In this document: one piece after another, positions 1 through 64,000 of the stretch
Layout of the letters: every line of letters starts with the position of its first letter
Position numbering within the stretch: the stretch's first letter is position 1
NCBI GenBank assembly: GCA_048500355.1
Contig: JASNYD010000004.1
Coordinates: forward strand, 128,001-192,000
Source: Kofleriaceae bacterium
GTDB taxonomy: Bacteria; Myxococcota_A; Polyangia; Haliangiales; Haliangiaceae
Direction of reading: 5' to 3'
DNA length: 64,000 nucleotides
Translations under genes and position numbers: made by a program
Notes under the pieces: generated by a model
Database searches by the model: none
Told to the model about the DNA's origin: nothing
The model's input: only the letters and a program-made list of their open reading frames with translations

Positions 1-204
1 CGGGCTCTCGCCCGCACGGCGCCCGCGCGCACGGTGCCTGTGCCGGGCGCTGGCGCCGACGCGCGCGTCACCTGGAGGTCTGCTGCGGCGGCGCTCGCGC
101 GCGAGCACCGCCCCGCGGGCGCCCGGCGGGCCGGTGCGCGCACGGCCGCGCTGGCGAGCCTGACCCCACCTGCGACGCGCGAGCAGCGTCGCCTGCGCCG
201 GCTG

Positions 205-1170
205 CGTACTGCTTCGGGCTGGCCTGCCCTTCGACACGTTTCTCGCCAGCTCGGGCCGCTAGGCCGACCGGAGAGATCACTCGCGCGACGGTGCCGCGGC
301 TCGTCGCTCGACACGCTCCTCGCTGGCGCTCGGGCGGCCTAGGCCGACCGGAGAGACATCACTCGCGCTGACGGTTGCGTGGCTCGTCGCTCCTGACACG
401 CCCTCGCTGGCGCTCGGGCGGCTCAGGCCGACCGGAGAGACATCACTCGCGCCACGAAAGTCGCGGCTCGTCGCCCTTCGACGCCCTCGCCGGCGCTCGG
501 GCCGCCCAGGCCGACCGGAGAAATCACTGCGCGATTTTGTCATGGCCTGTCGCTCCTGACACGCCCTCGCTGGCGCTCGGGCGGCCTAGGCCGACCGGAG
601 AGACACCACCGCGCATTGCGCTCGTCGGCTCTTTCGACACGCCTCGCTGGCGCTCTCGGGCCGCTCAGGCCGACCGGAGAGACATCACTGCGCGACGGCG
701 CCCCTCGCTGGCGCTCGGGCCGCTCAGGCCGACCGGAGAGACATCACCGCGCGGATTTGCCGTGTGGCTCTTCCGCGTTCTTTCGACACGCCCTCGCTGG
801 CGCTCTGGGCGGCCCCAGCCGACTGAGAGACACCACCGCGCGACGGCTGGCTCGTCGGCTTCTCGACACGCTCCTCGCTGGCGCTCGGGGCTGCCCAGGC
901 CGACCGGAGACATCACTCGCGCGATTTGGCTGCGGCTCGTCGCTCCTGACACGCCTCGCTGGCGCTCGCTTCGCCCAGCCGACCGGAGAGACATCACTCG
1001 CGCGACGGTTACTCGTCGCTCCTTCGACACGCTCCCTTCGCTGGTTTCGGACGGCCCAGGCCGACCGGAGAGACATCACTCGCGCGACGGCCGCGGCCTG
1101 TCGCCCTCTCGACACGCCCTGGCGCTCGGGCCGCTCAGCCGACCGGAGAGATTGCTCGCCGTTCGTTTCT
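205..1170. repeat. Degenerate tandem-repeat array, ~12 copies of an ~80-85 bp unit (conserved core ...CGCTGGCGCTCGGGCGGCCTAGGCCGACCGGAGAGACATCACTCGCGCGACGG..., short variable segment of 6-25 bp)
   Basis: Read directly: the motif AGGCCGACCGGAGAGA recurs at ~262, 345, 426, 509, 588, 668, 727, 817, 898, 977, 1058 and 1137. Unit length varies (59-90 bp) so no reading frame is conserved. Some units contain the palindrome GGCCTAGGCC. Confidence 0.8.
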
Positions 1171-1264
1171 GCGCGGCAATCTCTTAACGGCGGTCGGTGA
1201 AGAGCTCAGGGCGAGTGTGGAGAGGGCCGCGGTTGCGATCGGGGCGCACTCAGCCTCGCTCGCG

Positions 1265-1635
1265 CCTGCCCGATCTGACTCGGACTGGGTTCGATTCGAC
1301 TCGACTCGGACTCGTTCGGACTCGGACTCGACTCGGACTCCGACTCTGGTCTCGATTCCGGACTCGGACTCGGGTTCGGATTCGGACTCGGACTCGGACT
1401 CGGACTCGGACTCGGACTCGGACTCGGATTCGGGCTCGGACTCGGGCTCGGACTCGGGCTCGGGCTCGGGCTCGGACTCGGACTCGGACTCGGACTCGGA
1501 CTCGGACTCGGACTCGGGCTCGGATTCGGGCTCGGGCTCGGACTCGGGCTCGGGCTCGGACTCGGACTCGGGCTCGGACTCGGGCTCGGACTCGGACTCG
1601 GACTCGGACTCGGACTCGGATTCGGGCTCGGGCCA
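1265..1635. repeat. Hexanucleotide microsatellite (GACTCG/GGCTCG/GATTCG)n, ~60 units
   Basis: Visible run gactcggactcgggctcggactcg... It translates to (SD/SG)n on the plus strand and (ES/EP)n on the minus strand. It abuts the stop of the DUF4349 gene at 1638 but is not in frame with it. Confidence 0.85.
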
Positions 1636-1637
1636 GA

Positions 1638-2744
1638 TCAGAACGCGACCACGACGCCGGCGCCGGCGACCGCGGCGGCGTCGGACTCCTTGCCGACGAG
1701 GCCGGTGGCGCGCACGCTGGCGTCGACCACGACGTGGCGGTGCTTGACCAGCTCGACGCCGGCCTCGCCCTGGACCACGAAGCGCGAGCGATCGAGGTAG
1801 CCGTAGCCCAGGCGCAGGCCGAGGTACGGGTTGAGGAAGCGGCGGCGGCCGCCGCCCAGGAAGTCGGAGTAGGCCGCGCCGCCGAAGGTGGCCAGCATCG
1901 CCGCCGAGGCCTCGCCGCCGCCGGCGCCGGGCTCGGCCCGGTACAGGTCGACCTCGAGGCTGGCGGCGCGCATGACGGTGTGCAGCACCAGGCTGCCGCC
2001 CAGGCGGGTGCGCGGGCGACCGGCGGGATCGAGCAGGATGAGGCTGGTGGCGCGCACGCCGGGGTAGAACTTGGCGCGAGCGATCGTCACCGCGCCGTCG
2101 CGGCGGCGGAGCGCGATGTCGAGCGTGGCGAGGGCCACCCGGTCGCGCAGGAAGCGCTGCGCACCCTTGATCGCCTCGATCTCGCCGCGGATCCGCGTCA
2201 GCTCCTTCTCGATGGCGAGGACGTCGGCCATGACCAGGCCGGGCCCGGCCAGGATCGCCTGCAGGCGATCGCTGGTGGCCTGCAGGTTGGCGAGCGCCAG
2301 CTCCTGATCGAAGAGCGTGCGCGAGACGTCGGTGGCGTTGATGCGCTTGTCGAGGATGTCGCCCTTGCCGGCGAGCCAGGCCACCACGGCGTCGACCTGG
2401 TCCGGCGGCAGGCGCAGCCGGAGATCGGCGCGCCACGAGGTCTCGGCGCCCGAGACCTCCTCGGTGATGACCCGGCCGCCGCCCTGCTCGACCACGGCGC
2501 GCAGGCCGCTGATGAGGTCGGCGACCTCGCCGACCTCGACCGTGAGCGAGCCCTCGATCACGAGCTGCTCGGGGAGCTGGATCGCGGTCGGCTCCGCCGA
2601 GGCCACCAGCGCGGCCGGCGCGGCGGCGCCGGCGTAGGCGGCGGAGCGGTAGGCGGGGCCGGCGGCGCAGGCGACCAGCGGCGCGAGCCCGAGCACGGCG
2701 AGGAGGAGGACGGCGAGGCGGGGACGCGAGGCGGGGAGACGCAC
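1638..2744 (-). CDS. DUF4349-like lipoprotein (signal peptide LAPLVAC, coiled-coil middle)
   Basis: 368-aa ORF with protein-like composition. N-terminus has a lipobox (LGLAPLVAC). Coiled-coil segment [27 protein letters not shown], typical of the DUF4349 family as I recall it. Confidence 0.5.
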
Positions 2745-2774
2745 GCCCCTCCAACGGCGGCGGGGACCGCGGCC

Positions 2775-3362
2775 TTACACCCCGCGGCCCTCGGGATCCA
2801 GCTCGCGGGGGTCGACGAGGGCGGCCAGGAGATGATCGCGCCAGGCGCCGTTGATGAACAGATAGTCACGGGCGTAGCCGTAGACGGAGAACCCGGCCCG
2901 GCGCAGGACCCGCCCCGAGCGCTCGTTGCCCGGCATGTAGCTGGCCGAGATGCGGTGGAGGCGCTGCTCGGTGAACGCCCACGCGCAGGCCGCGCGCACC
3001 GCCTCGGTCATGATGCCCTTGCCCTGCTCGCGCTCGTCGAGGCCGTAGCCGAGGTTGGCCCACTGCTGCGCGCCGCGCGCGACGTCGGTGAGGCTCAGCA
3101 GGCCGAGCACGGGGCCGTGGGGCTCGTCGCGCCAGCGGATCGCGAAGCGAAAGGCGCGGCCGGCCTCGGCGTCGTCGAGGTTCCGCTTGCCCCGCGCCTC
3201 CCAGTAGGCCTCGGTCAGGTAGCCCTCGGGGTGCGGCGGCGACCAGCGCGCCAGGTGGACATCGTTGCGGACCACATGATCGCACAGCGACCAGGCCTGC
3301 TCGGGCCCGTACAGCACCATCCGGAGGCGCGCGCTCGTGATCTCGAGGCGTTGCGCGATCAC
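2775..3362 (-). CDS. GNAT family N-acetyltransferase (RimJ/RimL-like)
   Basis: C-terminal 180-195 aa of ORF 2775..4811: motifs LGYGLDEREQGKGIMTEAVRAACAWAF, RISASYMPGNERSGRVLRRAGF. Start is either GTG at 3362 (VIAQRLEITSARLRM...) or ATG at 3320. The upstream part of the long ORF is GC artefact. Confidence 0.7.
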   Translation of the reverse strand: MIAQRLEITSARLRMVLYGPEQAWSLCDHVVRNDVHLARWSPPHPEGYLTEAYWEARGKRNLDDAEAGRAFRFAIRWRDEPHGPVLGLLSLTDVARGAQQWANLGYGLDEREQGKGIMTEAVRAACAWAFTEQRLHRISASYMPGNERSGRVLRRAGFSVYGYARDYLFINGAWRDHLLAALVDPRELDPEGRGV

Positions 3363-3455
3363 CCCCGGACTATACGCAGCCCGCGCCGCGGTCCCCCCGG
3401 GACCGCACGACAAAAGGTCCAGACCGCGCGCCGCGCTCGTGCGTTGGCCGTCCTG

Positions 3456-5354
3456 ATGCGCGCGCTCTCCCTCGGCTCGGTGCTCGCCCTGACCTCGGCC
3501 GCGGTCCTCCTGGCGCCCGGCCCGTCCCACGCCCGCAAGTTCATCTTCCACGAGGACGAGGTCGCCCCGCCCAGCTTCGCCCTCGACGGCCCCGCCCTCG
3601 GCGCGCCGCGGCCACCGGCGGGCGCCGACGTCCGCGCGCCGGCCCACCTCGCCGGCGGCAGCCTGGCCGCGCTCGCCGACGGCGCGCTGGTGCTCGACGC
3701 CGACAGCGGCGAGCTGGTCCGGATCGACGCCCGCGGCGAGCCGGCGGCGCGGCTGGCGATCGCCCCCGACGCCGCGCAGCTCGTCGTCGACCGGCGCGCC
3801 GCCATCGCCTACGTCAGCGACCGCCGCGGCGACGGCGTGGTCGTGGTCGACGTCAGCGCGCCCGCGCCGCGGGTCCGCGCCCGCTGGCGGACGCCGGCCG
3901 AGCCCTTCGGCCTGGCCCTGTCCCCCGACGGCGCGACCCTCCTGGTCACCACCGTCGCCGACCGCACCCTGATCGCGTTCGACACCCGGGCCGGCGCCGA
4001 GCGCTGGCGGCGGCCGCTCGGGGCCGAGCCGCGCGGGGTCGCGATCTCGCCCGACGGCGCGCTCGCGCTCGTCACCTACCTGACCAGCGCCCACGTCGAC
4101 CGCATCGCCCTCGACCGCCCCGCCGACGCGCCCCGCCACGCCGTCGCGCTCGGCACCGGCCGCGTCACCACCGTCGCCGCCCGCCCCGACGCCATCGACG
4201 CCGCCACCGGCGGCCACCGTCACCCGCGCGCCGCCTTCGCCGCCCGCTTCGTCGGCAACCGGGTCGCGATCGTGCCCCACCAGGTGTCGACGCCGCTGCA
4301 GGAGACCGGCGGGCGCGAGAACGTCGGCTCGTACGGCGGCGGCTTCGAGCCGCCGATCCACCACGCCCTGACCTTCCTCGCCGCCGGCGACGCCGAGGTG
4401 CCGCGGACGGTGGCCGCCCAGATCGCGATCCACCAGCCGCGGGCGCTGGCCTGGGACCCGGCGCGCGATCGGCTGGCGGTCGCCGGCTTCGGCTCCGACT
4501 CGCTCCTGGTCCTCGACGCCGCGTCGCAGGCCGGCGTCCACCACGTCGCCGACGCCGCCCTCGCCGACCGCACCTGCGGCCCGGCCGGCCTCGCCTTCGC
4601 CGACGACGGCGCGCTGCTGGTGTGGTGCGCGGTGTCGCGCCGGACCGCGCGGGTGACGGTGGCGGCGCGGACCGCGGCGCAGGTGAGCTGGGGGCCGGTG
4701 CTCACGGCGACGCGGCTGTCGCCGCTCGAGCACGCCGGCGCCGACCTGTTCCGCCGGGGCAACGACTTCCGGATGTCGTCGCGGGGCGCGATGGCCTGCT
4801 CGAGCTGTCATCCCGAGGGCCGCACCGACGGCCTGTCATGGCGCATCGAGGGCCACACCCTGCAGACGCCGATCCTGGCCGGCCGCATCGCCGACACCCA
4901 CCCCTACAAGTGGGACGGCGGCGACGCCGACCTCACGATCAGCCTGACCTCGACCATGCGCCGCCTCGGCGGCGGCGGCCTGCGCAAGGACGAGGTCAAG
5001 GCCCTGGCCGCCTTCGTCGAGCGCGCGCCACCGCCGCGGGCCCCCACCCGCGACCCGGCCCGGGTCGCGCGCGGCCGGACGCTGTACGACTCGCCCGAGC
5101 TCGGCTGCGCCACCTGCCACGGCGGCGCCCGCCTGACCGATCGCCAGCGCCATCCCCTGGCCAGCGACCTCGCCGCCGTCGACACGCCGTCGCTGATCGG
5201 CCTGGCCGCCAGCGCGCCCTACTACCACGACGGCAGCGCCGCCACCCTCGAGGCCCTGCTCGCCGACCGCGGTCTGGTCCACGGCATGGCCGACCTCGGC
5301 GACCTCACCGCCACCCAGCTCGCCGACCTCGTCGCCTACCTCGAGACGCTGTAG
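3456..5354 (+). CDS. Secreted beta-propeller (YVTN-type repeats) fused to a di-haem c-type cytochrome domain (cytochrome c peroxidase/MauG-like)
   Basis: In frame with the giant ORF 1197..5354, but a real start is at 3456 (MRALSLGSVLALTSAAVLLAPGPSHA signal peptide). Repeated xSPDGxxLxVT propeller blades. Two CXXCH haem motifs (CSSCHPEGRTDG and CATCHGGARLTD). Confidence 0.7.
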   Translation: MRALSLGSVLALTSAAVLLAPGPSHARKFIFHEDEVAPPSFALDGPALGAPRPPAGADVRAPAHLAGGSLAALADGALVLDADSGELVRIDARGEPAARLAIAPDAAQLVVDRRAAIAYVSDRRGDGVVVVDVSAPAPRVRARWRTPAEPFGLALSPDGATLLVTTVADRTLIAFDTRAGAERWRRPLGAEPRGVAISPDGALALVTYLTSAHVDRIALDRPADAPRHAVALGTGRVTTVAARPDAIDAATGGHRHPRAAFAARFVGNRVAIVPHQVSTPLQETGGRENVGSYGGGFEPPIHHALTFLAAGDAEVPRTVAAQIAIHQPRALAWDPARDRLAVAGFGSDSLLVLDAASQAGVHHVADAALADRTCGPAGLAFADDGALLVWCAVSRRTARVTVAARTAAQVSWGPVLTATRLSPLEHAGADLFRRGNDFRMSSRGAMACSSCHPEGRTDGLSWRIEGHTLQTPILAGRIADTHPYKWDGGDADLTISLTSTMRRLGGGGLRKDEVKALAAFVERAPPPRAPTRDPARVARGRTLYDSPELGCATCHGGARLTDRQRHPLASDLAAVDTPSLIGLAASAPYYHDGSAATLEALLADRGLVHGMADLGDLTATQLADLVAYLETL

Positions 5355-5412
5355 CGAGACGCCATCGCCCGCGGGAGGCCCCGCCCGCGCGGCGCGACGC
5401 CGCCAGCCCACG

Positions 5413-6231
5413 TCAGACGAAGAAGTCCGGGACCAGGGTCGCGCTGGGGTCGACCGCGTACTCCGACAGGTCGGTCTTGCCGACCGAGGCCAGGACCTCG
5501 TCGTCGACGAAGAAGTTGCCGGTGCACTCGCGCGACGGCCTCGTCAGGATCACGTGCGCGGCGTCGCCCATGATCTCGGGCTTGCGCGAGCCACGGACGA
5601 TCTGGTCGCCGCCGAGCAGGTTCTTGACCGCGGCGGTGGCGATCGTCGAGCGCGGCCACAGCGCGTTGAACGCGATGCCGTCCTTGCGGAACTCCTCGGC
5701 CATGCCGAGGACGCACATGCTCATGCCGAACTTGGCCATGGTGTAGGCGACGTGGGGTGCGAACCAGCGCGCCTCCATGTTGAGCGGCGGCGACAGGTTG
5801 AGGACGTGGGGGTTGGCGGCCTGCTTGAGGTGGGGCACGCACAGCGCCGAGCACACGAACGTGCCGCGGGTGTTGATGCCGTGCATGAGGTCGTAGCGCT
5901 TCATCGGCGTCGCCGTGGTGCCGGTGAGGTGGATCGCGCTGGCGTTGTTGACCAGGACGTCGATGCCGCCGAAGGTCTCGACCGTCTTCGCCACCGCCGC
6001 CGCGACCTGGTCCTCGAAGCGGATGTCGGTGATGAGCGGCAGAGCCTTGCCGCCGGCGGCCTCGATCTCCTTGGCCGCGGTGTAGACCGTGCCCGGCAGC
6101 CGCGGGTCGGGCTCGGCGGTCTTGGCCACGATCGCGACGTTGGCGCCGTCGCGGGCGGCGCGCAGGGCGATGGCCAGGCCGATGCCCCGGCTGGCGCCGG
6201 TGATGAACAGGGTCTTTCCTTGCAGCGACAT
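5413..6231 (-). CDS. SDR family NAD(P)-dependent oxidoreductase (HSDL2-like)
   Basis: TGASRGIGLAIA Rossmann motif, NNAS, catalytic YTMAK. 272 aa. Confidence 0.85.
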   Translation of the reverse strand: MSLQGKTLFITGASRGIGLAIALRAARDGANVAIVAKTAEPDPRLPGTVYTAAKEIEAAGGKALPLITDIRFEDQVAAAVAKTVETFGGIDVLVNNASAIHLTGTTATPMKRYDLMHGINTRGTFVCSALCVPHLKQAANPHVLNLSPPLNMEARWFAPHVAYTMAKFGMSMCVLGMAEEFRKDGIAFNALWPRSTIATAAVKNLLGGDQIVRGSRKPEIMGDAAHVILTRPSRECTGNFFVDDEVLASVGKTDLSEYAVDPSATLVPDFFV

Positions 6232-6307
6232 CTCGGTTCCTTTGTGCCGTGGTCGTGGCGATGCGGGCGGAGGGGACGGACGGGACGGACGGACGGACGA
6301 CGGACGA

Positions 6308-6946
6308 TCAGGCGCCCGGCGGGACGTCGGACAGCCCGTCCCAGTACGGATCGCGGACCTCGGCGTAGGCCTTGGCCAGCATCTGCGAGCCGGCGAGGCC
6401 GGCGATCACGCCCACCCCGTAGAGGAAGAACGGCCAGCCCACGCCGCCGCCCACGATCCCGTTGGGGATCGAGCCCAGGAAGACGCAGCCGCACACCAGC
6501 GACAGCGTCAGCGCCAGGAGCGCCACCGTGGTCAGCGGGATGGGCGTACGGATGAAGCGGTCCTTGAAGGCGAGGACGCCGGCTCCGATCAGCGCGCCGG
6601 CGGCGATCACCGCGAAGAAGATCGTGGCGATGCCGGCGTAGGCGAAGGTGCCGAGGATCTTGTCGGGGATCTTGCGCGCCATCCGCCGGTCGTCGGGATC
6701 GGACATGTCGACCCAGAGGCGAGCGCGCTCGACCTGGGCGTTGTAGTCGTCGATGATGTCGAGGTTGGCCTTGCGCTCGCCGCCGCCCTCGACGAAGAGC
6801 AGGCTGATGCCGGCGTCGGCGCCCCGCGGCGCCCGCACCCAGCGCATGCCGAGGCAGGGCAGGAGCACGATCACGGCCGCGACCAGGCACACGACGCGGG
6901 CCGTCTTCTTGCGCTGGGCGGTGAGCGCGTCGGGATCGGTGTTCAT
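6308..6946 (-). CDS. Hypothetical membrane protein (1 N-terminal TM + soluble domain + 3 C-terminal TMs)
   Basis: C-terminal 213 aa of ORF 6308..9169, starting at MNTDPDALTAQRKKTARVVCLVAAVIVLL. Hydrophobic segments, real-looking composition. The rest of the 953-aa ORF is artefact overlapping the AAA gene in another frame. Confidence 0.55.
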   Translation of the reverse strand: MNTDPDALTAQRKKTARVVCLVAAVIVLLPCLGMRWVRAPRGADAGISLLFVEGGGERKANLDIIDDYNAQVERARLWVDMSDPDDRRMARKIPDKILGTFAYAGIATIFFAVIAAGALIGAGVLAFKDRFIRTPIPLTTVALLALTLSLVCGCVFLGSIPNGIVGGGVGWPFFLYGVGVIAGLAGSQMLAKAYAEVRDPYWDGLSDVPPGA

Positions 6947-6969
6947 GGCCGGCGACTCTGACCCGGGGT

Positions 6970-9083
<2,114 letters not shown>

Positions 9084-9087
<4 letters not shown>

Positions 9088-9923
9088 CCGCCGCCCTTGT
9101 CGTCGGGATCCCAGACCGTCGAACGGCGCGGACGCGCGTCGCCGGGGTCGCCGGCGTCGCCCGCGTCACCGCCGGTGCCGCCGCCGCCCGCCGCCGCCTT
9201 GCCCCCCGCGGTCGCGCCCGCGCCGCTCGCCGGCGCGCCGGCGTCGGCGGCCGGCGCCTTGCGCTTGAAGACCCGCCGCCACAGCTTCTCCTGCTTGATG
9301 CTGGGCTGGTCCTTCGGCTCCGTCGGCTCCGTCGCCTCCGTCGCCTCGCCGGCGCCCGGCTCGCCCGCGCCGGCCTCGTCGCCCTGATCGTCGTCGTCCT
9401 GGTCGCCCTCGGCCGCCTGCTCCTCGGACTCCAGGAACAGCTCCTCCTCGGCCTCCTCCAGGCTCACCAGCTCGCGGCGCAGCCGCTCGACGCCGTCGAC
9501 GACCTGGGCCAGGCTCTCCGCCACCCCCGCGATGCCGCCGACCTGGAGCAGCGGCTGCAGGTCGGCCAGCACCAGGTTGAGGTGGTGCAGGCGCTGCTCG
9601 GCGTAGATGAACTGGCCCTCGGGGGTCCGACCCTCGATCGCCGCCTCGAGGAACGCCAGCGCCTCGCGCTCGTGATCGGTGAGGACGTCGAGCCGCGCGT
9701 CGTCGACCACGGTCTGGGCCAGGAGGTCGCGCACGACCTCGACCACCGCCACCCGGCGCACCAGCTCGAGCTCGGCGAGCACCGACACCGCGACCTCCTC
9801 CTCGACCTCCTCCTCGACCTCCTCCTCCTCGGTCTGGTCCTGGGCGAGCTGGCCGACGACGTGCTCGGCGTCCTGGGCCTCGTCCTCGTCGCGCTCGGGG
9901 ACGAACTCCTCGTCGGCCCGCAT
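9084..9923 (-). CDS. Highly acidic coiled-coil hypothetical protein (E/D-rich, Gly/Ala-rich basic tail)
   Basis: 279-aa ORF. Runs EEEEVEEEVEEEV and DQDDDDQGDE. Tightly coupled to the AAA ATPase downstream and the small Cys-rich gene upstream (4-bp gap). Confidence 0.5.
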
Positions 9924-9927
9924 CGCG

Positions 9928-10164
9928 CTACTCGATCTTCTCCCACCACTGGCACCACCACTGGGCTCCGACCAGGATGCGCAGCTTGGGGTGCCAGCAG
10001 TAGGCGAGCTTGGCCTCGGGCTCGAGGTAGTACAGGCAGTTGTCGCACCGCTCCTCGCCGTAGGGCACGCCCTTGAGGACGTTGTCCTCGATCATGTGGC
10101 GCAGCTCCAGCGCCTTCTTCTCGTCGATCTCCTTGGGCTCGGGCTTGGGCAGGTCGTCGGCCAT
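9928..10164 (-). CDS. Small Trp/Cys-rich protein (78 aa; CDNC...YCWH...WWCQWW), possible zinc-ribbon-like
   Basis: Composition (K, E, I, N, W, Y) is clearly unlike the GC-artefact ORFs. Four Cys arranged as CxxC-(18)-C-(14)-C. GGTGGAG Shine-Dalgarno-like sequence upstream. Confidence 0.6.
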   Translation of the reverse strand: MADDLPKPEPKEIDEKKALELRHMIEDNVLKGVPYGEERCDNCLYYLEPEAKLAYCWHPKLRILVGAQWWCQWWEKIE

Positions 10165-10176
10165 GGCCGGTCGAGT

Positions 10177-11448
10177 CTACTCCACCTCGATGCGGTAGAC
10201 GCGGCCGCTGGCCACCGACGTCACGTACAGCTCGCCGAAGCCATCGAGGCCGAAGCTCGACAGGCCCTGGTAGAGCAGGTCGTCGGGATCGAGGTCGCTG
10301 GTGCGATCGACCCGGTCGACCGCCTGGCCGCCGACCACGCGCAGGGTGTGGACCCGGCCCGAGCAGTAGTCGCCGTAGAAGTAGTGCCCGGCCAGATCCG
10401 GCATGCAGGTGCCGTGATAGACGTGGCCGCCGATCACCGAGCAGTCGCCGTTGGTGCGCCGATCGATCGCCACCAGGGGCGCCACGTAGTCGCCGGGCCG
10501 GTCGCAGTTGAGGTTGCCGTCGGGGTCGGCGGTGAAGCAGTCGGGGCCCTCGAACACGCTCCAGCCGAAGTTGCGGGCGGCGGCGGCGGCGCCCGCCGGC
10601 AGGTAGTCGACCTCCTCGTACGCGCCCTGGCCGACGTCGCCCATGTAGAGGTCGCCGGTGGCGGGGTCGATCGAGATCCGCCACGGGTTGCGCAGGCCCC
10701 AGGCGTACATCTCGGGGACGCCGCCGCCGCTCGCCCACGGGTTGGAGGGCGGCACCGCGTACGGCGGCGCGCCGTCGACGTCGATGCGCAGCACCTTGGC
10801 CATCAGGCTCTGCGGGTTCTGGCCGTGCTCGAAGAAGTCGTTGGCCGAGCCGCCGTCGCCGACCGAGATGTAGAGCAGGCCGTCGGCGCCGAAGGTCACG
10901 GTGCCGCCGTTGTGGTTGTCCTGGTTCTGGCGGCGGGGGATGGTCAAGACCACCCGCTCGGTCGGGCTGGCGGTGTCGGCGGTCGGGGTGGCGGTGAACT
11001 CGGAGACCACGACGTCGCCGTGCGGATCCGAGGTGTAGAAGACGAAGAAGCGCCCGTTCTGGGCGAAGCCGGGGTGGAAGGCCAGGCCCAGCAGGCCCTG
11101 CTCGCTGCCGACGGCGTTGACCTTGCTCGTGAGGTCGAGGTAGGGCGTGGGCAGCAGGTTGCCCTCGCGGACCACGCGCACGCGCCCGATCTGCTCGAGG
11201 ACGAACAGGCGGGCGTCGCCGCCGGGCGCCGCGACCCCGACCGCGCGGTTGAGCCCGCTGGCGATGAGCGTCAGCTTCAGGTTGGTGCCGCTGGTCGGCG
11301 TGCAGTAGGGCGCCGGCGCGGCGTCGATCCCACCGCCCCCGTCGCCGCTCCCCCCGCCGTCGCCGTTGCCGTTGCCGTTGCCGCCGCAGGCCGCGGCCAG
11401 CGCCGCCACCACCGCGAGGGAGCCACCGGGGAGCCCGATCCTGGTCAT
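10177..11448 (-). CDS. PQQ-dependent sugar dehydrogenase (soluble glucose/sorbosone dehydrogenase family) lipoprotein, copy 1
   Basis: Lipobox AALAAACGG. Six-bladed-propeller family motifs GLLGLAFHP, HNGGTVTFGADGLLYISVGDGG, WAWGLRNPWRISIDPATGDLYMGDVGQ. Confidence 0.85.
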   Translation of the reverse strand: MTRIGLPGGSLAVVAALAAACGGNGNGNGDGGGSGDGGGGIDAAPAPYCTPTSGTNLKLTLIASGLNRAVGVAAPGGDARLFVLEQIGRVRVVREGNLLPTPYLDLTSKVNAVGSEQGLLGLAFHPGFAQNGRFFVFYTSDPHGDVVVSEFTATPTADTASPTERVVLTIPRRQNQDNHNGGTVTFGADGLLYISVGDGGSANDFFEHGQNPQSLMAKVLRIDVDGAPPYAVPPSNPWASGGGVPEMYAWGLRNPWRISIDPATGDLYMGDVGQGAYEEVDYLPAGAAAAARNFGWSVFEGPDCFTADPDGNLNCDRPGDYVAPLVAIDRRTNGDCSVIGGHVYHGTCMPDLAGHYFYGDYCSGRVHTLRVVGGQAVDRVDRTSDLDPDDLLYQGLSSFGLDGFGELYVTSVASGRVYRIEVE

Positions 11449-11545
11449 GATCGGCGGACTCTACCACCGGCGCGGGGCGCGGACCGCGACCGCGCTCACG
11501 CGGCGCCGCGGCTCGGCGGCCGGCGGCGAGGGGCTCGGCCGCCGA

Positions 11546-12763
11546 TCAGGGCAGCTCGAGGCGGTAGACGCGGCCGGTGCCGATCGCGGTCGCGTACAGC
11601 TCGCCGTGGCCGTCGGTGCCGAGGCTCGACAGGTTGCCGGCGAGGACGCCGTCGAGCTCGTAGGTGTGGTGCGCGACCACGGTCTCGTCGACGACGCGCA
11701 CCGCCTTGATGACGCCGTTGCAGAAGTCGCCGAACAGGTAGCTCCCGACCAGGTCGGGCATGCACCCGCCGCGGTAGACGTGGCCGCCGATCACCGCGCA
11801 GCCGCTGTCGATGCGGCGGTCGATCGCGATGAGCGGCGGCGTCAGCTCCACCTCGTCCCCGCACTCGCCGCCGCCGGGCTCGCCGCCGCCGAGCTCGGGG
11901 TTGAAGCACTCCGGCCCCTCGAACGTGGCCCAGCCGAAGTTGCGGCCGCCGTGCCCGGCCGGCACCAGGTTGATCTCCTCGAAACGGTTCTGGCCGACGT
12001 CGCCGATGTAGAGATCGCCGGTGGCCGGGTCGACCGAGATCCGCCACGGGTTGCGCAGGCCCCAGGCGTAGACCTCGGGCGCGCCGCCGCCGTGGGCCCA
12101 CGGGTTGTCGGGCGGGATGGCGTACGGCGAGCCGCCGTCGACGTCGAGGCGGAGGACCTTGGCCAGGAGGCTGTCCGGGCTCTGGCCGTTGCCGAACACG
12201 TCGGGCGGCACCGCGCTCGAGCCGTCACCGATCGACACGTAGAGGTACCCGTCGGGGCCGAACACCACCGAGCCGCCGTTGTGGATGTCGGGGTTGAGCT
12301 GGCGATCGATGCGGAGGAGCTCGCGCTCGCTCGGGTAGGCGACGTCGGCGGTGGGGTCGGCGACCAGCTCGGAGATGACGTTGTCGCCGTGGGGCTCCGC
12401 GGTGTAGTGGATGACGAAGCGCCCGGTACGGGCGAAGTCGGGGTGGAAGGCCAGGCCGAGCAGCCCCTGCTCGGGGCCGACCGCGATCACGTGATCGGAC
12501 AGGTCGAGGTACGGGGTGGGCAGGAGCACCCCGTCCTTCACCACCCGGATGCGGCCGAGCTGCTCGAGCACGAACAGGCGGTCATCGCCGCGCGGCGCCG
12601 CCACCCCCAGCGGGCGGTTGAGGCCGACGGCGACCCGGGTGAGGGTGAGCTCGGTCCCGGGCCGGGGCGAGCAGAACGGCGCGTGGTCCGTGCCGGGCGC
12701 GGGCGGGTCGCCGCACGCCGCGAGCGCGGTGACGCCCGCCATCCACAGCAAGCCAGGCTTCAT
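11546..12763 (-). CDS. PQQ-dependent sugar dehydrogenase lipoprotein, copy 2 (paralog of 10177..11448)
   Basis: Same motif set (GLLGLAFHP, HNGGSVVFGPDGYLYVSIGDGS, WAWGLRNPWRISVDPATGDLYIGDVGQ). Probable start MKPGLLWMAGVTALAAC at 12763; the ORF extends to 12814. Confidence 0.85.
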   Translation of the reverse strand: MKPGLLWMAGVTALAACGDPPAPGTDHAPFCSPRPGTELTLTRVAVGLNRPLGVAAPRGDDRLFVLEQLGRIRVVKDGVLLPTPYLDLSDHVIAVGPEQGLLGLAFHPDFARTGRFVIHYTAEPHGDNVISELVADPTADVAYPSERELLRIDRQLNPDIHNGGSVVFGPDGYLYVSIGDGSSAVPPDVFGNGQSPDSLLAKVLRLDVDGGSPYAIPPDNPWAHGGGAPEVYAWGLRNPWRISVDPATGDLYIGDVGQNRFEEINLVPAGHGGRNFGWATFEGPECFNPELGGGEPGGGECGDEVELTPPLIAIDRRIDSGCAVIGGHVYRGGCMPDLVGSYLFGDFCNGVIKAVRVVDETVVAHHTYELDGVLAGNLSSLGTDGHGELYATAIGTGRVYRLELP

Positions 12764-12921
12764 AGATCCTGCATCATACGCAGCCCCGTCACCGGGGCGA
12801 GCCTCGATCGACACGAGGCGAGCGCTTTTCGTATGTGCTCAAATGACGCAGGCCGGCCGCGGGCCGCGACGCAGCCGACGCCGGCGCGGGGCAGCCGCGA
12901 GCGGGCCGCGCCGAGGCCGCC

Positions 12922-13965
12922 TCAGGACGCCATGCGCTCGGGGTGCGCCGCGAACCAGGCCACGGTCTCGGCCAGGCCGGCGGCGATCTCGTGGCTGGGC
13001 CGGTAGCCGAGGTCGGTGGCCAGGCGCTCGATCGAGGCCTGCGAGTGCGGGATGTCGCCGGTCCGCGGCGCCTCGAACACCGGCTGGGCGCCGGCGACGT
13101 CGGGGCGGACCCGGGCCAGGTTGTCGCGGATGATCGTGAAGAGCTGCGTCAGCTCGGTGCGGCCGTTGCAGCCGACGTTGTAGACCGGGGCGCAGGCGGT
13201 GGCCGACGCCGTCGCCGCCAGCAGGTTGGCCTGGACCGCGTTGTCGACGTAGCAGAAGTCGCGGCTGTTCGAGCCGTCGCCGAAGATGACGCACGGCCGG
13301 CCGTGCATGAGGTTGCCGATCCAGCGCGGGATGACGGCGGCGTACAGGCCGTTGGGATCCTGGCGGCGACCGAAGACGTTGAAGTAGCGCAGGCCCACGA
13401 CCTCGAGGTCGTAGACGTCGGCGAAGACCTGGCCGTAGAGCTCGTTCATCCGCTTGGTGGCGGCGTACGGCGACAGCGGCTTGCCGAGCTGGTCCTCGTG
13501 CTTGGGCAGGCCGGGGTGATCGCCGTAGACCGAGCTCGACGAGGCGTAGACGAAGCGGCGGACGCCGGCGGCGCGCGCCGCCAGCAGCATGTTGAGGAAG
13601 CCGGTGACGTTGGTGGCGTGGTAGGGCGCGGGGTCGGCGATCGAGCGCGGCACCGAGCCGATCGCCGCCTGGTGGAGGATGACGTCGACGTCCTGGCACA
13701 CCCGGGCGCAGGTCGCCGGATCGCGGATGTCGCCCTCGTGGAACTCGAACTGGAGGCGGGCGTCGGGGTGGATCGCGAGGACGTCGTCGAGGTTGTCCTG
13801 GCTGCCGTTGGAGAAGTTGTCGAGGCCGACCACGGTCTGGCCGAGGTCGAGCAGGCGCTCGAGCAGGGCCGAGCCGATGAAGCCGGCGACGCCGGTGACC
13901 AGCCACCGGCGCGGCTCGTTGACCAGGCGATCGCAGACCGCGGCGTAGCGCGTCTCGGCCATCAC
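12922..13965 (-). CDS. NAD-dependent epimerase/dehydratase, UDP-GlcNAc(A) 4-epimerase (TviC/WbpP-like)
   Basis: LVTGVAGFIGS Rossmann motif, YxxxK (YAATKRMNE), strong family resemblance over 347 aa. Confidence 0.85.
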   Translation of the reverse strand: MMAETRYAAVCDRLVNEPRRWLVTGVAGFIGSALLERLLDLGQTVVGLDNFSNGSQDNLDDVLAIHPDARLQFEFHEGDIRDPATCARVCQDVDVILHQAAIGSVPRSIADPAPYHATNVTGFLNMLLAARAAGVRRFVYASSSSVYGDHPGLPKHEDQLGKPLSPYAATKRMNELYGQVFADVYDLEVVGLRYFNVFGRRQDPNGLYAAVIPRWIGNLMHGRPCVIFGDGSNSRDFCYVDNAVQANLLAATASATACAPVYNVGCNGRTELTQLFTIIRDNLARVRPDVAGAQPVFEAPRTGDIPHSQASIERLATDLGYRPSHEIAAGLAETVAWFAAHPERMAS

Positions 13966-13981
13966 CGGCCTCCGGCGCCCA

Positions 13982-15268
<1,287 letters not shown>

Positions 15269-15342
15269 GAGGGCCGGAGGTAACCACGAGCCGGTCAGCG
15301 CGACAAGCCGTGTGAAAGCCAGCCGCCGTCGCGGTCGCCATC

Positions 15343-16041
15343 GTGGTAGGGTGCGCGCCGATGTTCGCAACGCTCGGTGGCGTGCTCCTCGGCCTCGTCG
15401 TCGGCGTCCGCCACGCCTTCGAGCCCGATCACCTGGCGGCGGTCTCGACCCTGGTCACCGACGCCCGCGACGCCCGCCGCGGCGCGCTCCTGGGCGCGAT
15501 CTGGGGGCTGGGCCACACCCTGGCGCTGGTCGCGGTCGGGATCGCGCTGCTCGCCGCCGGCGCCCTGGTGCCGGCCCGGCTCGAGACCGCGCTCGAGCTC
15601 GCGGTCGCGGTCATGCTGATCGCGCTCGGGATCCGCGCCCTCGTCCGCGCCGCGCGCGACGGCCGCGGCGGCCCGATCTCGGCCCACGCCCACGGCCAGA
15701 CCCTGCACCGCCACGCCGCTCCCGACGGCGGCCACCTCCACGTCGGCGCGAGCACGCTGGCCTGGCGGCCGCTCGCGATCGGCGTCATCCACGGCCTCGC
15801 CGGCAGCGGCGGCCTGACCGCGCTGGTGTTCGCCGAGCTGCCCAGCGACGCCGCGCGCGTCGTCTACATCGTGCTGTTCGGCGCCGGCTCGATCGCCGGC
15901 ATGGCCCTGGCCTCCGGGCTGGCCGGCCTGTCGCTGGCGCGGCTGGTCCGCGCGCCCCACCACGCCCGCCGCCTCGGCGCCGTGGCCGGCGCGCTGTCGA
16001 TCGCGATCGGCGTCGCCTGGGGCGTGCCCCTCCTGGCCTGA
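15343..16041 (+). CDS. Putative Ni2+/Co2+ transporter (NiCoT/NicO or HupE/UreJ-like signature RHAFEPDHLAA ... GLGHTLAL)
   Basis: Multi-TM hydrophobic protein with His/Asp metal motifs resembling the NiCoT signature RHAxDADHI. Start could be 15343 or 15361. Confidence 0.55.
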   Translation: MVGCAPMFATLGGVLLGLVVGVRHAFEPDHLAAVSTLVTDARDARRGALLGAIWGLGHTLALVAVGIALLAAGALVPARLETALELAVAVMLIALGIRALVRAARDGRGGPISAHAHGQTLHRHAAPDGGHLHVGASTLAWRPLAIGVIHGLAGSGGLTALVFAELPSDAARVVYIVLFGAGSIAGMALASGLAGLSLARLVRAPHHARRLGAVAGALSIAIGVAWGVPLLA

Positions 16042-16074
16042 TCGTCGCCGCGCGCGTCGGACGCCGAGCGCACG

Positions 16075-16599
16075 TCAGGGCTTGACGACGACGACCGTGC
16101 ACGGCGCGGCGCGCACGACGCGCTCGGCGACCGAGCCCACGAACAGGCGGCTGACCGCGTCGTGGCCGTGGCTGCCGATGACCACGGCATGCGCCCCCAG
16201 CTCGCCGGCGAGGCGGACCAGCTCGTCGGCGGGGCGCCCCACCGCCACGTGCTCGTGGATCCGCGGCACCCGGCCGCGGGCCGCCTCGGCATGCCGGCGC
16301 AGCTCGGCAGCGGCCAGGGCCTCGACCTCGGCCAGCTCGCGCGTGACCTCGCCGGCGCCGGGACGAAGGTCGGCCAGCCGCCAGCGCCGCTCGACGACGT
16401 GGACCAGGTGCAGCTCGTCGCCGGCGACGGCGTGATCCAGCGCCCACGCCAGCGCGCGCTGGGCCGGCGGCGAGAAGTCGAGCGCGACCACGATCGCGCG
16501 CGGCCCGGAGCTCGCCCCCGGATCCGTGCCCTCCTCGGGCAGGCCGTCGCCATCGGCCTGCGTCTCGTCGCGCCACTCGCTCGGATCGGACCCGGTCAT
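16075..16599 (-). CDS. Universal stress protein (UspA family)
   Basis: C-terminal 174 aa of ORF 16075..17229, starting at MTGSDPSEW. Motifs IVVALDFSPPAQRAL ... VVIGSHGHDAVSRLFVGSVAERVVRAAPCTVVVVKP. Confidence 0.8.
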   Translation of the reverse strand: MTGSDPSEWRDETQADGDGLPEEGTDPGASSGPRAIVVALDFSPPAQRALAWALDHAVAGDELHLVHVVERRWRLADLRPGAGEVTRELAEVEALAAAELRRHAEAARGRVPRIHEHVAVGRPADELVRLAGELGAHAVVIGSHGHDAVSRLFVGSVAERVVRAAPCTVVVVKP

Positions 16600-16719
16600 G
16601 GCCCGTGTATCGCAGAGCCGCGGGCGGCGCTCAACCGTCCCTCGACCGCGCGGGCGCCGGGTCGCGGGCCGGACGCGGGGCGGGTCGTGCCCGGGGGGGT
16701 TCCGGTGTAGGGTCGGCGC

Positions 16720-17310
16720 GTGAGCGACGACGCGCCGCTGGCCGCGCTCGGCATCGAGCTCGCGACCGACGTCCGCCTCCCCGAGGTGCGGACCGAGGCC
16801 ATCCGCGTCGCCCGCCGCCTGCACGCCACCGGCGCCCGCGCCATCGGCTTCGTGCCCACCGATCGCGACGTCGCCGTCCCGCCGCTCCTCGTCCAGCTCG
16901 GGGCCGGGCTGTGCGATCTGACCGGGGCGACGATCGCGATCGTCGACGCCAACGCCCGCTACCCCGGCCTGCGCGCGCTGGTCGGCGGCGCGCCCGGCGA
17001 CGACGGCGCGCTGTTCTCGACCCGCTGGCTCGCCGGCTCGCTCGCCCTCCTGACCCCGGCGCGCGTCGAGCAACCCGGCGAGGTCGTGCCGGCCCTGGCC
17101 CGCCTCCTGCTCGACGGCTCCGAGCTCTTCGCCCACGTCCTGTGCGACCTCACCGGCTTCGAGCTCTTCGGCGAGCACGCCAGCGCCGCCGCCTGCATGG
17201 ACGGCGTGGTCCTGGTCGGCCGCGCCCACCGCACGCGCGAGGACGAGCTGCGCTCCCTGGCCGCGCTCATGCCCGCGGACCGCTTCCTCGGCGTCCTGCT
17301 CGTCGGCTAG
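16720..17310 (+). CDS. Hypothetical protein (GTG start), weak resemblance to a degenerate ParA/MinD-like P-loop fold
   Basis: 196-aa ORF with protein-like composition, sitting between the usp gene and the Ser/Thr kinase. No confident family. Confidence 0.35.
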   Translation: MSDDAPLAALGIELATDVRLPEVRTEAIRVARRLHATGARAIGFVPTDRDVAVPPLLVQLGAGLCDLTGATIAIVDANARYPGLRALVGGAPGDDGALFSTRWLAGSLALLTPARVEQPGEVVPALARLLLDGSELFAHVLCDLTGFELFGEHASAAACMDGVVLVGRAHRTREDELRSLAALMPADRFLGVLLVG

Positions 17311-17432
17311 CCGCGGCGCCGCCGTGGCGCCGCGGGGTCGAACCCGTGCCGGGACCTGGCAGCCTCTGCCCTCGGGCTGCCGGGAACGGCCCTTGATCTG
17401 CCGCCATCCGCCTGGAATCCTGAGGTGCTCGC

Positions 17433-19013
17433 GTGTCGACGACTCCCGTGCTCGCCGTCGGTCCCGGCTCCATGCTGGGGCGCTATCAGGTGCTGTCGCA
17501 CCTGGCCAGCGGAGGCATGGCCGAGATCTTCCTGGCCCGCGCCACCGGCCTCCAGGGCTTCGAGCGCTACGTCGTGGTCAAGTGCATCAAGCCCGAGCAT
17601 GCCCGCGACGAGCGCTTCGTCGAGATGTTCATCGACGAGGCCCGCCTGTCGGCGCAGCTCCACCACCAGAACATCGCGCAGGTCTACGACATCGGCCAGG
17701 AGGGCGGCGCCTACTACTTCGCGATGGAGTACGTGCACGGCGAGAACGTGCGCGAGCTCCTGCACCGGGTCGCGATCGCGCAGGCCCGGGTCCCGCTCGA
17801 GCACGCGCTCACGATCGTCACCGCCGCCGCCGCCGGGCTGCACTACGCCCACGACAAGCGCGGCAGCGACCGCCGGCCGCTCGACATCGTCCACCGCGAC
17901 GTCTCGCCGTCCAACATCATCGTCGCCTTCGACGGCGCGGTGAAGGTGGTCGACTTCGGCATCGCCAAGGCCGCGCTGCGGATGACCGAGACGCGGTCGG
18001 GCACGCTCAAGGGCAAGATCGCGTACATGTCACCCGAGCAGTGCCGGAGCGAGCCGCTCGACCGGCGCAGCGACGTGTTCGCGCTCGGCATCGTGCTCTA
18101 CGAGCTGACCACGGTCACCCGGCTGTTCAAGGGCGACAGCGACTACGTGACGATGAACAAGATCGTCACCGGCGAGATCCCGCCGCCGAGCACGGTGCGG
18201 GCCGACTACCCGCCAGCGCTCGAGGCCATCGTCATGCGGGCGCTGGCGGTCGACCCGGCCGCCCGCTTCCCCTCGGCGGGCGCCATGCTCGACGCGCTGG
18301 TCGGCTTCTGCCAGGACGAGAAGCTCTCGACCTCGGCCATCGGGCTCGCGCGGTACGCCCGCGAGCTGTTCGGCGAGCGACCGGAGCCGTGGATGGCCGG
18401 CGACGCCGCGATCTCGGCCCACCACCTGGCCGCGGCCAGCGCGTCGTCGACCGACACCGCCACCGCGGCCCCGGCCGGCTCGGGCCTGACCCCCGCGACC
18501 CGCGCAGGCGGAGCGACCGCCGCGGCCGCCGCGCCCGGCTCGGCCGGTTCGCTCCTGCTGTCGGCCGAGCTGCGCGCGCCGGTCGAGGCGCGGCCCCGTC
18601 GCGCCGCGCTGTGGCTGGGGCTCGCCGCCGTGGCCGGCGCGGCGCTCGTCGCCGGCGCGATCGTGCTCGATCGCGAGCCCGCGGGGGTGAGCCGGGGCGC
18701 CGACGAGCGCGCGGGGCCCACGCCCGTCGACGCCGCCGTGGTCCCGACCGAGCCCCCGCGCGACGCCGGCGTCGAGCTCGCCGCGGAGGCACCCGACGCC
18801 GGGCTCGACGCCGCGAGCGCCGCCGCCGGCTCCCGCCGCCCGCCGCAGGATCGCTCGCGCGACGACCGCCCCCGCGACGACCGCGGCGATCGCGCGAGCG
18901 CCGGCGCCGCCACGACCACGCGCACGCCTGGCCGCCCCGACCCTGCGCCGCCCCCGGTGGACGCCGGCGCCGGACCGCGCCGCGACCCGACCCGCCTCCT
19001 GCCTCCGGACTGA
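17433..19013 (+). CDS. Eukaryotic-like Ser/Thr protein kinase (Hanks-type) with TM segment and Pro/Ala-rich C-terminal region
   Basis: GGMAEIFLA ... VVKCIKPE (VAIK-like), HRDVSPSNII, DFGIAKA, MSPEQ. TM helix LWLGLAAVAGAALVAGAIVL. Confidence 0.9.
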   Translation: MSTTPVLAVGPGSMLGRYQVLSHLASGGMAEIFLARATGLQGFERYVVVKCIKPEHARDERFVEMFIDEARLSAQLHHQNIAQVYDIGQEGGAYYFAMEYVHGENVRELLHRVAIAQARVPLEHALTIVTAAAAGLHYAHDKRGSDRRPLDIVHRDVSPSNIIVAFDGAVKVVDFGIAKAALRMTETRSGTLKGKIAYMSPEQCRSEPLDRRSDVFALGIVLYELTTVTRLFKGDSDYVTMNKIVTGEIPPPSTVRADYPPALEAIVMRALAVDPAARFPSAGAMLDALVGFCQDEKLSTSAIGLARYARELFGERPEPWMAGDAAISAHHLAAASASSTDTATAAPAGSGLTPATRAGGATAAAAAPGSAGSLLLSAELRAPVEARPRRAALWLGLAAVAGAALVAGAIVLDREPAGVSRGADERAGPTPVDAAVVPTEPPRDAGVELAAEAPDAGLDAASAAAGSRRPPQDRSRDDRPRDDRGDRASAGAATTTRTPGRPDPAPPPVDAGAGPRRDPTRLLPPD

Positions 19014-19058
19014 CCACGCCGGAGCGCCGTCACGATCGCCACGCCAGGATCGCCTCGC

Positions 19059-19871
19059 ATGCCCGCACCTACGCCCCGACGCCTCCCCCTCGTCCTCGCG
19101 CTCGCCGGCGTCCCCGCGCTCGCGCTCGCCGCGCCGCCGGCGACCGCCCAGCCGGCCCCGCCGACCGATCCCGTGCAAGCCCGGATCGATCGCGCCATGG
19201 CCTACTACGAGGCCGCCGATCTGGCGCGCGCCCTCGACGAGCTGGCCGCGGCCTACGCCGAGAGCCCGCGCCCCGACCTCCTGTTCGCGATGGGGCGCAT
19301 CCACGTCGAGCGCGGCGAGTGTGCCGAGGCCATCGCCGCCTACCGGCGCTTCCTCGCCAGCAAGCCGGGGCCCAACTCCACCCAGATCGCCACCGACGCC
19401 ATCGCCGAGTGCCAGAAGGTGCTGGCCGCCGCCGGCGAGCGGCTCCCGGTCGATCCGGACGCCGGGGCCGCCGCCCCGCCCGCCGACGACGCTCGGACGG
19501 CGGCGACGGCGGCGCCGCCCGCGGTCCACACCCGCACCCGGCCCTGGTACACCGACGCGCTCGGCGACGCCCTGGTCGGCGTCGGCCTGGTCGGCGGCGT
19601 CACCGCCGGCGCGCTCTACCTGTCGGCTCGCGGCGACCTCGATCGCGCCGCCGAGGGTGGCCCCGGCGGCGTGACGCTGGCCGAGCACGATCGCCTGGTC
19701 GCCCGCGCCGACCGCAAGCAGCTCTGGGCCGGCATCGCCGGCGGCGTCGGCGCCGCCCTCGTGGTCGGCGGCGTGATCCGCTTCGTCACCGGCGACCGCA
19801 CCGAGACCGTGACCGTCGCGCCCGCCGCCGGCGAGGCCGGCGCCGGCGTCACCGTCGGCTGGCGGTTCTGA
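19059..19871 (+). CDS. Secreted TPR-like repeat protein with C-terminal membrane segment
   Basis: Signal peptide LVLALAGVPALALA. TPR-like helices (AMAYYEAADLARALDELAAAY, ECAEAIAAYRRFLA). Hydrophobic stretch near the C-terminus. Confidence 0.55.
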   Translation: MPAPTPRRLPLVLALAGVPALALAAPPATAQPAPPTDPVQARIDRAMAYYEAADLARALDELAAAYAESPRPDLLFAMGRIHVERGECAEAIAAYRRFLASKPGPNSTQIATDAIAECQKVLAAAGERLPVDPDAGAAAPPADDARTAATAAPPAVHTRTRPWYTDALGDALVGVGLVGGVTAGALYLSARGDLDRAAEGGPGGVTLAEHDRLVARADRKQLWAGIAGGVGAALVVGGVIRFVTGDRTETVTVAPAAGEAGAGVTVGWRF

Positions 19872-19908
19872 CGCCTGGTCCGCGCACCGGCCGCGTCCGG
19901 GCCCGCCG

Positions 19909-20712
19909 TCAGGCCGGCGTCGACGCGACCTTGCGCAGGCGGGCCCGGTGCAGCTTCGTCTCGAGGCGGGCCCGCGGGCTCGCCGCCGCCGGTCGGTAGT
20001 GGTGATGCGGCCCGTCGGCGATCGTGGGCAGCGCCTCGCGGCGCGGCAGCCCGGCCTCGTCGAGCCAGCCGCGGACGCGCGCGTGCAGCGCGTCGTCGAC
20101 GGTCATCCACACCAGGGTCTTGTGCTGGGTCAGGCGCCAGGTCGACTGCGGCGCGCGCACGTAGGCGGCGACGTCGACGTGCCCGCTGTCGAGCAGATCG
20201 ACCTCGAAGTCATCGAGGAAGCGGAGCGCGCGCCGCGGATCGCTCAGGCGGGGCGTCAGCCACACATCGTCACGGCCGCCGTCGAAGTGGGCGGCGACGC
20301 GGACCTCGAGGTTGTCGACCGCCGGCAGGCGCTCGACGATCGACAGGAAGCGCTCGCGCGCGTCGTCACCCTCGGCCACCGCCTCGAGCGCCCACCCCGC
20401 GCTGGCGGCGCGCTCGACCGTGCCGGTCACCACGGTGGGGCGGGCGCCGCCGTCGAGCGCCGCCACCACGCCGCGCGGCCACCGGAACGCGCCGACCTTC
20501 TGCGGCCGGTCGCGCAGGGCGATCACGCCCTTGCCCACCGACTCGCCCAGCGGCACCTCCCCCGGCGCCGCGGTCGCCGCCGCCAGCGGCCACGCCTTGC
20601 CCAGGCGCCGCGACGCCAGCTCGATCGCCGCGCCCAGGTGCGGTCCCGGCGCCACCACCAGCCGCGGCCCGTCGTCGGTGCCCAGCGCGATGCGGAACCA
20701 GGTCTCCTTCAC
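19909..20712 (-). CDS. Hypothetical protein (GTG start, 267 aa)
   Basis: C-terminal part of ORF 19909..21966 with real-looking composition (W/F/Y/H/K). GTGA overlap with the upstream lipoprotein gene. Confidence 0.4.
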   Translation of the reverse strand: MKETWFRIALGTDDGPRLVVAPGPHLGAAIELASRRLGKAWPLAAATAAPGEVPLGESVGKGVIALRDRPQKVGAFRWPRGVVAALDGGARPTVVTGTVERAASAGWALEAVAEGDDARERFLSIVERLPAVDNLEVRVAAHFDGGRDDVWLTPRLSDPRRALRFLDDFEVDLLDSGHVDVAAYVRAPQSTWRLTQHKTLVWMTVDDALHARVRGWLDEAGLPRREALPTIADGPHHHYRPAAASPRARLETKLHRARLRKVASTPA

Positions 20713-22088
20713 GGGCCGTCGATCCCGGCGTCGTGGCCGGCGTCGCTCCCGGCGTCGCCCGCGACGCCGGCGTCGGAGCCCGGCCCGCCCAGCCCGGCGT
20801 CGACCATCGACACCACGCCGGTCAGCCGGATCACCACGACCGAGACGTGGTTGTCGACGAGCCCGCCGCGGGCCTCGCCGTCGCCGGTGAGCCCGCCCGG
20901 CACCGCCGCCTGCCACACCGACTCGAAGCCGGCGTCGCTGGACAGGAAGTAGCCCTTGCTGTCGGTGCCGGCGAAGCCGACGGTCTGCAGGTTGTCGTCG
21001 GGGTAGACCACCAGCGCGCCGTCGGTGGTCGAGACCATCGCGCCTCGTACCGGCTGGCCGGTGGCGTCGACCACGACGCCGATCACCATGCCCTCCTCGG
21101 GCAGATCGAACAGCGACTGCAGGTCGAGGAGATCGCGGAGCATGACGCGTCCGACCAGGAAGCCGTCGACGCGCAGGCGCCCCGTGCCGGCGCTGGTCGG
21201 GAAGCAGGCGATCGTGGGCGCGGCGACCCCCTGGGCCGCCACCCGCAGGCACCGGGTGCCGGTCGGGGCCTCCTCGAGGTTGGCCTGCCACACCAGCGGG
21301 CCCGACGAGGTGTAGGCCAGGGCCGGCGAGAACGCGTCGAGATCGACGCGGAAGCGGTCCAGCGCGCCGGGCACCGGCACGCCGAAGCGGACCTCCATGT
21401 CCTCGGCCTGGGTGCGCAGCACCGAGCCGAACGTGCGCGGATCGCGGATCGTCGCCTCGAGCAGCACGGTGCTGTTGCGGCAGGCCGGCGCGTCGAGCTG
21501 ATCCCACCCCGGGCAGCCGAGCGTGACGGTCGCCACCGGGCTCTTGCCGACGTCGAAGTAGGCCTCGCCCCCCAGCGCCGGCACCGGCAGATCGGGCGGG
21601 TTGGCGCCGGTCGGATCCGAGACCAGGCGCGGCAGGCCGTCGCCCGTGAACTCGGTGGTCACCGGACAGCCGTCGGTCTGGCTGAGGTCGACGCCGCTGC
21701 GCGCCAGCTCGGCGACGGTCCACACGATGACCTGCACCCGCACCATCTCGTTGGGGATGGCGCGGGGCTCGATCGCGAGGTCGGCGAGCTGGCAGGCGTC
21801 GCCGTTGTCGCGGATGCTGAAGCACTCCGAGTAGTAGGGCTGACCGCTCGCGGCGTCGAGGATGCGCACGCGCACGCGGGCGTCGCAGGTGAGCGGGATC
21901 GCCGCGCAGGTGTAGGTGCCGTCGCTCAGGGTCGGGCAGGCCTGGGCGCCGGGCGCGCGCGCCCACTGGACGCGCAGGCGGAAGCGCACCGAGTCGTCGC
22001 AGCCGGCGGCGCCCACCGTCGCCACGATCAGCGCGGCGAGGAGGGGCGCGGCGCCGCGACCCGCGGCCTGGGACGAACGGCCGGACAT
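20709..22088 (-). CDS. Hypothetical secreted lipoprotein (Cys-rich N-domain, Gly/Asp-rich C-tail)
   Basis: Lipobox LIVATVGAAGCDD, multiple Cys pairs, 459 aa, protein-like composition. Confidence 0.6.
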   Translation of the reverse strand: MSGRSSQAAGRGAAPLLAALIVATVGAAGCDDSVRFRLRVQWARAPGAQACPTLSDGTYTCAAIPLTCDARVRVRILDAASGQPYYSECFSIRDNGDACQLADLAIEPRAIPNEMVRVQVIVWTVAELARSGVDLSQTDGCPVTTEFTGDGLPRLVSDPTGANPPDLPVPALGGEAYFDVGKSPVATVTLGCPGWDQLDAPACRNSTVLLEATIRDPRTFGSVLRTQAEDMEVRFGVPVPGALDRFRVDLDAFSPALAYTSSGPLVWQANLEEAPTGTRCLRVAAQGVAAPTIACFPTSAGTGRLRVDGFLVGRVMLRDLLDLQSLFDLPEEGMVIGVVVDATGQPVRGAMVSTTDGALVVYPDDNLQTVGFAGTDSKGYFLSSDAGFESVWQAAVPGGLTGDGEARGGLVDNHVSVVVIRLTGVVSMVDAGLGGPGSDAGVAGDAGSDAGHDAGIDGP

Positions 22089-22095
22089 CGCGCGC

Positions 22096-23355
22096 CTACT
22101 CGACCTCCAGCCCGGGATCGAGCGTGCTGGTGCCGGGATCGCGGGTGATGATCGCCGTCAGCACCGCGACCACGACCACGCCGGCGACCGTGCCGCCGGC
22201 GGCCTTCACCCAGGGCTCCTGCCACCACGGCCGCGGCGGCGGCGGCGGCGGCCCCACGACGCCCCCGCCGGGCCCCGGCCCGCCGCCGCGCGGTGGCGTG
22301 CGCACGACCGGGCGCAGCGGCGCCACCGCCGCCGCCACGTCGTCGTCGACGGGCCGCGACGGCCCGAGCCCGCCGCGGTCGGTGTAGAGCCGGACCGCCA
22401 GGGCGCCGTCCTCGTCGCGCACGACCACGATGGCGTCGCGCGCGCTGCGGGTGAGGCCGAGCAGCGTGGTGACGGCGTCGATCCGCGCCCGATCGTCGGT
22501 GGCGGCGACCAGGCGATCGCGCGCGCGACCGAGCCGGACCTCGAGCGGCGCCAGCACCGGCGTCAGCTCGACCAGCACCTGGTTGCGGGCCACCGCCTCG
22601 ACCCGCCGGCCCTCGGCGAGGATCGCCTCGCCGCGGACGGTGATGATGTGGGGTCCGGCCGGCACCGCCAGGTTGACCGGCTCGCCGCCAGGCACGACGA
22701 CGCCGTCGACCAGGACCTCGGCGGCGCCCGAGGCCTTGATCTCGAGCCGGCCGGTGGCGCCGGTGACCGCGGCCTCCTCGAAGGCCCGCACGACGTGGGG
22801 CAGGAAGCGACCGGGGTCGAGGGTGCGTCCCGGCGACAGGCGATGGACGAGCATGAACAGCGGCCGCGCCGCCGCCGGCCCGGTCTCGCCGGCCACCGCC
22901 AGCCCCTCGACCAGGACCAGATCGGCGAGCAGCGCGCGGACCTCGGGCTCCCCGGCGAGGCGCGCCAGCCGGTCCTGCGCCGACCGCGCCAGCATCGCGG
23001 CCTGGCGGTAGCCGACCGGCGTGAGCAGCTTCTGCGCCTCGACCAGCGTCTCGCGCTCGACCTGCCACGAGGTGTCGGTGGGTGTAGGCGCCCGCAGCGG
23101 TTGCCGGAAGCGCTCGGCCACCGGCGCCAGGGCCGGATCGGGGCCGAGGTGCTTCTCGATCCGCGCCACCATCCGCGCCCCGGCCTCGGTGGCGGTGGCG
23201 TCGAGCACCAGCACCGGGCGCTCGTCGGACTGGGCCGCGGCCGGCCCCCCGGCCAGCGCGATCGCGACCAGGGCCAGCGCGGACCCGCGCCGCTTCGTGG
23301 CATGGTTCGACGCGCCTCGCGTCACCGCGCTGGCCATGCTTCTACTATAGGCCAC
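22096..23355 (-). CDS. Hypothetical secreted protein with Pro-rich linker and C-terminal TM anchor
   Basis: Signal peptide ALALVAIALAGGPAAAQ, PPPPPPRPWW then TM VAGVVVVAVLTAII. Divergent from the STK gene at 23363. Confidence 0.55.
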   Translation of the reverse strand: MAYSRSMASAVTRGASNHATKRRGSALALVAIALAGGPAAAQSDERPVLVLDATATEAGARMVARIEKHLGPDPALAPVAERFRQPLRAPTPTDTSWQVERETLVEAQKLLTPVGYRQAAMLARSAQDRLARLAGEPEVRALLADLVLVEGLAVAGETGPAAARPLFMLVHRLSPGRTLDPGRFLPHVVRAFEEAAVTGATGRLEIKASGAAEVLVDGVVVPGGEPVNLAVPAGPHIITVRGEAILAEGRRVEAVARNQVLVELTPVLAPLEVRLGRARDRLVAATDDRARIDAVTTLLGLTRSARDAIVVVRDEDGALAVRLYTDRGGLGPSRPVDDDVAAAVAPLRPVVRTPPRGGGPGPGGGVVGPPPPPPRPWWQEPWVKAAGGTVAGVVVVAVLTAIITRDPGTSTLDPGLEVE

Positions 23356-23362
23356 GATCCGG

Positions 23363-25735
23363 ATGGCGGAGGTCCCTCAGAAGAGCCTGGAACGCTACGA
23401 TGTGCTCGACCGCATCGCGGTCGGCGGCATGGCCGAGATCTTCCTGGCCAAGGCCTACGGCGCCCACGGCTTCGAGAAGACCCTCGCGATCAAGCGCATC
23501 CTGCCCGAGCTCGCCCGCGACCCCGAGTTCGAGGAGCGGTTCATCGCCGAGGCCAAGGTCGCGGTCCGGCTGTCGCACACCAACATCGTCCAGGTCTTCG
23601 ACTTCGGCCGCTTCGCCGGGTCGCTGTTCATCGCGATGGAGTACGTGGACGGCCTCGACCTGGCCGCGCTGCTCCGCCGCTACAAGGAGCGCCACGAGCG
23701 CGTGCCCCTGCCCGCCGCGTTCCAGATCGCGATCGAGCTGGCGCGCGGCCTCGACTTCGCCCACTCCCACGGCGTCGTCCATCGCGACGTGTCGCCGTCC
23801 AACATCCTGCTGAGCAAGGCCGGCGAGGTGAAGATCGCCGACTTCGGCATCGCCGTCGCCGCCCAGCCCGAGCGCGTGGTCAGCGGTGGCCGGCGCAAGG
23901 TGATGGGCAAGTGGCGCTACATGTCGCCGGAGCAGGCGCGCGGCGAGCCGCTCGACACCCGCAGCGACATGTTCTCGGCGGCGGCGGTGATGTACGAGCT
24001 GTTCACCGGCGAGAAGCTGTTCCCCGGGGACGAAGCCGAGGACATCATCCGCAACATCCACGACATGCCGCTGCCGCGGCCGTCGGAGGTGCGGCGCGGC
24101 CTGCCGACGCGGCTCGACGACATCCTGCACCTCGCCCTGGCCCGCCGCCCCGGCGACCGCCCGGCACGGCCGGCGGTGCTGGTGCGCGCGCTGACCGAGC
24201 TCACCTACGAGTCGAGCATCGTCACCACCGGGCTCGACGTCGCCGAGGCGGTGTCGTACGTGGTCGAGCTGTCGACGCCCACCGGCAAGCGCCTCGACGA
24301 CATCATCCGCGCCCAGCTCGCGAACGTCGCCGAGTCGACGGCGGCCCGGCAGACCGCGCTCGGCGAGCGCCGCACCGCCGCCGACACCGGCGCGGCGGCC
24401 GCCCCCGGCAGCGGCGACGGCGAGCGCCGCACCGCCGAGGGCAGCCTGCCCGCCGCCGCCGAGCCGCTGACCGCGGTGACGATCATCCAGCGCAAGCGAC
24501 GCACCGGCGCCGAGGAGGCGATCCGCGACGCCGGCCCCGGCGAGGCCCGCGGCCCCGGCGAGGTGGACGACGACGCGGCTCGCGCGCGCGCCGCGAGCGA
24601 GGGCGAGGGCGAGGACGCGGGCGAAGGCGGCGACAGCGGCCCGCCGCTGGCCGGGGTGCCGGTCCTCATCCCCCGGGTCGACTCCGACGGCATCAGCCGC
24701 CTGGATCTCGACGAGACCACGGTGTCGGTGGCGCCGTGGGTGCTGGGGGGCGGCCAGCCTCCGGCGATGCCGCGCAAGCCCGGGCCGGCCGCCACCGTCG
24801 CCGCCGCCGCCGCCGTCGCCGCGACGACGGACCGGGCGGCCGCGGCCGGCGCCGGCGGTGGCGCCGGCGCGTCGATGACGCTCATCACGCGCCGCCCCGG
24901 ATCGCGGCGGGCGCTCGCCGTCGCCGGCCTCGGCGCGGTGGCGGTGGCGGCGGCGGTGGCGGGCGTGCTCGCCGTGCGCGGCGGCGGACGCGGCGGCGCA
25001 CCGCTGGCGACCCGCGCCGACGGCGCCGTGCCCGCAGCGGCCGGGGTCGACGCCGGGGCCCGCGCGGCGGTCGCGCCGTCGATCCTGATCGTCGAGACCG
25101 TCCCGCCGGGCGCCCACGGCACCGCCGGCGGCCTGGCCTTCGGGCCGACCCCGGCGACGCTCCAGCTCCCGGCCGGCGCCGCGCCGCTGCGGCTCGAGCT
25201 GGCCGGCCACGAGCCCTACGTCGACGAGCGGGTCCGCGTCGAGCCCGGGCAGACCCTGCGGCTCCACCTCACGCTCACGCCGGCGCGGGCCCGCCTCGCG
25301 GTCGAGACCGATCCGCCCGAGGTCGACGTCGAGCTCGACGGCGAGGCCCTGGGCAAGACGCCGCTGGTCCGCCGCGACCTGGCGCCGCGCAAGCACGCCC
25401 GCCTGCGCCTGACCCGGACCGGCTACGTGCCGGTGATGGTGCCGGTCGAGCTCCTCGGCGGCGAGGAGGCGCGGGTGTTCCGGGTCCTGCGCGCGGCGCC
25501 GACCCCGACCGGGACGATCACGCTCACCGCCGAGGACGGCGGCGGGCCGAGCTGGGGCGACGTCTACCTGGGCGGCAAGAAGATCGGCGAGGCCGGCGTC
25601 GGCGCGCGCCCGATCAGCCTCCCGGTGGGCAAGCACCGGCTGCGGGTGGTCAACCCGCCGACCGGCAAGGCGGCCACCCTCGACGTCGAGGTCCGCGCCG
25701 ACCAGACCCGGACCTACGCGGCGAGGCTGGAGTGA
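23363..25735 (+). CDS. Ser/Thr protein kinase with C-terminal PEGA domains
   Basis: GGMAEIFLAKA, AIKRILPE, HRDVSPSNILL, DFGIAVA, MSPEQ kinase motifs. C-terminal region with PEGA-like beta-sandwich repeats (VETDPPEVDVELDGEALGKTPL ... RLTRTGYVPVMVPVEL). Confidence 0.9.
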   Translation: MAEVPQKSLERYDVLDRIAVGGMAEIFLAKAYGAHGFEKTLAIKRILPELARDPEFEERFIAEAKVAVRLSHTNIVQVFDFGRFAGSLFIAMEYVDGLDLAALLRRYKERHERVPLPAAFQIAIELARGLDFAHSHGVVHRDVSPSNILLSKAGEVKIADFGIAVAAQPERVVSGGRRKVMGKWRYMSPEQARGEPLDTRSDMFSAAAVMYELFTGEKLFPGDEAEDIIRNIHDMPLPRPSEVRRGLPTRLDDILHLALARRPGDRPARPAVLVRALTELTYESSIVTTGLDVAEAVSYVVELSTPTGKRLDDIIRAQLANVAESTAARQTALGERRTAADTGAAAAPGSGDGERRTAEGSLPAAAEPLTAVTIIQRKRRTGAEEAIRDAGPGEARGPGEVDDDAARARAASEGEGEDAGEGGDSGPPLAGVPVLIPRVDSDGISRLDLDETTVSVAPWVLGGGQPPAMPRKPGPAATVAAAAAVAATTDRAAAAGAGGGAGASMTLITRRPGSRRALAVAGLGAVAVAAAVAGVLAVRGGGRGGAPLATRADGAVPAAAGVDAGARAAVAPSILIVETVPPGAHGTAGGLAFGPTPATLQLPAGAAPLRLELAGHEPYVDERVRVEPGQTLRLHLTLTPARARLAVETDPPEVDVELDGEALGKTPLVRRDLAPRKHARLRLTRTGYVPVMVPVELLGGEEARVFRVLRAAPTPTGTITLTAEDGGGPSWGDVYLGGKKIGEAGVGARPISLPVGKHRLRVVNPPTGKAATLDVEVRADQTRTYAARLE

Positions 25736-26316
25736 CCCGGGCCGCGCTCGCCGCCCTCGGGCTGGCGCTGGCGGCGCTCGCCCTCGCCTGCCGCGCCCCG
25801 GCGCCGGCCGCGCCGCGGCTCGAGAACCGCCCGAGCGGGCCGCTCGACCCCGGCGCCGCCGTGATCGGCGTCCCCAATCAGCGCCTGACCGCGCGCAGCA
25901 TCGCCGACCTCCTGTCGTGGCGCTTCGCCGCCCAGCTCGACGCCGGCACCTTCGTCGCCGAGTACAACGGCACCGAGGACGACCTGCTCGACGAGCTGGA
26001 GAAGATGGGCGTCCACGACCTCCACCAGCTCGCCGCGCTCATCCCGCCCGACTTCGACCATCGCGGCGCGGGCGAGTTCATCCTCGAGGACCCGGCCAAC
26101 ATCCCCGGCCTGGTCCGCGACTTCCTCATGATCCACGACGCCGAGCGCTACTTCCGCGTCGCCTGGCAGGAGCGCTGGCAGTCGATCCTGCCCGCCAACG
26201 TCTCGGCGCTGCGCGCCTACGTCGACGACTTCCAGCCCTTCTACGACGCCCGCGTGCTCACCCCCGAGGAGGTCGCGGACGCCCCTTACCCGGACGGGGC
26301 GCCAGCGCGACCGTGA
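25732..26316 (+). CDS. Hypothetical lipoprotein (GTG start overlapping the kinase stop)
   Basis: LALAALALACRAP lipobox. Aromatic-rich real-looking sequence (WRFAAQLDAGTFVAEYNGTEDDLLDELEKMGVHDLHQL). In frame with the artefactual giant ORF 21916..26316. Confidence 0.55.
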   Translation: MTRAALAALGLALAALALACRAPAPAAPRLENRPSGPLDPGAAVIGVPNQRLTARSIADLLSWRFAAQLDAGTFVAEYNGTEDDLLDELEKMGVHDLHQLAALIPPDFDHRGAGEFILEDPANIPGLVRDFLMIHDAERYFRVAWQERWQSILPANVSALRAYVDDFQPFYDARVLTPEEVADAPYPDGAPARP

Positions 26317-26581
26317 CCTCGCCGCTCACCCGGGTCCGGCACGACAGGCGGACGCGGGTCAGGTGATAGAGGTTGCCGAGGTGGCGCTCCTCCTCGTCGG
26401 TGTAGGGCGACAGGGCGTCGGCGCCGGCCAGGACCTTGACCCGGCACAGCCCGCACGTCCCCTTGCCCACGCAGGCGGTCTCGATGGCGACGCCGGCGGC
26501 CCGCGCCCCGGCGTCGAACAGCGTCGTGCCGTCGGGGCACTCCACGGTCACGCCGGACGGCTCGAAGGTGACCCGGGCCAC
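26258..26581 (-). CDS. 2Fe-2S ferredoxin-like protein
   Basis: C-terminal 107 aa of ORF 26258..28858: VTVECPDGTTLFDAG ... ACVGKGTCGLCRVKV, a 2Fe-2S ferredoxin-type Cys pattern. GTG start at 26581, immediately after the mpg stop. Confidence 0.5.
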   Translation of the reverse strand: MARVTFEPSGVTVECPDGTTLFDAGARAAGVAIETACVGKGTCGLCRVKVLAGADALSPYTDEEERHLGNLYHLTRVRLSCRTRVSGEVTVALAPRPGKGRPRPPRG

Positions 26582-26583
26582 GA

Positions 26584-27213
26584 TCAGCGCCCTCGCCGCG
26601 GCGGCCGCGACACCGCCGGGTGCCCCGCGATCGAGAAGCGCAGGCGGCGCCGCGCCCACGCCCCGGCGTAGTCGACGCCCACCCGCGGCGAGCGCACGAC
26701 CGCGCCCGCCCGCACCTCGTGCCACGCCGCCACGAACAGCTCGTCGGCGTCGAGGCGGACGCCGTGCTGGGCGCGCGACAGCGCCAGCGCGCGGGTCAGC
26801 TTGCCGGGGCCGCGCGCCACCTCCGGATCGTCGGCGAGGCCGGCGAGGGGCGCCGCCGCCCGCACCAGCACCGCGCCGGCCTCGGCGGTCCGCTCGTCGC
26901 GGGCCACGATGTTGAACAGCTCGTGCACGCCGTAGCAAAGGTACACGTAGCTGGTGCCGCTGGCCCCGAACATGACCCGGTTGCGAGGGGTCGGGCCGAA
27001 GCGGGCGTGGGAGGCGCGATCGCGCGGGCCCAGGTAGGCCTCGGTCTCGACGATCACGGCGGCGCGCCCGCGGTGGACCAGCGCGCAGCCGAGCAGCCCG
27101 CGGGCCACCACCTCGGTGTCGCGGGCGAACCAGGTCAGCGGCAGCCGGCGCGCGCGCAGCGCGGCCGTGGCGGGCGCCCCCGGGCCGCCGCGCGTCGTCC
27201 GCCGCGCCGGCAT
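26584..27213 (-). CDS. mpg: DNA-3-methyladenine glycosylase (Mpg/AAG family)
   Basis: [12 protein letters not shown] ... [17 protein letters not shown] ... [27 protein letters not shown], characteristic of the MPG family. Confidence 0.85.
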
Positions 27214-27222
27214 CGAGCGCCG

Positions 27223-28845
27223 TCAGCCCGCCCGCCGCCGCGCGCCGATGAGAGCGCGCCGCGACACCGGCGCCGGCGCCGGCGCGGTCGCGGCCCCGGT
27301 GAGCTCGGCCAGGATCGTGCGGGCGACCCCGGCGCCGGTCTCGGCCGCGCCCTCCATGAAGCCCTGGAACTCCTCGGAGGTGTGCTCGCCGCAGAAGTGC
27401 AGGTTGCCGACCCGCGTCCCCTCCTGCCCGCTCAGCGCCCACTGCCCGACGCGGTAGCAGGCGAAGCTGCCCCGGGCCAGCTTGACGCTCGGCCAGTGCA
27501 TGCGCACCGCGGTGCCGGCGTAGGCGGCGGCGGTGCCCGGGAAGAGCTGATCGATCTGCGGCAGCGCCGCCCGCAGCTGCGCGTCGGCGGTGCCGGCGTC
27601 GAGGCCGAGGCCGCGCTTGCCGCCGCAGTAGTTGGTGAGGAGGCCGGCGGCGCCGGGCTGGCCGCGGGCGGTGTCCCAGATGAACTGCAGCCCGTTGTCG
27701 GTGACCGCGGTGCCGGCGGCGTTGTGACGCTCGCGCCACGGCCGGCTGGTGAAGCCGCCCATCAGCTTGCTGTTGGTGCCGTAGCCGAGCTCGGCGATCA
27801 CCTGGCGCTTGAGCGGGGGCAGCTCGAGCTGGACGTCGACCTCGCGCAGGAGCGTGAACGGCAGCGCCAGCACCAGGTGATCGAAGTCGCGCTCGCGGAG
27901 GCCGCCGCCGGCGTCGAGCACGACCCGGAAGCCGCCGCCGCTGCCGGCGCCGATCGCCACCAGGCGCGTGCCCAGGGTCACCGGCCGCTCGAGGCGCTCG
28001 GCCAGGCGGGTCGGGAACAGGTCGTTGCCGCCGCGGGTGTGGAAGCGCTCGTCGGAGTCGCCCAGCAGGTGGAAGTGGTCGGTGCGCTCGAAGTCGATCA
28101 TCGTCAGCAGGTTGAGCGCCGACTGCTCGTCGGCCTCGAGGCCGAACTCGCCGGTGTAGGCCTCGGCCAGGAGCGCGCGCAGCGGCGAGTCCAGGCCCTC
28201 GCGCTCGAGCCAGGCCGCGATGCTGGTCTGGTCGAGAGCGTCGAGGCGCGCCTTGTCGGTATCGGTGCCGGCCATCGCCGCGGCCATGCGGCCGGCGAGC
28301 GGGCGGAAGGCGGCGAGCAGCTCGGCCTCGCCCAGGTGCTTGCCGCCGACCACGATCGCCTCGCGCACGTGGCCGGCCGGCTCGTTGGCGTGGAGATCGA
28401 CGAGCTCGAGGTCGAGGACCCGGGCCAGGGCGTGCATCGTGACGTGGTTCGAGTTGACGAGCTCGCCGCCCAGCTCGGCGACCTGATCGTCGGCGAACTT
28501 GCCGCGGGCCGAGAACATCCGCCCGCCGACCCGCGCGCTGCCCTCGATGACCTCGGCCCGCACGCCGCCCTCCTGCAGGTACCAGGCGCAGGTCAGGCCG
28601 GCCATGCCGCCGCCGATGATGCCGACCCGGGGCGCGCCGCCGCCGGGCCGCGCCGCCCGCGGCCCGCAGCCGGTGGCCAGGAGCGCCGCCGCGCCGGCGC
28701 CGCCGGCGAGCAGCCCGCGCCGACTCAACCCGCGCCGCGCCGCCGCGCGCGCGCGCAGCTCGTCCGGTGGAAGGCCGGTGCGCTCGGTGGCCCAGGCCAG
28801 GCGCAGCGCGCGCTCGATCGACGCAAACAGTGAGGTCCGCCCCAT
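27223..28845 (-). CDS. Flavin-containing amine oxidase (MAO/L-amino-acid-oxidase family), Tat-signal lipoprotein
   Basis: RRGLSRRGLLAGGAGAAALLATGC twin-arginine signal. FAD dinucleotide motif VGIIGGGMAGLTCAW ... GGR. 541 aa from MGRTSLF; the rest of ORF 27223..29793 is an artefactual N-extension. Confidence 0.85.
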   Translation of the reverse strand: MGRTSLFASIERALRLAWATERTGLPPDELRARAAARRGLSRRGLLAGGAGAAALLATGCGPRAARPGGGAPRVGIIGGGMAGLTCAWYLQEGGVRAEVIEGSARVGGRMFSARGKFADDQVAELGGELVNSNHVTMHALARVLDLELVDLHANEPAGHVREAIVVGGKHLGEAELLAAFRPLAGRMAAAMAGTDTDKARLDALDQTSIAAWLEREGLDSPLRALLAEAYTGEFGLEADEQSALNLLTMIDFERTDHFHLLGDSDERFHTRGGNDLFPTRLAERLERPVTLGTRLVAIGAGSGGGFRVVLDAGGGLRERDFDHLVLALPFTLLREVDVQLELPPLKRQVIAELGYGTNSKLMGGFTSRPWRERHNAAGTAVTDNGLQFIWDTARGQPGAAGLLTNYCGGKRGLGLDAGTADAQLRAALPQIDQLFPGTAAAYAGTAVRMHWPSVKLARGSFACYRVGQWALSGQEGTRVGNLHFCGEHTSEEFQGFMEGAAETGAGVARTILAELTGAATAPAPAPVSRRALIGARRRAG

Positions 28846-28928
28846 GGCCGGCGAGCATCGCACGACCGCGCCGACGAGGCGAAATCCCGGCGCCGACCGC
28901 TCGATCCCTCCGGGTCGGCCCGGCCCGA

Positions 28929-29729
28929 TCAGGCCGCGCCCGACAGCAGGAGCTGGTCGCGGTCGATCGCGGCCGCGAGCTCGGCCGTGCGGGGGTGGGC
29001 GGCGACCTCGTCGAGCAGCGCCGCCGCGGCCTCGCGATAGGCCGCCGGCGTCAGCGCCCCCTGCAGCAGGCGGAAGCGCAGGAGCACGAACGCGGTCTGC
29101 ACCACGTCGGCGAGGCAGTAGGCCTGGATGCGGGCGAGCTGGCCGGCTCGGAACAGGCCCTCGACCTGCGAGCCGTCGACGCCGACCTTGCCCGGCAGGC
29201 CGACGAGCCGGGCCACCGCGTCGAGCGACCCCGAGCGGGTCGCGCCGTGATCGGCGAGCCAGTCGCACAGATCGATGTGCCCCTCCTCGGAGTAGCGGTA
29301 GCGCACGCCGCGCTCCTGGTAGTACCAGGCGAGCGGCACCCCGTGACCGAGCGAGCGCAGCGCGATCACCGGCAGGTCGAACGAGCGGCCGTTGAACGTG
29401 ACCAGCACCGGCTTGGCGCGGCCGACGAAGCGCGACAGCTCGACCAGGATGTGACGCTCGTCGGCGCTGTCGCCCGCCGCGCCACCGCCGCGGTCCGACC
29501 CCGCCGGCCGCTCGCTCGCCCCGCCCTCGCCGATCACCCCCATGCGCCGCAGCCGGTAGTCGGCGCCCAGCCACAGGCAGCCGATGACGATGATGCGGTG
29601 GGCCCAGGTCGGCGGGAACGGCGGCTCGGTGCCGAGCGGGACCTCGGGGCGGTGCCAGCGCGGGTCGGGCACGGTCTCGAGGTCGAGGACCAGGTACTCG
29701 GAGGCGCCGGAGCGCGATGCGCGTGCCAC
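28929..29729 (-). CDS. RNase H-like 3'-5' exonuclease (PolB-exonuclease-related, DEDD-like)
   Basis: C-terminal 266 aa of ORF 28929..31505: [11 protein letters not shown] (exo motif I), [22 protein letters not shown] start at 29729. Confidence 0.65.
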
Positions 29730-29795
29730 GAGTCGCACCGTAGCAAGCCACTGTGATGATTCCCCCTTGCCGCGCCGGGGGGATCGACGACACTC

Positions 29796-31406
29796 TTGGG
29801 TTCGATGCGCCGCCGCCTGCTCGCCACGGTCCTCCTCGCCGCCGCCGCGCTCCTGCCCGCCCCGACGGCCCGCGCCGAGAAGGAGTGCCGGGTCGTCGAG
29901 ACCACGTTCAAGCCGGCCGACAAGCTGCAGCTCGTGGTGTGGCTCGAGGACGCGGCCGGCAACTTCGTGAGCACGCTGTACGTGACCGACGCCGTGGGCC
30001 GCCGCGGCATCGGCAACCGACCCGGGCGCTTCGACTTCAACAGCGGCCCGCGCTGGCCCTACGGCCGCCGCCAGACCGTGTTCCCGGTGTGGGCCCACCG
30101 CCACGGCGACACCTACCCGCAGCTGGTCTTCCAGAACCGCGAGGACTACAACCTGTCGCACCCGTTCTCGCACTCGTCGCAGGAGCACTTCTTCTGCCGG
30201 CCGCTGCGCCCCGACGAGCCGGGCTGGGACACCGGCACCTGCGCGTCGGCGATCTTCACCGACAAGGGCATGTTCGACAGCGTCCAGACCAGCCGCTACC
30301 CGCCGCGCGAGGACATCGCCATGGTCGACGGCGTCGACGACCTGTCGGTGGCCATGTTCGATCAGATGAACCCGCTCGACATGGTCTCGGGCGCGACGCC
30401 GGCCGCCGACCTCCCCTTCAACGTCGTCTGGCCCATCCCGCCCGATCTGCCCCCCGGCGACTACGTGCTCCTCGTCGAGGCCAGCAAGGAGTACGACTTC
30501 AACGCCACGTACAACCCGACGACCTACCCGGAGCCCATCGGCATCCCGTGGGCCGAGTACGGCGAGCCCTACCGCGGCCAGCCGTCGGTGGTGTACCGGG
30601 TCCCGATCGCGATCGGGACCGAGGCGTCGCGCGCGCTGACCTCGAGCTACGCCGGCTACGGTGACCCCGACGGCCAGGACGGCACCCTGCGCTCGCCCGA
30701 CGCCACGATCGACACCACCACGCCAGGCTCCGGGGCCGCCCGCCTGCTGCTCCACAGCGACGGCAGCGACAGCTTCCGGGTGCGGGTCATCGCCCGCCCC
30801 GAGATCGACCTCGCTGACCCCGGCCCGGCCTCGGAGCTGCGAGCGGTCGAGGTCGACCAGCGCAGCGCGCTGTTCACGTTCGTCGCGCCCGGCGACGACG
30901 GCCTGGTCGGCACCGTCACCGGCTACGAGATCCGCTACCGCGCGTCGACCCCGATCACCGAGGACAACTTCGCGCAGAGCTCGCCGCTGGCCCGCGCCGT
31001 CACCCCCGACGAGCCCGGCCAGATCCAGACCTTCGAGCTGACCAACCTCCTGCCCGAGACCACGTACCACGTCGGCGTCCGCGCCTTCGACGACTGCCGG
31101 AACCTCGGCCCCCTGATCACCACGACCTTCACCACCACCGAGCGCGTGGCCGGCGAGGTCGACGCCTGCTTCGTCGCCACCGCCGCCTATGGCACGCCGC
31201 TGGCCAACGAGGTCTCGATGCTGCGCTCGTTCCGCGACGGCATCCTGCGCCAGAGCGTGCTGGGCGAGCTGTTCGTCGAGACCTACTACACGGTGGGCCC
31301 GGCGTTCTCGCACACGATCGATCACTCGGACGTCCTGCGCCACGCCGCCCGCGACGGCCTGGCCCCGCTGGTCGACCTGGTGCGCGGGCTCAAGGTCGAG
31401 GAGTAG
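29796..31406 (+). CDS. Secreted protein with fibronectin-III-like domain and conserved C-terminal CFVATAAYG... module
   Basis: Signal peptide [22 protein letters not shown]3-like segment ([36 protein letters not shown]). C-terminal [24 protein letters not shown], which I recognise as a recurrent C-terminal module in Myxococcota/Chloroflexota proteins. Confidence 0.75.
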
Positions 31407-31655
31407 CGGGCACCGCCGCACGATCGGGGCGCGGCCGCGGGCGCGGCGGCGTCCCCGGGCACGCGCGGCGCCGCCGGCAGAACTGGCCGCGATCGCTGGG
31501 ATCACGCCCGGTCCCGAAAATCTGGGGCCAGGAGGTGGCGACGGCGCGGCCGCCTGGGCTACCGTCCGTCGCGACGCGCGAGGTCATTCGCCCGCGCAAA
31601 CCCACGGTGGCCCGGCACGCGCCGCGGCCGCGAATCGAAAGCGAAGGAGACCCCG

Positions 31656-31847
31656 ATGCGTACCCTGAAGGTTGCCGTTCTCGCCCTGAGCCTCGCCGTG
31701 TTCGCCGTCGGCTGCGGCAAGAAGAAGGACCCCGCGGCCCCCGCGCCCGACACCAGCTCCGACACCTCGGGTGACCCGTGCGGCGGCGGCGAGGGCGACC
31801 CGTGCGGCGATCCGTGCGGCGCCGACCCGTGCGGCGGCGACGAGTGA
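31656..31847 (+). CDS. Small lipoprotein with (DPCG)n Cys-rich repeat tail
   Basis: MRTLKVAVLALSLAVFAVGCGKKK lipobox, then DPCGGGEGDPCGDPCGADPCGGDE. Strong GGAGA Shine-Dalgarno 7 nt upstream. Rho-independent terminator downstream. Confidence 0.7.
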   Translation: MRTLKVAVLALSLAVFAVGCGKKKDPAAPAPDTSSDTSGDPCGGGEGDPCGDPCGADPCGGDE

Positions 31848-31902
31848 TCGTCCGCTAGCGCACGCCTCGGGGTAGGGCGCGGCCGTCCGCGCCACCCACA
31901 TG

Positions 31903-31938
31903 ACGGGCAGGTCCTCGCGGCCTGCCCGTCGTGTTTTT
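31903..31938 (+). terminator. Rho-independent terminator (GC stem GACGGGCAGG/CCTGCCCGTC followed by GTGTTTTT)
   Basis: The hairpin plus T-run is rare in this GC-rich sequence. It lies between the small lipoprotein gene and the convergent boxB stop. Confidence 0.55.
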
Positions 31939-31974
31939 CGGCGACCCCGGCGCCCGCGCCCCGCCGCGCCGCGA

Positions 31975-33387
<1,413 letters not shown>

Positions 33388-33431
33388 CGTTCCCTCGCTG
33401 CGTGAGTCGGTCGCGGTGGATCGGGGCGCGC

Positions 33432-35066
<1,635 letters not shown>

Positions 35067-35093
35067 GGGGCCAGGATCTAGCGTGGCCGGGAC

Positions 35094-35150
35094 TTGACCT
35101 GCAAGCAATTTATTGCTGGATTCACCGCCTGATATGCACTATAGTTCCGC
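35094..35150. promoter_or_regulatory. AT-rich divergent boxC/boxR control region with TTGACC, inverted repeat CAAGCAATttATTGCTGG and TATAGT
   Basis: This is the only AT-rich island in tens of kb. The near-perfect palindrome is centred at ~35110. TGCA half-sites are reminiscent of BzdR/BoxR operators. Confidence 0.45.
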
Positions 35151-35151
35151 C

Positions 35152-35922
35152 ATGGCCTCGCGCTCCTCCGGCGGCCACGGCGGCCGCGGCGACACCCTGC
35201 TCGGGCAGGTCGGGGCGCGGGTGCGAGCCAGCCGCCAGCAGCTCGAGCTGTCGCGGCGGGCCCTGGCCGAGCGCTCGGGCGTGAGCGAGCGCTTCCTGGC
35301 CCAGCTCGAGGGCGGCGCCGGCAACATCTCGCTGGCCCGCTTCGCCGACGTGGCGGCGGCCCTGGGCACGACCCCGGCCGAGCTGCTGGCCGGGCTGGCC
35401 CCGGCGCCCCGGCGCAAGGCGGTGGCGCTCCTGGGCGTGCGCGGCGCGGGCAAGTCGACCGTGGGCAGCGAGCTGGCGCAGCGGCTCGGCGTGCCGTTCG
35501 TCGAGCTCGACCAGCACATCGAGAAGCAGGCCGGGCTCAAGCTCGGCGAGCTGTTCGAGCTCCACGGCGAGGCCTACTACCGCAAGGTCGAGCGCGAGGT
35601 GCTGCGCGCGCTCCTGGCCCGACCGGCGGCGATGGTGCTGGCCACCGGCGGCTCGATCGTCAGCGACCCCGACAACTACGCCTTCCTGCGCGCGCGCTGC
35701 CTGACGGTCTGGCTCAAGGCGCGGCCCGAGGATCACTGGAACCGCGTCGTCCAGCAGGGCGACCGCCGGCCCATGGCGCGCAACCCGCACGCCTACGCCG
35801 AGCTCGAGGCGCTGCTCGCCGCCCGCGCGGCGCTCTACGCCAGCGCCCACCACACCGTCGACACCAGCCGCCGCCCGGTGGCCGCGGTCGTCGACCAGCT
35901 CGCGGCGCTGGCGGCGGGGTAG
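35152..35922 (+). CDS. boxR: BoxR/BzdR-type transcriptional regulator (XRE HTH + shikimate-kinase-like domain)
   Basis: HTH segment LSRRALAERSGVSERFLAQLEGGAGNISL, then P-loop kinase-like LLGVRGAGKSTVGSELAQRLGVPFVELD. Alternative starts at 35113 and 35134 lie inside the operator region. Confidence 0.8.
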   Translation: MASRSSGGHGGRGDTLLGQVGARVRASRQQLELSRRALAERSGVSERFLAQLEGGAGNISLARFADVAAALGTTPAELLAGLAPAPRRKAVALLGVRGAGKSTVGSELAQRLGVPFVELDQHIEKQAGLKLGELFELHGEAYYRKVEREVLRALLARPAAMVLATGGSIVSDPDNYAFLRARCLTVWLKARPEDHWNRVVQQGDRRPMARNPHAYAELEALLAARAALYASAHHTVDTSRRPVAAVVDQLAALAAG

Positions 35923-35928
35923 CGGGTC

Positions 35929-36600
35929 ATGCGCGTGGTCGCCCTCGCCGACACCCACCTCGCCCACGGTCCGGGCTACGCCGTGCCCGACGGCGACCTG
36001 CTGATCCACGCCGGCGACCTGTGCAACTGGGGCGACCTGGCCGAGCTCGAGCGGGCGGTCCGCTGGCTCGAGGCCCTGCCCCACCGCCACAAGGTCGTCA
36101 TCGCCGGGAACCACGACCGCGCCTGCCAGCTCCAGCCGCAGGAGGCGCGCGCGCTCCTGGGCGGCGTCATCTACCTCGAGGACGAGGGCGTCGAGCTCGC
36201 TGGCCTGCGCCTGTGGGGCAGCCCGTGGCAACCCGAGTTCTTCGCCTGGGCCTTCAACCTGCCGCGCGGCCCGGCGCTGGCGAAGGTGTGGGCGCGCATC
36301 CCGGTCGGCCTCGACATCCTCGTCACCCACGGCCCGCCCCACGGCACCGGTGATCGCACCGGCTGGAACGGCGACGCCCACGCCGGGTGCGAGGCCCTGC
36401 GCGACCGGCTGCCCGAGGTCGCGCCCCGCCTCCATCTCTTCGGCCACATCCACGAGGACGGCGGGCTGTGGCGCCTGGGCCGGACCGTCGTCGCCAACGT
36501 CACGACCGCGGAGTGCACGCGAGCGCCGACGGTGATCGACCTCGACGGCGACGAGCTCGTGCCGGTGGTGGTGCCGCCGTCGGGCCGGCGCGACGCCTGA
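35929..36600 (+). CDS. Metallophosphoesterase (calcineurin-like MPP superfamily)
   Basis: MRVVALADTHLAHG, GDL..., GNHD, THGPPHG, GHIHE motifs. 7 bp after the boxR stop. Confidence 0.85.
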   Translation: MRVVALADTHLAHGPGYAVPDGDLLIHAGDLCNWGDLAELERAVRWLEALPHRHKVVIAGNHDRACQLQPQEARALLGGVIYLEDEGVELAGLRLWGSPWQPEFFAWAFNLPRGPALAKVWARIPVGLDILVTHGPPHGTGDRTGWNGDAHAGCEALRDRLPEVAPRLHLFGHIHEDGGLWRLGRTVVANVTTAECTRAPTVIDLDGDELVPVVVPPSGRRDA

Positions 36601-36665
36601 GCTCGCGAGGCGGGGCGCGCGCGGTGGCAACCGTCGACCAGGTTGGCGGGGTATCGTCGCGCTCG

Positions 36666-39600
36666 ATGCGCCGCCGCCACTTGCTGCCCCGCCCCGGCGC
36701 CGCGATGCCACGGGTCGTCGGCGCGGTGGCGATCGTGGCCGCGCTGGGGGCGGCGGCGGCCTGCGGCGTGCCGGCGGCGCGCTTCCCCGCTGACGTGCAG
36801 GCCGCGCTCGCCGGCGCCGACATGCGGCGGATGGAGACCGCGCAGCTCCTCCTCTACTACCCCGAGGGCCGGCGGGCGCTGGCCGAGCGGATGGCGGCGC
36901 GGCTCGAGGGCTGCGCCACCGCGCTGCGGGCCCACGCCCGGCTCGACAACCGGGCGTCGCGCGAGAAGATGATCGTGGTCGTCCCCGACGCGCCGTTCAA
37001 CAACGCCTACGTGCTGCCGCCGGTGGCCGGGCTCGAGGACGTCGCGGTCGTGCCCGCCGCCAACACCCTCGACTTCACGACGTCCTTCGGCCTGCCGCCG
37101 GATCCGGGGATGGTCGGCTGTCACGAGCTGGTCCACTACGTCCACGCCAAGCAGATCGCCGGGCTGTGGGGCGCGCTGCGGGTCGCGTTCGGCGAGCTGG
37201 TCTCACCCCAGGTCGGCCTCGACGCCTGGTTCTTCGAGGGGCTGGCCACCTACTACGAGGCGCGGCTGGTCCCCGGGGTCGGCCGCCCGCGGTGGCCGGT
37301 GTTCACGAGCATGTTCCACGCCGCCTACGCCGGCGGCGAGCTCGGCGGCGGCGACCTGGCGACCGAGCACCGGCGGGCCTGGGTCGGCCACCACTACCTG
37401 GTCGGCACGATGTTCGTCGAGTACCTGGCCGAGACCTACGGCGAGGCCCCGCTGTGGCGGGTGATCGAGCTGCAGGCGCGCTCGACCTCGATCCTGTTCT
37501 CGGTGAGCGGCCGCTTCGCCGAGGTCTACGGCAAGGGCCTGCCGGCGCTCGTCGGCGACTTCCAGCGCTGGGTCGCCGCGCGCTACCCGGTGCGGCGACG
37601 ACCGCCGGGGCAGCGCGTGGTGCAGGCGCTGGGCGAGGACGCGCGCTGGGCGTGGGGGCCGGCCGGCGAGGTGGCGGTGATCGACGGCGACCTCGACCTG
37701 CCGGCGCGGCTGCGGGTGTGGGACGGCGCCGGCCGCCTGCTCGACGAGCGCGCGCTGGTCGACCTGGTGCCGCCGCGCCGTCAGGTGATGGCGGCGCCGC
37801 TCCTGGTCTCCGGCCTGGGCTTCGCCGCCGACGGCAGCCTGTGGTTCACCAGCGTCGATCAGGGCGCGACCTACCAGACGACGCGGCTCTTCCGCTGGCG
37901 CCGCGGCGGCGGGCTCGCCGAGGTGGCCCGCGACCTCGGGCCCGGCGGCGCGATCGCGCCCGACGGCGCGAGCTACGTCCACATGGTCGTCGACGGCGAT
38001 CGGTGGAGCCTGGCCGCGCGCGACCTGGCCACGGGCGCGCGGCGGGTGCTGTGGGAGGCGGCGCCCGGCCAGTACGCCCTGCGCGCCGGGTTCGCGCGCG
38101 ACGGCGCGCGGCTGGCGGTGAGCGTGTGGGACGGCGCGCGCTTCGCGGTGTGGGAGCTCGACGCCACCACCGGCGCCCGGCTGGCGACGCACACCGGCGA
38201 CGGGGACACCCCGGTCTTCGACGGCGCCTACACCGACGACGGCCGGCTCGTCCTGCTGGCGGTGGTGGACGGCCGCTTCCAGGTGGCGGTGGCCGGCGCC
38301 GGCGGCGCGCGCCGCGTGGTGAGCGACGCCCCCTACGGCGCGCTCGAGGTCCGCGCCCGCGGCGGCGCGCTGCGCTTCCTGGCCCGCGACGGCTGGCGCT
38401 ACACCCTGGACGAGCTCGCGCTGCCGGGGCCGGAGACCGAAGCCGAGACCGAGGCCGGAGCTGGAGCCGGTTCCGGACCCGAACCCGAACCCGGATCCGA
38501 GCCCGAACCCGGATCCGGATCCGGATCCGAGCCCGAGCCCGAGCCCGAGCCCGAACCCGAACCCGAACCCGAACCCGGATCCGAACCCGAATCCGGATCC
38601 GGATCCGAGCCCGAACCCGGATCCGTCCCCGAGACCGACCCCGGATCCGGCCCCGAACCCGGATCCGTCCCCGAGACCGACCCCGGATCCGTCCCCGAAC
38701 CCGGATCCGTCCCCGAGACCGACCCCGGATCCGGATCCGCCCCCGCCCTCGCCCCCGCCCCGGTCCGCGTCCTCGACGATCGCCCCTACTCGCGCCTCGA
38801 CGGCCTCCTCCGCCCCACCCTGCACACCCTCGCCCTCCTCGCCCCCGCCGTCGGCGTGAACCAGGTCGGCCTCGCCCTCGCCGGCGGGGACCGCCTCGAC
38901 CTGGTGCGCTGGGCGGTGGCCGGCTACGTCGACCCAGGCGATCGCAAGCTCTCCGGCGCCGGCGGCGTCATCCTCAACGACCTCGCGCCGTGGGTGCTGG
39001 TCGCCCACGGGCAGCGCCTCCACTTCACCGAGGAGGTCCGCGACGACGACGGCGCCCTGATCGCCGCGTACGAGCGCGAGGTGCGCGACGCCGTGCTCGC
39101 CCTCGGCCGCACCTGGCGCGGGACCTACGGCGTCGCCGCCGGCGGCGCGTACGCCCTCGATCGCGTCGACGCCACGACCCTCCGGCTGTACGGACCGGAG
39201 CTCACGCTCGGCTACGCCGCGATCGAGCCCACGCGGGCCAGCGGCCCGCGCCGCGGCCTGGCGCTGAGCGCCGGCGGCGCGTGGTTCCCGCGACCCGCCG
39301 GTGACCTGCAGGAGCTCCGCGGCCGGCTCGACGTGTACGCGCCGGTGGTGGGGACCCGCCGCCACGTCGTCCACGCGACGCTGCGCGGCCACGCCGTCGG
39401 CGGCGCGCCCGGGCCGCTGATCGCGATCGGCGGCGAGGCCGCGCTGCCGGCGCTGTGGTCGAGCGGCGACGCGCCGGCGGAGCTCGGGCTCGGCGACGGC
39501 GTCCTGCCCCGGCAGCGTCGCTTCGGCGAGCCGCTGCGTGGCTTCGAGGATCTGCCGGTCGCCGCCGCGCGCGTGGCCCTCGCCGACCTCACCTGGCGCT

Positions 39601-39866
39601 ACCCGCTGATCGTCGACCGCGGCGTGCCCAGCCTCGGCTTCCTGCCGGCGTCGTTCCTGTCCGAGCTCGAGGTCGAGGTCTTCGCCGCCGGCGCCCTCGT
39701 CGAGCCCGCGGCGGCGCGGACGCGGCACCTGCTCGCCGCCGGCGGCGCGCTCACCGTGCGCCTGTCGCTGTTCCGCCTGCCGCTGGCCCTCCGTTATCAG
39801 GCCAGCCGCCGCCTCACCGACGACCGCGGCTACCTCCAGCTCGTCATGCTCGGCCCGCGGTCGTGA
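36666..39866 (+). CDS. Large secreted multidomain protein: N-terminal HEXXH (HELVH) putative zinc-metallopeptidase-like domain, TolB/WD-like beta-propeller region, (EP/GS)n acidic linker, C-terminal beta-rich domain
   Basis: Start MRRRHLLPRP... with lipobox AALGAAAACG. GCHELVHYVHAKQ. Propeller-like repeats (DGSLWFTS, PDGASYVHMVVDGDRW). Low-complexity 38440-38760. Upstream part of ORF 36387..39866 is artefact. Confidence 0.7.
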   Translation: MRRRHLLPRPGAAMPRVVGAVAIVAALGAAAACGVPAARFPADVQAALAGADMRRMETAQLLLYYPEGRRALAERMAARLEGCATALRAHARLDNRASREKMIVVVPDAPFNNAYVLPPVAGLEDVAVVPAANTLDFTTSFGLPPDPGMVGCHELVHYVHAKQIAGLWGALRVAFGELVSPQVGLDAWFFEGLATYYEARLVPGVGRPRWPVFTSMFHAAYAGGELGGGDLATEHRRAWVGHHYLVGTMFVEYLAETYGEAPLWRVIELQARSTSILFSVSGRFAEVYGKGLPALVGDFQRWVAARYPVRRRPPGQRVVQALGEDARWAWGPAGEVAVIDGDLDLPARLRVWDGAGRLLDERALVDLVPPRRQVMAAPLLVSGLGFAADGSLWFTSVDQGATYQTTRLFRWRRGGGLAEVARDLGPGGAIAPDGASYVHMVVDGDRWSLAARDLATGARRVLWEAAPGQYALRAGFARDGARLAVSVWDGARFAVWELDATTGARLATHTGDGDTPVFDGAYTDDGRLVLLAVVDGRFQVAVAGAGGARRVVSDAPYGALEVRARGGALRFLARDGWRYTLDELALPGPETEAETEAGAGAGSGPEPEPGSEPEPGSGSGSEPEPEPEPEPEPEPEPGSEPESGSGSEPEPGSVPETDPGSGPEPGSVPETDPGSVPEPGSVPETDPGSGSAPALAPAPVRVLDDRPYSRLDGLLRPTLHTLALLAPAVGVNQVGLALAGGDRLDLVRWAVAGYVDPGDRKLSGAGGVILNDLAPWVLVAHGQRLHFTEEVRDDDGALIAAYEREVRDAVLALGRTWRGTYGVAAGGAYALDRVDATTLRLYGPELTLGYAAIEPTRASGPRRGLALSAGGAWFPRPAGDLQELRGRLDVYAPVVGTRRHVVHATLRGHAVGGAPGPLIAIGGEAALPALWSSGDAPAELGLGDGVLPRQRRFGEPLRGFEDLPVAAARVALADLTWRYPLIVDRGVPSLGFLPASFLSELEVEVFAAGALVEPAAARTRHLLAAGGALTVRLSLFRLPLALRYQASRRLTDDRGYLQLVMLGPRS
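38440..38760 (+). repeat. In-frame hexanucleotide tract (GAGCCC/GAACCC/GGATCC)n encoding an EPEPEP/GSEPES linker
   Basis: Visible nucleotide periodicity. Same repeat class as the intergenic microsatellite at 1265-1635. Confidence 0.8.
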
Positions 39867-41058
39867 TCGGCCGGCGACGCCGGCGCGCGATCACCGCCAG
39901 CGCCAGCGCGAGCGCGCCACCACCGCCGCGACCGCCGCCGCCACCACCGGCCGCGCAGCCGCCGCTCGCCGCCGCGTCCGGATCGACCCGGATGACCAGC
40001 GTGATCATGCCGAAGCGCACGTCGCCGGCCAGGAGCGAGAAGTCCTCGGTGAGCTCGGCGGCGGCGCCGGCCATCGGCGCCACGACGTCGACGGCGAGCG
40101 CGACGGTGGCGCCGGGCGCGATCGAGGCGTCGATGACCGCGGCCCGGTCGGCGGCCGGCCACTCGTCGCCCGCGAACGCGCTCGCGCGCCCGGCCGGCCC
40201 GGCGGTGACCAGCGCGGTCCCGGCCGGCCACGGCGCGCTGCCGCTGTTGCGCAGGACCAGCGACACCGTCGCCCGCGCGCCCGGGGCCATCACCCGCGGC
40301 GCGGCGAGCGACTCGATCGCCAGCGCCAGCCCGCCCGGGGCGCACGCCGGCCCCTGCGGGAAGCCGTCGTCGGGCGACACCACCAGCCGGGCCTCGGTCT
40401 CGGGCCCCCACTGACCGTCGACGGCGATCGGATCCTCGGGGTGGTTGCGGTTCCACAGCCGCTGGAAGGCGAGCACGTCGGTGCCGCGCAGGTCGGGCGA
40501 CTGCAGGTGATCGAAGTGCACCGGATCGCCGGGCACGGTCTGGTCCCAGGCGTGGTCGGCCAGGAGCGACACCCAGGGGGCGTAGGGCGAGACGTCGACG
40601 GCGCGGCCGCTCTCGTGGTTGCTGCGCCCGGGCACCGCCGCCGCCGTGATGCCGCAGCGGCCGAGCTGGAACCAGCGGTAGAGCAGGTACTGCTGCGCCA
40701 CCGAGCGGTACGCGCTCGTCACCTGCAGCGACATGCCGCCGCCGGCGGCGACCGCGGCCAGCAGATCCTCGCGCCCGCCCTCGCTGACGTAGGGCAGGAC
40801 CGCGGCGCCGGCGAAGACCACGCCGCCGCCCTCGGCGAAGGCCACGAGCTGGCCGGGCGCCATGCAGTCGACCTCGGCCGCGATCTGCCGCGACAGCTCG
40901 ATCACGACCGCGGTGGTGCAGGTGGTGGTCTCGTGATCGCCGACGGTCGCCGCCTGCTCGATCGCCGCCAGCTCGGGCGCCTCGCCGCAGGCCGCGCCGG
41001 CGGCGAGCGTGGCGGCGGCGACCAGCGAGGCGGCGACCCTCATCCGCCCAGCGTACAT
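39844..41058 (-). CDS. Peptidase M15 (VanY / D-Ala-D-Ala carboxypeptidase-like) lipoprotein with MYXO-CTERM-like tail
   Basis: SAYRSVAQQYLLY ... GRSNHESGRAVD ... DPVHFDH (M15 zinc ligands). C-terminus GGCAAGGGGGGRGGGGALALALAVIARRRRR = Cys/Gly-rich + TM + Arg cluster. Confidence 0.8.
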   Translation of the reverse strand: MYAGRMRVAASLVAAATLAAGAACGEAPELAAIEQAATVGDHETTTCTTAVVIELSRQIAAEVDCMAPGQLVAFAEGGGVVFAGAAVLPYVSEGGREDLLAAVAAGGGMSLQVTSAYRSVAQQYLLYRWFQLGRCGITAAAVPGRSNHESGRAVDVSPYAPWVSLLADHAWDQTVPGDPVHFDHLQSPDLRGTDVLAFQRLWNRNHPEDPIAVDGQWGPETEARLVVSPDDGFPQGPACAPGGLALAIESLAAPRVMAPGARATVSLVLRNSGSAPWPAGTALVTAGPAGRASAFAGDEWPAADRAAVIDASIAPGATVALAVDVVAPMAGAAAELTEDFSLLAGDVRFGMITLVIRVDPDAAASGGCAAGGGGGGRGGGGALALALAVIARRRRRPITTAGRA

Positions 41059-41154
41059 CGAGCGCGGGCGCCCCGGGCCGGCAGACCGCCCGGTCCCCGG
41101 GCCGCGCTGTCAAGCCCGCCGCCGCCGTCCGGATCACCACGATCCAGGTGATCA

Positions 41155-43461
<2,307 letters not shown>

Positions 43462-43661
43462 GCCCGCCGCTCCGTCCCCTTCCGCGCGTTGCCGCGGATC
43501 GCGGGCGGCGGTGCGACGCCGGCGCTGTCGCAGCGGTCGCAGGTGACGCCGCAGGGCGCCGCAGCGGTCGCGCCCACGGCGCGGTCAACCGCGCGGCGGT
43601 GCCCCGCATCCAGGGGAATGTGCGATCCTCGCTGTCAGTTGACGTCAGGGGCCCGGCCGCG

Positions 43662-46600
43662 ATGGCGCTCGATCGTACCCAGACCATTGGTCCGCGAGAC
43701 TCGTCCGGTGACGCCGTCGACGCCAGCGGCGCCGCCGCGCCCTCCGACGCGTTACCCGCGCAGCCCGCCGACGCCGCCGCCCGCTACCAGCTCGAGGCCG
43801 AGGCCGGCCGCGGCGGCATCGGCCGGGTCGTGCGCGCCCACGATCGCCACCTCGGCCGCACGGTGGCGGTGAAGGAGCTCCTTCGCACCAACGAGCTGGC
43901 CGAGGCCCTGTTCGTGCGCGAGGCCATGATCACCGCCCGCCTCCAGCACCCCGGCATCGTCCCGGTGCACGAGGCCGGACGCTGGCCCAACGGCGATCCC
44001 TACTACGTCATGAAGATGGTGTCGGGGCGGACCCTCAAGGAGGTCATCACCGGCACCCGGACCCTGGCCGATCGCCTGGCGCTCCTGCCCAACGTCATCG
44101 CCGTCGCCGAGGCCGTCGGCTACGCCCACAGCCAGGAGGTGATCCACCGCGATCTCAAGCCGGCCAACGTGCTGCTCGGCGAGTACGGCGAGACCGTGGT
44201 CATCGACTGGGGGCTGGCCCGCGACCTGCGCGCCGGCGACCTGACGCCCCAGCCCGGCGCCGCCGGCTCCGGCGACGGCCGCACCGTCACCGGCAAGGTG
44301 GTGGGCACGCCCCAGTACATGTCGCCCGAGCAGGCCCGCGGCGAGCCGGTCGATCCCCGCGCCGACGTCTACGCCCTCGGCGCGATGCTGTACGAGGTCC
44401 TGTCGGGGGCGGCGCCGGTGGGCGGCGACTCGGCGCAGGAGATCATCGACCGCGTGCTGGCCGGGCCTCCGCGACCGCTGCGCGCGACGGTGCCCGGCCT
44501 GCCCGCCGACCTCGACGCCATCGTCGGCAAGGCGATGGCGCGGCTGCCCGCCGATCGCTACGCCACCGCGCGCGAGCTGGCCGCCGACCTCAAGCGCTTC
44601 CAGACCGGGCAGCTCGTCACCGCCCAGGTCTACGGCCGGTGGAGCCTCGTGCGGCGCTGGGTACACCGGCACCGCGGCTACGTGGCGCTGGGCGCCGTGG
44701 CGCTCGCGGCGGTGACGGTGATCGCGACCAGCCTGATCCGCCGCGTCGTCGACGAGCGGCGCGTCGCCGAGAGCCGGGGACAGCAGGCCGAGCTGGCGCG
44801 CGTCGCCGCCGAGACCCGCAAGAACGAGCTGGTGCTGGCCCAGGCCCAGGCCGCGGTCGGCCGCGATCCCACCGCCGCCCTGGCCTGGCTCAAGAACCTG
44901 CCCATCGATCAGGCCCACGCCCTGCGCATCGCCGCGCTGGTCGACGAGGCCGAGGCCAGCGGCGTCGCCCGCCACGTCTGGCGCCACCCCGACTGGGTGG
45001 TCGGGATCGCGGTCTCGCGCGACGGCCGCCAGGTCGCGACCGCGGTGCGCGACGGCAAGGTCCGGCTCTACGACGCCAGCTCGGGCGAGGTGCGGGTGCT
45101 CGGCCAGCGCCCGATGCTCGGCGCGATCACCTTCGACGGCTCCGGCCGCCACGCGGTCACCGCCGACAGCGGCGGCGTGCTGTGGCGGTGGGACGTGGCC
45201 ACCGGCCGCGGCCACCCGCTCGGCGTCCACGAGACCCGCGAGCCCATCCGCTTCGACGTGACCTCCGACGGCCACGTCGCGTCGCGGTCCGCGGACGGGA
45301 CGATCAAGGTGTGGGACCTCGAGCGCGGCCAGGAGGTGGTGGAGCTGTTCCGCGAGCTGCCGGTCCGCGAGCGCGCGGCGACCGACTGGGATCGGCGCCG
45401 GGGCGAGGTGCGGCTGTCGGGCGGCATCGACGGCCAGCTCCGCCTGTGGCGCGGCGCGCAGGCCCGCGCGATCGCTCGCCTGCCCGGCCCGGTGCGGATG
45501 GTGGCGATGACCCGCGACGGCCGGCGCGCGCTGGCCGCCGACGCCCGGGCGGTGTACTGGGTGGACGTGGAGCGCGGGCGGATCGAGCGCGTCGCCGACG
45601 GCATGACCAAGCTGCAGCACCTCGTGATCGACCCGACCGAGCGCCGCGGCGCCGTCGCCGGCAACGACCCCGACGTCATCCTGGTCGAGCTCGAGAGCGG
45701 CAAGGTCGAGCGCCGCCGCGGCCACACCGACGCCCTCTACGCCGTGCACTTCGACAGCCGCGGCGAGCGCCTGCTGACGCCCAGCGACGACGGCACCGCC
45801 CGGGTCTGGGATCTCGACACCGGCGACCTCCGGGTGCTGCGCGGCCACGACGACGACGTCTTCGCCGCCGCGATCACGCCCGACGGCCGCACCGTCGTCA
45901 CCGCCAGCCTCGACGGCACCGCGCGGCTGTGGTCGCTGGGCGATCGCCGCACCATCGTCGTCGGCCAGCTCGGCGACGTCCGCGGTCTCGGCCTCCTCGG
46001 CGGCGACCGGGTGCGGGCGCTGTCGTTCACCGATCCGGTCCGGATCACCGACGTCGACCTCCGCACCCGCGCGACCACGCTCCGCCACGAGGCGACCTCG
46101 ACCCACGGCGAGCCGGCGATCGCGGCCGACGGCGCGTCGGTGGTGATCCCGCGCGAGCCCGGCCGGGCCTCGTTCTGGCGCGACGGCGACGTCGTCGACC
46201 TCCGCCTGCCGGATCCGACCCTGCCGGCGCGGATCGCCCGCGACGCCCGGCTCCTCGTCGGCCTCGAGCCCGACGGGGACGTCGCGGTGTGGGAGCCCGG
46301 CGGCCGCCGGGCGCTGCGCGAGGGCCGGCCGGCGCTGGGCGTCGCCGTGCGCCGCGACGGCCTGCGCGCCGCGATCCTCGACGCCGAGTCCATCGAGCTG
46401 GTCGACCTGGCGAGCGGGACCCCCCTGGCCCGCCTCGCGCGCGCCGATCATGCCCTCAGCCCCGGCAAGCTCGGCCTCGACTTCACCCCCGACGGCCGGC
46501 GCCTGCTGGTGGGGACCGCGACCGGCGCGCGGCTCTGGGATCCCGACCGCGGCCAGGTGATCCCGCTGGCGCGCTCGCAGCACGCCCACCTCGCGGCCGC

Positions 46601-47012
46601 GGTGTCACCGGACGGCGCGCTGATGGCGATGGCGGTGGAGGAGCGCGCGGTGCGGCTCTGGGACACCGCGACCGGCGCGGAGCGCGCGACGCTGCGCGGA
46701 CACCGCGATCTGGTCAACGCGCTCGCCTTCTCGCCCGACGGCCGGCGCGTCGTGACCGCCAGCTACGATCGGACGCTGCGGGTGTGGGACGTCGCCACCG
46801 GCGAGAGCCGGGTGCTGTCGGGGCACGTCGGCCCGGTGTGGACCGCGGCCTGGCTCGATCCCGAGCAGGTGGTCTCGGGCGGCAGCGACGGCACCGTCCG
46901 CCTGTGGACCGTGCCGGCGACCACGACCCCGACGCCGGGCGAGCTGGTGGCCCGCCTCACCGCCGGCACCACGGCGCTCATCGGCGGCGACAACCAGCCG
47001 GCCACGCCGTGA
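43662..47012 (+). CDS. Ser/Thr protein kinase fused to WD40 beta-propeller repeats (STK-WD40)
   Basis: Kinase motifs (VAVKEL, HRDLKPANVLL, DWGLAR, MSPEQ), TM helix, then many WD-like repeats (RVWDL, RLWS, VRLWDTATG, LRVWDVATG). Starts MALDRTQTIG; upstream part of ORF 42036..47012 is artefact. Confidence 0.9.
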   Translation: MALDRTQTIGPRDSSGDAVDASGAAAPSDALPAQPADAAARYQLEAEAGRGGIGRVVRAHDRHLGRTVAVKELLRTNELAEALFVREAMITARLQHPGIVPVHEAGRWPNGDPYYVMKMVSGRTLKEVITGTRTLADRLALLPNVIAVAEAVGYAHSQEVIHRDLKPANVLLGEYGETVVIDWGLARDLRAGDLTPQPGAAGSGDGRTVTGKVVGTPQYMSPEQARGEPVDPRADVYALGAMLYEVLSGAAPVGGDSAQEIIDRVLAGPPRPLRATVPGLPADLDAIVGKAMARLPADRYATARELAADLKRFQTGQLVTAQVYGRWSLVRRWVHRHRGYVALGAVALAAVTVIATSLIRRVVDERRVAESRGQQAELARVAAETRKNELVLAQAQAAVGRDPTAALAWLKNLPIDQAHALRIAALVDEAEASGVARHVWRHPDWVVGIAVSRDGRQVATAVRDGKVRLYDASSGEVRVLGQRPMLGAITFDGSGRHAVTADSGGVLWRWDVATGRGHPLGVHETREPIRFDVTSDGHVASRSADGTIKVWDLERGQEVVELFRELPVRERAATDWDRRRGEVRLSGGIDGQLRLWRGAQARAIARLPGPVRMVAMTRDGRRALAADARAVYWVDVERGRIERVADGMTKLQHLVIDPTERRGAVAGNDPDVILVELESGKVERRRGHTDALYAVHFDSRGERLLTPSDDGTARVWDLDTGDLRVLRGHDDDVFAAAITPDGRTVVTASLDGTARLWSLGDRRTIVVGQLGDVRGLGLLGGDRVRALSFTDPVRITDVDLRTRATTLRHEATSTHGEPAIAADGASVVIPREPGRASFWRDGDVVDLRLPDPTLPARIARDARLLVGLEPDGDVAVWEPGGRRALREGRPALGVAVRRDGLRAAILDAESIELVDLASGTPLARLARADHALSPGKLGLDFTPDGRRLLVGTATGARLWDPDRGQVIPLARSQHAHLAAAVSPDGALMAMAVEERAVRLWDTATGAERATLRGHRDLVNALAFSPDGRRVVTASYDRTLRVWDVATGESRVLSGHVGPVWTAAWLDPEQVVSGGSDGTVRLWTVPATTTPTPGELVARLTAGTTALIGGDNQPATP

Positions 47013-47042
47013 CCGCCGCGCGACGCCGGCGCGCGCTCGTCG

Positions 47043-47675
47043 CTACTCGACCGCGACCGCGACCGTGCCGGCGAGGGTGCCGGTGACCTCGTCCATGATC
47101 GCGCCGCAGGTCCGCACCAGCGGCACGGTGCCGCTCAGCTCGAGGGCGTAGCCGCCGGGGTGCGCGCCGCCGTCGCAGTACCCCGCGAAGCGCGCCGTGC
47201 CCGCGGGCTCGCGGGTGACGTCCTTCTGCACCGTGCAGCCGCCGGCGAGCGCGGCGCTGGTGTCGATCACCATGGCCCGGTCCTCGGCCCGCGGCGGGAC
47301 CCGGCTCGGCACCAGCGCGACCGGGTCGGCGCCGAGCAGGTCGGGTCGGGGCAGGCACAGGGTCAGGGCCTGGCTGCCGCCGGTCTGGGTGCCGTGGACC
47401 GAGACGCTGATCACGCCGGCGCCGCTGATCGTGCAGTCGTTGTTCACCGACGCGGTGAAGCCGCCGTAGGCGACGGTCTCGCCCTCGACCGTGAGCGTGA
47501 CGCCGGCGGCGGGCGCGCCGCCCGGACCGCAGTCGTCGTCGCCAGGGCAGCCGGCGCCGGCCACGGCGAGGCCGCCGACCAGCGCGGCGAGCGCGCCCGG
47601 CGCGCCCGGCGCGCGACGCCGGGGCGTCCCGGGACGACGACGGTCAGTACGAGATCGGGATGATGAGCGCGGCAT
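47043..47675 (-). CDS. Hypothetical Cys-rich lipoprotein
   Basis: LVGGLAVAGAGCPGDDDC lipobox. 210 aa. Overlaps the DUF3570 gene end by ~30 nt. Confidence 0.45.
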   Translation of the reverse strand: MPRSSSRSRTDRRRPGTPRRRAPGAPGALAALVGGLAVAGAGCPGDDDCGPGGAPAAGVTLTVEGETVAYGGFTASVNNDCTISGAGVISVSVHGTQTGGSQALTLCLPRPDLLGADPVALVPSRVPPRAEDRAMVIDTSAALAGGCTVQKDVTREPAGTARFAGYCDGGAHPGGYALELSGTVPLVRTCGAIMDEVTGTLAGTVAVAVE

Positions 47676-48744
47676 GGGCCACCAGAGCGTTGCCGAAACG
47701 GTTGTTCTGGTCGACGTACTCGATCACGAGCTGGCCGCGGACCTCGCCCAGCCGCCCCGCCAGGCCCACGGCCTCGCCCGCGACCTCGAGCTGGGCCGCC
47801 ATGGTGTGGCTGTCGAAGGCCGACAGCTTGACGTCGTCGGACAGGAACTCGGGCGAGGCCGAGGCGTAGCGCGGCTCGTAGAAGTACGCCGCGTCCTGGC
47901 GGTGGTAGCGGTAGCGGACGCCGAACACCGCGCTGTCGCCGACGTCCTGGTAGACCCGCAGCTCGGGGGTGTGGCCGTCGATCTGCCAGTCATCGCGGTA
48001 GTAGCGGTAGCTGGCGATGACGGTCGTGAGCGACGACGGCACGAAGGCCTTGAGCGAGCTCGCGACCGCGTGCCGGACCCGGGTCCGCGGGTGGCGCTCG
48101 GCGACGAGCATGCCCTCGGCGATCACCGCCCGGTACAGGTTGGCCTGCTCGCCGTCGAGGTAGCCGAGGTCGTAGGTGACCGCGCCGATCAGGTTCGGGC
48201 TCAGGACCTGCGCCACGCTCAGCGAGCCCAGGTACGTGGTCAGGGTGTCCTCGCGGCGCGGCACCATGGGCGGCGCGCCGGCGTTGGAGATCGCGTCGTG
48301 GCCGACGGTGGCGCCGACGGTCACGGTCAGGTTGCGGTCGAACAGCTCGGCGGCGCCGCGCACGCCGGCGAAGGTCGAGGTGTAGTCGGGCTCGCTCGAG
48401 TAGCGCACGAGGCCGCCGAGCTTGTAGACGCCGAGCTCGTGGCTGTAGCCGGCGCCACCCTCGACGCGGCGCTCGCTGAAGGCGGCGCCGTCGTTGCCGG
48501 CGGCGATCGAGGCCGAGGTGATGGCGTCGACCAGGAGGTGACCGACGGCCTGGCCGTGATCGCCGACGTCGAAGCGGCCGTCGAGCATCGGCTGCATGAC
48601 ACGGGTGGCGCGCTCCTTGTAGTAGACGCCGCGCATCGTCAGCTCGCCGTCGGCGCGCGCCGGGCTGGCCCCGCCGATCGCGAGCGCCAGGGCGAGCGCG
48701 GCCAGCCCCGCCAGGCTGGACGGCCGGTTCAGTTGCATCCGCAC
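47644..48744 (-). CDS. DUF3570-like outer-membrane beta-barrel protein
   Basis: Signal peptide LAGLAALALALAIGGASPARA. Alternating amphipathic beta-strands, aromatic C-terminus. Paired with an upstream DUF4266-type lipoprotein, as I recall for this family. Confidence 0.55.
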   Translation of the reverse strand: MRMQLNRPSSLAGLAALALALAIGGASPARADGELTMRGVYYKERATRVMQPMLDGRFDVGDHGQAVGHLLVDAITSASIAAGNDGAAFSERRVEGGAGYSHELGVYKLGGLVRYSSEPDYTSTFAGVRGAAELFDRNLTVTVGATVGHDAISNAGAPPMVPRREDTLTTYLGSLSVAQVLSPNLIGAVTYDLGYLDGEQANLYRAVIAEGMLVAERHPRTRVRHAVASSLKAFVPSSLTTVIASYRYYRDDWQIDGHTPELRVYQDVGDSAVFGVRYRYHRQDAAYFYEPRYASASPEFLSDDVKLSAFDSHTMAAQLEVAGEAVGLAGRLGEVRGQLVIEYVDQNNRFGNALVAHAALIIPISY

Positions 48745-48944
48745 CCGCCGCCGGGCTCGCCGGTCCCGCCGTCGGCGCCCTCGCGGGACCCCGTCTGGTG
48801 CTGGATGAAGCGGCCGTGGCCGGGCTGACGATCTTCGGTCATCGTTCGCCGGGCCAGGTTCTGCCGCTCGTGAGGACGGACGACCGCGCAGCCGGCGGTC
48901 GCGAGGTAGAGAGTCGCGGCGAAGGCGACGCCAAGGCGCAGCAC
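48729..48944 (-). CDS. DUF4266-like small lipoprotein (C-terminal GGGCGCN)
   Basis: 71 aa. Lipobox LATAGCA. Terminal GEPGGGCGCN matches my recollection of the DUF4266 C-terminus. 16-nt overlap with the DUF3570 gene. Confidence 0.55.
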   Translation of the reverse strand: MLRLGVAFAATLYLATAGCAVVRPHERQNLARRTMTEDRQPGHGRFIQHQTGSREGADGGTGEPGGGCGCN

Positions 48945-49012
48945 GGATCGTATCCTATCACCCCGACGTGCCTCGCCATCCCCACCGACGCTCGCATCTC
49001 GCGCTGCGACCG

Positions 49013-49537
49013 ATGACCACGGTCGTCGCCGCGACCCTCGCCGCGGCCGGACCGGCGTGCGGCCCCGCCGCGCGCGGCGCGGGGCCGGCGCCGATGCCCG
49101 CCGTGCCGCCGGCGTTCCCCGCGATCGAGGACGTCACCGCCGAGCTGGGTCCGTTCGTCGTGACCGTGGCGGGGCGCACACCGCCGGTCGAGCCGCCGCC
49201 CTCCCCGGACGACGCGCCAGCGTCGCCCGCGCCGGCGGGCAGCGACCACGCCGCGCTGGTCGCGCCGGTCACGGCGCGGCTGCCCGAGGTCCAGGACTGC
49301 TACGCGCGGGCGCTCGAGGGCGAACCGACCCTGGCCGGGGCGCTCGACCTCCTGCTCGAGATCGATCCGGGCGGCGTGGTCCTGGGCGCGAGCACCACGC
49401 CGCCGCCGGGCGAGGAGGGCCTGGCCGCGGTCGCGGGTTGCGTCGAGGCGCGGAGCCGGGCGTGGCCGCTGCCCGCGCGGCCGCGCGCCGGCGTCGCCCG
49501 GGTCACGATCCGCTTCGTGCTCACGCCAGCGGAGTGA
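49013..49537 (+). CDS. Lipoprotein with AgmX/PglI-type (TonB-C-like) C-terminal domain
   Basis: MTTVVAATLAAAGPACG lipobox, Pro-rich linker. C-terminal VQDCYARALEGEPTLAGALDLLLEIDPGGVV...VAGCVE...VTIRFVL resembles the myxobacterial AgmX/PglI C-terminal domain. Confidence 0.55.
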   Translation: MTTVVAATLAAAGPACGPAARGAGPAPMPAVPPAFPAIEDVTAELGPFVVTVAGRTPPVEPPPSPDDAPASPAPAGSDHAALVAPVTARLPEVQDCYARALEGEPTLAGALDLLLEIDPGGVVLGASTTPPPGEEGLAAVAGCVEARSRAWPLPARPRAGVARVTIRFVLTPAE

Positions 49538-51056
49538 GCGGCGCGTCGCCGCCGCCGCCAGCCCCCGGGGCCCCGGGGCCGTCGGCCGCGCGCTCGAGCC
49601 GGGCGTGATCGGCGACGAAGCGGCGGGCGATCGAGACCCGGCGACCGTGACCGGGATCGATCGAGGCGGCGACCGGATCGTCGGCGCGGGCCAGGAACTC
49701 GCGCAGGGCCCGGGCGCAGGCGCGCAGCTCGCCGGCGCGATGGGCGGCGGCGGCCACGTTCCAGTGGTGGAGCGGCCACGCCGGCTCGAGGCGCGCGGCG
49801 CGCTCGAGCTGGCGCAGCGCCGCCGCCAGCTCGCCCTGGGCCAGGAGGCACAGGCCCAGGCTCGACACCGCCTCGGCGTCGTCGGGCGCGCCGGCGACGT
49901 AGTGCTCGAGCAGCGGGCGGGCGCGCAGGCTGTCGCCGGCGGCGAGCAGGTCGACCGCGCGACCGAGCAGGGCCGCCGGCTCGCCGGCCTTGCCGTTGAC
50001 GACGTGGCCGTCGGTGATCCCGAGCAGGTCGCGGCCGAGGTAGTAGGCGCTGGGCAGCGCGCCGCCGCCGCTGACGGTGCGCCGCGCCGCGGTCCCGACC
50101 AGGCGGCGCGCCGCCGGCGCCGAGATCGTGAAGCGCTCGTAGCCCGCGGCCTCGAGCGGGGTGACCACGTCCTCGCGCAGGCTGGCCAGGGTGGCGTCGT
50201 CGCGGTAGTGGGCGGTCGTGATGGTGCCGGCCGGGTCGCACAGCACGCACAGGAAGCGCCAGCGCCGGCGCGTCGGCACGCCGGACGGCGGCGGGCTGCG
50301 GCGGGCGACCGCGACCACGGTCCGCCCGTCGGGGTGACGCAGACCGGCGAGGAGCGCCGGCCGCCCCAGGGGCCGGGCCGCCGGCGGCGGACAGCTCAGG
50401 CGCAGCGGCGCGGCGATCCGGAGCAGCTCGCTGCGCGTCGCCACGTCGAGCTCGACGCGCGCGCACAGCTCATCGGCGAGGCGGCGGGCGCCGTCCGGGC
50501 TGGCCTCGGCGAAGGCCTCGACGAACTGGACGAGCTCGTCGCCGGGCAGGCGCGAGACCAGCAGCTCGGCGGCGCTGGCGACGTCGGCGGCGGAGTCGAG
50601 CTGGGTCGCGAAGCGCAGGAGCGACTGCTGGTGGACCCGCGCGGGATCGACGAAACGCGCGGTGGCGGTCTCGTCGCCGAGCTCGGCCAGGAGCCCGAGC
50701 GCCGCCAGCTTGGCGTCGTCGCCGGCCGCGCCGGCGGTGACCTCGCCGAGCGCCGCCCGCACCCGGTCGGCCACGGCCTCGGCGAGCGCGCGCAGGAGCG
50801 CCACCGCCCAGGCCCGGCGCTCGGGGTCGGCGGCGCCGGCCAGCGCGCGCGCGCACAGCGGGACGGCGGTGGCCCCGAGCGTGCGGGCGAGGTCGAGCAG
50901 CACCCGCTCCTCGGTGGAGGTGCGCGGTCGATCGAAGCTGGCGCGCAGGCGGTGCAGCCCGGCCCACGAGCCCGACACGCCCTCGACGCCCGTCCGCCGG
51001 TCTCCCCCCGAGCCTCCGGAACCGGAGGCCGCGCCGCGTGACCCCGCGTTGCCCAT
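49521..51056 (-). CDS. Hypothetical TPR-like repeat protein
   Basis: 511-aa ORF. Helical repeat content (ALLEHYVAGAPDDAEAVSSLGLCLLAQGELAAALRQLERAARLEP). Gly-rich N-terminus. Confidence 0.5.
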   Translation of the reverse strand: MGNAGSRGAASGSGGSGGDRRTGVEGVSGSWAGLHRLRASFDRPRTSTEERVLLDLARTLGATAVPLCARALAGAADPERRAWAVALLRALAEAVADRVRAALGEVTAGAAGDDAKLAALGLLAELGDETATARFVDPARVHQQSLLRFATQLDSAADVASAAELLVSRLPGDELVQFVEAFAEASPDGARRLADELCARVELDVATRSELLRIAAPLRLSCPPPAARPLGRPALLAGLRHPDGRTVVAVARRSPPPSGVPTRRRWRFLCVLCDPAGTITTAHYRDDATLASLREDVVTPLEAAGYERFTISAPAARRLVGTAARRTVSGGGALPSAYYLGRDLLGITDGHVVNGKAGEPAALLGRAVDLLAAGDSLRARPLLEHYVAGAPDDAEAVSSLGLCLLAQGELAAALRQLERAARLEPAWPLHHWNVAAAAHRAGELRACARALREFLARADDPVAASIDPGHGRRVSIARRFVADHARLERAADGPGAPGAGGGGDAPLTPLA

Positions 51057-51235
51057 CGATCTGCCTGACGGTACGGCCGCGATCGATCCGGGTCAATTCG
51101 CCGGCGGGCGAGCGCCGGCGGCGCGAGATCCCGCCAGGGCCAGGGGCCGGCGCCGATGTGGGTCACGTGCCCACCAGCGCGGCGCCGCCCGCGCACCGCC
51201 CCGCTTTACTCGCGAGGGCGAGGCCACGTAGCCTC

Positions 51236-52060
51236 GTGATCGTGGCGAAGACCGAGTCCACGGCTGTCACCCGCCTCATCGAGCTGGCGCAGCAGCGGCC
51301 GGTCGCCGTCGACCTCGACTGGTTCCAGCCGCCGCGACCGCGCCGGCTGCCGCGCGAGGAGGTGACCCAGGTCGTGCGCGTCGCACGGCGGGTCGTCGCC
51401 TCGCCCGCCGCCGTCCTCGGCGCCTTCGTCGCCGGCATGCTCACGGTCGCGATCACGACGCTGGTGGTGCGCACCAGCCCGCCGCCCACGCCCGCCCCGG
51501 CGCTCACCGCCGCGCCCGCCACCGTCGTCGAGCCCGCGCTCGCATCCGCCTCCGCCGTCGAGCTCTCCCCGACGACCGTGGTCGCCCCCGCCCCCGATCC
51601 CGCCCCCGCCGTCGCGCCCGCCTCCGATCCCGATCCCGATCCCGCCCCCGCGATCGTCGTCACCCCCGATCCCGTGACCGTCGTCGCCTCCGCGCCCGCG
51701 GCCTCCGCCCCCGCGGCTCCCGCCCGCGCCCCCGCGCCCCGCGCCCCGCCGACCCCCGCCGCCGAGCCCCGCCCCACCCGCCGGGCCGCCGCCATCTCCG
51801 GGCGTCCCCGCCCCCGCCCGCCGGCCGCGGCGCCGACCAGCCCCGGGCTGGCCGAGCTGCGCATCAACAGCAAGCCGCCGTGCGAGCTCTACGTCGACGG
51901 CCGCCGCATCGGCTGGACCCCGCAGCGCGGGATCGCGGTGGCGCCCGGCCGCCGCACGATCGTCTTCCGCAACCGCGAGCACGGCGTCGAGCGCAAGGTC
52001 CTGGTCGACGTCGAGGCCGGCCAGGTCCACCGCCTCATCCGCGACTTCACCGAGCCCTGA
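51236..52060 (+). CDS. Hypothetical membrane-anchored protein with Pro/Ala/Asp-rich linker and C-terminal PEGA-like domain
   Basis: GTG start VIVAKTE. TM LGAFVAGMLTVAITTLVV, DPDPDPAPA low complexity. C-terminal LRINSKPPCELYVDGRRIGWTPQRGIAVAPGRRTIVFRNREHGVERKVLVDV. Confidence 0.5.
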   Translation: MIVAKTESTAVTRLIELAQQRPVAVDLDWFQPPRPRRLPREEVTQVVRVARRVVASPAAVLGAFVAGMLTVAITTLVVRTSPPPTPAPALTAAPATVVEPALASASAVELSPTTVVAPAPDPAPAVAPASDPDPDPAPAIVVTPDPVTVVASAPAASAPAAPARAPAPRAPPTPAAEPRPTRRAAAISGRPRPRPPAAAPTSPGLAELRINSKPPCELYVDGRRIGWTPQRGIAVAPGRRTIVFRNREHGVERKVLVDVEAGQVHRLIRDFTEP

Positions 52061-52114
52061 CCGGGCGCCGTCGCGCGGACGTCACCGGGCGCGCGGCGCC
52101 GGGGGGCGCGGGGT

Positions 52115-52555
52115 TCACCGGGGCCGAGGCGCGGCCAGGTCGCGGAGCCAGAACGTCATCGGCTTGGGTGTGTCGGCGGCCTCGCCGACGTCCCGCCACG
52201 CGAAGGTGGTCGTGATGTCCGGTCTCCGGACGAAGCCCCGGCCAGTCCAGAACCGATCATGCCCGACGTGACCCGGCGGGCGCCGCGGATCGTCGGCGGC
52301 GCGCTCGACCGCGCAGAACGCGGCCCAGCGGTAGCCGAGGCGGCGAGCGTGGGCCTCGCGCTCGTCGAAGAAGCGGTGGCCGAGGCCGTGGCCGCGGCGG
52401 TCCGCGCGCAGCACGCTCTCGCCGAAGTAGTAGACCTGCGACGGATCGAGGCCGCCCGCGGCCAGGGCCGGCGCCACCTCGTCGGCGTGGGCCGTGACCG
52501 GCACCGCGGTCGACGCGCCGATGATCTGGTCGCCGTCGAAGGCGAGCGCCACCAT
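52115..52555 (-). CDS. GNAT family acetyltransferase (homology continues upstream of the first canonical start)
   Basis: QVYYFGESVLRADRRGHGLGHRFFDEREAHARRLGY is an acetyl-CoA-binding-type motif. The in-frame upstream translation (ALRVASYTGDAVTPFIPAIAALRIEVFREWPYLYEGS...) looks like the GNAT N-half but has no ATG/GTG/TTG. Confidence 0.55.
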   Translation of the reverse strand: MVALAFDGDQIIGASTAVPVTAHADEVAPALAAGGLDPSQVYYFGESVLRADRRGHGLGHRFFDEREAHARRLGYRWAAFCAVERAADDPRRPPGHVGHDRFWTGRGFVRRPDITTTFAWRDVGEAADTPKPMTFWLRDLAAPRPR

Positions 52556-52799
52556 CGCGCCCGGCCCGGTGTAGCCGGCGAGGTAGCGCTCCTCGTACGC
52601 CCGCGAGCCCTCGTACAGGTAGGGCCACTCGCGGAAGACCTCGATGCGCAGGGCCGCGATCGCCGGGATGAAGGGCGTGACCGCGTCGCCGGTGTACGAC
52701 GCGACGCGCAGGGCACCGGGAGCGACGGGCGGGGCGACGGGCGGGGCGATGATCGAGCCTACCCCACGCGCGCCGGCGCCGGCGCGGCCCGGCCCGGGA

Positions 52800-54134
52800 T
52801 CAGGACGCGGCCTCGAGGGCGCGCGCCGGCGGCGCCTGCGCCGGCAGCTCGACCGTGAACACCGAGCCCTTGCCCACCACGCTCTCGACCCGGATGCTGC
52901 CGCCGAGCAGGTCGCACAGCCGCTTGACCAGGGCCAGGCCGAGGCCGACGCCGCCGTAGGTCCGCTCGTCGCCGGCGTCGAGCTGGCGGAACGCCTCGAA
53001 GATGGCCTGGTACTTGTCGTCGGGGATGCCGATGCCGGTGTCCTCGACCGCCAGCGTGAAGCGATCGCCGCGGCGGCCGGCCCGGATCCGCACCACCCCG
53101 CGCTCGGGGGTGAACTTGGCGGCGTTGGCGACCAGGTTGACCAGGATGTGGCCGAGCAGACGACGGTCGCTCTCGACGGTGGCGTCGTCGACGTCGACCT
53201 CGAGCCGCAGGTGCTTGGTCGTCAGCATCCACTGCACCGAGCCCGTGACCTGCTCGACCACCTCGCGCAGCGCGACCGGCGTCCACCGCACCTCGAGCCG
53301 GCCGACGTCGGCCTTGACCAGGGACAGGAGGTCGTCGATGAGGTGGAGCAGCGCCTGGGCGTTGCGCTTGATCGTGGCCGCCGCCTCGCGCTGCTTGTCG
53401 CCGACCGGGCCGTAGACGCCGCTGGCGATCAGCTCGGCCATGCCCTGCACGCCGTGGATCGGGGTCCGCAGCTCGTGGGTCACCGAGGCCAGGAACACGC
53501 TCTTCTGCTTGCCGGCCTCGATCAGCTCGGCGGTGCGGGCCTCGAGCGCCTGCTCGCGGTCGCGCAGCCGGCGCATGATGCGCGACGTGAAGATGGTGGG
53601 CACGCCGATCGCGAACGAGGCGAACACCAGGTAGAGGATGACGTGCCAGCCCTCCATCGGGCCGGCGGCGAGGTGCTGGGTCGGCGGCAGCACGCCCTGC
53701 CAGACCAGCACGCACATCGTGCCGTAGAGGGCGACGATGCCGCCGGCGGTGAGCAGCGTGGTGCCCAGGTTCGAGAGCAGCGCCATCACCGCCACCTCGA
53801 TGACGTAGACGGCGATGAGCATGCTGCCGGGCCCGCCGGTGTAGTAGACGCCGGCGGTCATGCACAGCACGTCGGCCGTGATGTTGAGCGTCATCAGCTC
53901 GAGCGCCAGCCGCCAGCGCCGGGCCAGCGCCACCAGGCACAGCGTGTTGATCGCGACCTTGGTGGCGACGATGAGCCCGAACTCGAGCCCGTAGGGCGAG
54001 ATCTCGAACACGACCGCGGCGGCGGCGAGGAGGCCGAAGCCGACGACGATCAGGTAGCCGGTCCAGATCCCGGCCCACAGCTTGGGCCGGTTCTCCTCGC
54101 GGCGCAGCTCCTCGACGAAGGGCGGGAGCCACAT
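52800..54134 (-). CDS. Membrane sensor histidine kinase (HisKA + HATPase_c)
   Basis: ~5 TM N-domain. H-box SVTHELRTPIHGV, N/G boxes (NLVANAAKFT, DTGIGIP, GGVGLGLALV). Confidence 0.9.
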   Translation of the reverse strand: MWLPPFVEELRREENRPKLWAGIWTGYLIVVGFGLLAAAAVVFEISPYGLEFGLIVATKVAINTLCLVALARRWRLALELMTLNITADVLCMTAGVYYTGGPGSMLIAVYVIEVAVMALLSNLGTTLLTAGGIVALYGTMCVLVWQGVLPPTQHLAAGPMEGWHVILYLVFASFAIGVPTIFTSRIMRRLRDREQALEARTAELIEAGKQKSVFLASVTHELRTPIHGVQGMAELIASGVYGPVGDKQREAAATIKRNAQALLHLIDDLLSLVKADVGRLEVRWTPVALREVVEQVTGSVQWMLTTKHLRLEVDVDDATVESDRRLLGHILVNLVANAAKFTPERGVVRIRAGRRGDRFTLAVEDTGIGIPDDKYQAIFEAFRQLDAGDERTYGGVGLGLALVKRLCDLLGGSIRVESVVGKGSVFTVELPAQAPPARALEAAS

Positions 54135-54144
54135 GCCGTCGCGC

Positions 54145-54540
54145 TCAGGCCGCGGGGCCGGCCGCGCCGGCGTCGCCGATCAGCCCCCGCACGCGCGCCA
54201 GGAGCTCGCTCAGATCGAAGGGCTTGGCCAGGTAGCCGGAGGCCAGGCTGGGCGCGGCCAGACGGTCTTGCTCGTCGCGTGGCGAGTAGACCGCGCTCAT
54301 GAGGAGGACCGGCACCTTCTCGCCCTCGGGGGTGCGCTTGATCTCGAAGCACACCTCGAAGCCGTTCTTGCGCGGGAGCTGCACGTCGACCAGCATCAGG
54401 TCGGGGCGCTCCTTCCAGAACGACGCCACCCCCTCCGGTCCGGTGGCCGCGCCCCGCGTCGCGTAGCCGTGGGCGGCGAGGAAGTCGGACAGGATCTGGA
54501 GGTTGACCGGATCGTCCTCGACCACGAGGATCTTCTTCAC
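54145..54540 (-). CDS. Single-domain response regulator (REC)
   Basis: GTG start VKKILVVEDDPVNLQ ... LMLVDVQLPRKNGFEV ... LLMSAVYS ... AKPFD. C-terminal 131 aa of ORF 54145..55728. 10 bp upstream of the HK gene. Confidence 0.85.
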   Translation of the reverse strand: MKKILVVEDDPVNLQILSDFLAAHGYATRGAATGPEGVASFWKERPDLMLVDVQLPRKNGFEVCFEIKRTPEGEKVPVLLMSAVYSPRDEQDRLAAPSLASGYLAKPFDLSELLARVRGLIGDAGAAGPAA

Positions 54541-54605
54541 GCGCTGCTCCGGGGCTGGACCTCCCCAGCGTAGCACGCGCGTTCGCGGTGGCGGCCGCGT
54601 TCGGC

Positions 54606-55772
54606 TCACCCGGGTAGGGTGTGGTGGGAGACGCGCGCCCCCGCGCTCAGCTCGGGCGCCTCCGCCGTGGGCGCCGGCTCGATCACCAGCACGTCGCCGC
54701 GGCGGGCCCGCTCGAGGTCGCGGTTGGTGGCGCCGCGGTGGCGCTTGAGCAGGCGGGCCGGGATCCAGCCGGCGGCGCCGCACAGGGTCAGCTCCAGCTT
54801 GCCCTTGGTGGCGTGCGGATCGTCGACGACGCGCAGCGCCGCGGTCGCCGCTGGCGCCGCCGCCGGACGGCACAGCGCCAGGTACGCGAGCTTCATGTCG
54901 CCGTCGCGCAGGCCGGTGACCTGGGCGAGCTGGCGGGCCCGGGGCGGCAGGCGCAGCGGCCGGTGGTCGTGGCACCAGTCGGTGGCCGCGGCCAGGGCCG
55001 GGCACGGCGCCTCCCGCCGCGTGCACGGCGCGAGCACCACCGCGTGGCCGCCGGCGATCAGCGCGTCGCGCGCCGCGTGCAGCGTCCGGGTGGTGACGCG
55101 CAGCGCTGGTTCGACCACGATCAGCACCCCGGCCGGGGCCAGCACCTCGATCATGGCCGCCGCCACCGGCGCCGGCGCGGTCAGCTCGTTGAGCACCGAC
55201 CCGGCCACCACCAGGTCGAACCCGCCGCGCGGCAGCGGCGCGGTGACGTCCGCCGCGCGGACCTCGACGGCGATGGCGAGCCCGAGCGCCCGGGCGACCG
55301 CGGTCACCGCGCGCTCGGCCAGCGCCAGCGCCTCGCGATCGCGATCGAGCAAGGTCACCACCAGCCGCGGCGCCGCCGGGCGCGCCGCCAGGAACGTGCA
55401 CAGCCCCAGCGTCATCGCGCCGCAGCCGGCGCCGACGTCGAGCACGCGCAGGACGTCGCCGGTCAGGAAGCCGGCCGGCGCGGGCAGGACCGGCGCGGCG
55501 TCGCCGACCCCGGCGAGCTCGCGCAGCGGCAGGTGCAGCTTGGCGGCGTCGGCGACGGTGAAGAACAGCGCGCGCGCGGCGAGGTCGGCGGCGGTGGCCC
55601 GCTCGCCGCCGGGCGCGGCCAGGCGCTCGCGCTCGCTGGTGTAGCGCCGCGAGCGATCGATCACGGCCGCGGTCAGCGCTGGACCGCCGAGGAGCTCGGC
55701 CGGCAGGCGCGCGCGCGCCGCGGCCCACAGCGCGTCCTCGACCACCGCCGCGACCTCGAAGCCGGCGGTCAC
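54606..55772 (-). CDS. SAM-dependent methyltransferase, Rsm22-like family
   Basis: VLDVGAGCGAMTLGL SAM motif, DLVVAGSVLNEL. C-terminal Cys cluster (CTRREAPCPA...CHDH). GTG start at 55772 overlapping the upstream lipoprotein stop (GTGA). Confidence 0.6.
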   Translation of the reverse strand: MTAGFEVAAVVEDALWAAARARLPAELLGGPALTAAVIDRSRRYTSERERLAAPGGERATAADLAARALFFTVADAAKLHLPLRELAGVGDAAPVLPAPAGFLTGDVLRVLDVGAGCGAMTLGLCTFLAARPAAPRLVVTLLDRDREALALAERAVTAVARALGLAIAVEVRAADVTAPLPRGGFDLVVAGSVLNELTAPAPVAAAMIEVLAPAGVLIVVEPALRVTTRTLHAARDALIAGGHAVVLAPCTRREAPCPALAAATDWCHDHRPLRLPPRARQLAQVTGLRDGDMKLAYLALCRPAAAPAATAALRVVDDPHATKGKLELTLCGAAGWIPARLLKRHRGATNRDLERARRGDVLVIEPAPTAEAPELSAGARVSHHTLPG

Positions 55773-56662
55773 GGCGCCGGCGCCAGGGTCACGATCGCCT
55801 CGACCGCGCCGCCGCCGGCGACCACGACCTCCGCGCTGCCGCCCACCGCCGGCTGTCCAGCCGCGGGCGGCAGCCAGGCGATCGCGCGGTACCTGCCGGG
55901 CGGGACCTCGCCGAGCGCGACCGCGCCGATCTCGTCGCTGATCCCGGCGTGAGCGTGGGGCGCGACCAGCACCCAGGCGGCGTCGGCGCGATCGGCGCTG
56001 ATCCGGATCGCGCCCGGCTCGTCGACGGTGACCGCCGCGGTGTGACCGACCACCGGCAGGTGCGCCCGCGCCAGGCGCTCGGCCCGCGGCGCGCCGTCGC
56101 CGCCCTGCCACGGCTGGCCGAGGTGCTCGACGACGATCACGTGAGCCCCGTCCTGGCTCTGGACCTCGACGGCGGCGCCCGGCCGCGCCAGCGCCGCCAC
56201 CGGCTCGAGCGCGCAGTCGCGGACGGTCAACCGCAGGTCGCGGGCCGGGGGCGGCGCCGCCGCGCCGGCGGGCCCGCCCTCGAGCACGACCATCGCGCCG
56301 GCCACGCCGTGCAGGGTGTGGACGCGCGCGCGCGGCGGCCGCGGCGTGTGGCACGGGGTGTAGCCCGGCGAGGCCCGCGCCGACGCCGGCGCGTCCGGCC
56401 AGTGCACCTTGATCGTCACGGTCGCCGGCCCCGGTGGCCCCGCCGCGGCCGCGCCGCCGGTCGCGGTGGACGCCGTCGCGTCGGCGACCAGGCCGGCGTC
56501 CCCGGCGTCGCGCCACGCCGCCGGCGCGCCGTTCCCTCGCCCCTGGCCGCGGCAACCGGCGAGCGCGAGCGCGAGCGCGCCGACCCCGACCGCGCCCGCG
56601 ACGGCGCCGAACCGCGCGCGCCGCCCGGACCGCGATCGCCGCGTCGCCGCCGTCAGCGCCAC
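55769..56662 (-). CDS. Hypothetical lipoprotein
   Basis: VGALALALAGCRGQG lipobox. His-rich segments (HWPD, CHTP, HTLHG, HAHAG). 297 aa from a GTG at 56662. Overlaps the hemY end by 10 nt. Confidence 0.45.
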   Translation of the reverse strand: MALTAATRRSRSGRRARFGAVAGAVGVGALALALAGCRGQGRGNGAPAAWRDAGDAGLVADATASTATGGAAAAGPPGPATVTIKVHWPDAPASARASPGYTPCHTPRPPRARVHTLHGVAGAMVVLEGGPAGAAAPPPARDLRLTVRDCALEPVAALARPGAAVEVQSQDGAHVIVVEHLGQPWQGGDGAPRAERLARAHLPVVGHTAAVTVDEPGAIRISADRADAAWVLVAPHAHAGISDEIGAVALGEVPPGRYRAIAWLPPAAGQPAVGGSAEVVVAGGGAVEAIVTLAPAP

Positions 56663-58011
56663 GCCTCCACCTGGCGGACCACGCGGCGGGCGTCGGCGAT
56701 GCAGTCGTTCACCGCCACACCATGATACGAGCTGCCCGCCAGCACCAGCCGCGCGGCGTGGGCGTCGCGCTCCCACGCCGCCACCCGGTCGGCGTGCCCG
56801 ACCGGGTACTGGGCGATGCCGTGCGGCCAGCGCACCGCGGTGGCGTGGACGGGCCGGGCGCGGACGCCCAGGATCTGGGCCAGGTCGGCGCCGGCCTGCG
56901 CGAACAGCGCGTCGTCGTCGAGCTCGGCCGCGCCCGGATCGCGAGCCCCGCCGTAGATCATGCGGAACAGCACGTGATCGGCCGGCGCGCGCTCCGGCCA
57001 CACCGTGCTCTCGATGACGCAGCCCAGGACCCGCGGCGCCTCGCCCTGCGCCACCAGGAAGCCGAAGCCGTCGACGTCGGCGCGGACGTCGCGGGCGCGG
57101 AAGCCGAGGAAGGCCAGGGCCACCGGCGCGTACTCGACCTCGGTCAGGCCGCGGGCCAGGGCGGGCAAGGCGCCGCGCACCAGCGCCGCCGCCGCCGGGC
57201 CCGGCACCGCCAGCACGCCGGCGTCGAAGCGCTCGCGCCGCGCCGGATCGTCGCCGACCACGACCACGCCGCCGGGCTCGGGCTCGACCGCGCGCACGGT
57301 CACGCCGCGGCGGACGCGGTCGCCGAGCCGCGCCGCCAGGGCGTCGACCAGGACGGCCATGCCGCCGGCCGGCGCCGCCAGCGTGGTCTTGCCGCGCCGC
57401 CGCGCCCCGCCGCCGCGCCGCCGCCCGCGGGCCTCGGCGATCATGCCGCGCACCAGGCCGCCGCGGGCGTCGAGCGCCGCCAGCCGCGGGAACCCGGCCG
57501 CCAGGCTGACCCGGCGCGCGTCGGCGGCGAACACGCCGGTCACCATCGGCGCGACCAGGGCGTGGGCGGCCTCGGTGCCGAGGCGGCGCACCGCGAAGTC
57601 CCACAGCGACTCGTCGCCGGCCGCGGCCACGTCGCGCGCCGGTCGCAGCGGCTCGCCGAGGAGCGCCAGCTTGCCACGCCACGACAGGAGCCCGGAGCGG
57701 GCGAACGACCCCGGTCCGGCCGGCAGGCGATGGAGGCGGCCGCGCAGGTAGATCCAGCGCGCGCGCGCCGCCGGCGCCGCCTCGACCACGCGGACGCCGA
57801 GCTCGTCGCACAGCGCGGCCGCGCCGTCGTCGGCGCCGGTGAGGAAGCCGTTGGCGGCGTGCTCGCGGCGGAAGCCCTCCGCCGTCGAGGTGCCGATGAC
57901 GCCGCCCGGACGCGCGCCGCCGTCGAGCACCGCCACGTCGTGACCGGCCTGGACCAGGCGCAGCGCCGCCGCCAGGCCGCCGATGCCGCCGCCGACGACG
58001 GCGACCCTCAT
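56653..58011 (-). CDS. hemY: Protoporphyrinogen oxidase (HemY-type, FAD amine-oxidase fold)
   Basis: [16 protein letters not shown] dinucleotide motif. Family resemblance over 452 aa. ATGA overlap with hemE. Confidence 0.8.
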
Positions 58012-59072
58012 CGCCCGTCCCAGCGCCGCGCCTTCACGGTCTCGACCATCACCCGCACCCGCTCGGGGTCGGTGGGCGGGGTGACGCCGTGCCCGAGGTT
58101 GAAGATGTGGCCGCGCGGGCCGCCCTCGTCGAGGATGGCCTCGACCCGCGCCCGCAGCGCGTCGGGCGGCAAGAACAGCGCGCCGGGATCGAGGTTGCCC
58201 TGGAGCGCGACGCCGTCGCCGACCCGCCGCCGCACCGTGGCCAGCTCGATGCGCCAGTCGACGCCGAGCACGTCGGCGCCCGAGGTCGGGTAGCTGTCGA
58301 GGTACGGCGCGCAGCCGTTGACGAAGTAGATGATGGGCACGCCCGCCGCCGCCACCGCCGGGTGCGCGCGCAGCCGGGCGATGACGTGGCGGGCCCAGCG
58401 CAGCGCGTACTCCTCGAAGTCGCGCGGCGACAGGATCCCGGCCCAGCTATCGAAGAGCTGCACCGCCTGGGCGCCGGCCTCGACCTGGGCCGCGAGGTAC
58501 GCGGCGACGGTGTCGGCCATCTTCTCGAGCAGGGCGTGGGCCGCCGCCGGATCGCCGAACAGGAGGCGCTTGGTGTTGACGTAGTCCTTGGAGCCGCCGC
58601 CCTCGACGGCGTAGGTGACGAGCGTGAACGGCGCGCCGGCGAAGCCGATGAGCGGCACCCGCCCGGCCAGGCCGGCGCGGATCTGGCGCACCGCCTCCAT
58701 CACGTACGGCAGCTCGGCCACCGGATCGGGCACCACCAGCCGATCGATCGCGGCGCGGTCGCGCACCGGGTCGGAGATCACCGGCCCCTTCTCGGGGAAG
58801 GCGACCTCGAGGCCCATGGGCGGCAGGGTGACCAGGATGTCGGAGAACAGGATCGCGGCGTCGAAGCCGAACTGGTCGATGGGCTGTAGCGTCACCTCGC
58901 AGGCCAGGGCCGGGGTCCGGCACATCTCCAGGAACGAGGCGCGCGACCGCACCGCCCGGTAGGACGGCAGGTAGCGCCCGGCCTGGCGCATCATCCAGAT
59001 CGGGGTGCGCTCGACGGGCTGGCGTCGACACGCGCGGAGGAACAGCGGCTCGGCGGCCGCGGCATCGGTCAT
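58008..59072 (-). CDS. hemE: Uroporphyrinogen decarboxylase
   Basis: 354 aa from [39 protein letters not shown], the classic HemE N-terminus ([15 protein letters not shown]). The rest of ORF 58008..60842 is artefact. Confidence 0.9.
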
Positions 59073-59114
59073 CGGACGGTCATTGTACGCGGCCACCGGT
59101 GTATCGTCCGCCCG

Positions 59115-62100
59115 ATGAGGTCCACTCTGTTCGCGACCGCCCTCGTGGCCGCGGCGCTGGCCGGCTGCGCCGACGACGAGTACATCGCCCCGCCCGGCCC
59201 CGACGCCGCCGATCCGCCGCCGCCCGGACCGTTCGATGGCCTCGGCCTGACCGCCGACATCCGCAGCGACGAGCTGTCCGGCCCGGTCCACGCCGCCCGC
59301 GACCGCTACGGCATCATGCACCTCCAGGCCACGACCGTCCGCGACCTCGGCTTCGCCCAGGGCTACGTCATGGGCCACGACCGCCTGCCGCAGATGGACA
59401 TCCTGCGCCGCTTCGGTGACGGGACCCTGGGCGAGCTGTTCGGCGCGGTCGACCGCGGCACGGTCGAGACCGACCTCGAGATGCGGGTCCACCGCCTGCG
59501 CCCAATCGCCGAGGAGGCGTGGGCGATCCTGCGGGCGTCGACCGACCCCGCCGACCAGGACATCGTGCGCCTGCTCGAGGGCTTCGCCGCCGGCGTCAAC
59601 CACGCCAACGCCGCGTTCCGCGACGGCCGGATCTCGCTCGATCCGGCGATCGCCGCCACCTACGACCCGACCACGTTCCGGGCGTGGACCCCGGTCGACT
59701 CGCTGGTGCTCGGGCGCTTCCAGGCCTTCGCCCTGTCGTACACCGCGCCCATCGAGATCACGCTGACCGAGGTCTACGACGCCGCCCGCGCCACCTTCGA
59801 CGCCGCGACCCCCGCCGACGCCGCCGCCTACGCCCGCCGCGGCATCTCGGCCGACCTGCTCGCGGTCGCGCCGGTGGGGCGGGTGCCGACGATCGACGGC
59901 TTCCCCAACGTCGACGTCGACACCGGCACCCGCGCCGACGCCGGTCGCCCCGGCATGGTCGCGCGCGCGGTGCGCGCGGCGCTGGCCCCGGGCCGGACCG
60001 CCGCCCCGGTCGCCCGCGCCGCGACGCCGCCCGCCGCGACGCCGCGCGCCAGGCCCCGGGCCGGGAGCCGCACCGCGGCCCGCGATCGCGCCCGCCGCCC
60101 GGCGGTGCCGCGCGCGCTCCTCCAGAACGCCCGCGCCTTCTTCGCGCCGACGATGAAGCAGGGGCCGCACGCCTTCATGGTGCCGCACGCCGGCTCCAAC
60201 GCCTGGGCGGTGGGCCCCAGCCGCACCGGCGGCAGCACGATCCTCGCCGGCGACCAGCACCTGTCCCTCCCCAACCCGAGCATCTTCTACCCGGTGCACC
60301 TCACGCTCCTGGGCCCGGGCTCGGGTCCGCCCACGATCGACGTCTTCGGCCAGACCTTCCCCGGCATCCCCGGCATCATCCTGGGCGCCAACGGCAAGGC
60401 GGCGTGGTCGTCGACGGTGGTCTTCCACGACGTCAACGACGTCTTCCTCGAGACCATCGTGCCGTGCGCCACCGGCGGCGGCGACTGCGTCGTCCACGAC
60501 GGCGGCCAGGTCCGGATCGAGCCGTGGACCGAGACCATCCGCCTGGGGGCGCTGGGCACGATCACCGGCCAGGTCACCGCCACCTACGAGCGGGTGCCGC
60601 ACCACGGCCCGATCATCCCGACGGTCGAGGACGGGATGGTGGTGCCGCGCACCGCCAGCCAGGCGCTGTCGGTGCAGTACACCGGCTACGAGCCGACCTT
60701 CGAGATCCGCGCGATCTGGGAGCTGGTGCGGGCCCGCACCGTCGACGACGGCTTCCGCGCCCTGCGCCACTTCGGCTACGGCGGCCAGAACTGGGTGATG
60801 ATCGACGATCAGGGCAACATCGGCTGGACCACCAACGCCCACGTCCCGCTGCGCAAGCCCGCCGCCTACACCTGGAACGCCACCACCAACCCCGATGGCC
60901 TGTCACCGCTGTTCGTCCAGCCCGGCGACGGCTCGGCGGACTGGGAGGGGCGGATGTCGTCGCGCTACCTGCCCCACGCCATCAACCCGGCGTCGGGCAT
61001 GCTGGTCACCGCCAACTCCGACCCGGTGGGCGAGACCTTCGACGGCGATCCCCTCGACGGTCCGGTGGTCGACGGCCGGCCGCTCTACGTCAGCGCCACC
61101 TACGCCGCCGGCGTGCGCACCGAGCGCATCGACGAGCTGGTGCGGGCCGCCGACGCCGCCGGCGACGTCGACCTCGCGGTGAGCGCCACCCACCAGCACG
61201 ACGCCCGCAGCAACATGGGCTACCACCTGCGCGACGCGATCGTCGCCGCCCTCGCCCACGTCGACGATCCGACCGGGGCCCCCGCCGACGTCGCGACCTA
61301 CGTCGGCGCGCTGACCGCCGGCGAGCGCGCGCGCCTGAACCTGGCCCGCGCCAAGCTCGCGGCCTGGACCCTGGACACGCCGCCCGCCGTGGCCGCGTCG
61401 TCGACGGCGCAGGCGCGCGACGACTCGATCGCCACCGCGATCTTCAACGTGTGGATGCACTACTTCATCGTCCGCACCCTGGGCGACGAGTTCGCCGCGA
61501 TCGGCATGTCGCCGTTCGACCTGGTGCAGGATCTCCTGGCCCGCGTCGTCACCCGCACCCTGCGCGAGCCCGGGCAGCTCGTGCCGTCGGCCACCACCGG
61601 CCAGCCCATCATCTGTGACGACCTGACCGACGGCGGCGCCGACCAGAGCTGCACCCGCAAGATCATCGAGGCCGCCCACCTCGCCCTCGGCCAGCTCGGG
61701 ACGCTGATGGGCTCGACCGACCTCGAGACCTGGCGCTGGGGCGCGCTGCACACCCTGACCCTGCGCCCGCTGTTCCCCGACGCCCGGCTGGAGATCCCGG
61801 CGCCGGGCAGCCCCCAGGCCGGCGGCTTCCCGAAGCCGGGCGACAACTTCGCCGTCAACCGCGCCGACTGCGGCTGGTCGGATCTCGACTTCCGCCAGGA
61901 CGAGGACGGCCCGGCCCAGCGCTTCCTCGCCGAGCTCGCGCCGGGCCAGCCGATGAAGGTGCGCCTCCAGTTCCCGGGCGGCACGATCTACAACCCGTCG
62001 AGCCCGCACTACAAGGACGTGCTCGAAGCGCACTACCTCGCCGAGCGCCACTTCGACCTGCCGTTCACGGTCGCCGAGATCGTGGCCGCCGGCGAGGAGC

Positions 62101-62120
62101 GCTGGGTGTTCCGGCCCTAG
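59115..62120 (+). CDS. Penicillin-acylase-family protein (peptidase S45; PvdQ/QuiP-like Ntn-hydrolase) lipoprotein
   Basis: Lipobox [13 protein letters not shown]. Ntn nucleophile context [10 protein letters not shown] preceded by a Pro/Ala/Arg-rich spacer peptide. 1001 aa. Confidence 0.8.
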
Positions 62121-62236
62121 CGCACCGAGCGGGTCGACGTACCTGCGGCGACGGCATTCGAGCCGATCGGTGCGCTGGCGCGCCTGGGCGCACGAAGCGG
62201 TCGCGCGGCGGCCCGCGGCCCGCGCCGTGCTCTACA

Positions 62237-63313
62237 ATGGAGGCGATGGCCCAGGGCATCGAGGTCCCCGAGACGGTGATCGTGGTCGCGTCCCGCGGCT
62301 GGGGCGGCGGCGCGGCCAGGCCCCTGCGCGAGCTGGTCGACCGCCTGGTGGCCGCCGGCGCCGAGACCGCGGTGGTCGCCGACGCGGCGGAGGCGGCGCG
62401 GGCCCTGGTCGACGACGAAGGCGCGGTGGTCCTCATCGACGTCGACGACGCCGCGCGCGGGCTGACCACGCCCGCGCTCGCCGCGGCCCGGGTCGCCGAC
62501 ATCGCCTCCGCGGTGCCCGACGCCGCGCCGGTGGCCGCCGCCCAGCGCCCGGCCGCCGCGCTGGTGGTGGCCTGCCTGCGCGCCGGCGCGGTCGACTTCG
62601 TCGACCTGGGCGCCGAGTCCTTCGAGCTCACCGCCGAGTCGCTGAGCCACGCCGCCCGCAAGCGGGCCCGGTACGGCGCCCAGAAGCGGGCCCTCGGGCA
62701 GCTCCGCACGATGGTCGAGGAGATGCTCAAGGATCTGGTCCGCACCGAGCGCCGCTCGATCGACCTCGAGAAGCAGCTCCAGCAGAAGAGCGCGCGCGAC
62801 GCCGGCCTGCCGTCGGACGTCGAGGCCGCCCGCGATCCGGTGGTGATGGTGGTCGAGGACGATCGCGAGATGGCCGACTTCCTGTGCGACAAGCTCGAGG
62901 AGAAGGACCTCACGACCTTCGCCTTCGTCACCGGCGAGGAGGCGGTCGCCCACGCCGACCTGATGTCGACGCGGGGCCAGGCCCTCGATCTGGTGCTCGT
63001 CGACATCGGCCTGCCCGGCATCGACGGCCTCGAGGTGGTGCGCCGCCTTCGCAAGGATCGCCCCGGCCTGGCCGCCTTCCTCATCACCGGCTTCGCCGAC
63101 CCCAGCCTGACCGCGCGCGCCGCCGACCTCGGCGTCGTCGGCTTCGTGCTCAAGCCGTTCGACGACGCCGACACCCTCGTCGAGCGGGTCCGGGGCGAGG
63201 CCGCCGCCGCCATGGCCCGCACCCGCGACCACGGCTACCTGCAGCGGATCAAGGCCCGCCACGAGCGCGTGCTCAGCCAGTACCGGCTGCTGCTCGCCGA
63301 TCTCGAGACGTAG
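62237..63313 (+). CDS. Response regulator with two receiver-like domains (degenerate N-terminal REC + canonical C-terminal REC)
   Basis: C-terminal VVMVVEDDREMADFL ... LVLVDIGLPGIDGLEV ... FLITGFAD ... LKPFD. N-terminal domain VIVVASRG...VVLIDVDD. Coiled-coil linker. Confidence 0.75.
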   Translation: MEAMAQGIEVPETVIVVASRGWGGGAARPLRELVDRLVAAGAETAVVADAAEAARALVDDEGAVVLIDVDDAARGLTTPALAAARVADIASAVPDAAPVAAAQRPAAALVVACLRAGAVDFVDLGAESFELTAESLSHAARKRARYGAQKRALGQLRTMVEEMLKDLVRTERRSIDLEKQLQQKSARDAGLPSDVEAARDPVVMVVEDDREMADFLCDKLEEKDLTTFAFVTGEEAVAHADLMSTRGQALDLVLVDIGLPGIDGLEVVRRLRKDRPGLAAFLITGFADPSLTARAADLGVVGFVLKPFDDADTLVERVRGEAAAAMARTRDHGYLQRIKARHERVLSQYRLLLADLET

Positions 63314-64000
63314 CCCGGCGGGCGCGGCCGCGACCGGCGGCGCCGAGCGCCCACAGGACCAGGAGCGCCAGGAGCGGCGAGGCCCCGGCGCCGCTCGCGC
63401 CGCAGCAGCCGCCGGCGCCATCGTCGACCGCGCTCCCACCGTCGCCGCCCGCGCCGGTGGCGTCGAGCCCCGCGTCGAGCGGCGGCGTGGCCGACCCCCA
63501 GTAGCCGGGCACGCTGATCACGCCATCGCGGCCGCCGCGCGGGGTCGTCGCGAGCTCGCCGGCCTGCGGGTAGTCGGACGACGCCGAGCTGCCGACCGCC
63601 AGGTAGAGGTCGCGCATCCCGGCGGCGGCGGCGACCAGCCCGTCGGCGTCGCTGCCGCCGACGTAGGTGCTGGTCCACAGGACGTGGAGCCCGATGTCTC
63701 CGCCGAGGCCGAAGCGGGCGATGAAGCCGTCGCGGTTGCCCGCCGTCGTCGTGCACGGCGCCCCGCCGAGCTCGTCCTGGTACGGCAGCTCGACGAGCGC
63801 GCGCGGGAAGTCGGTCGAGTACGTCGTCCCGACCGCGACCAGGGGCCCGTTGGGGCGGGTGTAGGCCAGGCCGCCGAGCGCGTCGCCGTGGGCGCCGCCC
63901 AGGTAGGTCGCCTCACGCATCGAGTTCACGCCGGTCAGGTCGGGGCGCAGCGCCGCCAGCCAGGCGTCGCCGTCACCGCAGCCGGGGGTGCCGCCGCCGC
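63273..64000 (-). CDS. Partial CDS (C-terminal part): beta-propeller-repeat (SBBP-like) protein with MYXO-CTERM-like tail; N-terminus beyond window end
   Basis: Repeats GGxxxDxGxGxAxxxxG...TxSxDFP. C-terminus [33 protein letters not shown]. The ORF runs off the 3' edge of the window. Confidence 0.6.
   Translation of the reverse strand, partial: GGGTPGCGDGDAWLAALRPDLTGVNSMREATYLGGAHGDALGGLAYTRPNGPLVAVGTTYSTDFPRALVELPYQDELGGAPCTTTAGNRDGFIARFGLGGDIGLHVLWTSTYVGGSDADGLVAAAAGMRDLYLAVGSSASSDYPQAGELATTPRGGRDGVISVPGYWGSATPPLDAGLDATGAGGDGGSAVDDGAGGCCGASGAGASPLLALLVLWALGAAGRGRARRATSRDRRAAAGTG

Follow-up and report, generated by a model that had tools for sequence, protein, structure and literature searches.

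The locus and its repeat array

The window, that is, the whole 64-kb stretch of DNA analysed in this study, carries close to its start a non-coding array of 12 head-to-tail cores (positions 205-1205), a hexanucleotide microsatellite and the 3' end of a gene for a DUF4349 lipoprotein (Table 1). In a preliminary description of this stretch, the array was regarded as 12 copies of a degenerate unit of 59-90 bp. The copy number, the range of unit lengths and the coordinates were all reproduced by a fuzzy anchor search and Tandem Repeats Finder (TRF). Only the end of the array has to be moved, to about 1205, since the array closes with an entire terminal hairpin module. The anchors found in the array are separated by 80, 84, 83, 80, 79, 59, 90, 81, 79, 82 and 78 bp, in this order, and the core-to-core distance is thus mostly 78-84 bp with two outliers of 59 and 90 bp. 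No further GCCGACCGGAGAGA-like anchor was found by the same search outside the array on either strand of the 64 kb. TRF detected periods of 80-84 and 161-163 with scores of 378-583 at positions 249-1151, and a gapped 24-base core pattern matched the array seven times against 0.00 matches expected from shuffles.

Table 1. Features of the repeat locus and its flank, in window coordinates
Feature	Position	Strand	Basis
Degenerate leading first core: 3' remnant of module A, module B and first 19 nt of module C, ending CCGACCGGAGAGA	205-276	+	Anchor at 264; nhmmer match 232-309; sequence reading
GCCGACCGGAGAGA-like anchors (exactly 12)	264, 344, 428, 511, 591, 670, 729, 819, 900, 979, 1061, 1139		Fuzzy anchor search
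Eleven head-to-tail units	277-1151	+	A2 alignment, TRF, module HMM matches, pairwise identity
Coordinates of units 1 to 11	277-356, 357-440, 441-523, 524-603, 604-682, 683-741, 742-831, 832-912, 913-991, 992-1073, 1074-1151	+	
Single complete terminal module C, hairpin	1134-1204	+	Module C HMM match 1137-1202, model positions 4-66; aligns with 53 C copies elsewhere (A1)
Family-typical right end CTCAGGGCGAGTGTGGAGAG, a degenerate truncated start of another C	1205-1224	+	Most complete sites elsewhere have the same GCTCAGGGCGAnCGGgGgAG end after their last C
Hexanucleotide microsatellite (GACTCG/GGCTCG) x 56, non-coding	1298-1631	.	TRF period 6, 56.2 copies, score 454
DUF4349 lipoprotein gene, 3' end facing the array	1638-2744	-	Pfam PF14257, E = 1.6e-34; codon-position GC 0.79/0.51/0.97

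Each unit consists of the 3' part of a module A (CATCACTCGCGCGACGG..GCGGCTCGTCGC), a module B (CTTCGACACGCCCTCGCTGGCGCTCGGGCGG) and the 5' part of a module C (CTCAGGCCGACCGGAGAGA), in this order. Unit 6 carries an internal deletion of 20 nt, and unit 7 an insertion of ~10 nt. The segments between the cores, which had been described as variable inserts, are no unrelated insertions; the A2 alignment shows them to be the more degenerate remains of a conserved module that reads GACGGCCGCGGCTTGTCGGC in other genomes. Identity averages 68% among the window units, and it is 76% between these units and the copies in other genomes and 95% among those other copies. The hairpin of the terminal module C (1139-1197) is composed of a 5' arm, CCGACCGGAGAGATTGC, at 1139-1155 and a 3' arm, GCAATCTCTTAACGGCGGTCGG, at 1176-1197, and its predicted folding energy is -41.6 kcal/mol (z = -2.5 on the + strand and -3.4 on the - strand).

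A coding or protein repeat, already dismissed in the preliminary description, was ruled out by the GC content, which is 0.68-0.72 at each of the three codon positions and thus shows no codon periodicity, and by the stop codons present in all six frames; the unit length is no multiple of 3. The ORF of 270 aa that spans the array (375-1187) is spurious. The family is a warning for genome annotation, as long ORFs called across arrays of this sort are spurious.

A dispersed family of modular elements

The check that proved decisive was the search for dispersed copies of the core, which had been suggested in the preliminary description. Among 185,579 species genomes, the 24-base core pattern matched 40 loci, all of which belong to a single related MAG (‘uncultured delta proteobacterium PRO4’, assembly CAADGB01). 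The pattern also occurs in 10 metagenome contigs. The matches lie on both strands, and many of those in PRO4 are located at contig ends. The coding DNA of PRO4 is just ~70% identical to that of the window, indicating that PRO4 is another species. The family occupies at least 55 sites in the PRO4 MAG and the metagenome contigs, and the window array is no private minisatellite. The original guess of a minisatellite or a REP-like element was in the right neighbourhood.

All 55 sites share a single modular grammar, [A][B]([A B])n[C]m, in which the modules (about 62 nt for A, about 31 nt for B and about 68 nt for C) are co-oriented. The periods found elsewhere, 48, 68, 93, 118 and 163 bp, are all made from these modules, and the amplified unit can be AB, C, BC' or ABC. 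Module A itself contains one to six copies of a TGTCGGC heptamer. At least six different array periods arise from the same modules. Homologous loci differ in the number of modules: L018 reads BABC, L043 reads BABCABCC and L044 reads BABCC, with flank identities of 93.7% (L043) and 86% (L044). The family can be used directly as a source of VNTR markers for typing strains in metagenomes.

In the A2 alignment, the window unit runs collinear with A3'-B-C5' as it stands uninterrupted in elements of PRO4 and of JAANMY contigs. It is made up of 32 nt from the end of A, the complete B and 19 nt from the start of C, and corresponds to the 163-nt ABC element minus 80 nt. The GGAGAGA/CATCAC junction is present in most window units and in none of the 55 other loci, and this type of hybrid unit was seen only once.

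Small interspersed mosaic repeats are well described in a few model bacteria, namely E. coli, Pseudomonas, the pneumococcus and mycobacteria. Full-text searches of the literature retrieved no description of such repeats in Myxococcota, and searches on myxobacterial interspersed repeats and on the accession numbers retrieved nothing relevant. The family is previously undescribed, belongs to a narrow clade of uncultured high-GC myxobacteria, and is of the mosaic kind represented by BOX, BIME and MIRU. Neither viral contigs nor PLSDB contained a match to the element, leaving a phage or plasmid origin unsupported.

The palindromic core

The end of A, the whole of B and the start of C constitute an invariant imperfect palindrome of about 48 nt, GTCGGCCT..CGCCC..GGGCG..AGGCCGAC, in which 17 pairs are invariant in 27 ABC copies. 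As module A is homologous, in inverted orientation, to the 5' half of C, ABC is a fold-back element (z = -1.7 and -1.9). Two motifs are particularly well conserved: GCCGACCGG is invariant in all 54 aligned C copies and in 11 of the 12 window units, and module C contains a perfect palindrome of 14 nt, CCGACCGCGGTCGG, with hardly any variation. The invariance of the two motifs could reflect selection for a binding protein instead of recent spread. Another palindrome, GGCCTAGGCC, had been proposed as a protein or nuclease recognition site. It is indeed present in some units (331-350 and 578-597), but a recognition site is unlikely, as only these two of the 12 units carry it and the consensus of the family, GGCTCAGGCC, differs.

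The bases in front of the core read GCGGCTT/GTCGGCC, with no GTAG-like tetranucleotide. We saw no terminal inverted repeats with target-site duplications at the ends of the elements. None of 27 complete sites showed duplicated flanking bases, and ragged left ends were observed. An integron attC site was considered and rejected, since the inverted GACGAAC...GTTCGTY motifs share just the AAC/GTT triplets with attC core sites and no cassettes lie between the units.

Genomic placement and the associated hexamer microsatellite

The sites are intergenic and often abut stop codons, with four of the 55 overlapping a GC3-validated ORF by >60 nt. According to a crude GC3-based ORF caller, from which all gene-context counts derive, the 20 sites with both flanks called include seven convergent, 11 tandem (four sense and seven antisense) and two divergent settings. 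As all of these settings occur, the element is not tied to the direction of transcription. At about eight sites, the stop codon of the convergent gene falls within the terminal GCTCAGG. Often, a convergent gene has its stop codon provided or overlapped by the element, a placement that could affect protein C-termini and 3'-end processing.

The 68 flanking ORFs match 76 different Pfam families, and the repeats among them stem from the same locus in two assemblies. No transposase was found among the 25 families listed out of the 76, and no neighbouring gene, including a candidate for a binding protein, recurred among the 68 ORFs. The two contigs that have an element at each end contain housekeeping genes only (an rluA-like gene and an S9 peptidase gene in one, thiE and uvrB in the other). 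No tRNA was detected in positions 1-12000 of the window. Together with the lack of a transposase among the listed families, this gave no indication that the core is part of an IS or of a repeat adjacent to tRNA or rRNA genes, which the preliminary description had kept in mind.

The window array lies downstream of a gene end, that of the DUF4349 gene, as do the elements at most sites of the family. Homologues of the DUF4349 protein at 70-73% identity are labelled as Kofleriaceae bacterium. In a species with a 72%-identical protein, neither the array nor the hexamers are found downstream of the gene, indicating that the array is lineage-specific. In a strain with a 98%-identical protein, a hexamer array of different composition occupies the same place. 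The hexamer array of the window comes within 7 nt of the stop codon that closes the convergent DUF4349 gene, and CCGAGN hexamer arrays of 61-750 bp, the one in the window included, are located within 200 bp of 12 of the 55 sites, in 10 of these 12 downstream of the last C. To our knowledge, physical linkage to hexanucleotide microsatellites of such length is rare in bacteria, and this is the one feature of the family that might repay study. Otherwise the family is ordinary, a selfish or neutral repeat and no new functional system.

Origin of the array

We are confident in reading the array as a non-coding cluster that belongs to a lineage-specific family of modular interspersed repeats, was amplified locally and is now decaying. 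The hybrid unit would have been created in the genome of the window by a deletion or an unequal exchange that brought the 19 nt at the start of one C directly next to the final 32 nt of the A following it (163 - 80 = 83 nt). The resulting unit of 80-84 nt would then have been multiplied 11-fold, likely by slipped-strand mispairing or by unequal recombination between direct repeats, and the same process may alter the module number at homologous loci elsewhere. The divergence between the copies would have accumulated after the amplification.

The family may have been dispersed as a non-autonomous MITE- or REPIN-like element mobilised in trans. We infer this mobility rather than observe it, as neither terminal inverted repeats with target-site duplications nor, among the families listed for the flanking ORFs, a transposase was found. 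By analogy with REP/BIME and BOX, the most plausible effect on the host is that of a passive intergenic filler, the core palindrome and the terminal C hairpin of which may act at the level of the DNA or as hairpins at the 3' end of the mRNA.

More speculatively, the family and its companion microsatellites may mark an unusually active, lineage-specific process of repeat generation in these Kofleriaceae-like myxobacteria, and the elements would then not be passive. If this is the case, they might be sent to the 3' ends of genes by a dedicated enzyme, such as a RAYT-like or another single-strand transposase or a template-switching polymerase, or might be kept because a protein specific to the lineage recognises CCGACCG and uses the arrays for binding or insulation. 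We give this bolder proposal a small chance of being correct.

Alternative explanations

The array might instead function in protein binding, with the invariant half-site CCGACCG(G) displayed by every unit and a complete pair of inverted half-sites by the terminal C. The DNA-binding protein could be associated with the nucleoid, similar to gyrase or IHF, or specific to the lineage. The array would then serve as a strong binding or insulating site between genes, and the family would have been exapted rather than being merely selfish. The conservation of GCCGACCGG and CCGACCGCGGTCGG described above is what such a role would leave behind, and the absence of strand bias relative to transcription fits a function at the DNA level; E. 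coli BIMEs do bind IHF and gyrase. Nevertheless, we consider this explanation unlikely, as (i) additional copies of CCGACCGCGGTCGG in the window are not above chance (10 matches at <=2 mismatches versus 6.1 expected), (ii) the palindrome in the window's own C has decayed to TTAACGGCGGTCGG, (iii) the drift of the window units down to 68% identity argues against strong constraint, and (iv) no candidate for the binding protein recurs among the flanking ORFs.

We judge it distinctly unlikely that the array is an assembly artefact, i.e., a chimeric or collapsed build from reads of many dispersed copies of the family. The family does break assemblies, as seen from the many PRO4 matches at contig ends, and it explains why assemblies of high-GC uncultured myxobacteria break at particular intergenic sites. 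The array begins within 205 nt of the window start, and every other contig with the neighbouring gene ends in the hexamer array; these are at least 18 short-read contigs, from this strain or one 98% identical to it. Strains at this level of identity are represented in the samples ERZ3604704, SRR17055909 and SRR25057004. No independent assembly spans the array, and its copy number thus rests on one assembly. On the other hand, the window-type junction is absent at the 55 other loci, indicating that the array was not stitched together from canonical dispersed copies. Its units are individually distinct, and as they are mutually divergent and the longest exact repeat inside the array is 41 nt, the structure should be resolvable by ordinary reads. 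The array also closes with a normal terminal C and the usual right-end motif of the family. The collapse suggested in the preliminary description is possible for the copy number and unlikely for the structure.

A tandemly amplified small RNA, also suggested at the outset, is very hard to reconcile with the data. The array would in this case be a set of tandem small-RNA genes or cis-regulatory RNA units, each structured, similar to NsiR1 or the Qrr-type sRNA repeats, and the head-to-tail units with a conserved core and the strong hairpin that closes the array on its 3' side are in line with such an arrangement. Nevertheless, on both strands the predicted folds of the units are no more stable than those of shuffled sequence (z-scores of +0.54 to -0.82), and neither sigma-70-like promoter sites nor terminator-like sites were found in the array, the only such site within positions 1-3000 being an unrelated one. 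Rfam 15 yielded no match in the whole window at the gathering threshold, and just one match at the level of chance was obtained at E <= 1 from four element-rich loci. RNAalifold detected no compensatory base pairs, either among 54 copies of C or among 27 copies of ABC, a test that is weak with respect to a structural role of the core palindrome because the PRO4 copies are 95% alike. Furthermore, the elements lie in both orientations relative to neighbouring genes, and their unit boundaries vary by site, with periods from 48 to 163 bp.

Two further candidates were set aside. Covariation between GAGAT/ATCTC and GAGCT/AGCTC, suspected on reading, failed because many copies mix both forms. A sigma-54 -24/-12-like motif in module B, TGGCGC-N5-CGGCT, is devoid of the conserved T of the -12 TGC, and a G/C position in it varies among the window units.

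A degenerate or orphan CRISPR-like array, which the regular spacing of ~80 bp, the more variable segments between the cores and the insertion of an element between cas2 and a genuine CRISPR array (with Cas1 nearby) at the locus L040 might evoke, was discounted from the beginning and is refuted for practical purposes: the ‘spacers’ share homology with one another as well as with the module A copies of dozens of loci, the genuine repeat at L040 (GTCTCCGCCGACGACGGTCGGCGGCCACGTTGAAGC) is unrelated to the element and absent from the window, and the 8 kb beside the array in a near-identical strain encode GSDH, AAA, SDR, cytochrome c, acetyltransferase and DUF4349 proteins and no cas genes.

Comparison with known repeat systems

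The BOX elements of Streptococcus pneumoniae and S. suis (boxA-boxBn-boxC) are composite intergenic elements with a fixed module order, in which one type of module is tandemly repeated and variable among strains; they are non-coding, occupy about 100 sites, are predicted to fold back, and have no transposase of their own (PMC3049150). The family described here likewise consists of modules in fixed order with tandem repetition, at dispersed, non-coding intergenic sites, and with module numbers that vary between homologous loci. The likeness is one of kind only, as homology to the streptococcal boxA, boxB and boxC is implausible at 75% versus 40% GC. The present host is a myxobacterium of 75% GC, any of AB, C, BC' and ABC can be amplified and not just a central module, the window array amplifies a hybrid deletion derivative, and long hexamer arrays accompany about a fifth of the sites.

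BIMEs are extragenic mosaic clusters of an imperfect palindrome core and linker motifs, located preferentially after gene ends. REPINs of Enterobacteria and Pseudomonas reach high copy numbers in one lineage and are absent from its relatives (PMC3116915, PMC3337134). The present family resembles these systems in its imperfect palindrome core, mosaic clusters, placement at gene ends and lineage restriction. Unlike in REP/BIME, however, the modules are direct and co-oriented rather than alternating, with only A and the 5' half of C being distant inverted homologues; the core is about 48 nt in length as opposed to 20-40 nt, and the GTAG-type 5' tetranucleotide is missing.

In mycobacteria, MIRU-VNTR units of 40-100 bp are directly repeated in tandem at tens of scattered intergenic loci; strains differ in the copy number, and the ends abut or overlap the stop codons of flanking genes. 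MIRUs lie inside operons in one orientation and contain short, translationally coupled ORFs. Direct tandem units, dispersed intergenic loci, variable copy numbers and ends at or over stop codons are shared with the present family, whereas the latter has no ORFs, occurs in both orientations and sits mostly between convergent or tandem gene ends.

The closest analogue of the adjacent hexamer feature is found in the STRR and LTRR sequences of cyanobacteria, intergenic arrays in which a unit of 6-7 nt is repeated tens of times at many loci within one lineage. The hexamer feature differs from them in its unit, CCGAGN (or TGTCGGC inside module A), in its extent of up to 750 bp, and in being physically linked to a larger mosaic element.

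Tandem array and its non-coding nature

The repeats in the first 1.2 kb of the window are best explained as an array, amplified locally and now decaying, of a truncated unit from a mosaic interspersed repeat specific to this lineage, a reading that we consider very probable. Tandem Repeats Finder detected periods of 80-84 and 161-163 bp across 249-1151 (top score, 583). A fuzzy search with the anchor GCCGACCGGAGAGA recovered 12 copies in the array and no further copy on either strand in the rest of the 64 kb, and a 24-base gapped core pattern matched seven times in the array versus none in shuffled sequences. These searches bear out the tandem array of 12 copies claimed in the preliminary description. 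The aligned units are degenerately conserved along their entire length.

The GC content of the array (70.5% vs 75.5% in the window) was flat across codon positions (0.68-0.72; 0.79/0.51/0.97 in the neighbouring gene), and stop codons were found in all six frames. The array is thus non-coding, which bears out the earlier claim that it is not a protein repeat. Stops are rare at 70-75% GC, so that long open frames pass through both this array and the adjacent hexamer array. The long ORFs called across the array are spurious, and gene callers may label such frames as Arg-rich or DS/SE-repeat hypothetical proteins. The segment to the left of the array (1-204) is 84% GC, and shows no codon-position periodicity in any frame.

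Features of the window and consensus sequences of the element modules
Feature	Position in the window	Consensus or remark
Anchor copies (12)	264, 344, 428, 511, 591, 670, 729, 819, 900, 979, 1061, 1139	
Hairpin, 59 nt	1139-1197	opened by the last anchor
Open frames through repeat or hexamer arrays	375-1187 (+), 616-1200 (+), 665-1030 (-), 744-1115 (-), 1135-2754 (-), 1217-1747 (+)	
Hexamer microsatellite (GACTCG/GGCTCG) x 56	1298-1631 (334 bp)	non-coding; 7 nt from DUF4349 stop codon
DUF4349 gene	1638-2744 (-)	3' end faces the array
Other hexamer-like/proline-rich tracts	38467-38739, 51583-51783	within long high-GC3 ORFs (e.g., 36354-39866, GC3 0.92)
Module A		CTCCTGACGAACGGCGCCGGCAAGCGCCCGACATCACTCGCGCGACGGCCGCGGCTTGTCGGC
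Module B		CTTCGACACGCCCTCGCTGGCGCTCGGGCGG
Module C		CTCAGGCCGACCGGAGAGATnnGCTCGCCGTTCGTTTCCCGCnATCTCCGACCGCGGTCGGTGAAGGG

Dispersed copies and anatomy of the element

The decisive result was the recovery of dispersed copies of the core. The pattern CTCGCTGGCGCTC-N8-22-CCGACCGGAGA, scanned against 185,579 genomes (one per species), matched 40 loci, every one in the MAG of the uncultured delta proteobacterium isolate PRO4 (assembly CAADGB01), on both strands and frequently at contig ends. The identical pattern was present in 10 contigs of the metagenome assemblies JAANMY, JAANMU and JAANMT; one protein encoded in the window also has an identical counterpart in the first of these. The coding DNA of PRO4 is only ~70% identical to that of the window; thus, the repeat family is common to different species. 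For the adjacent DUF4349 protein, homologues at 70-73% identity carry the source label Kofleriaceae bacterium, placing the window in or near that Myxococcota family. No copy was found in the viral contigs or plasmids searched.

By reading the loci and scanning with module HMMs, we defined three modules, which together form a 163-nt ABC element. The modules share one orientation at 55/55 sites and obey the grammar [A][B]([A B])n[C]m, with up to six tandem C modules and local periods of 48 bp (B + 5'C), 68 bp (C), 93 bp (AB), 118 bp and 163 bp (ABC). An imperfect palindrome (GTCGGCCT..CGCCC..GGGCG..AGGCCGAC) runs from the final 8 nt of A through the whole of B into the initial 8 nt of C, and its 17 pairs are invariant across the 27 complete ABC copies. 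Because A is distantly homologous, in inverted orientation, to the 5' half of C, ABC folds back on itself (z = -1.7 and -1.9). Module C also includes a perfect palindrome, CCGACCGCGGTCGG. The 3' end of A carries a microsatellite of its own, the heptamer TGTCGGC, whose copy number ranges from 1 to 6 between element loci (L038 600-650; L022 4340-4365; L043; L040).

Probable origin and decay of the window unit

Each window unit is collinear with one contiguous segment of the dispersed element, composed of the final 32 nt of A, the complete B and the initial 19 nt of C (alignment A2). Subtracting 80 nt from the 163-nt ABC, namely the 3' portion of C plus the 5' portion of the following A, leaves ~83 nt, which the observed spacings of 78-84 fit. 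The junction GGAGAGA|CATCAC occurred in 0/55 other loci, indicating that the hybrid unit arose locally and was amplified afterwards. Identity is 68% between window units and 76% between them and the copies in other genomes, against 95% within the latter group; such values would be expected of an old local amplification decaying independently from a consensus-like ancestor. Slippage or unequal recombination probably amplified the truncated unit. The last anchor belongs to another unit type, and its hairpin is stable (-41.6 kcal/mol; z = -2.5 and -3.4 for the two strands). The right end of the array comprises a full C and the family right-end motif beginning GCTCAGGGCGA, as at canonical sites.

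Genomic context and dynamics

Elements overlapped confident ORFs, as called by a crude GC3-based caller, at only 4/55 sites, and typically start 0-100 nt past the stop codon of the upstream gene. A convergent gene has its TGA stop within the terminal GCTCAGG in ~8 cases. The terminal GCTCAGGGCG motif holds this stop, often with the last Pro codon (CCC TGA), at L022, L007, L013, L008, L014, L023, L019 and L037, suggesting that the element either inserts over gene ends, supplying the stop, or targets such sequences. Both neighbours were called at 20 sites, of which 7 are convergent, 11 tandem (4 in sense and 7 in antisense relative to the element) and 2 divergent; the absence of a preferred orientation favours a DNA-level element over a strand-specific RNA. 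Pfam matches of the 68 flanking ORFs fell into 76 different families, with no recurrent neighbour, barring single loci present in two assemblies, and no transposase among the families listed; no target-site duplication was found at the element ends. Its dispersal may be that of a non-autonomous fold-back element, with mobilisation in trans.

Homologous loci with flanks 86-94% identical carry different module strings (BABC at L018, BABCABCC at L043 and BABCC at L044), so that module number expands and contracts here as it typically does at VNTR loci. A species with a 72% identical DUF4349 protein has neither array nor hexamers downstream of the gene; the window array is thus lineage-specific rather than a conserved functional site. 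At L040 (PRO4 contig CAADGB010000024.1, region 4050-8000; orthologous to L050), an ABABABCCC element on the minus strand (4668-5129) lies between cas2 (4222-4511) and the leader of a bona fide CRISPR array, which starts near 5533 and has at least 34 repeats of GTCTCCGCCGACGACGGTCGGCGGCCACGTTGAAGC at a spacing of 71-76. This position indicates insertion into the cas2-leader region.

Alternative readings

We regard a functional, protein-binding array as unlikely and an assembly artefact as less probable again. A DNA-level role for the invariant core would be compatible with the null results for a small-RNA array described below, given the low power of the covariation tests.

The small-RNA array suggested in the preliminary description was not borne out, and appears highly improbable. 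Array units folded no better than shuffled sequences on both strands (z, +0.54 to -0.82), the consensus structure of C was weak (-7.6 kcal/mol), and compensatory pairs were zero in the C alignment and in the 27-copy ABC alignment, tests of low power as the aligned copies are too similar. With no promoter-like or terminator-like site in the array and no match in Rfam, we ruled this candidate out. A CRISPR-like array is barely conceivable, as the units are not organised as repeat and unique spacer, in line with the doubt expressed earlier, and the L040 CRISPR repeat bears no relation to the element and does not occur in the window.

Comparison with known repeat families

The closest family in organisation is the pneumococcal BOX, whose modular A-Bn-C elements vary in tandem module number between strains (PMC3049150). 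Sequence homology to BOX is implausible given 75% versus 40% GC. The palindromic extragenic core resembles that of E. coli BIMEs and Pseudomonas REPINs (PMC3116915, PMC3337134), but the modules have neither alternating orientation nor GTAG, and both a RAYT and membership of REP/REPIN would be putative at most. It behaves like mycobacterial MIRU-VNTRs, but is not a MIRU, having neither unit ORFs nor a single orientation. As it departs from defining features of each of BOX, REP/REPIN and MIRU, we regard it as a new family of a known kind, unusual only in that its elements are linked with hexanucleotide microsatellites of great length and that the same modules yield varied periods. Its copies are probably largely neutral or selfish, with possible REP/BOX-like side effects at gene 3' ends.

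Companion microsatellites

Of the 55 sites, 12 have a CCGAGN hexamer array of 61-750 bp within 200 bp, in 10 of the 12 just downstream of the last C; the hexamer array of the window is of this kind. In a strain with a 98% identical DUF4349 protein the array (L056 9108-9337) is composed differently, and every short-read contig with the DUF4349 gene stops inside the hexamer array. The two distal tracts in the window encode low-complexity linkers; neither is an intergenic microsatellite. A GCCCC/GGGGC hairpin is present in a small, recurrent fourth module, GGAGCGAAGCCCCGAAGGGGCGGAGTCGAAGGGGC, which was noticed in or beside hexamer arrays at L043 (~640-700), L045 (~60-120), L017 (~4590-4640), L041 and L042, where it directly adjoins the 5' end of A, facing either way.
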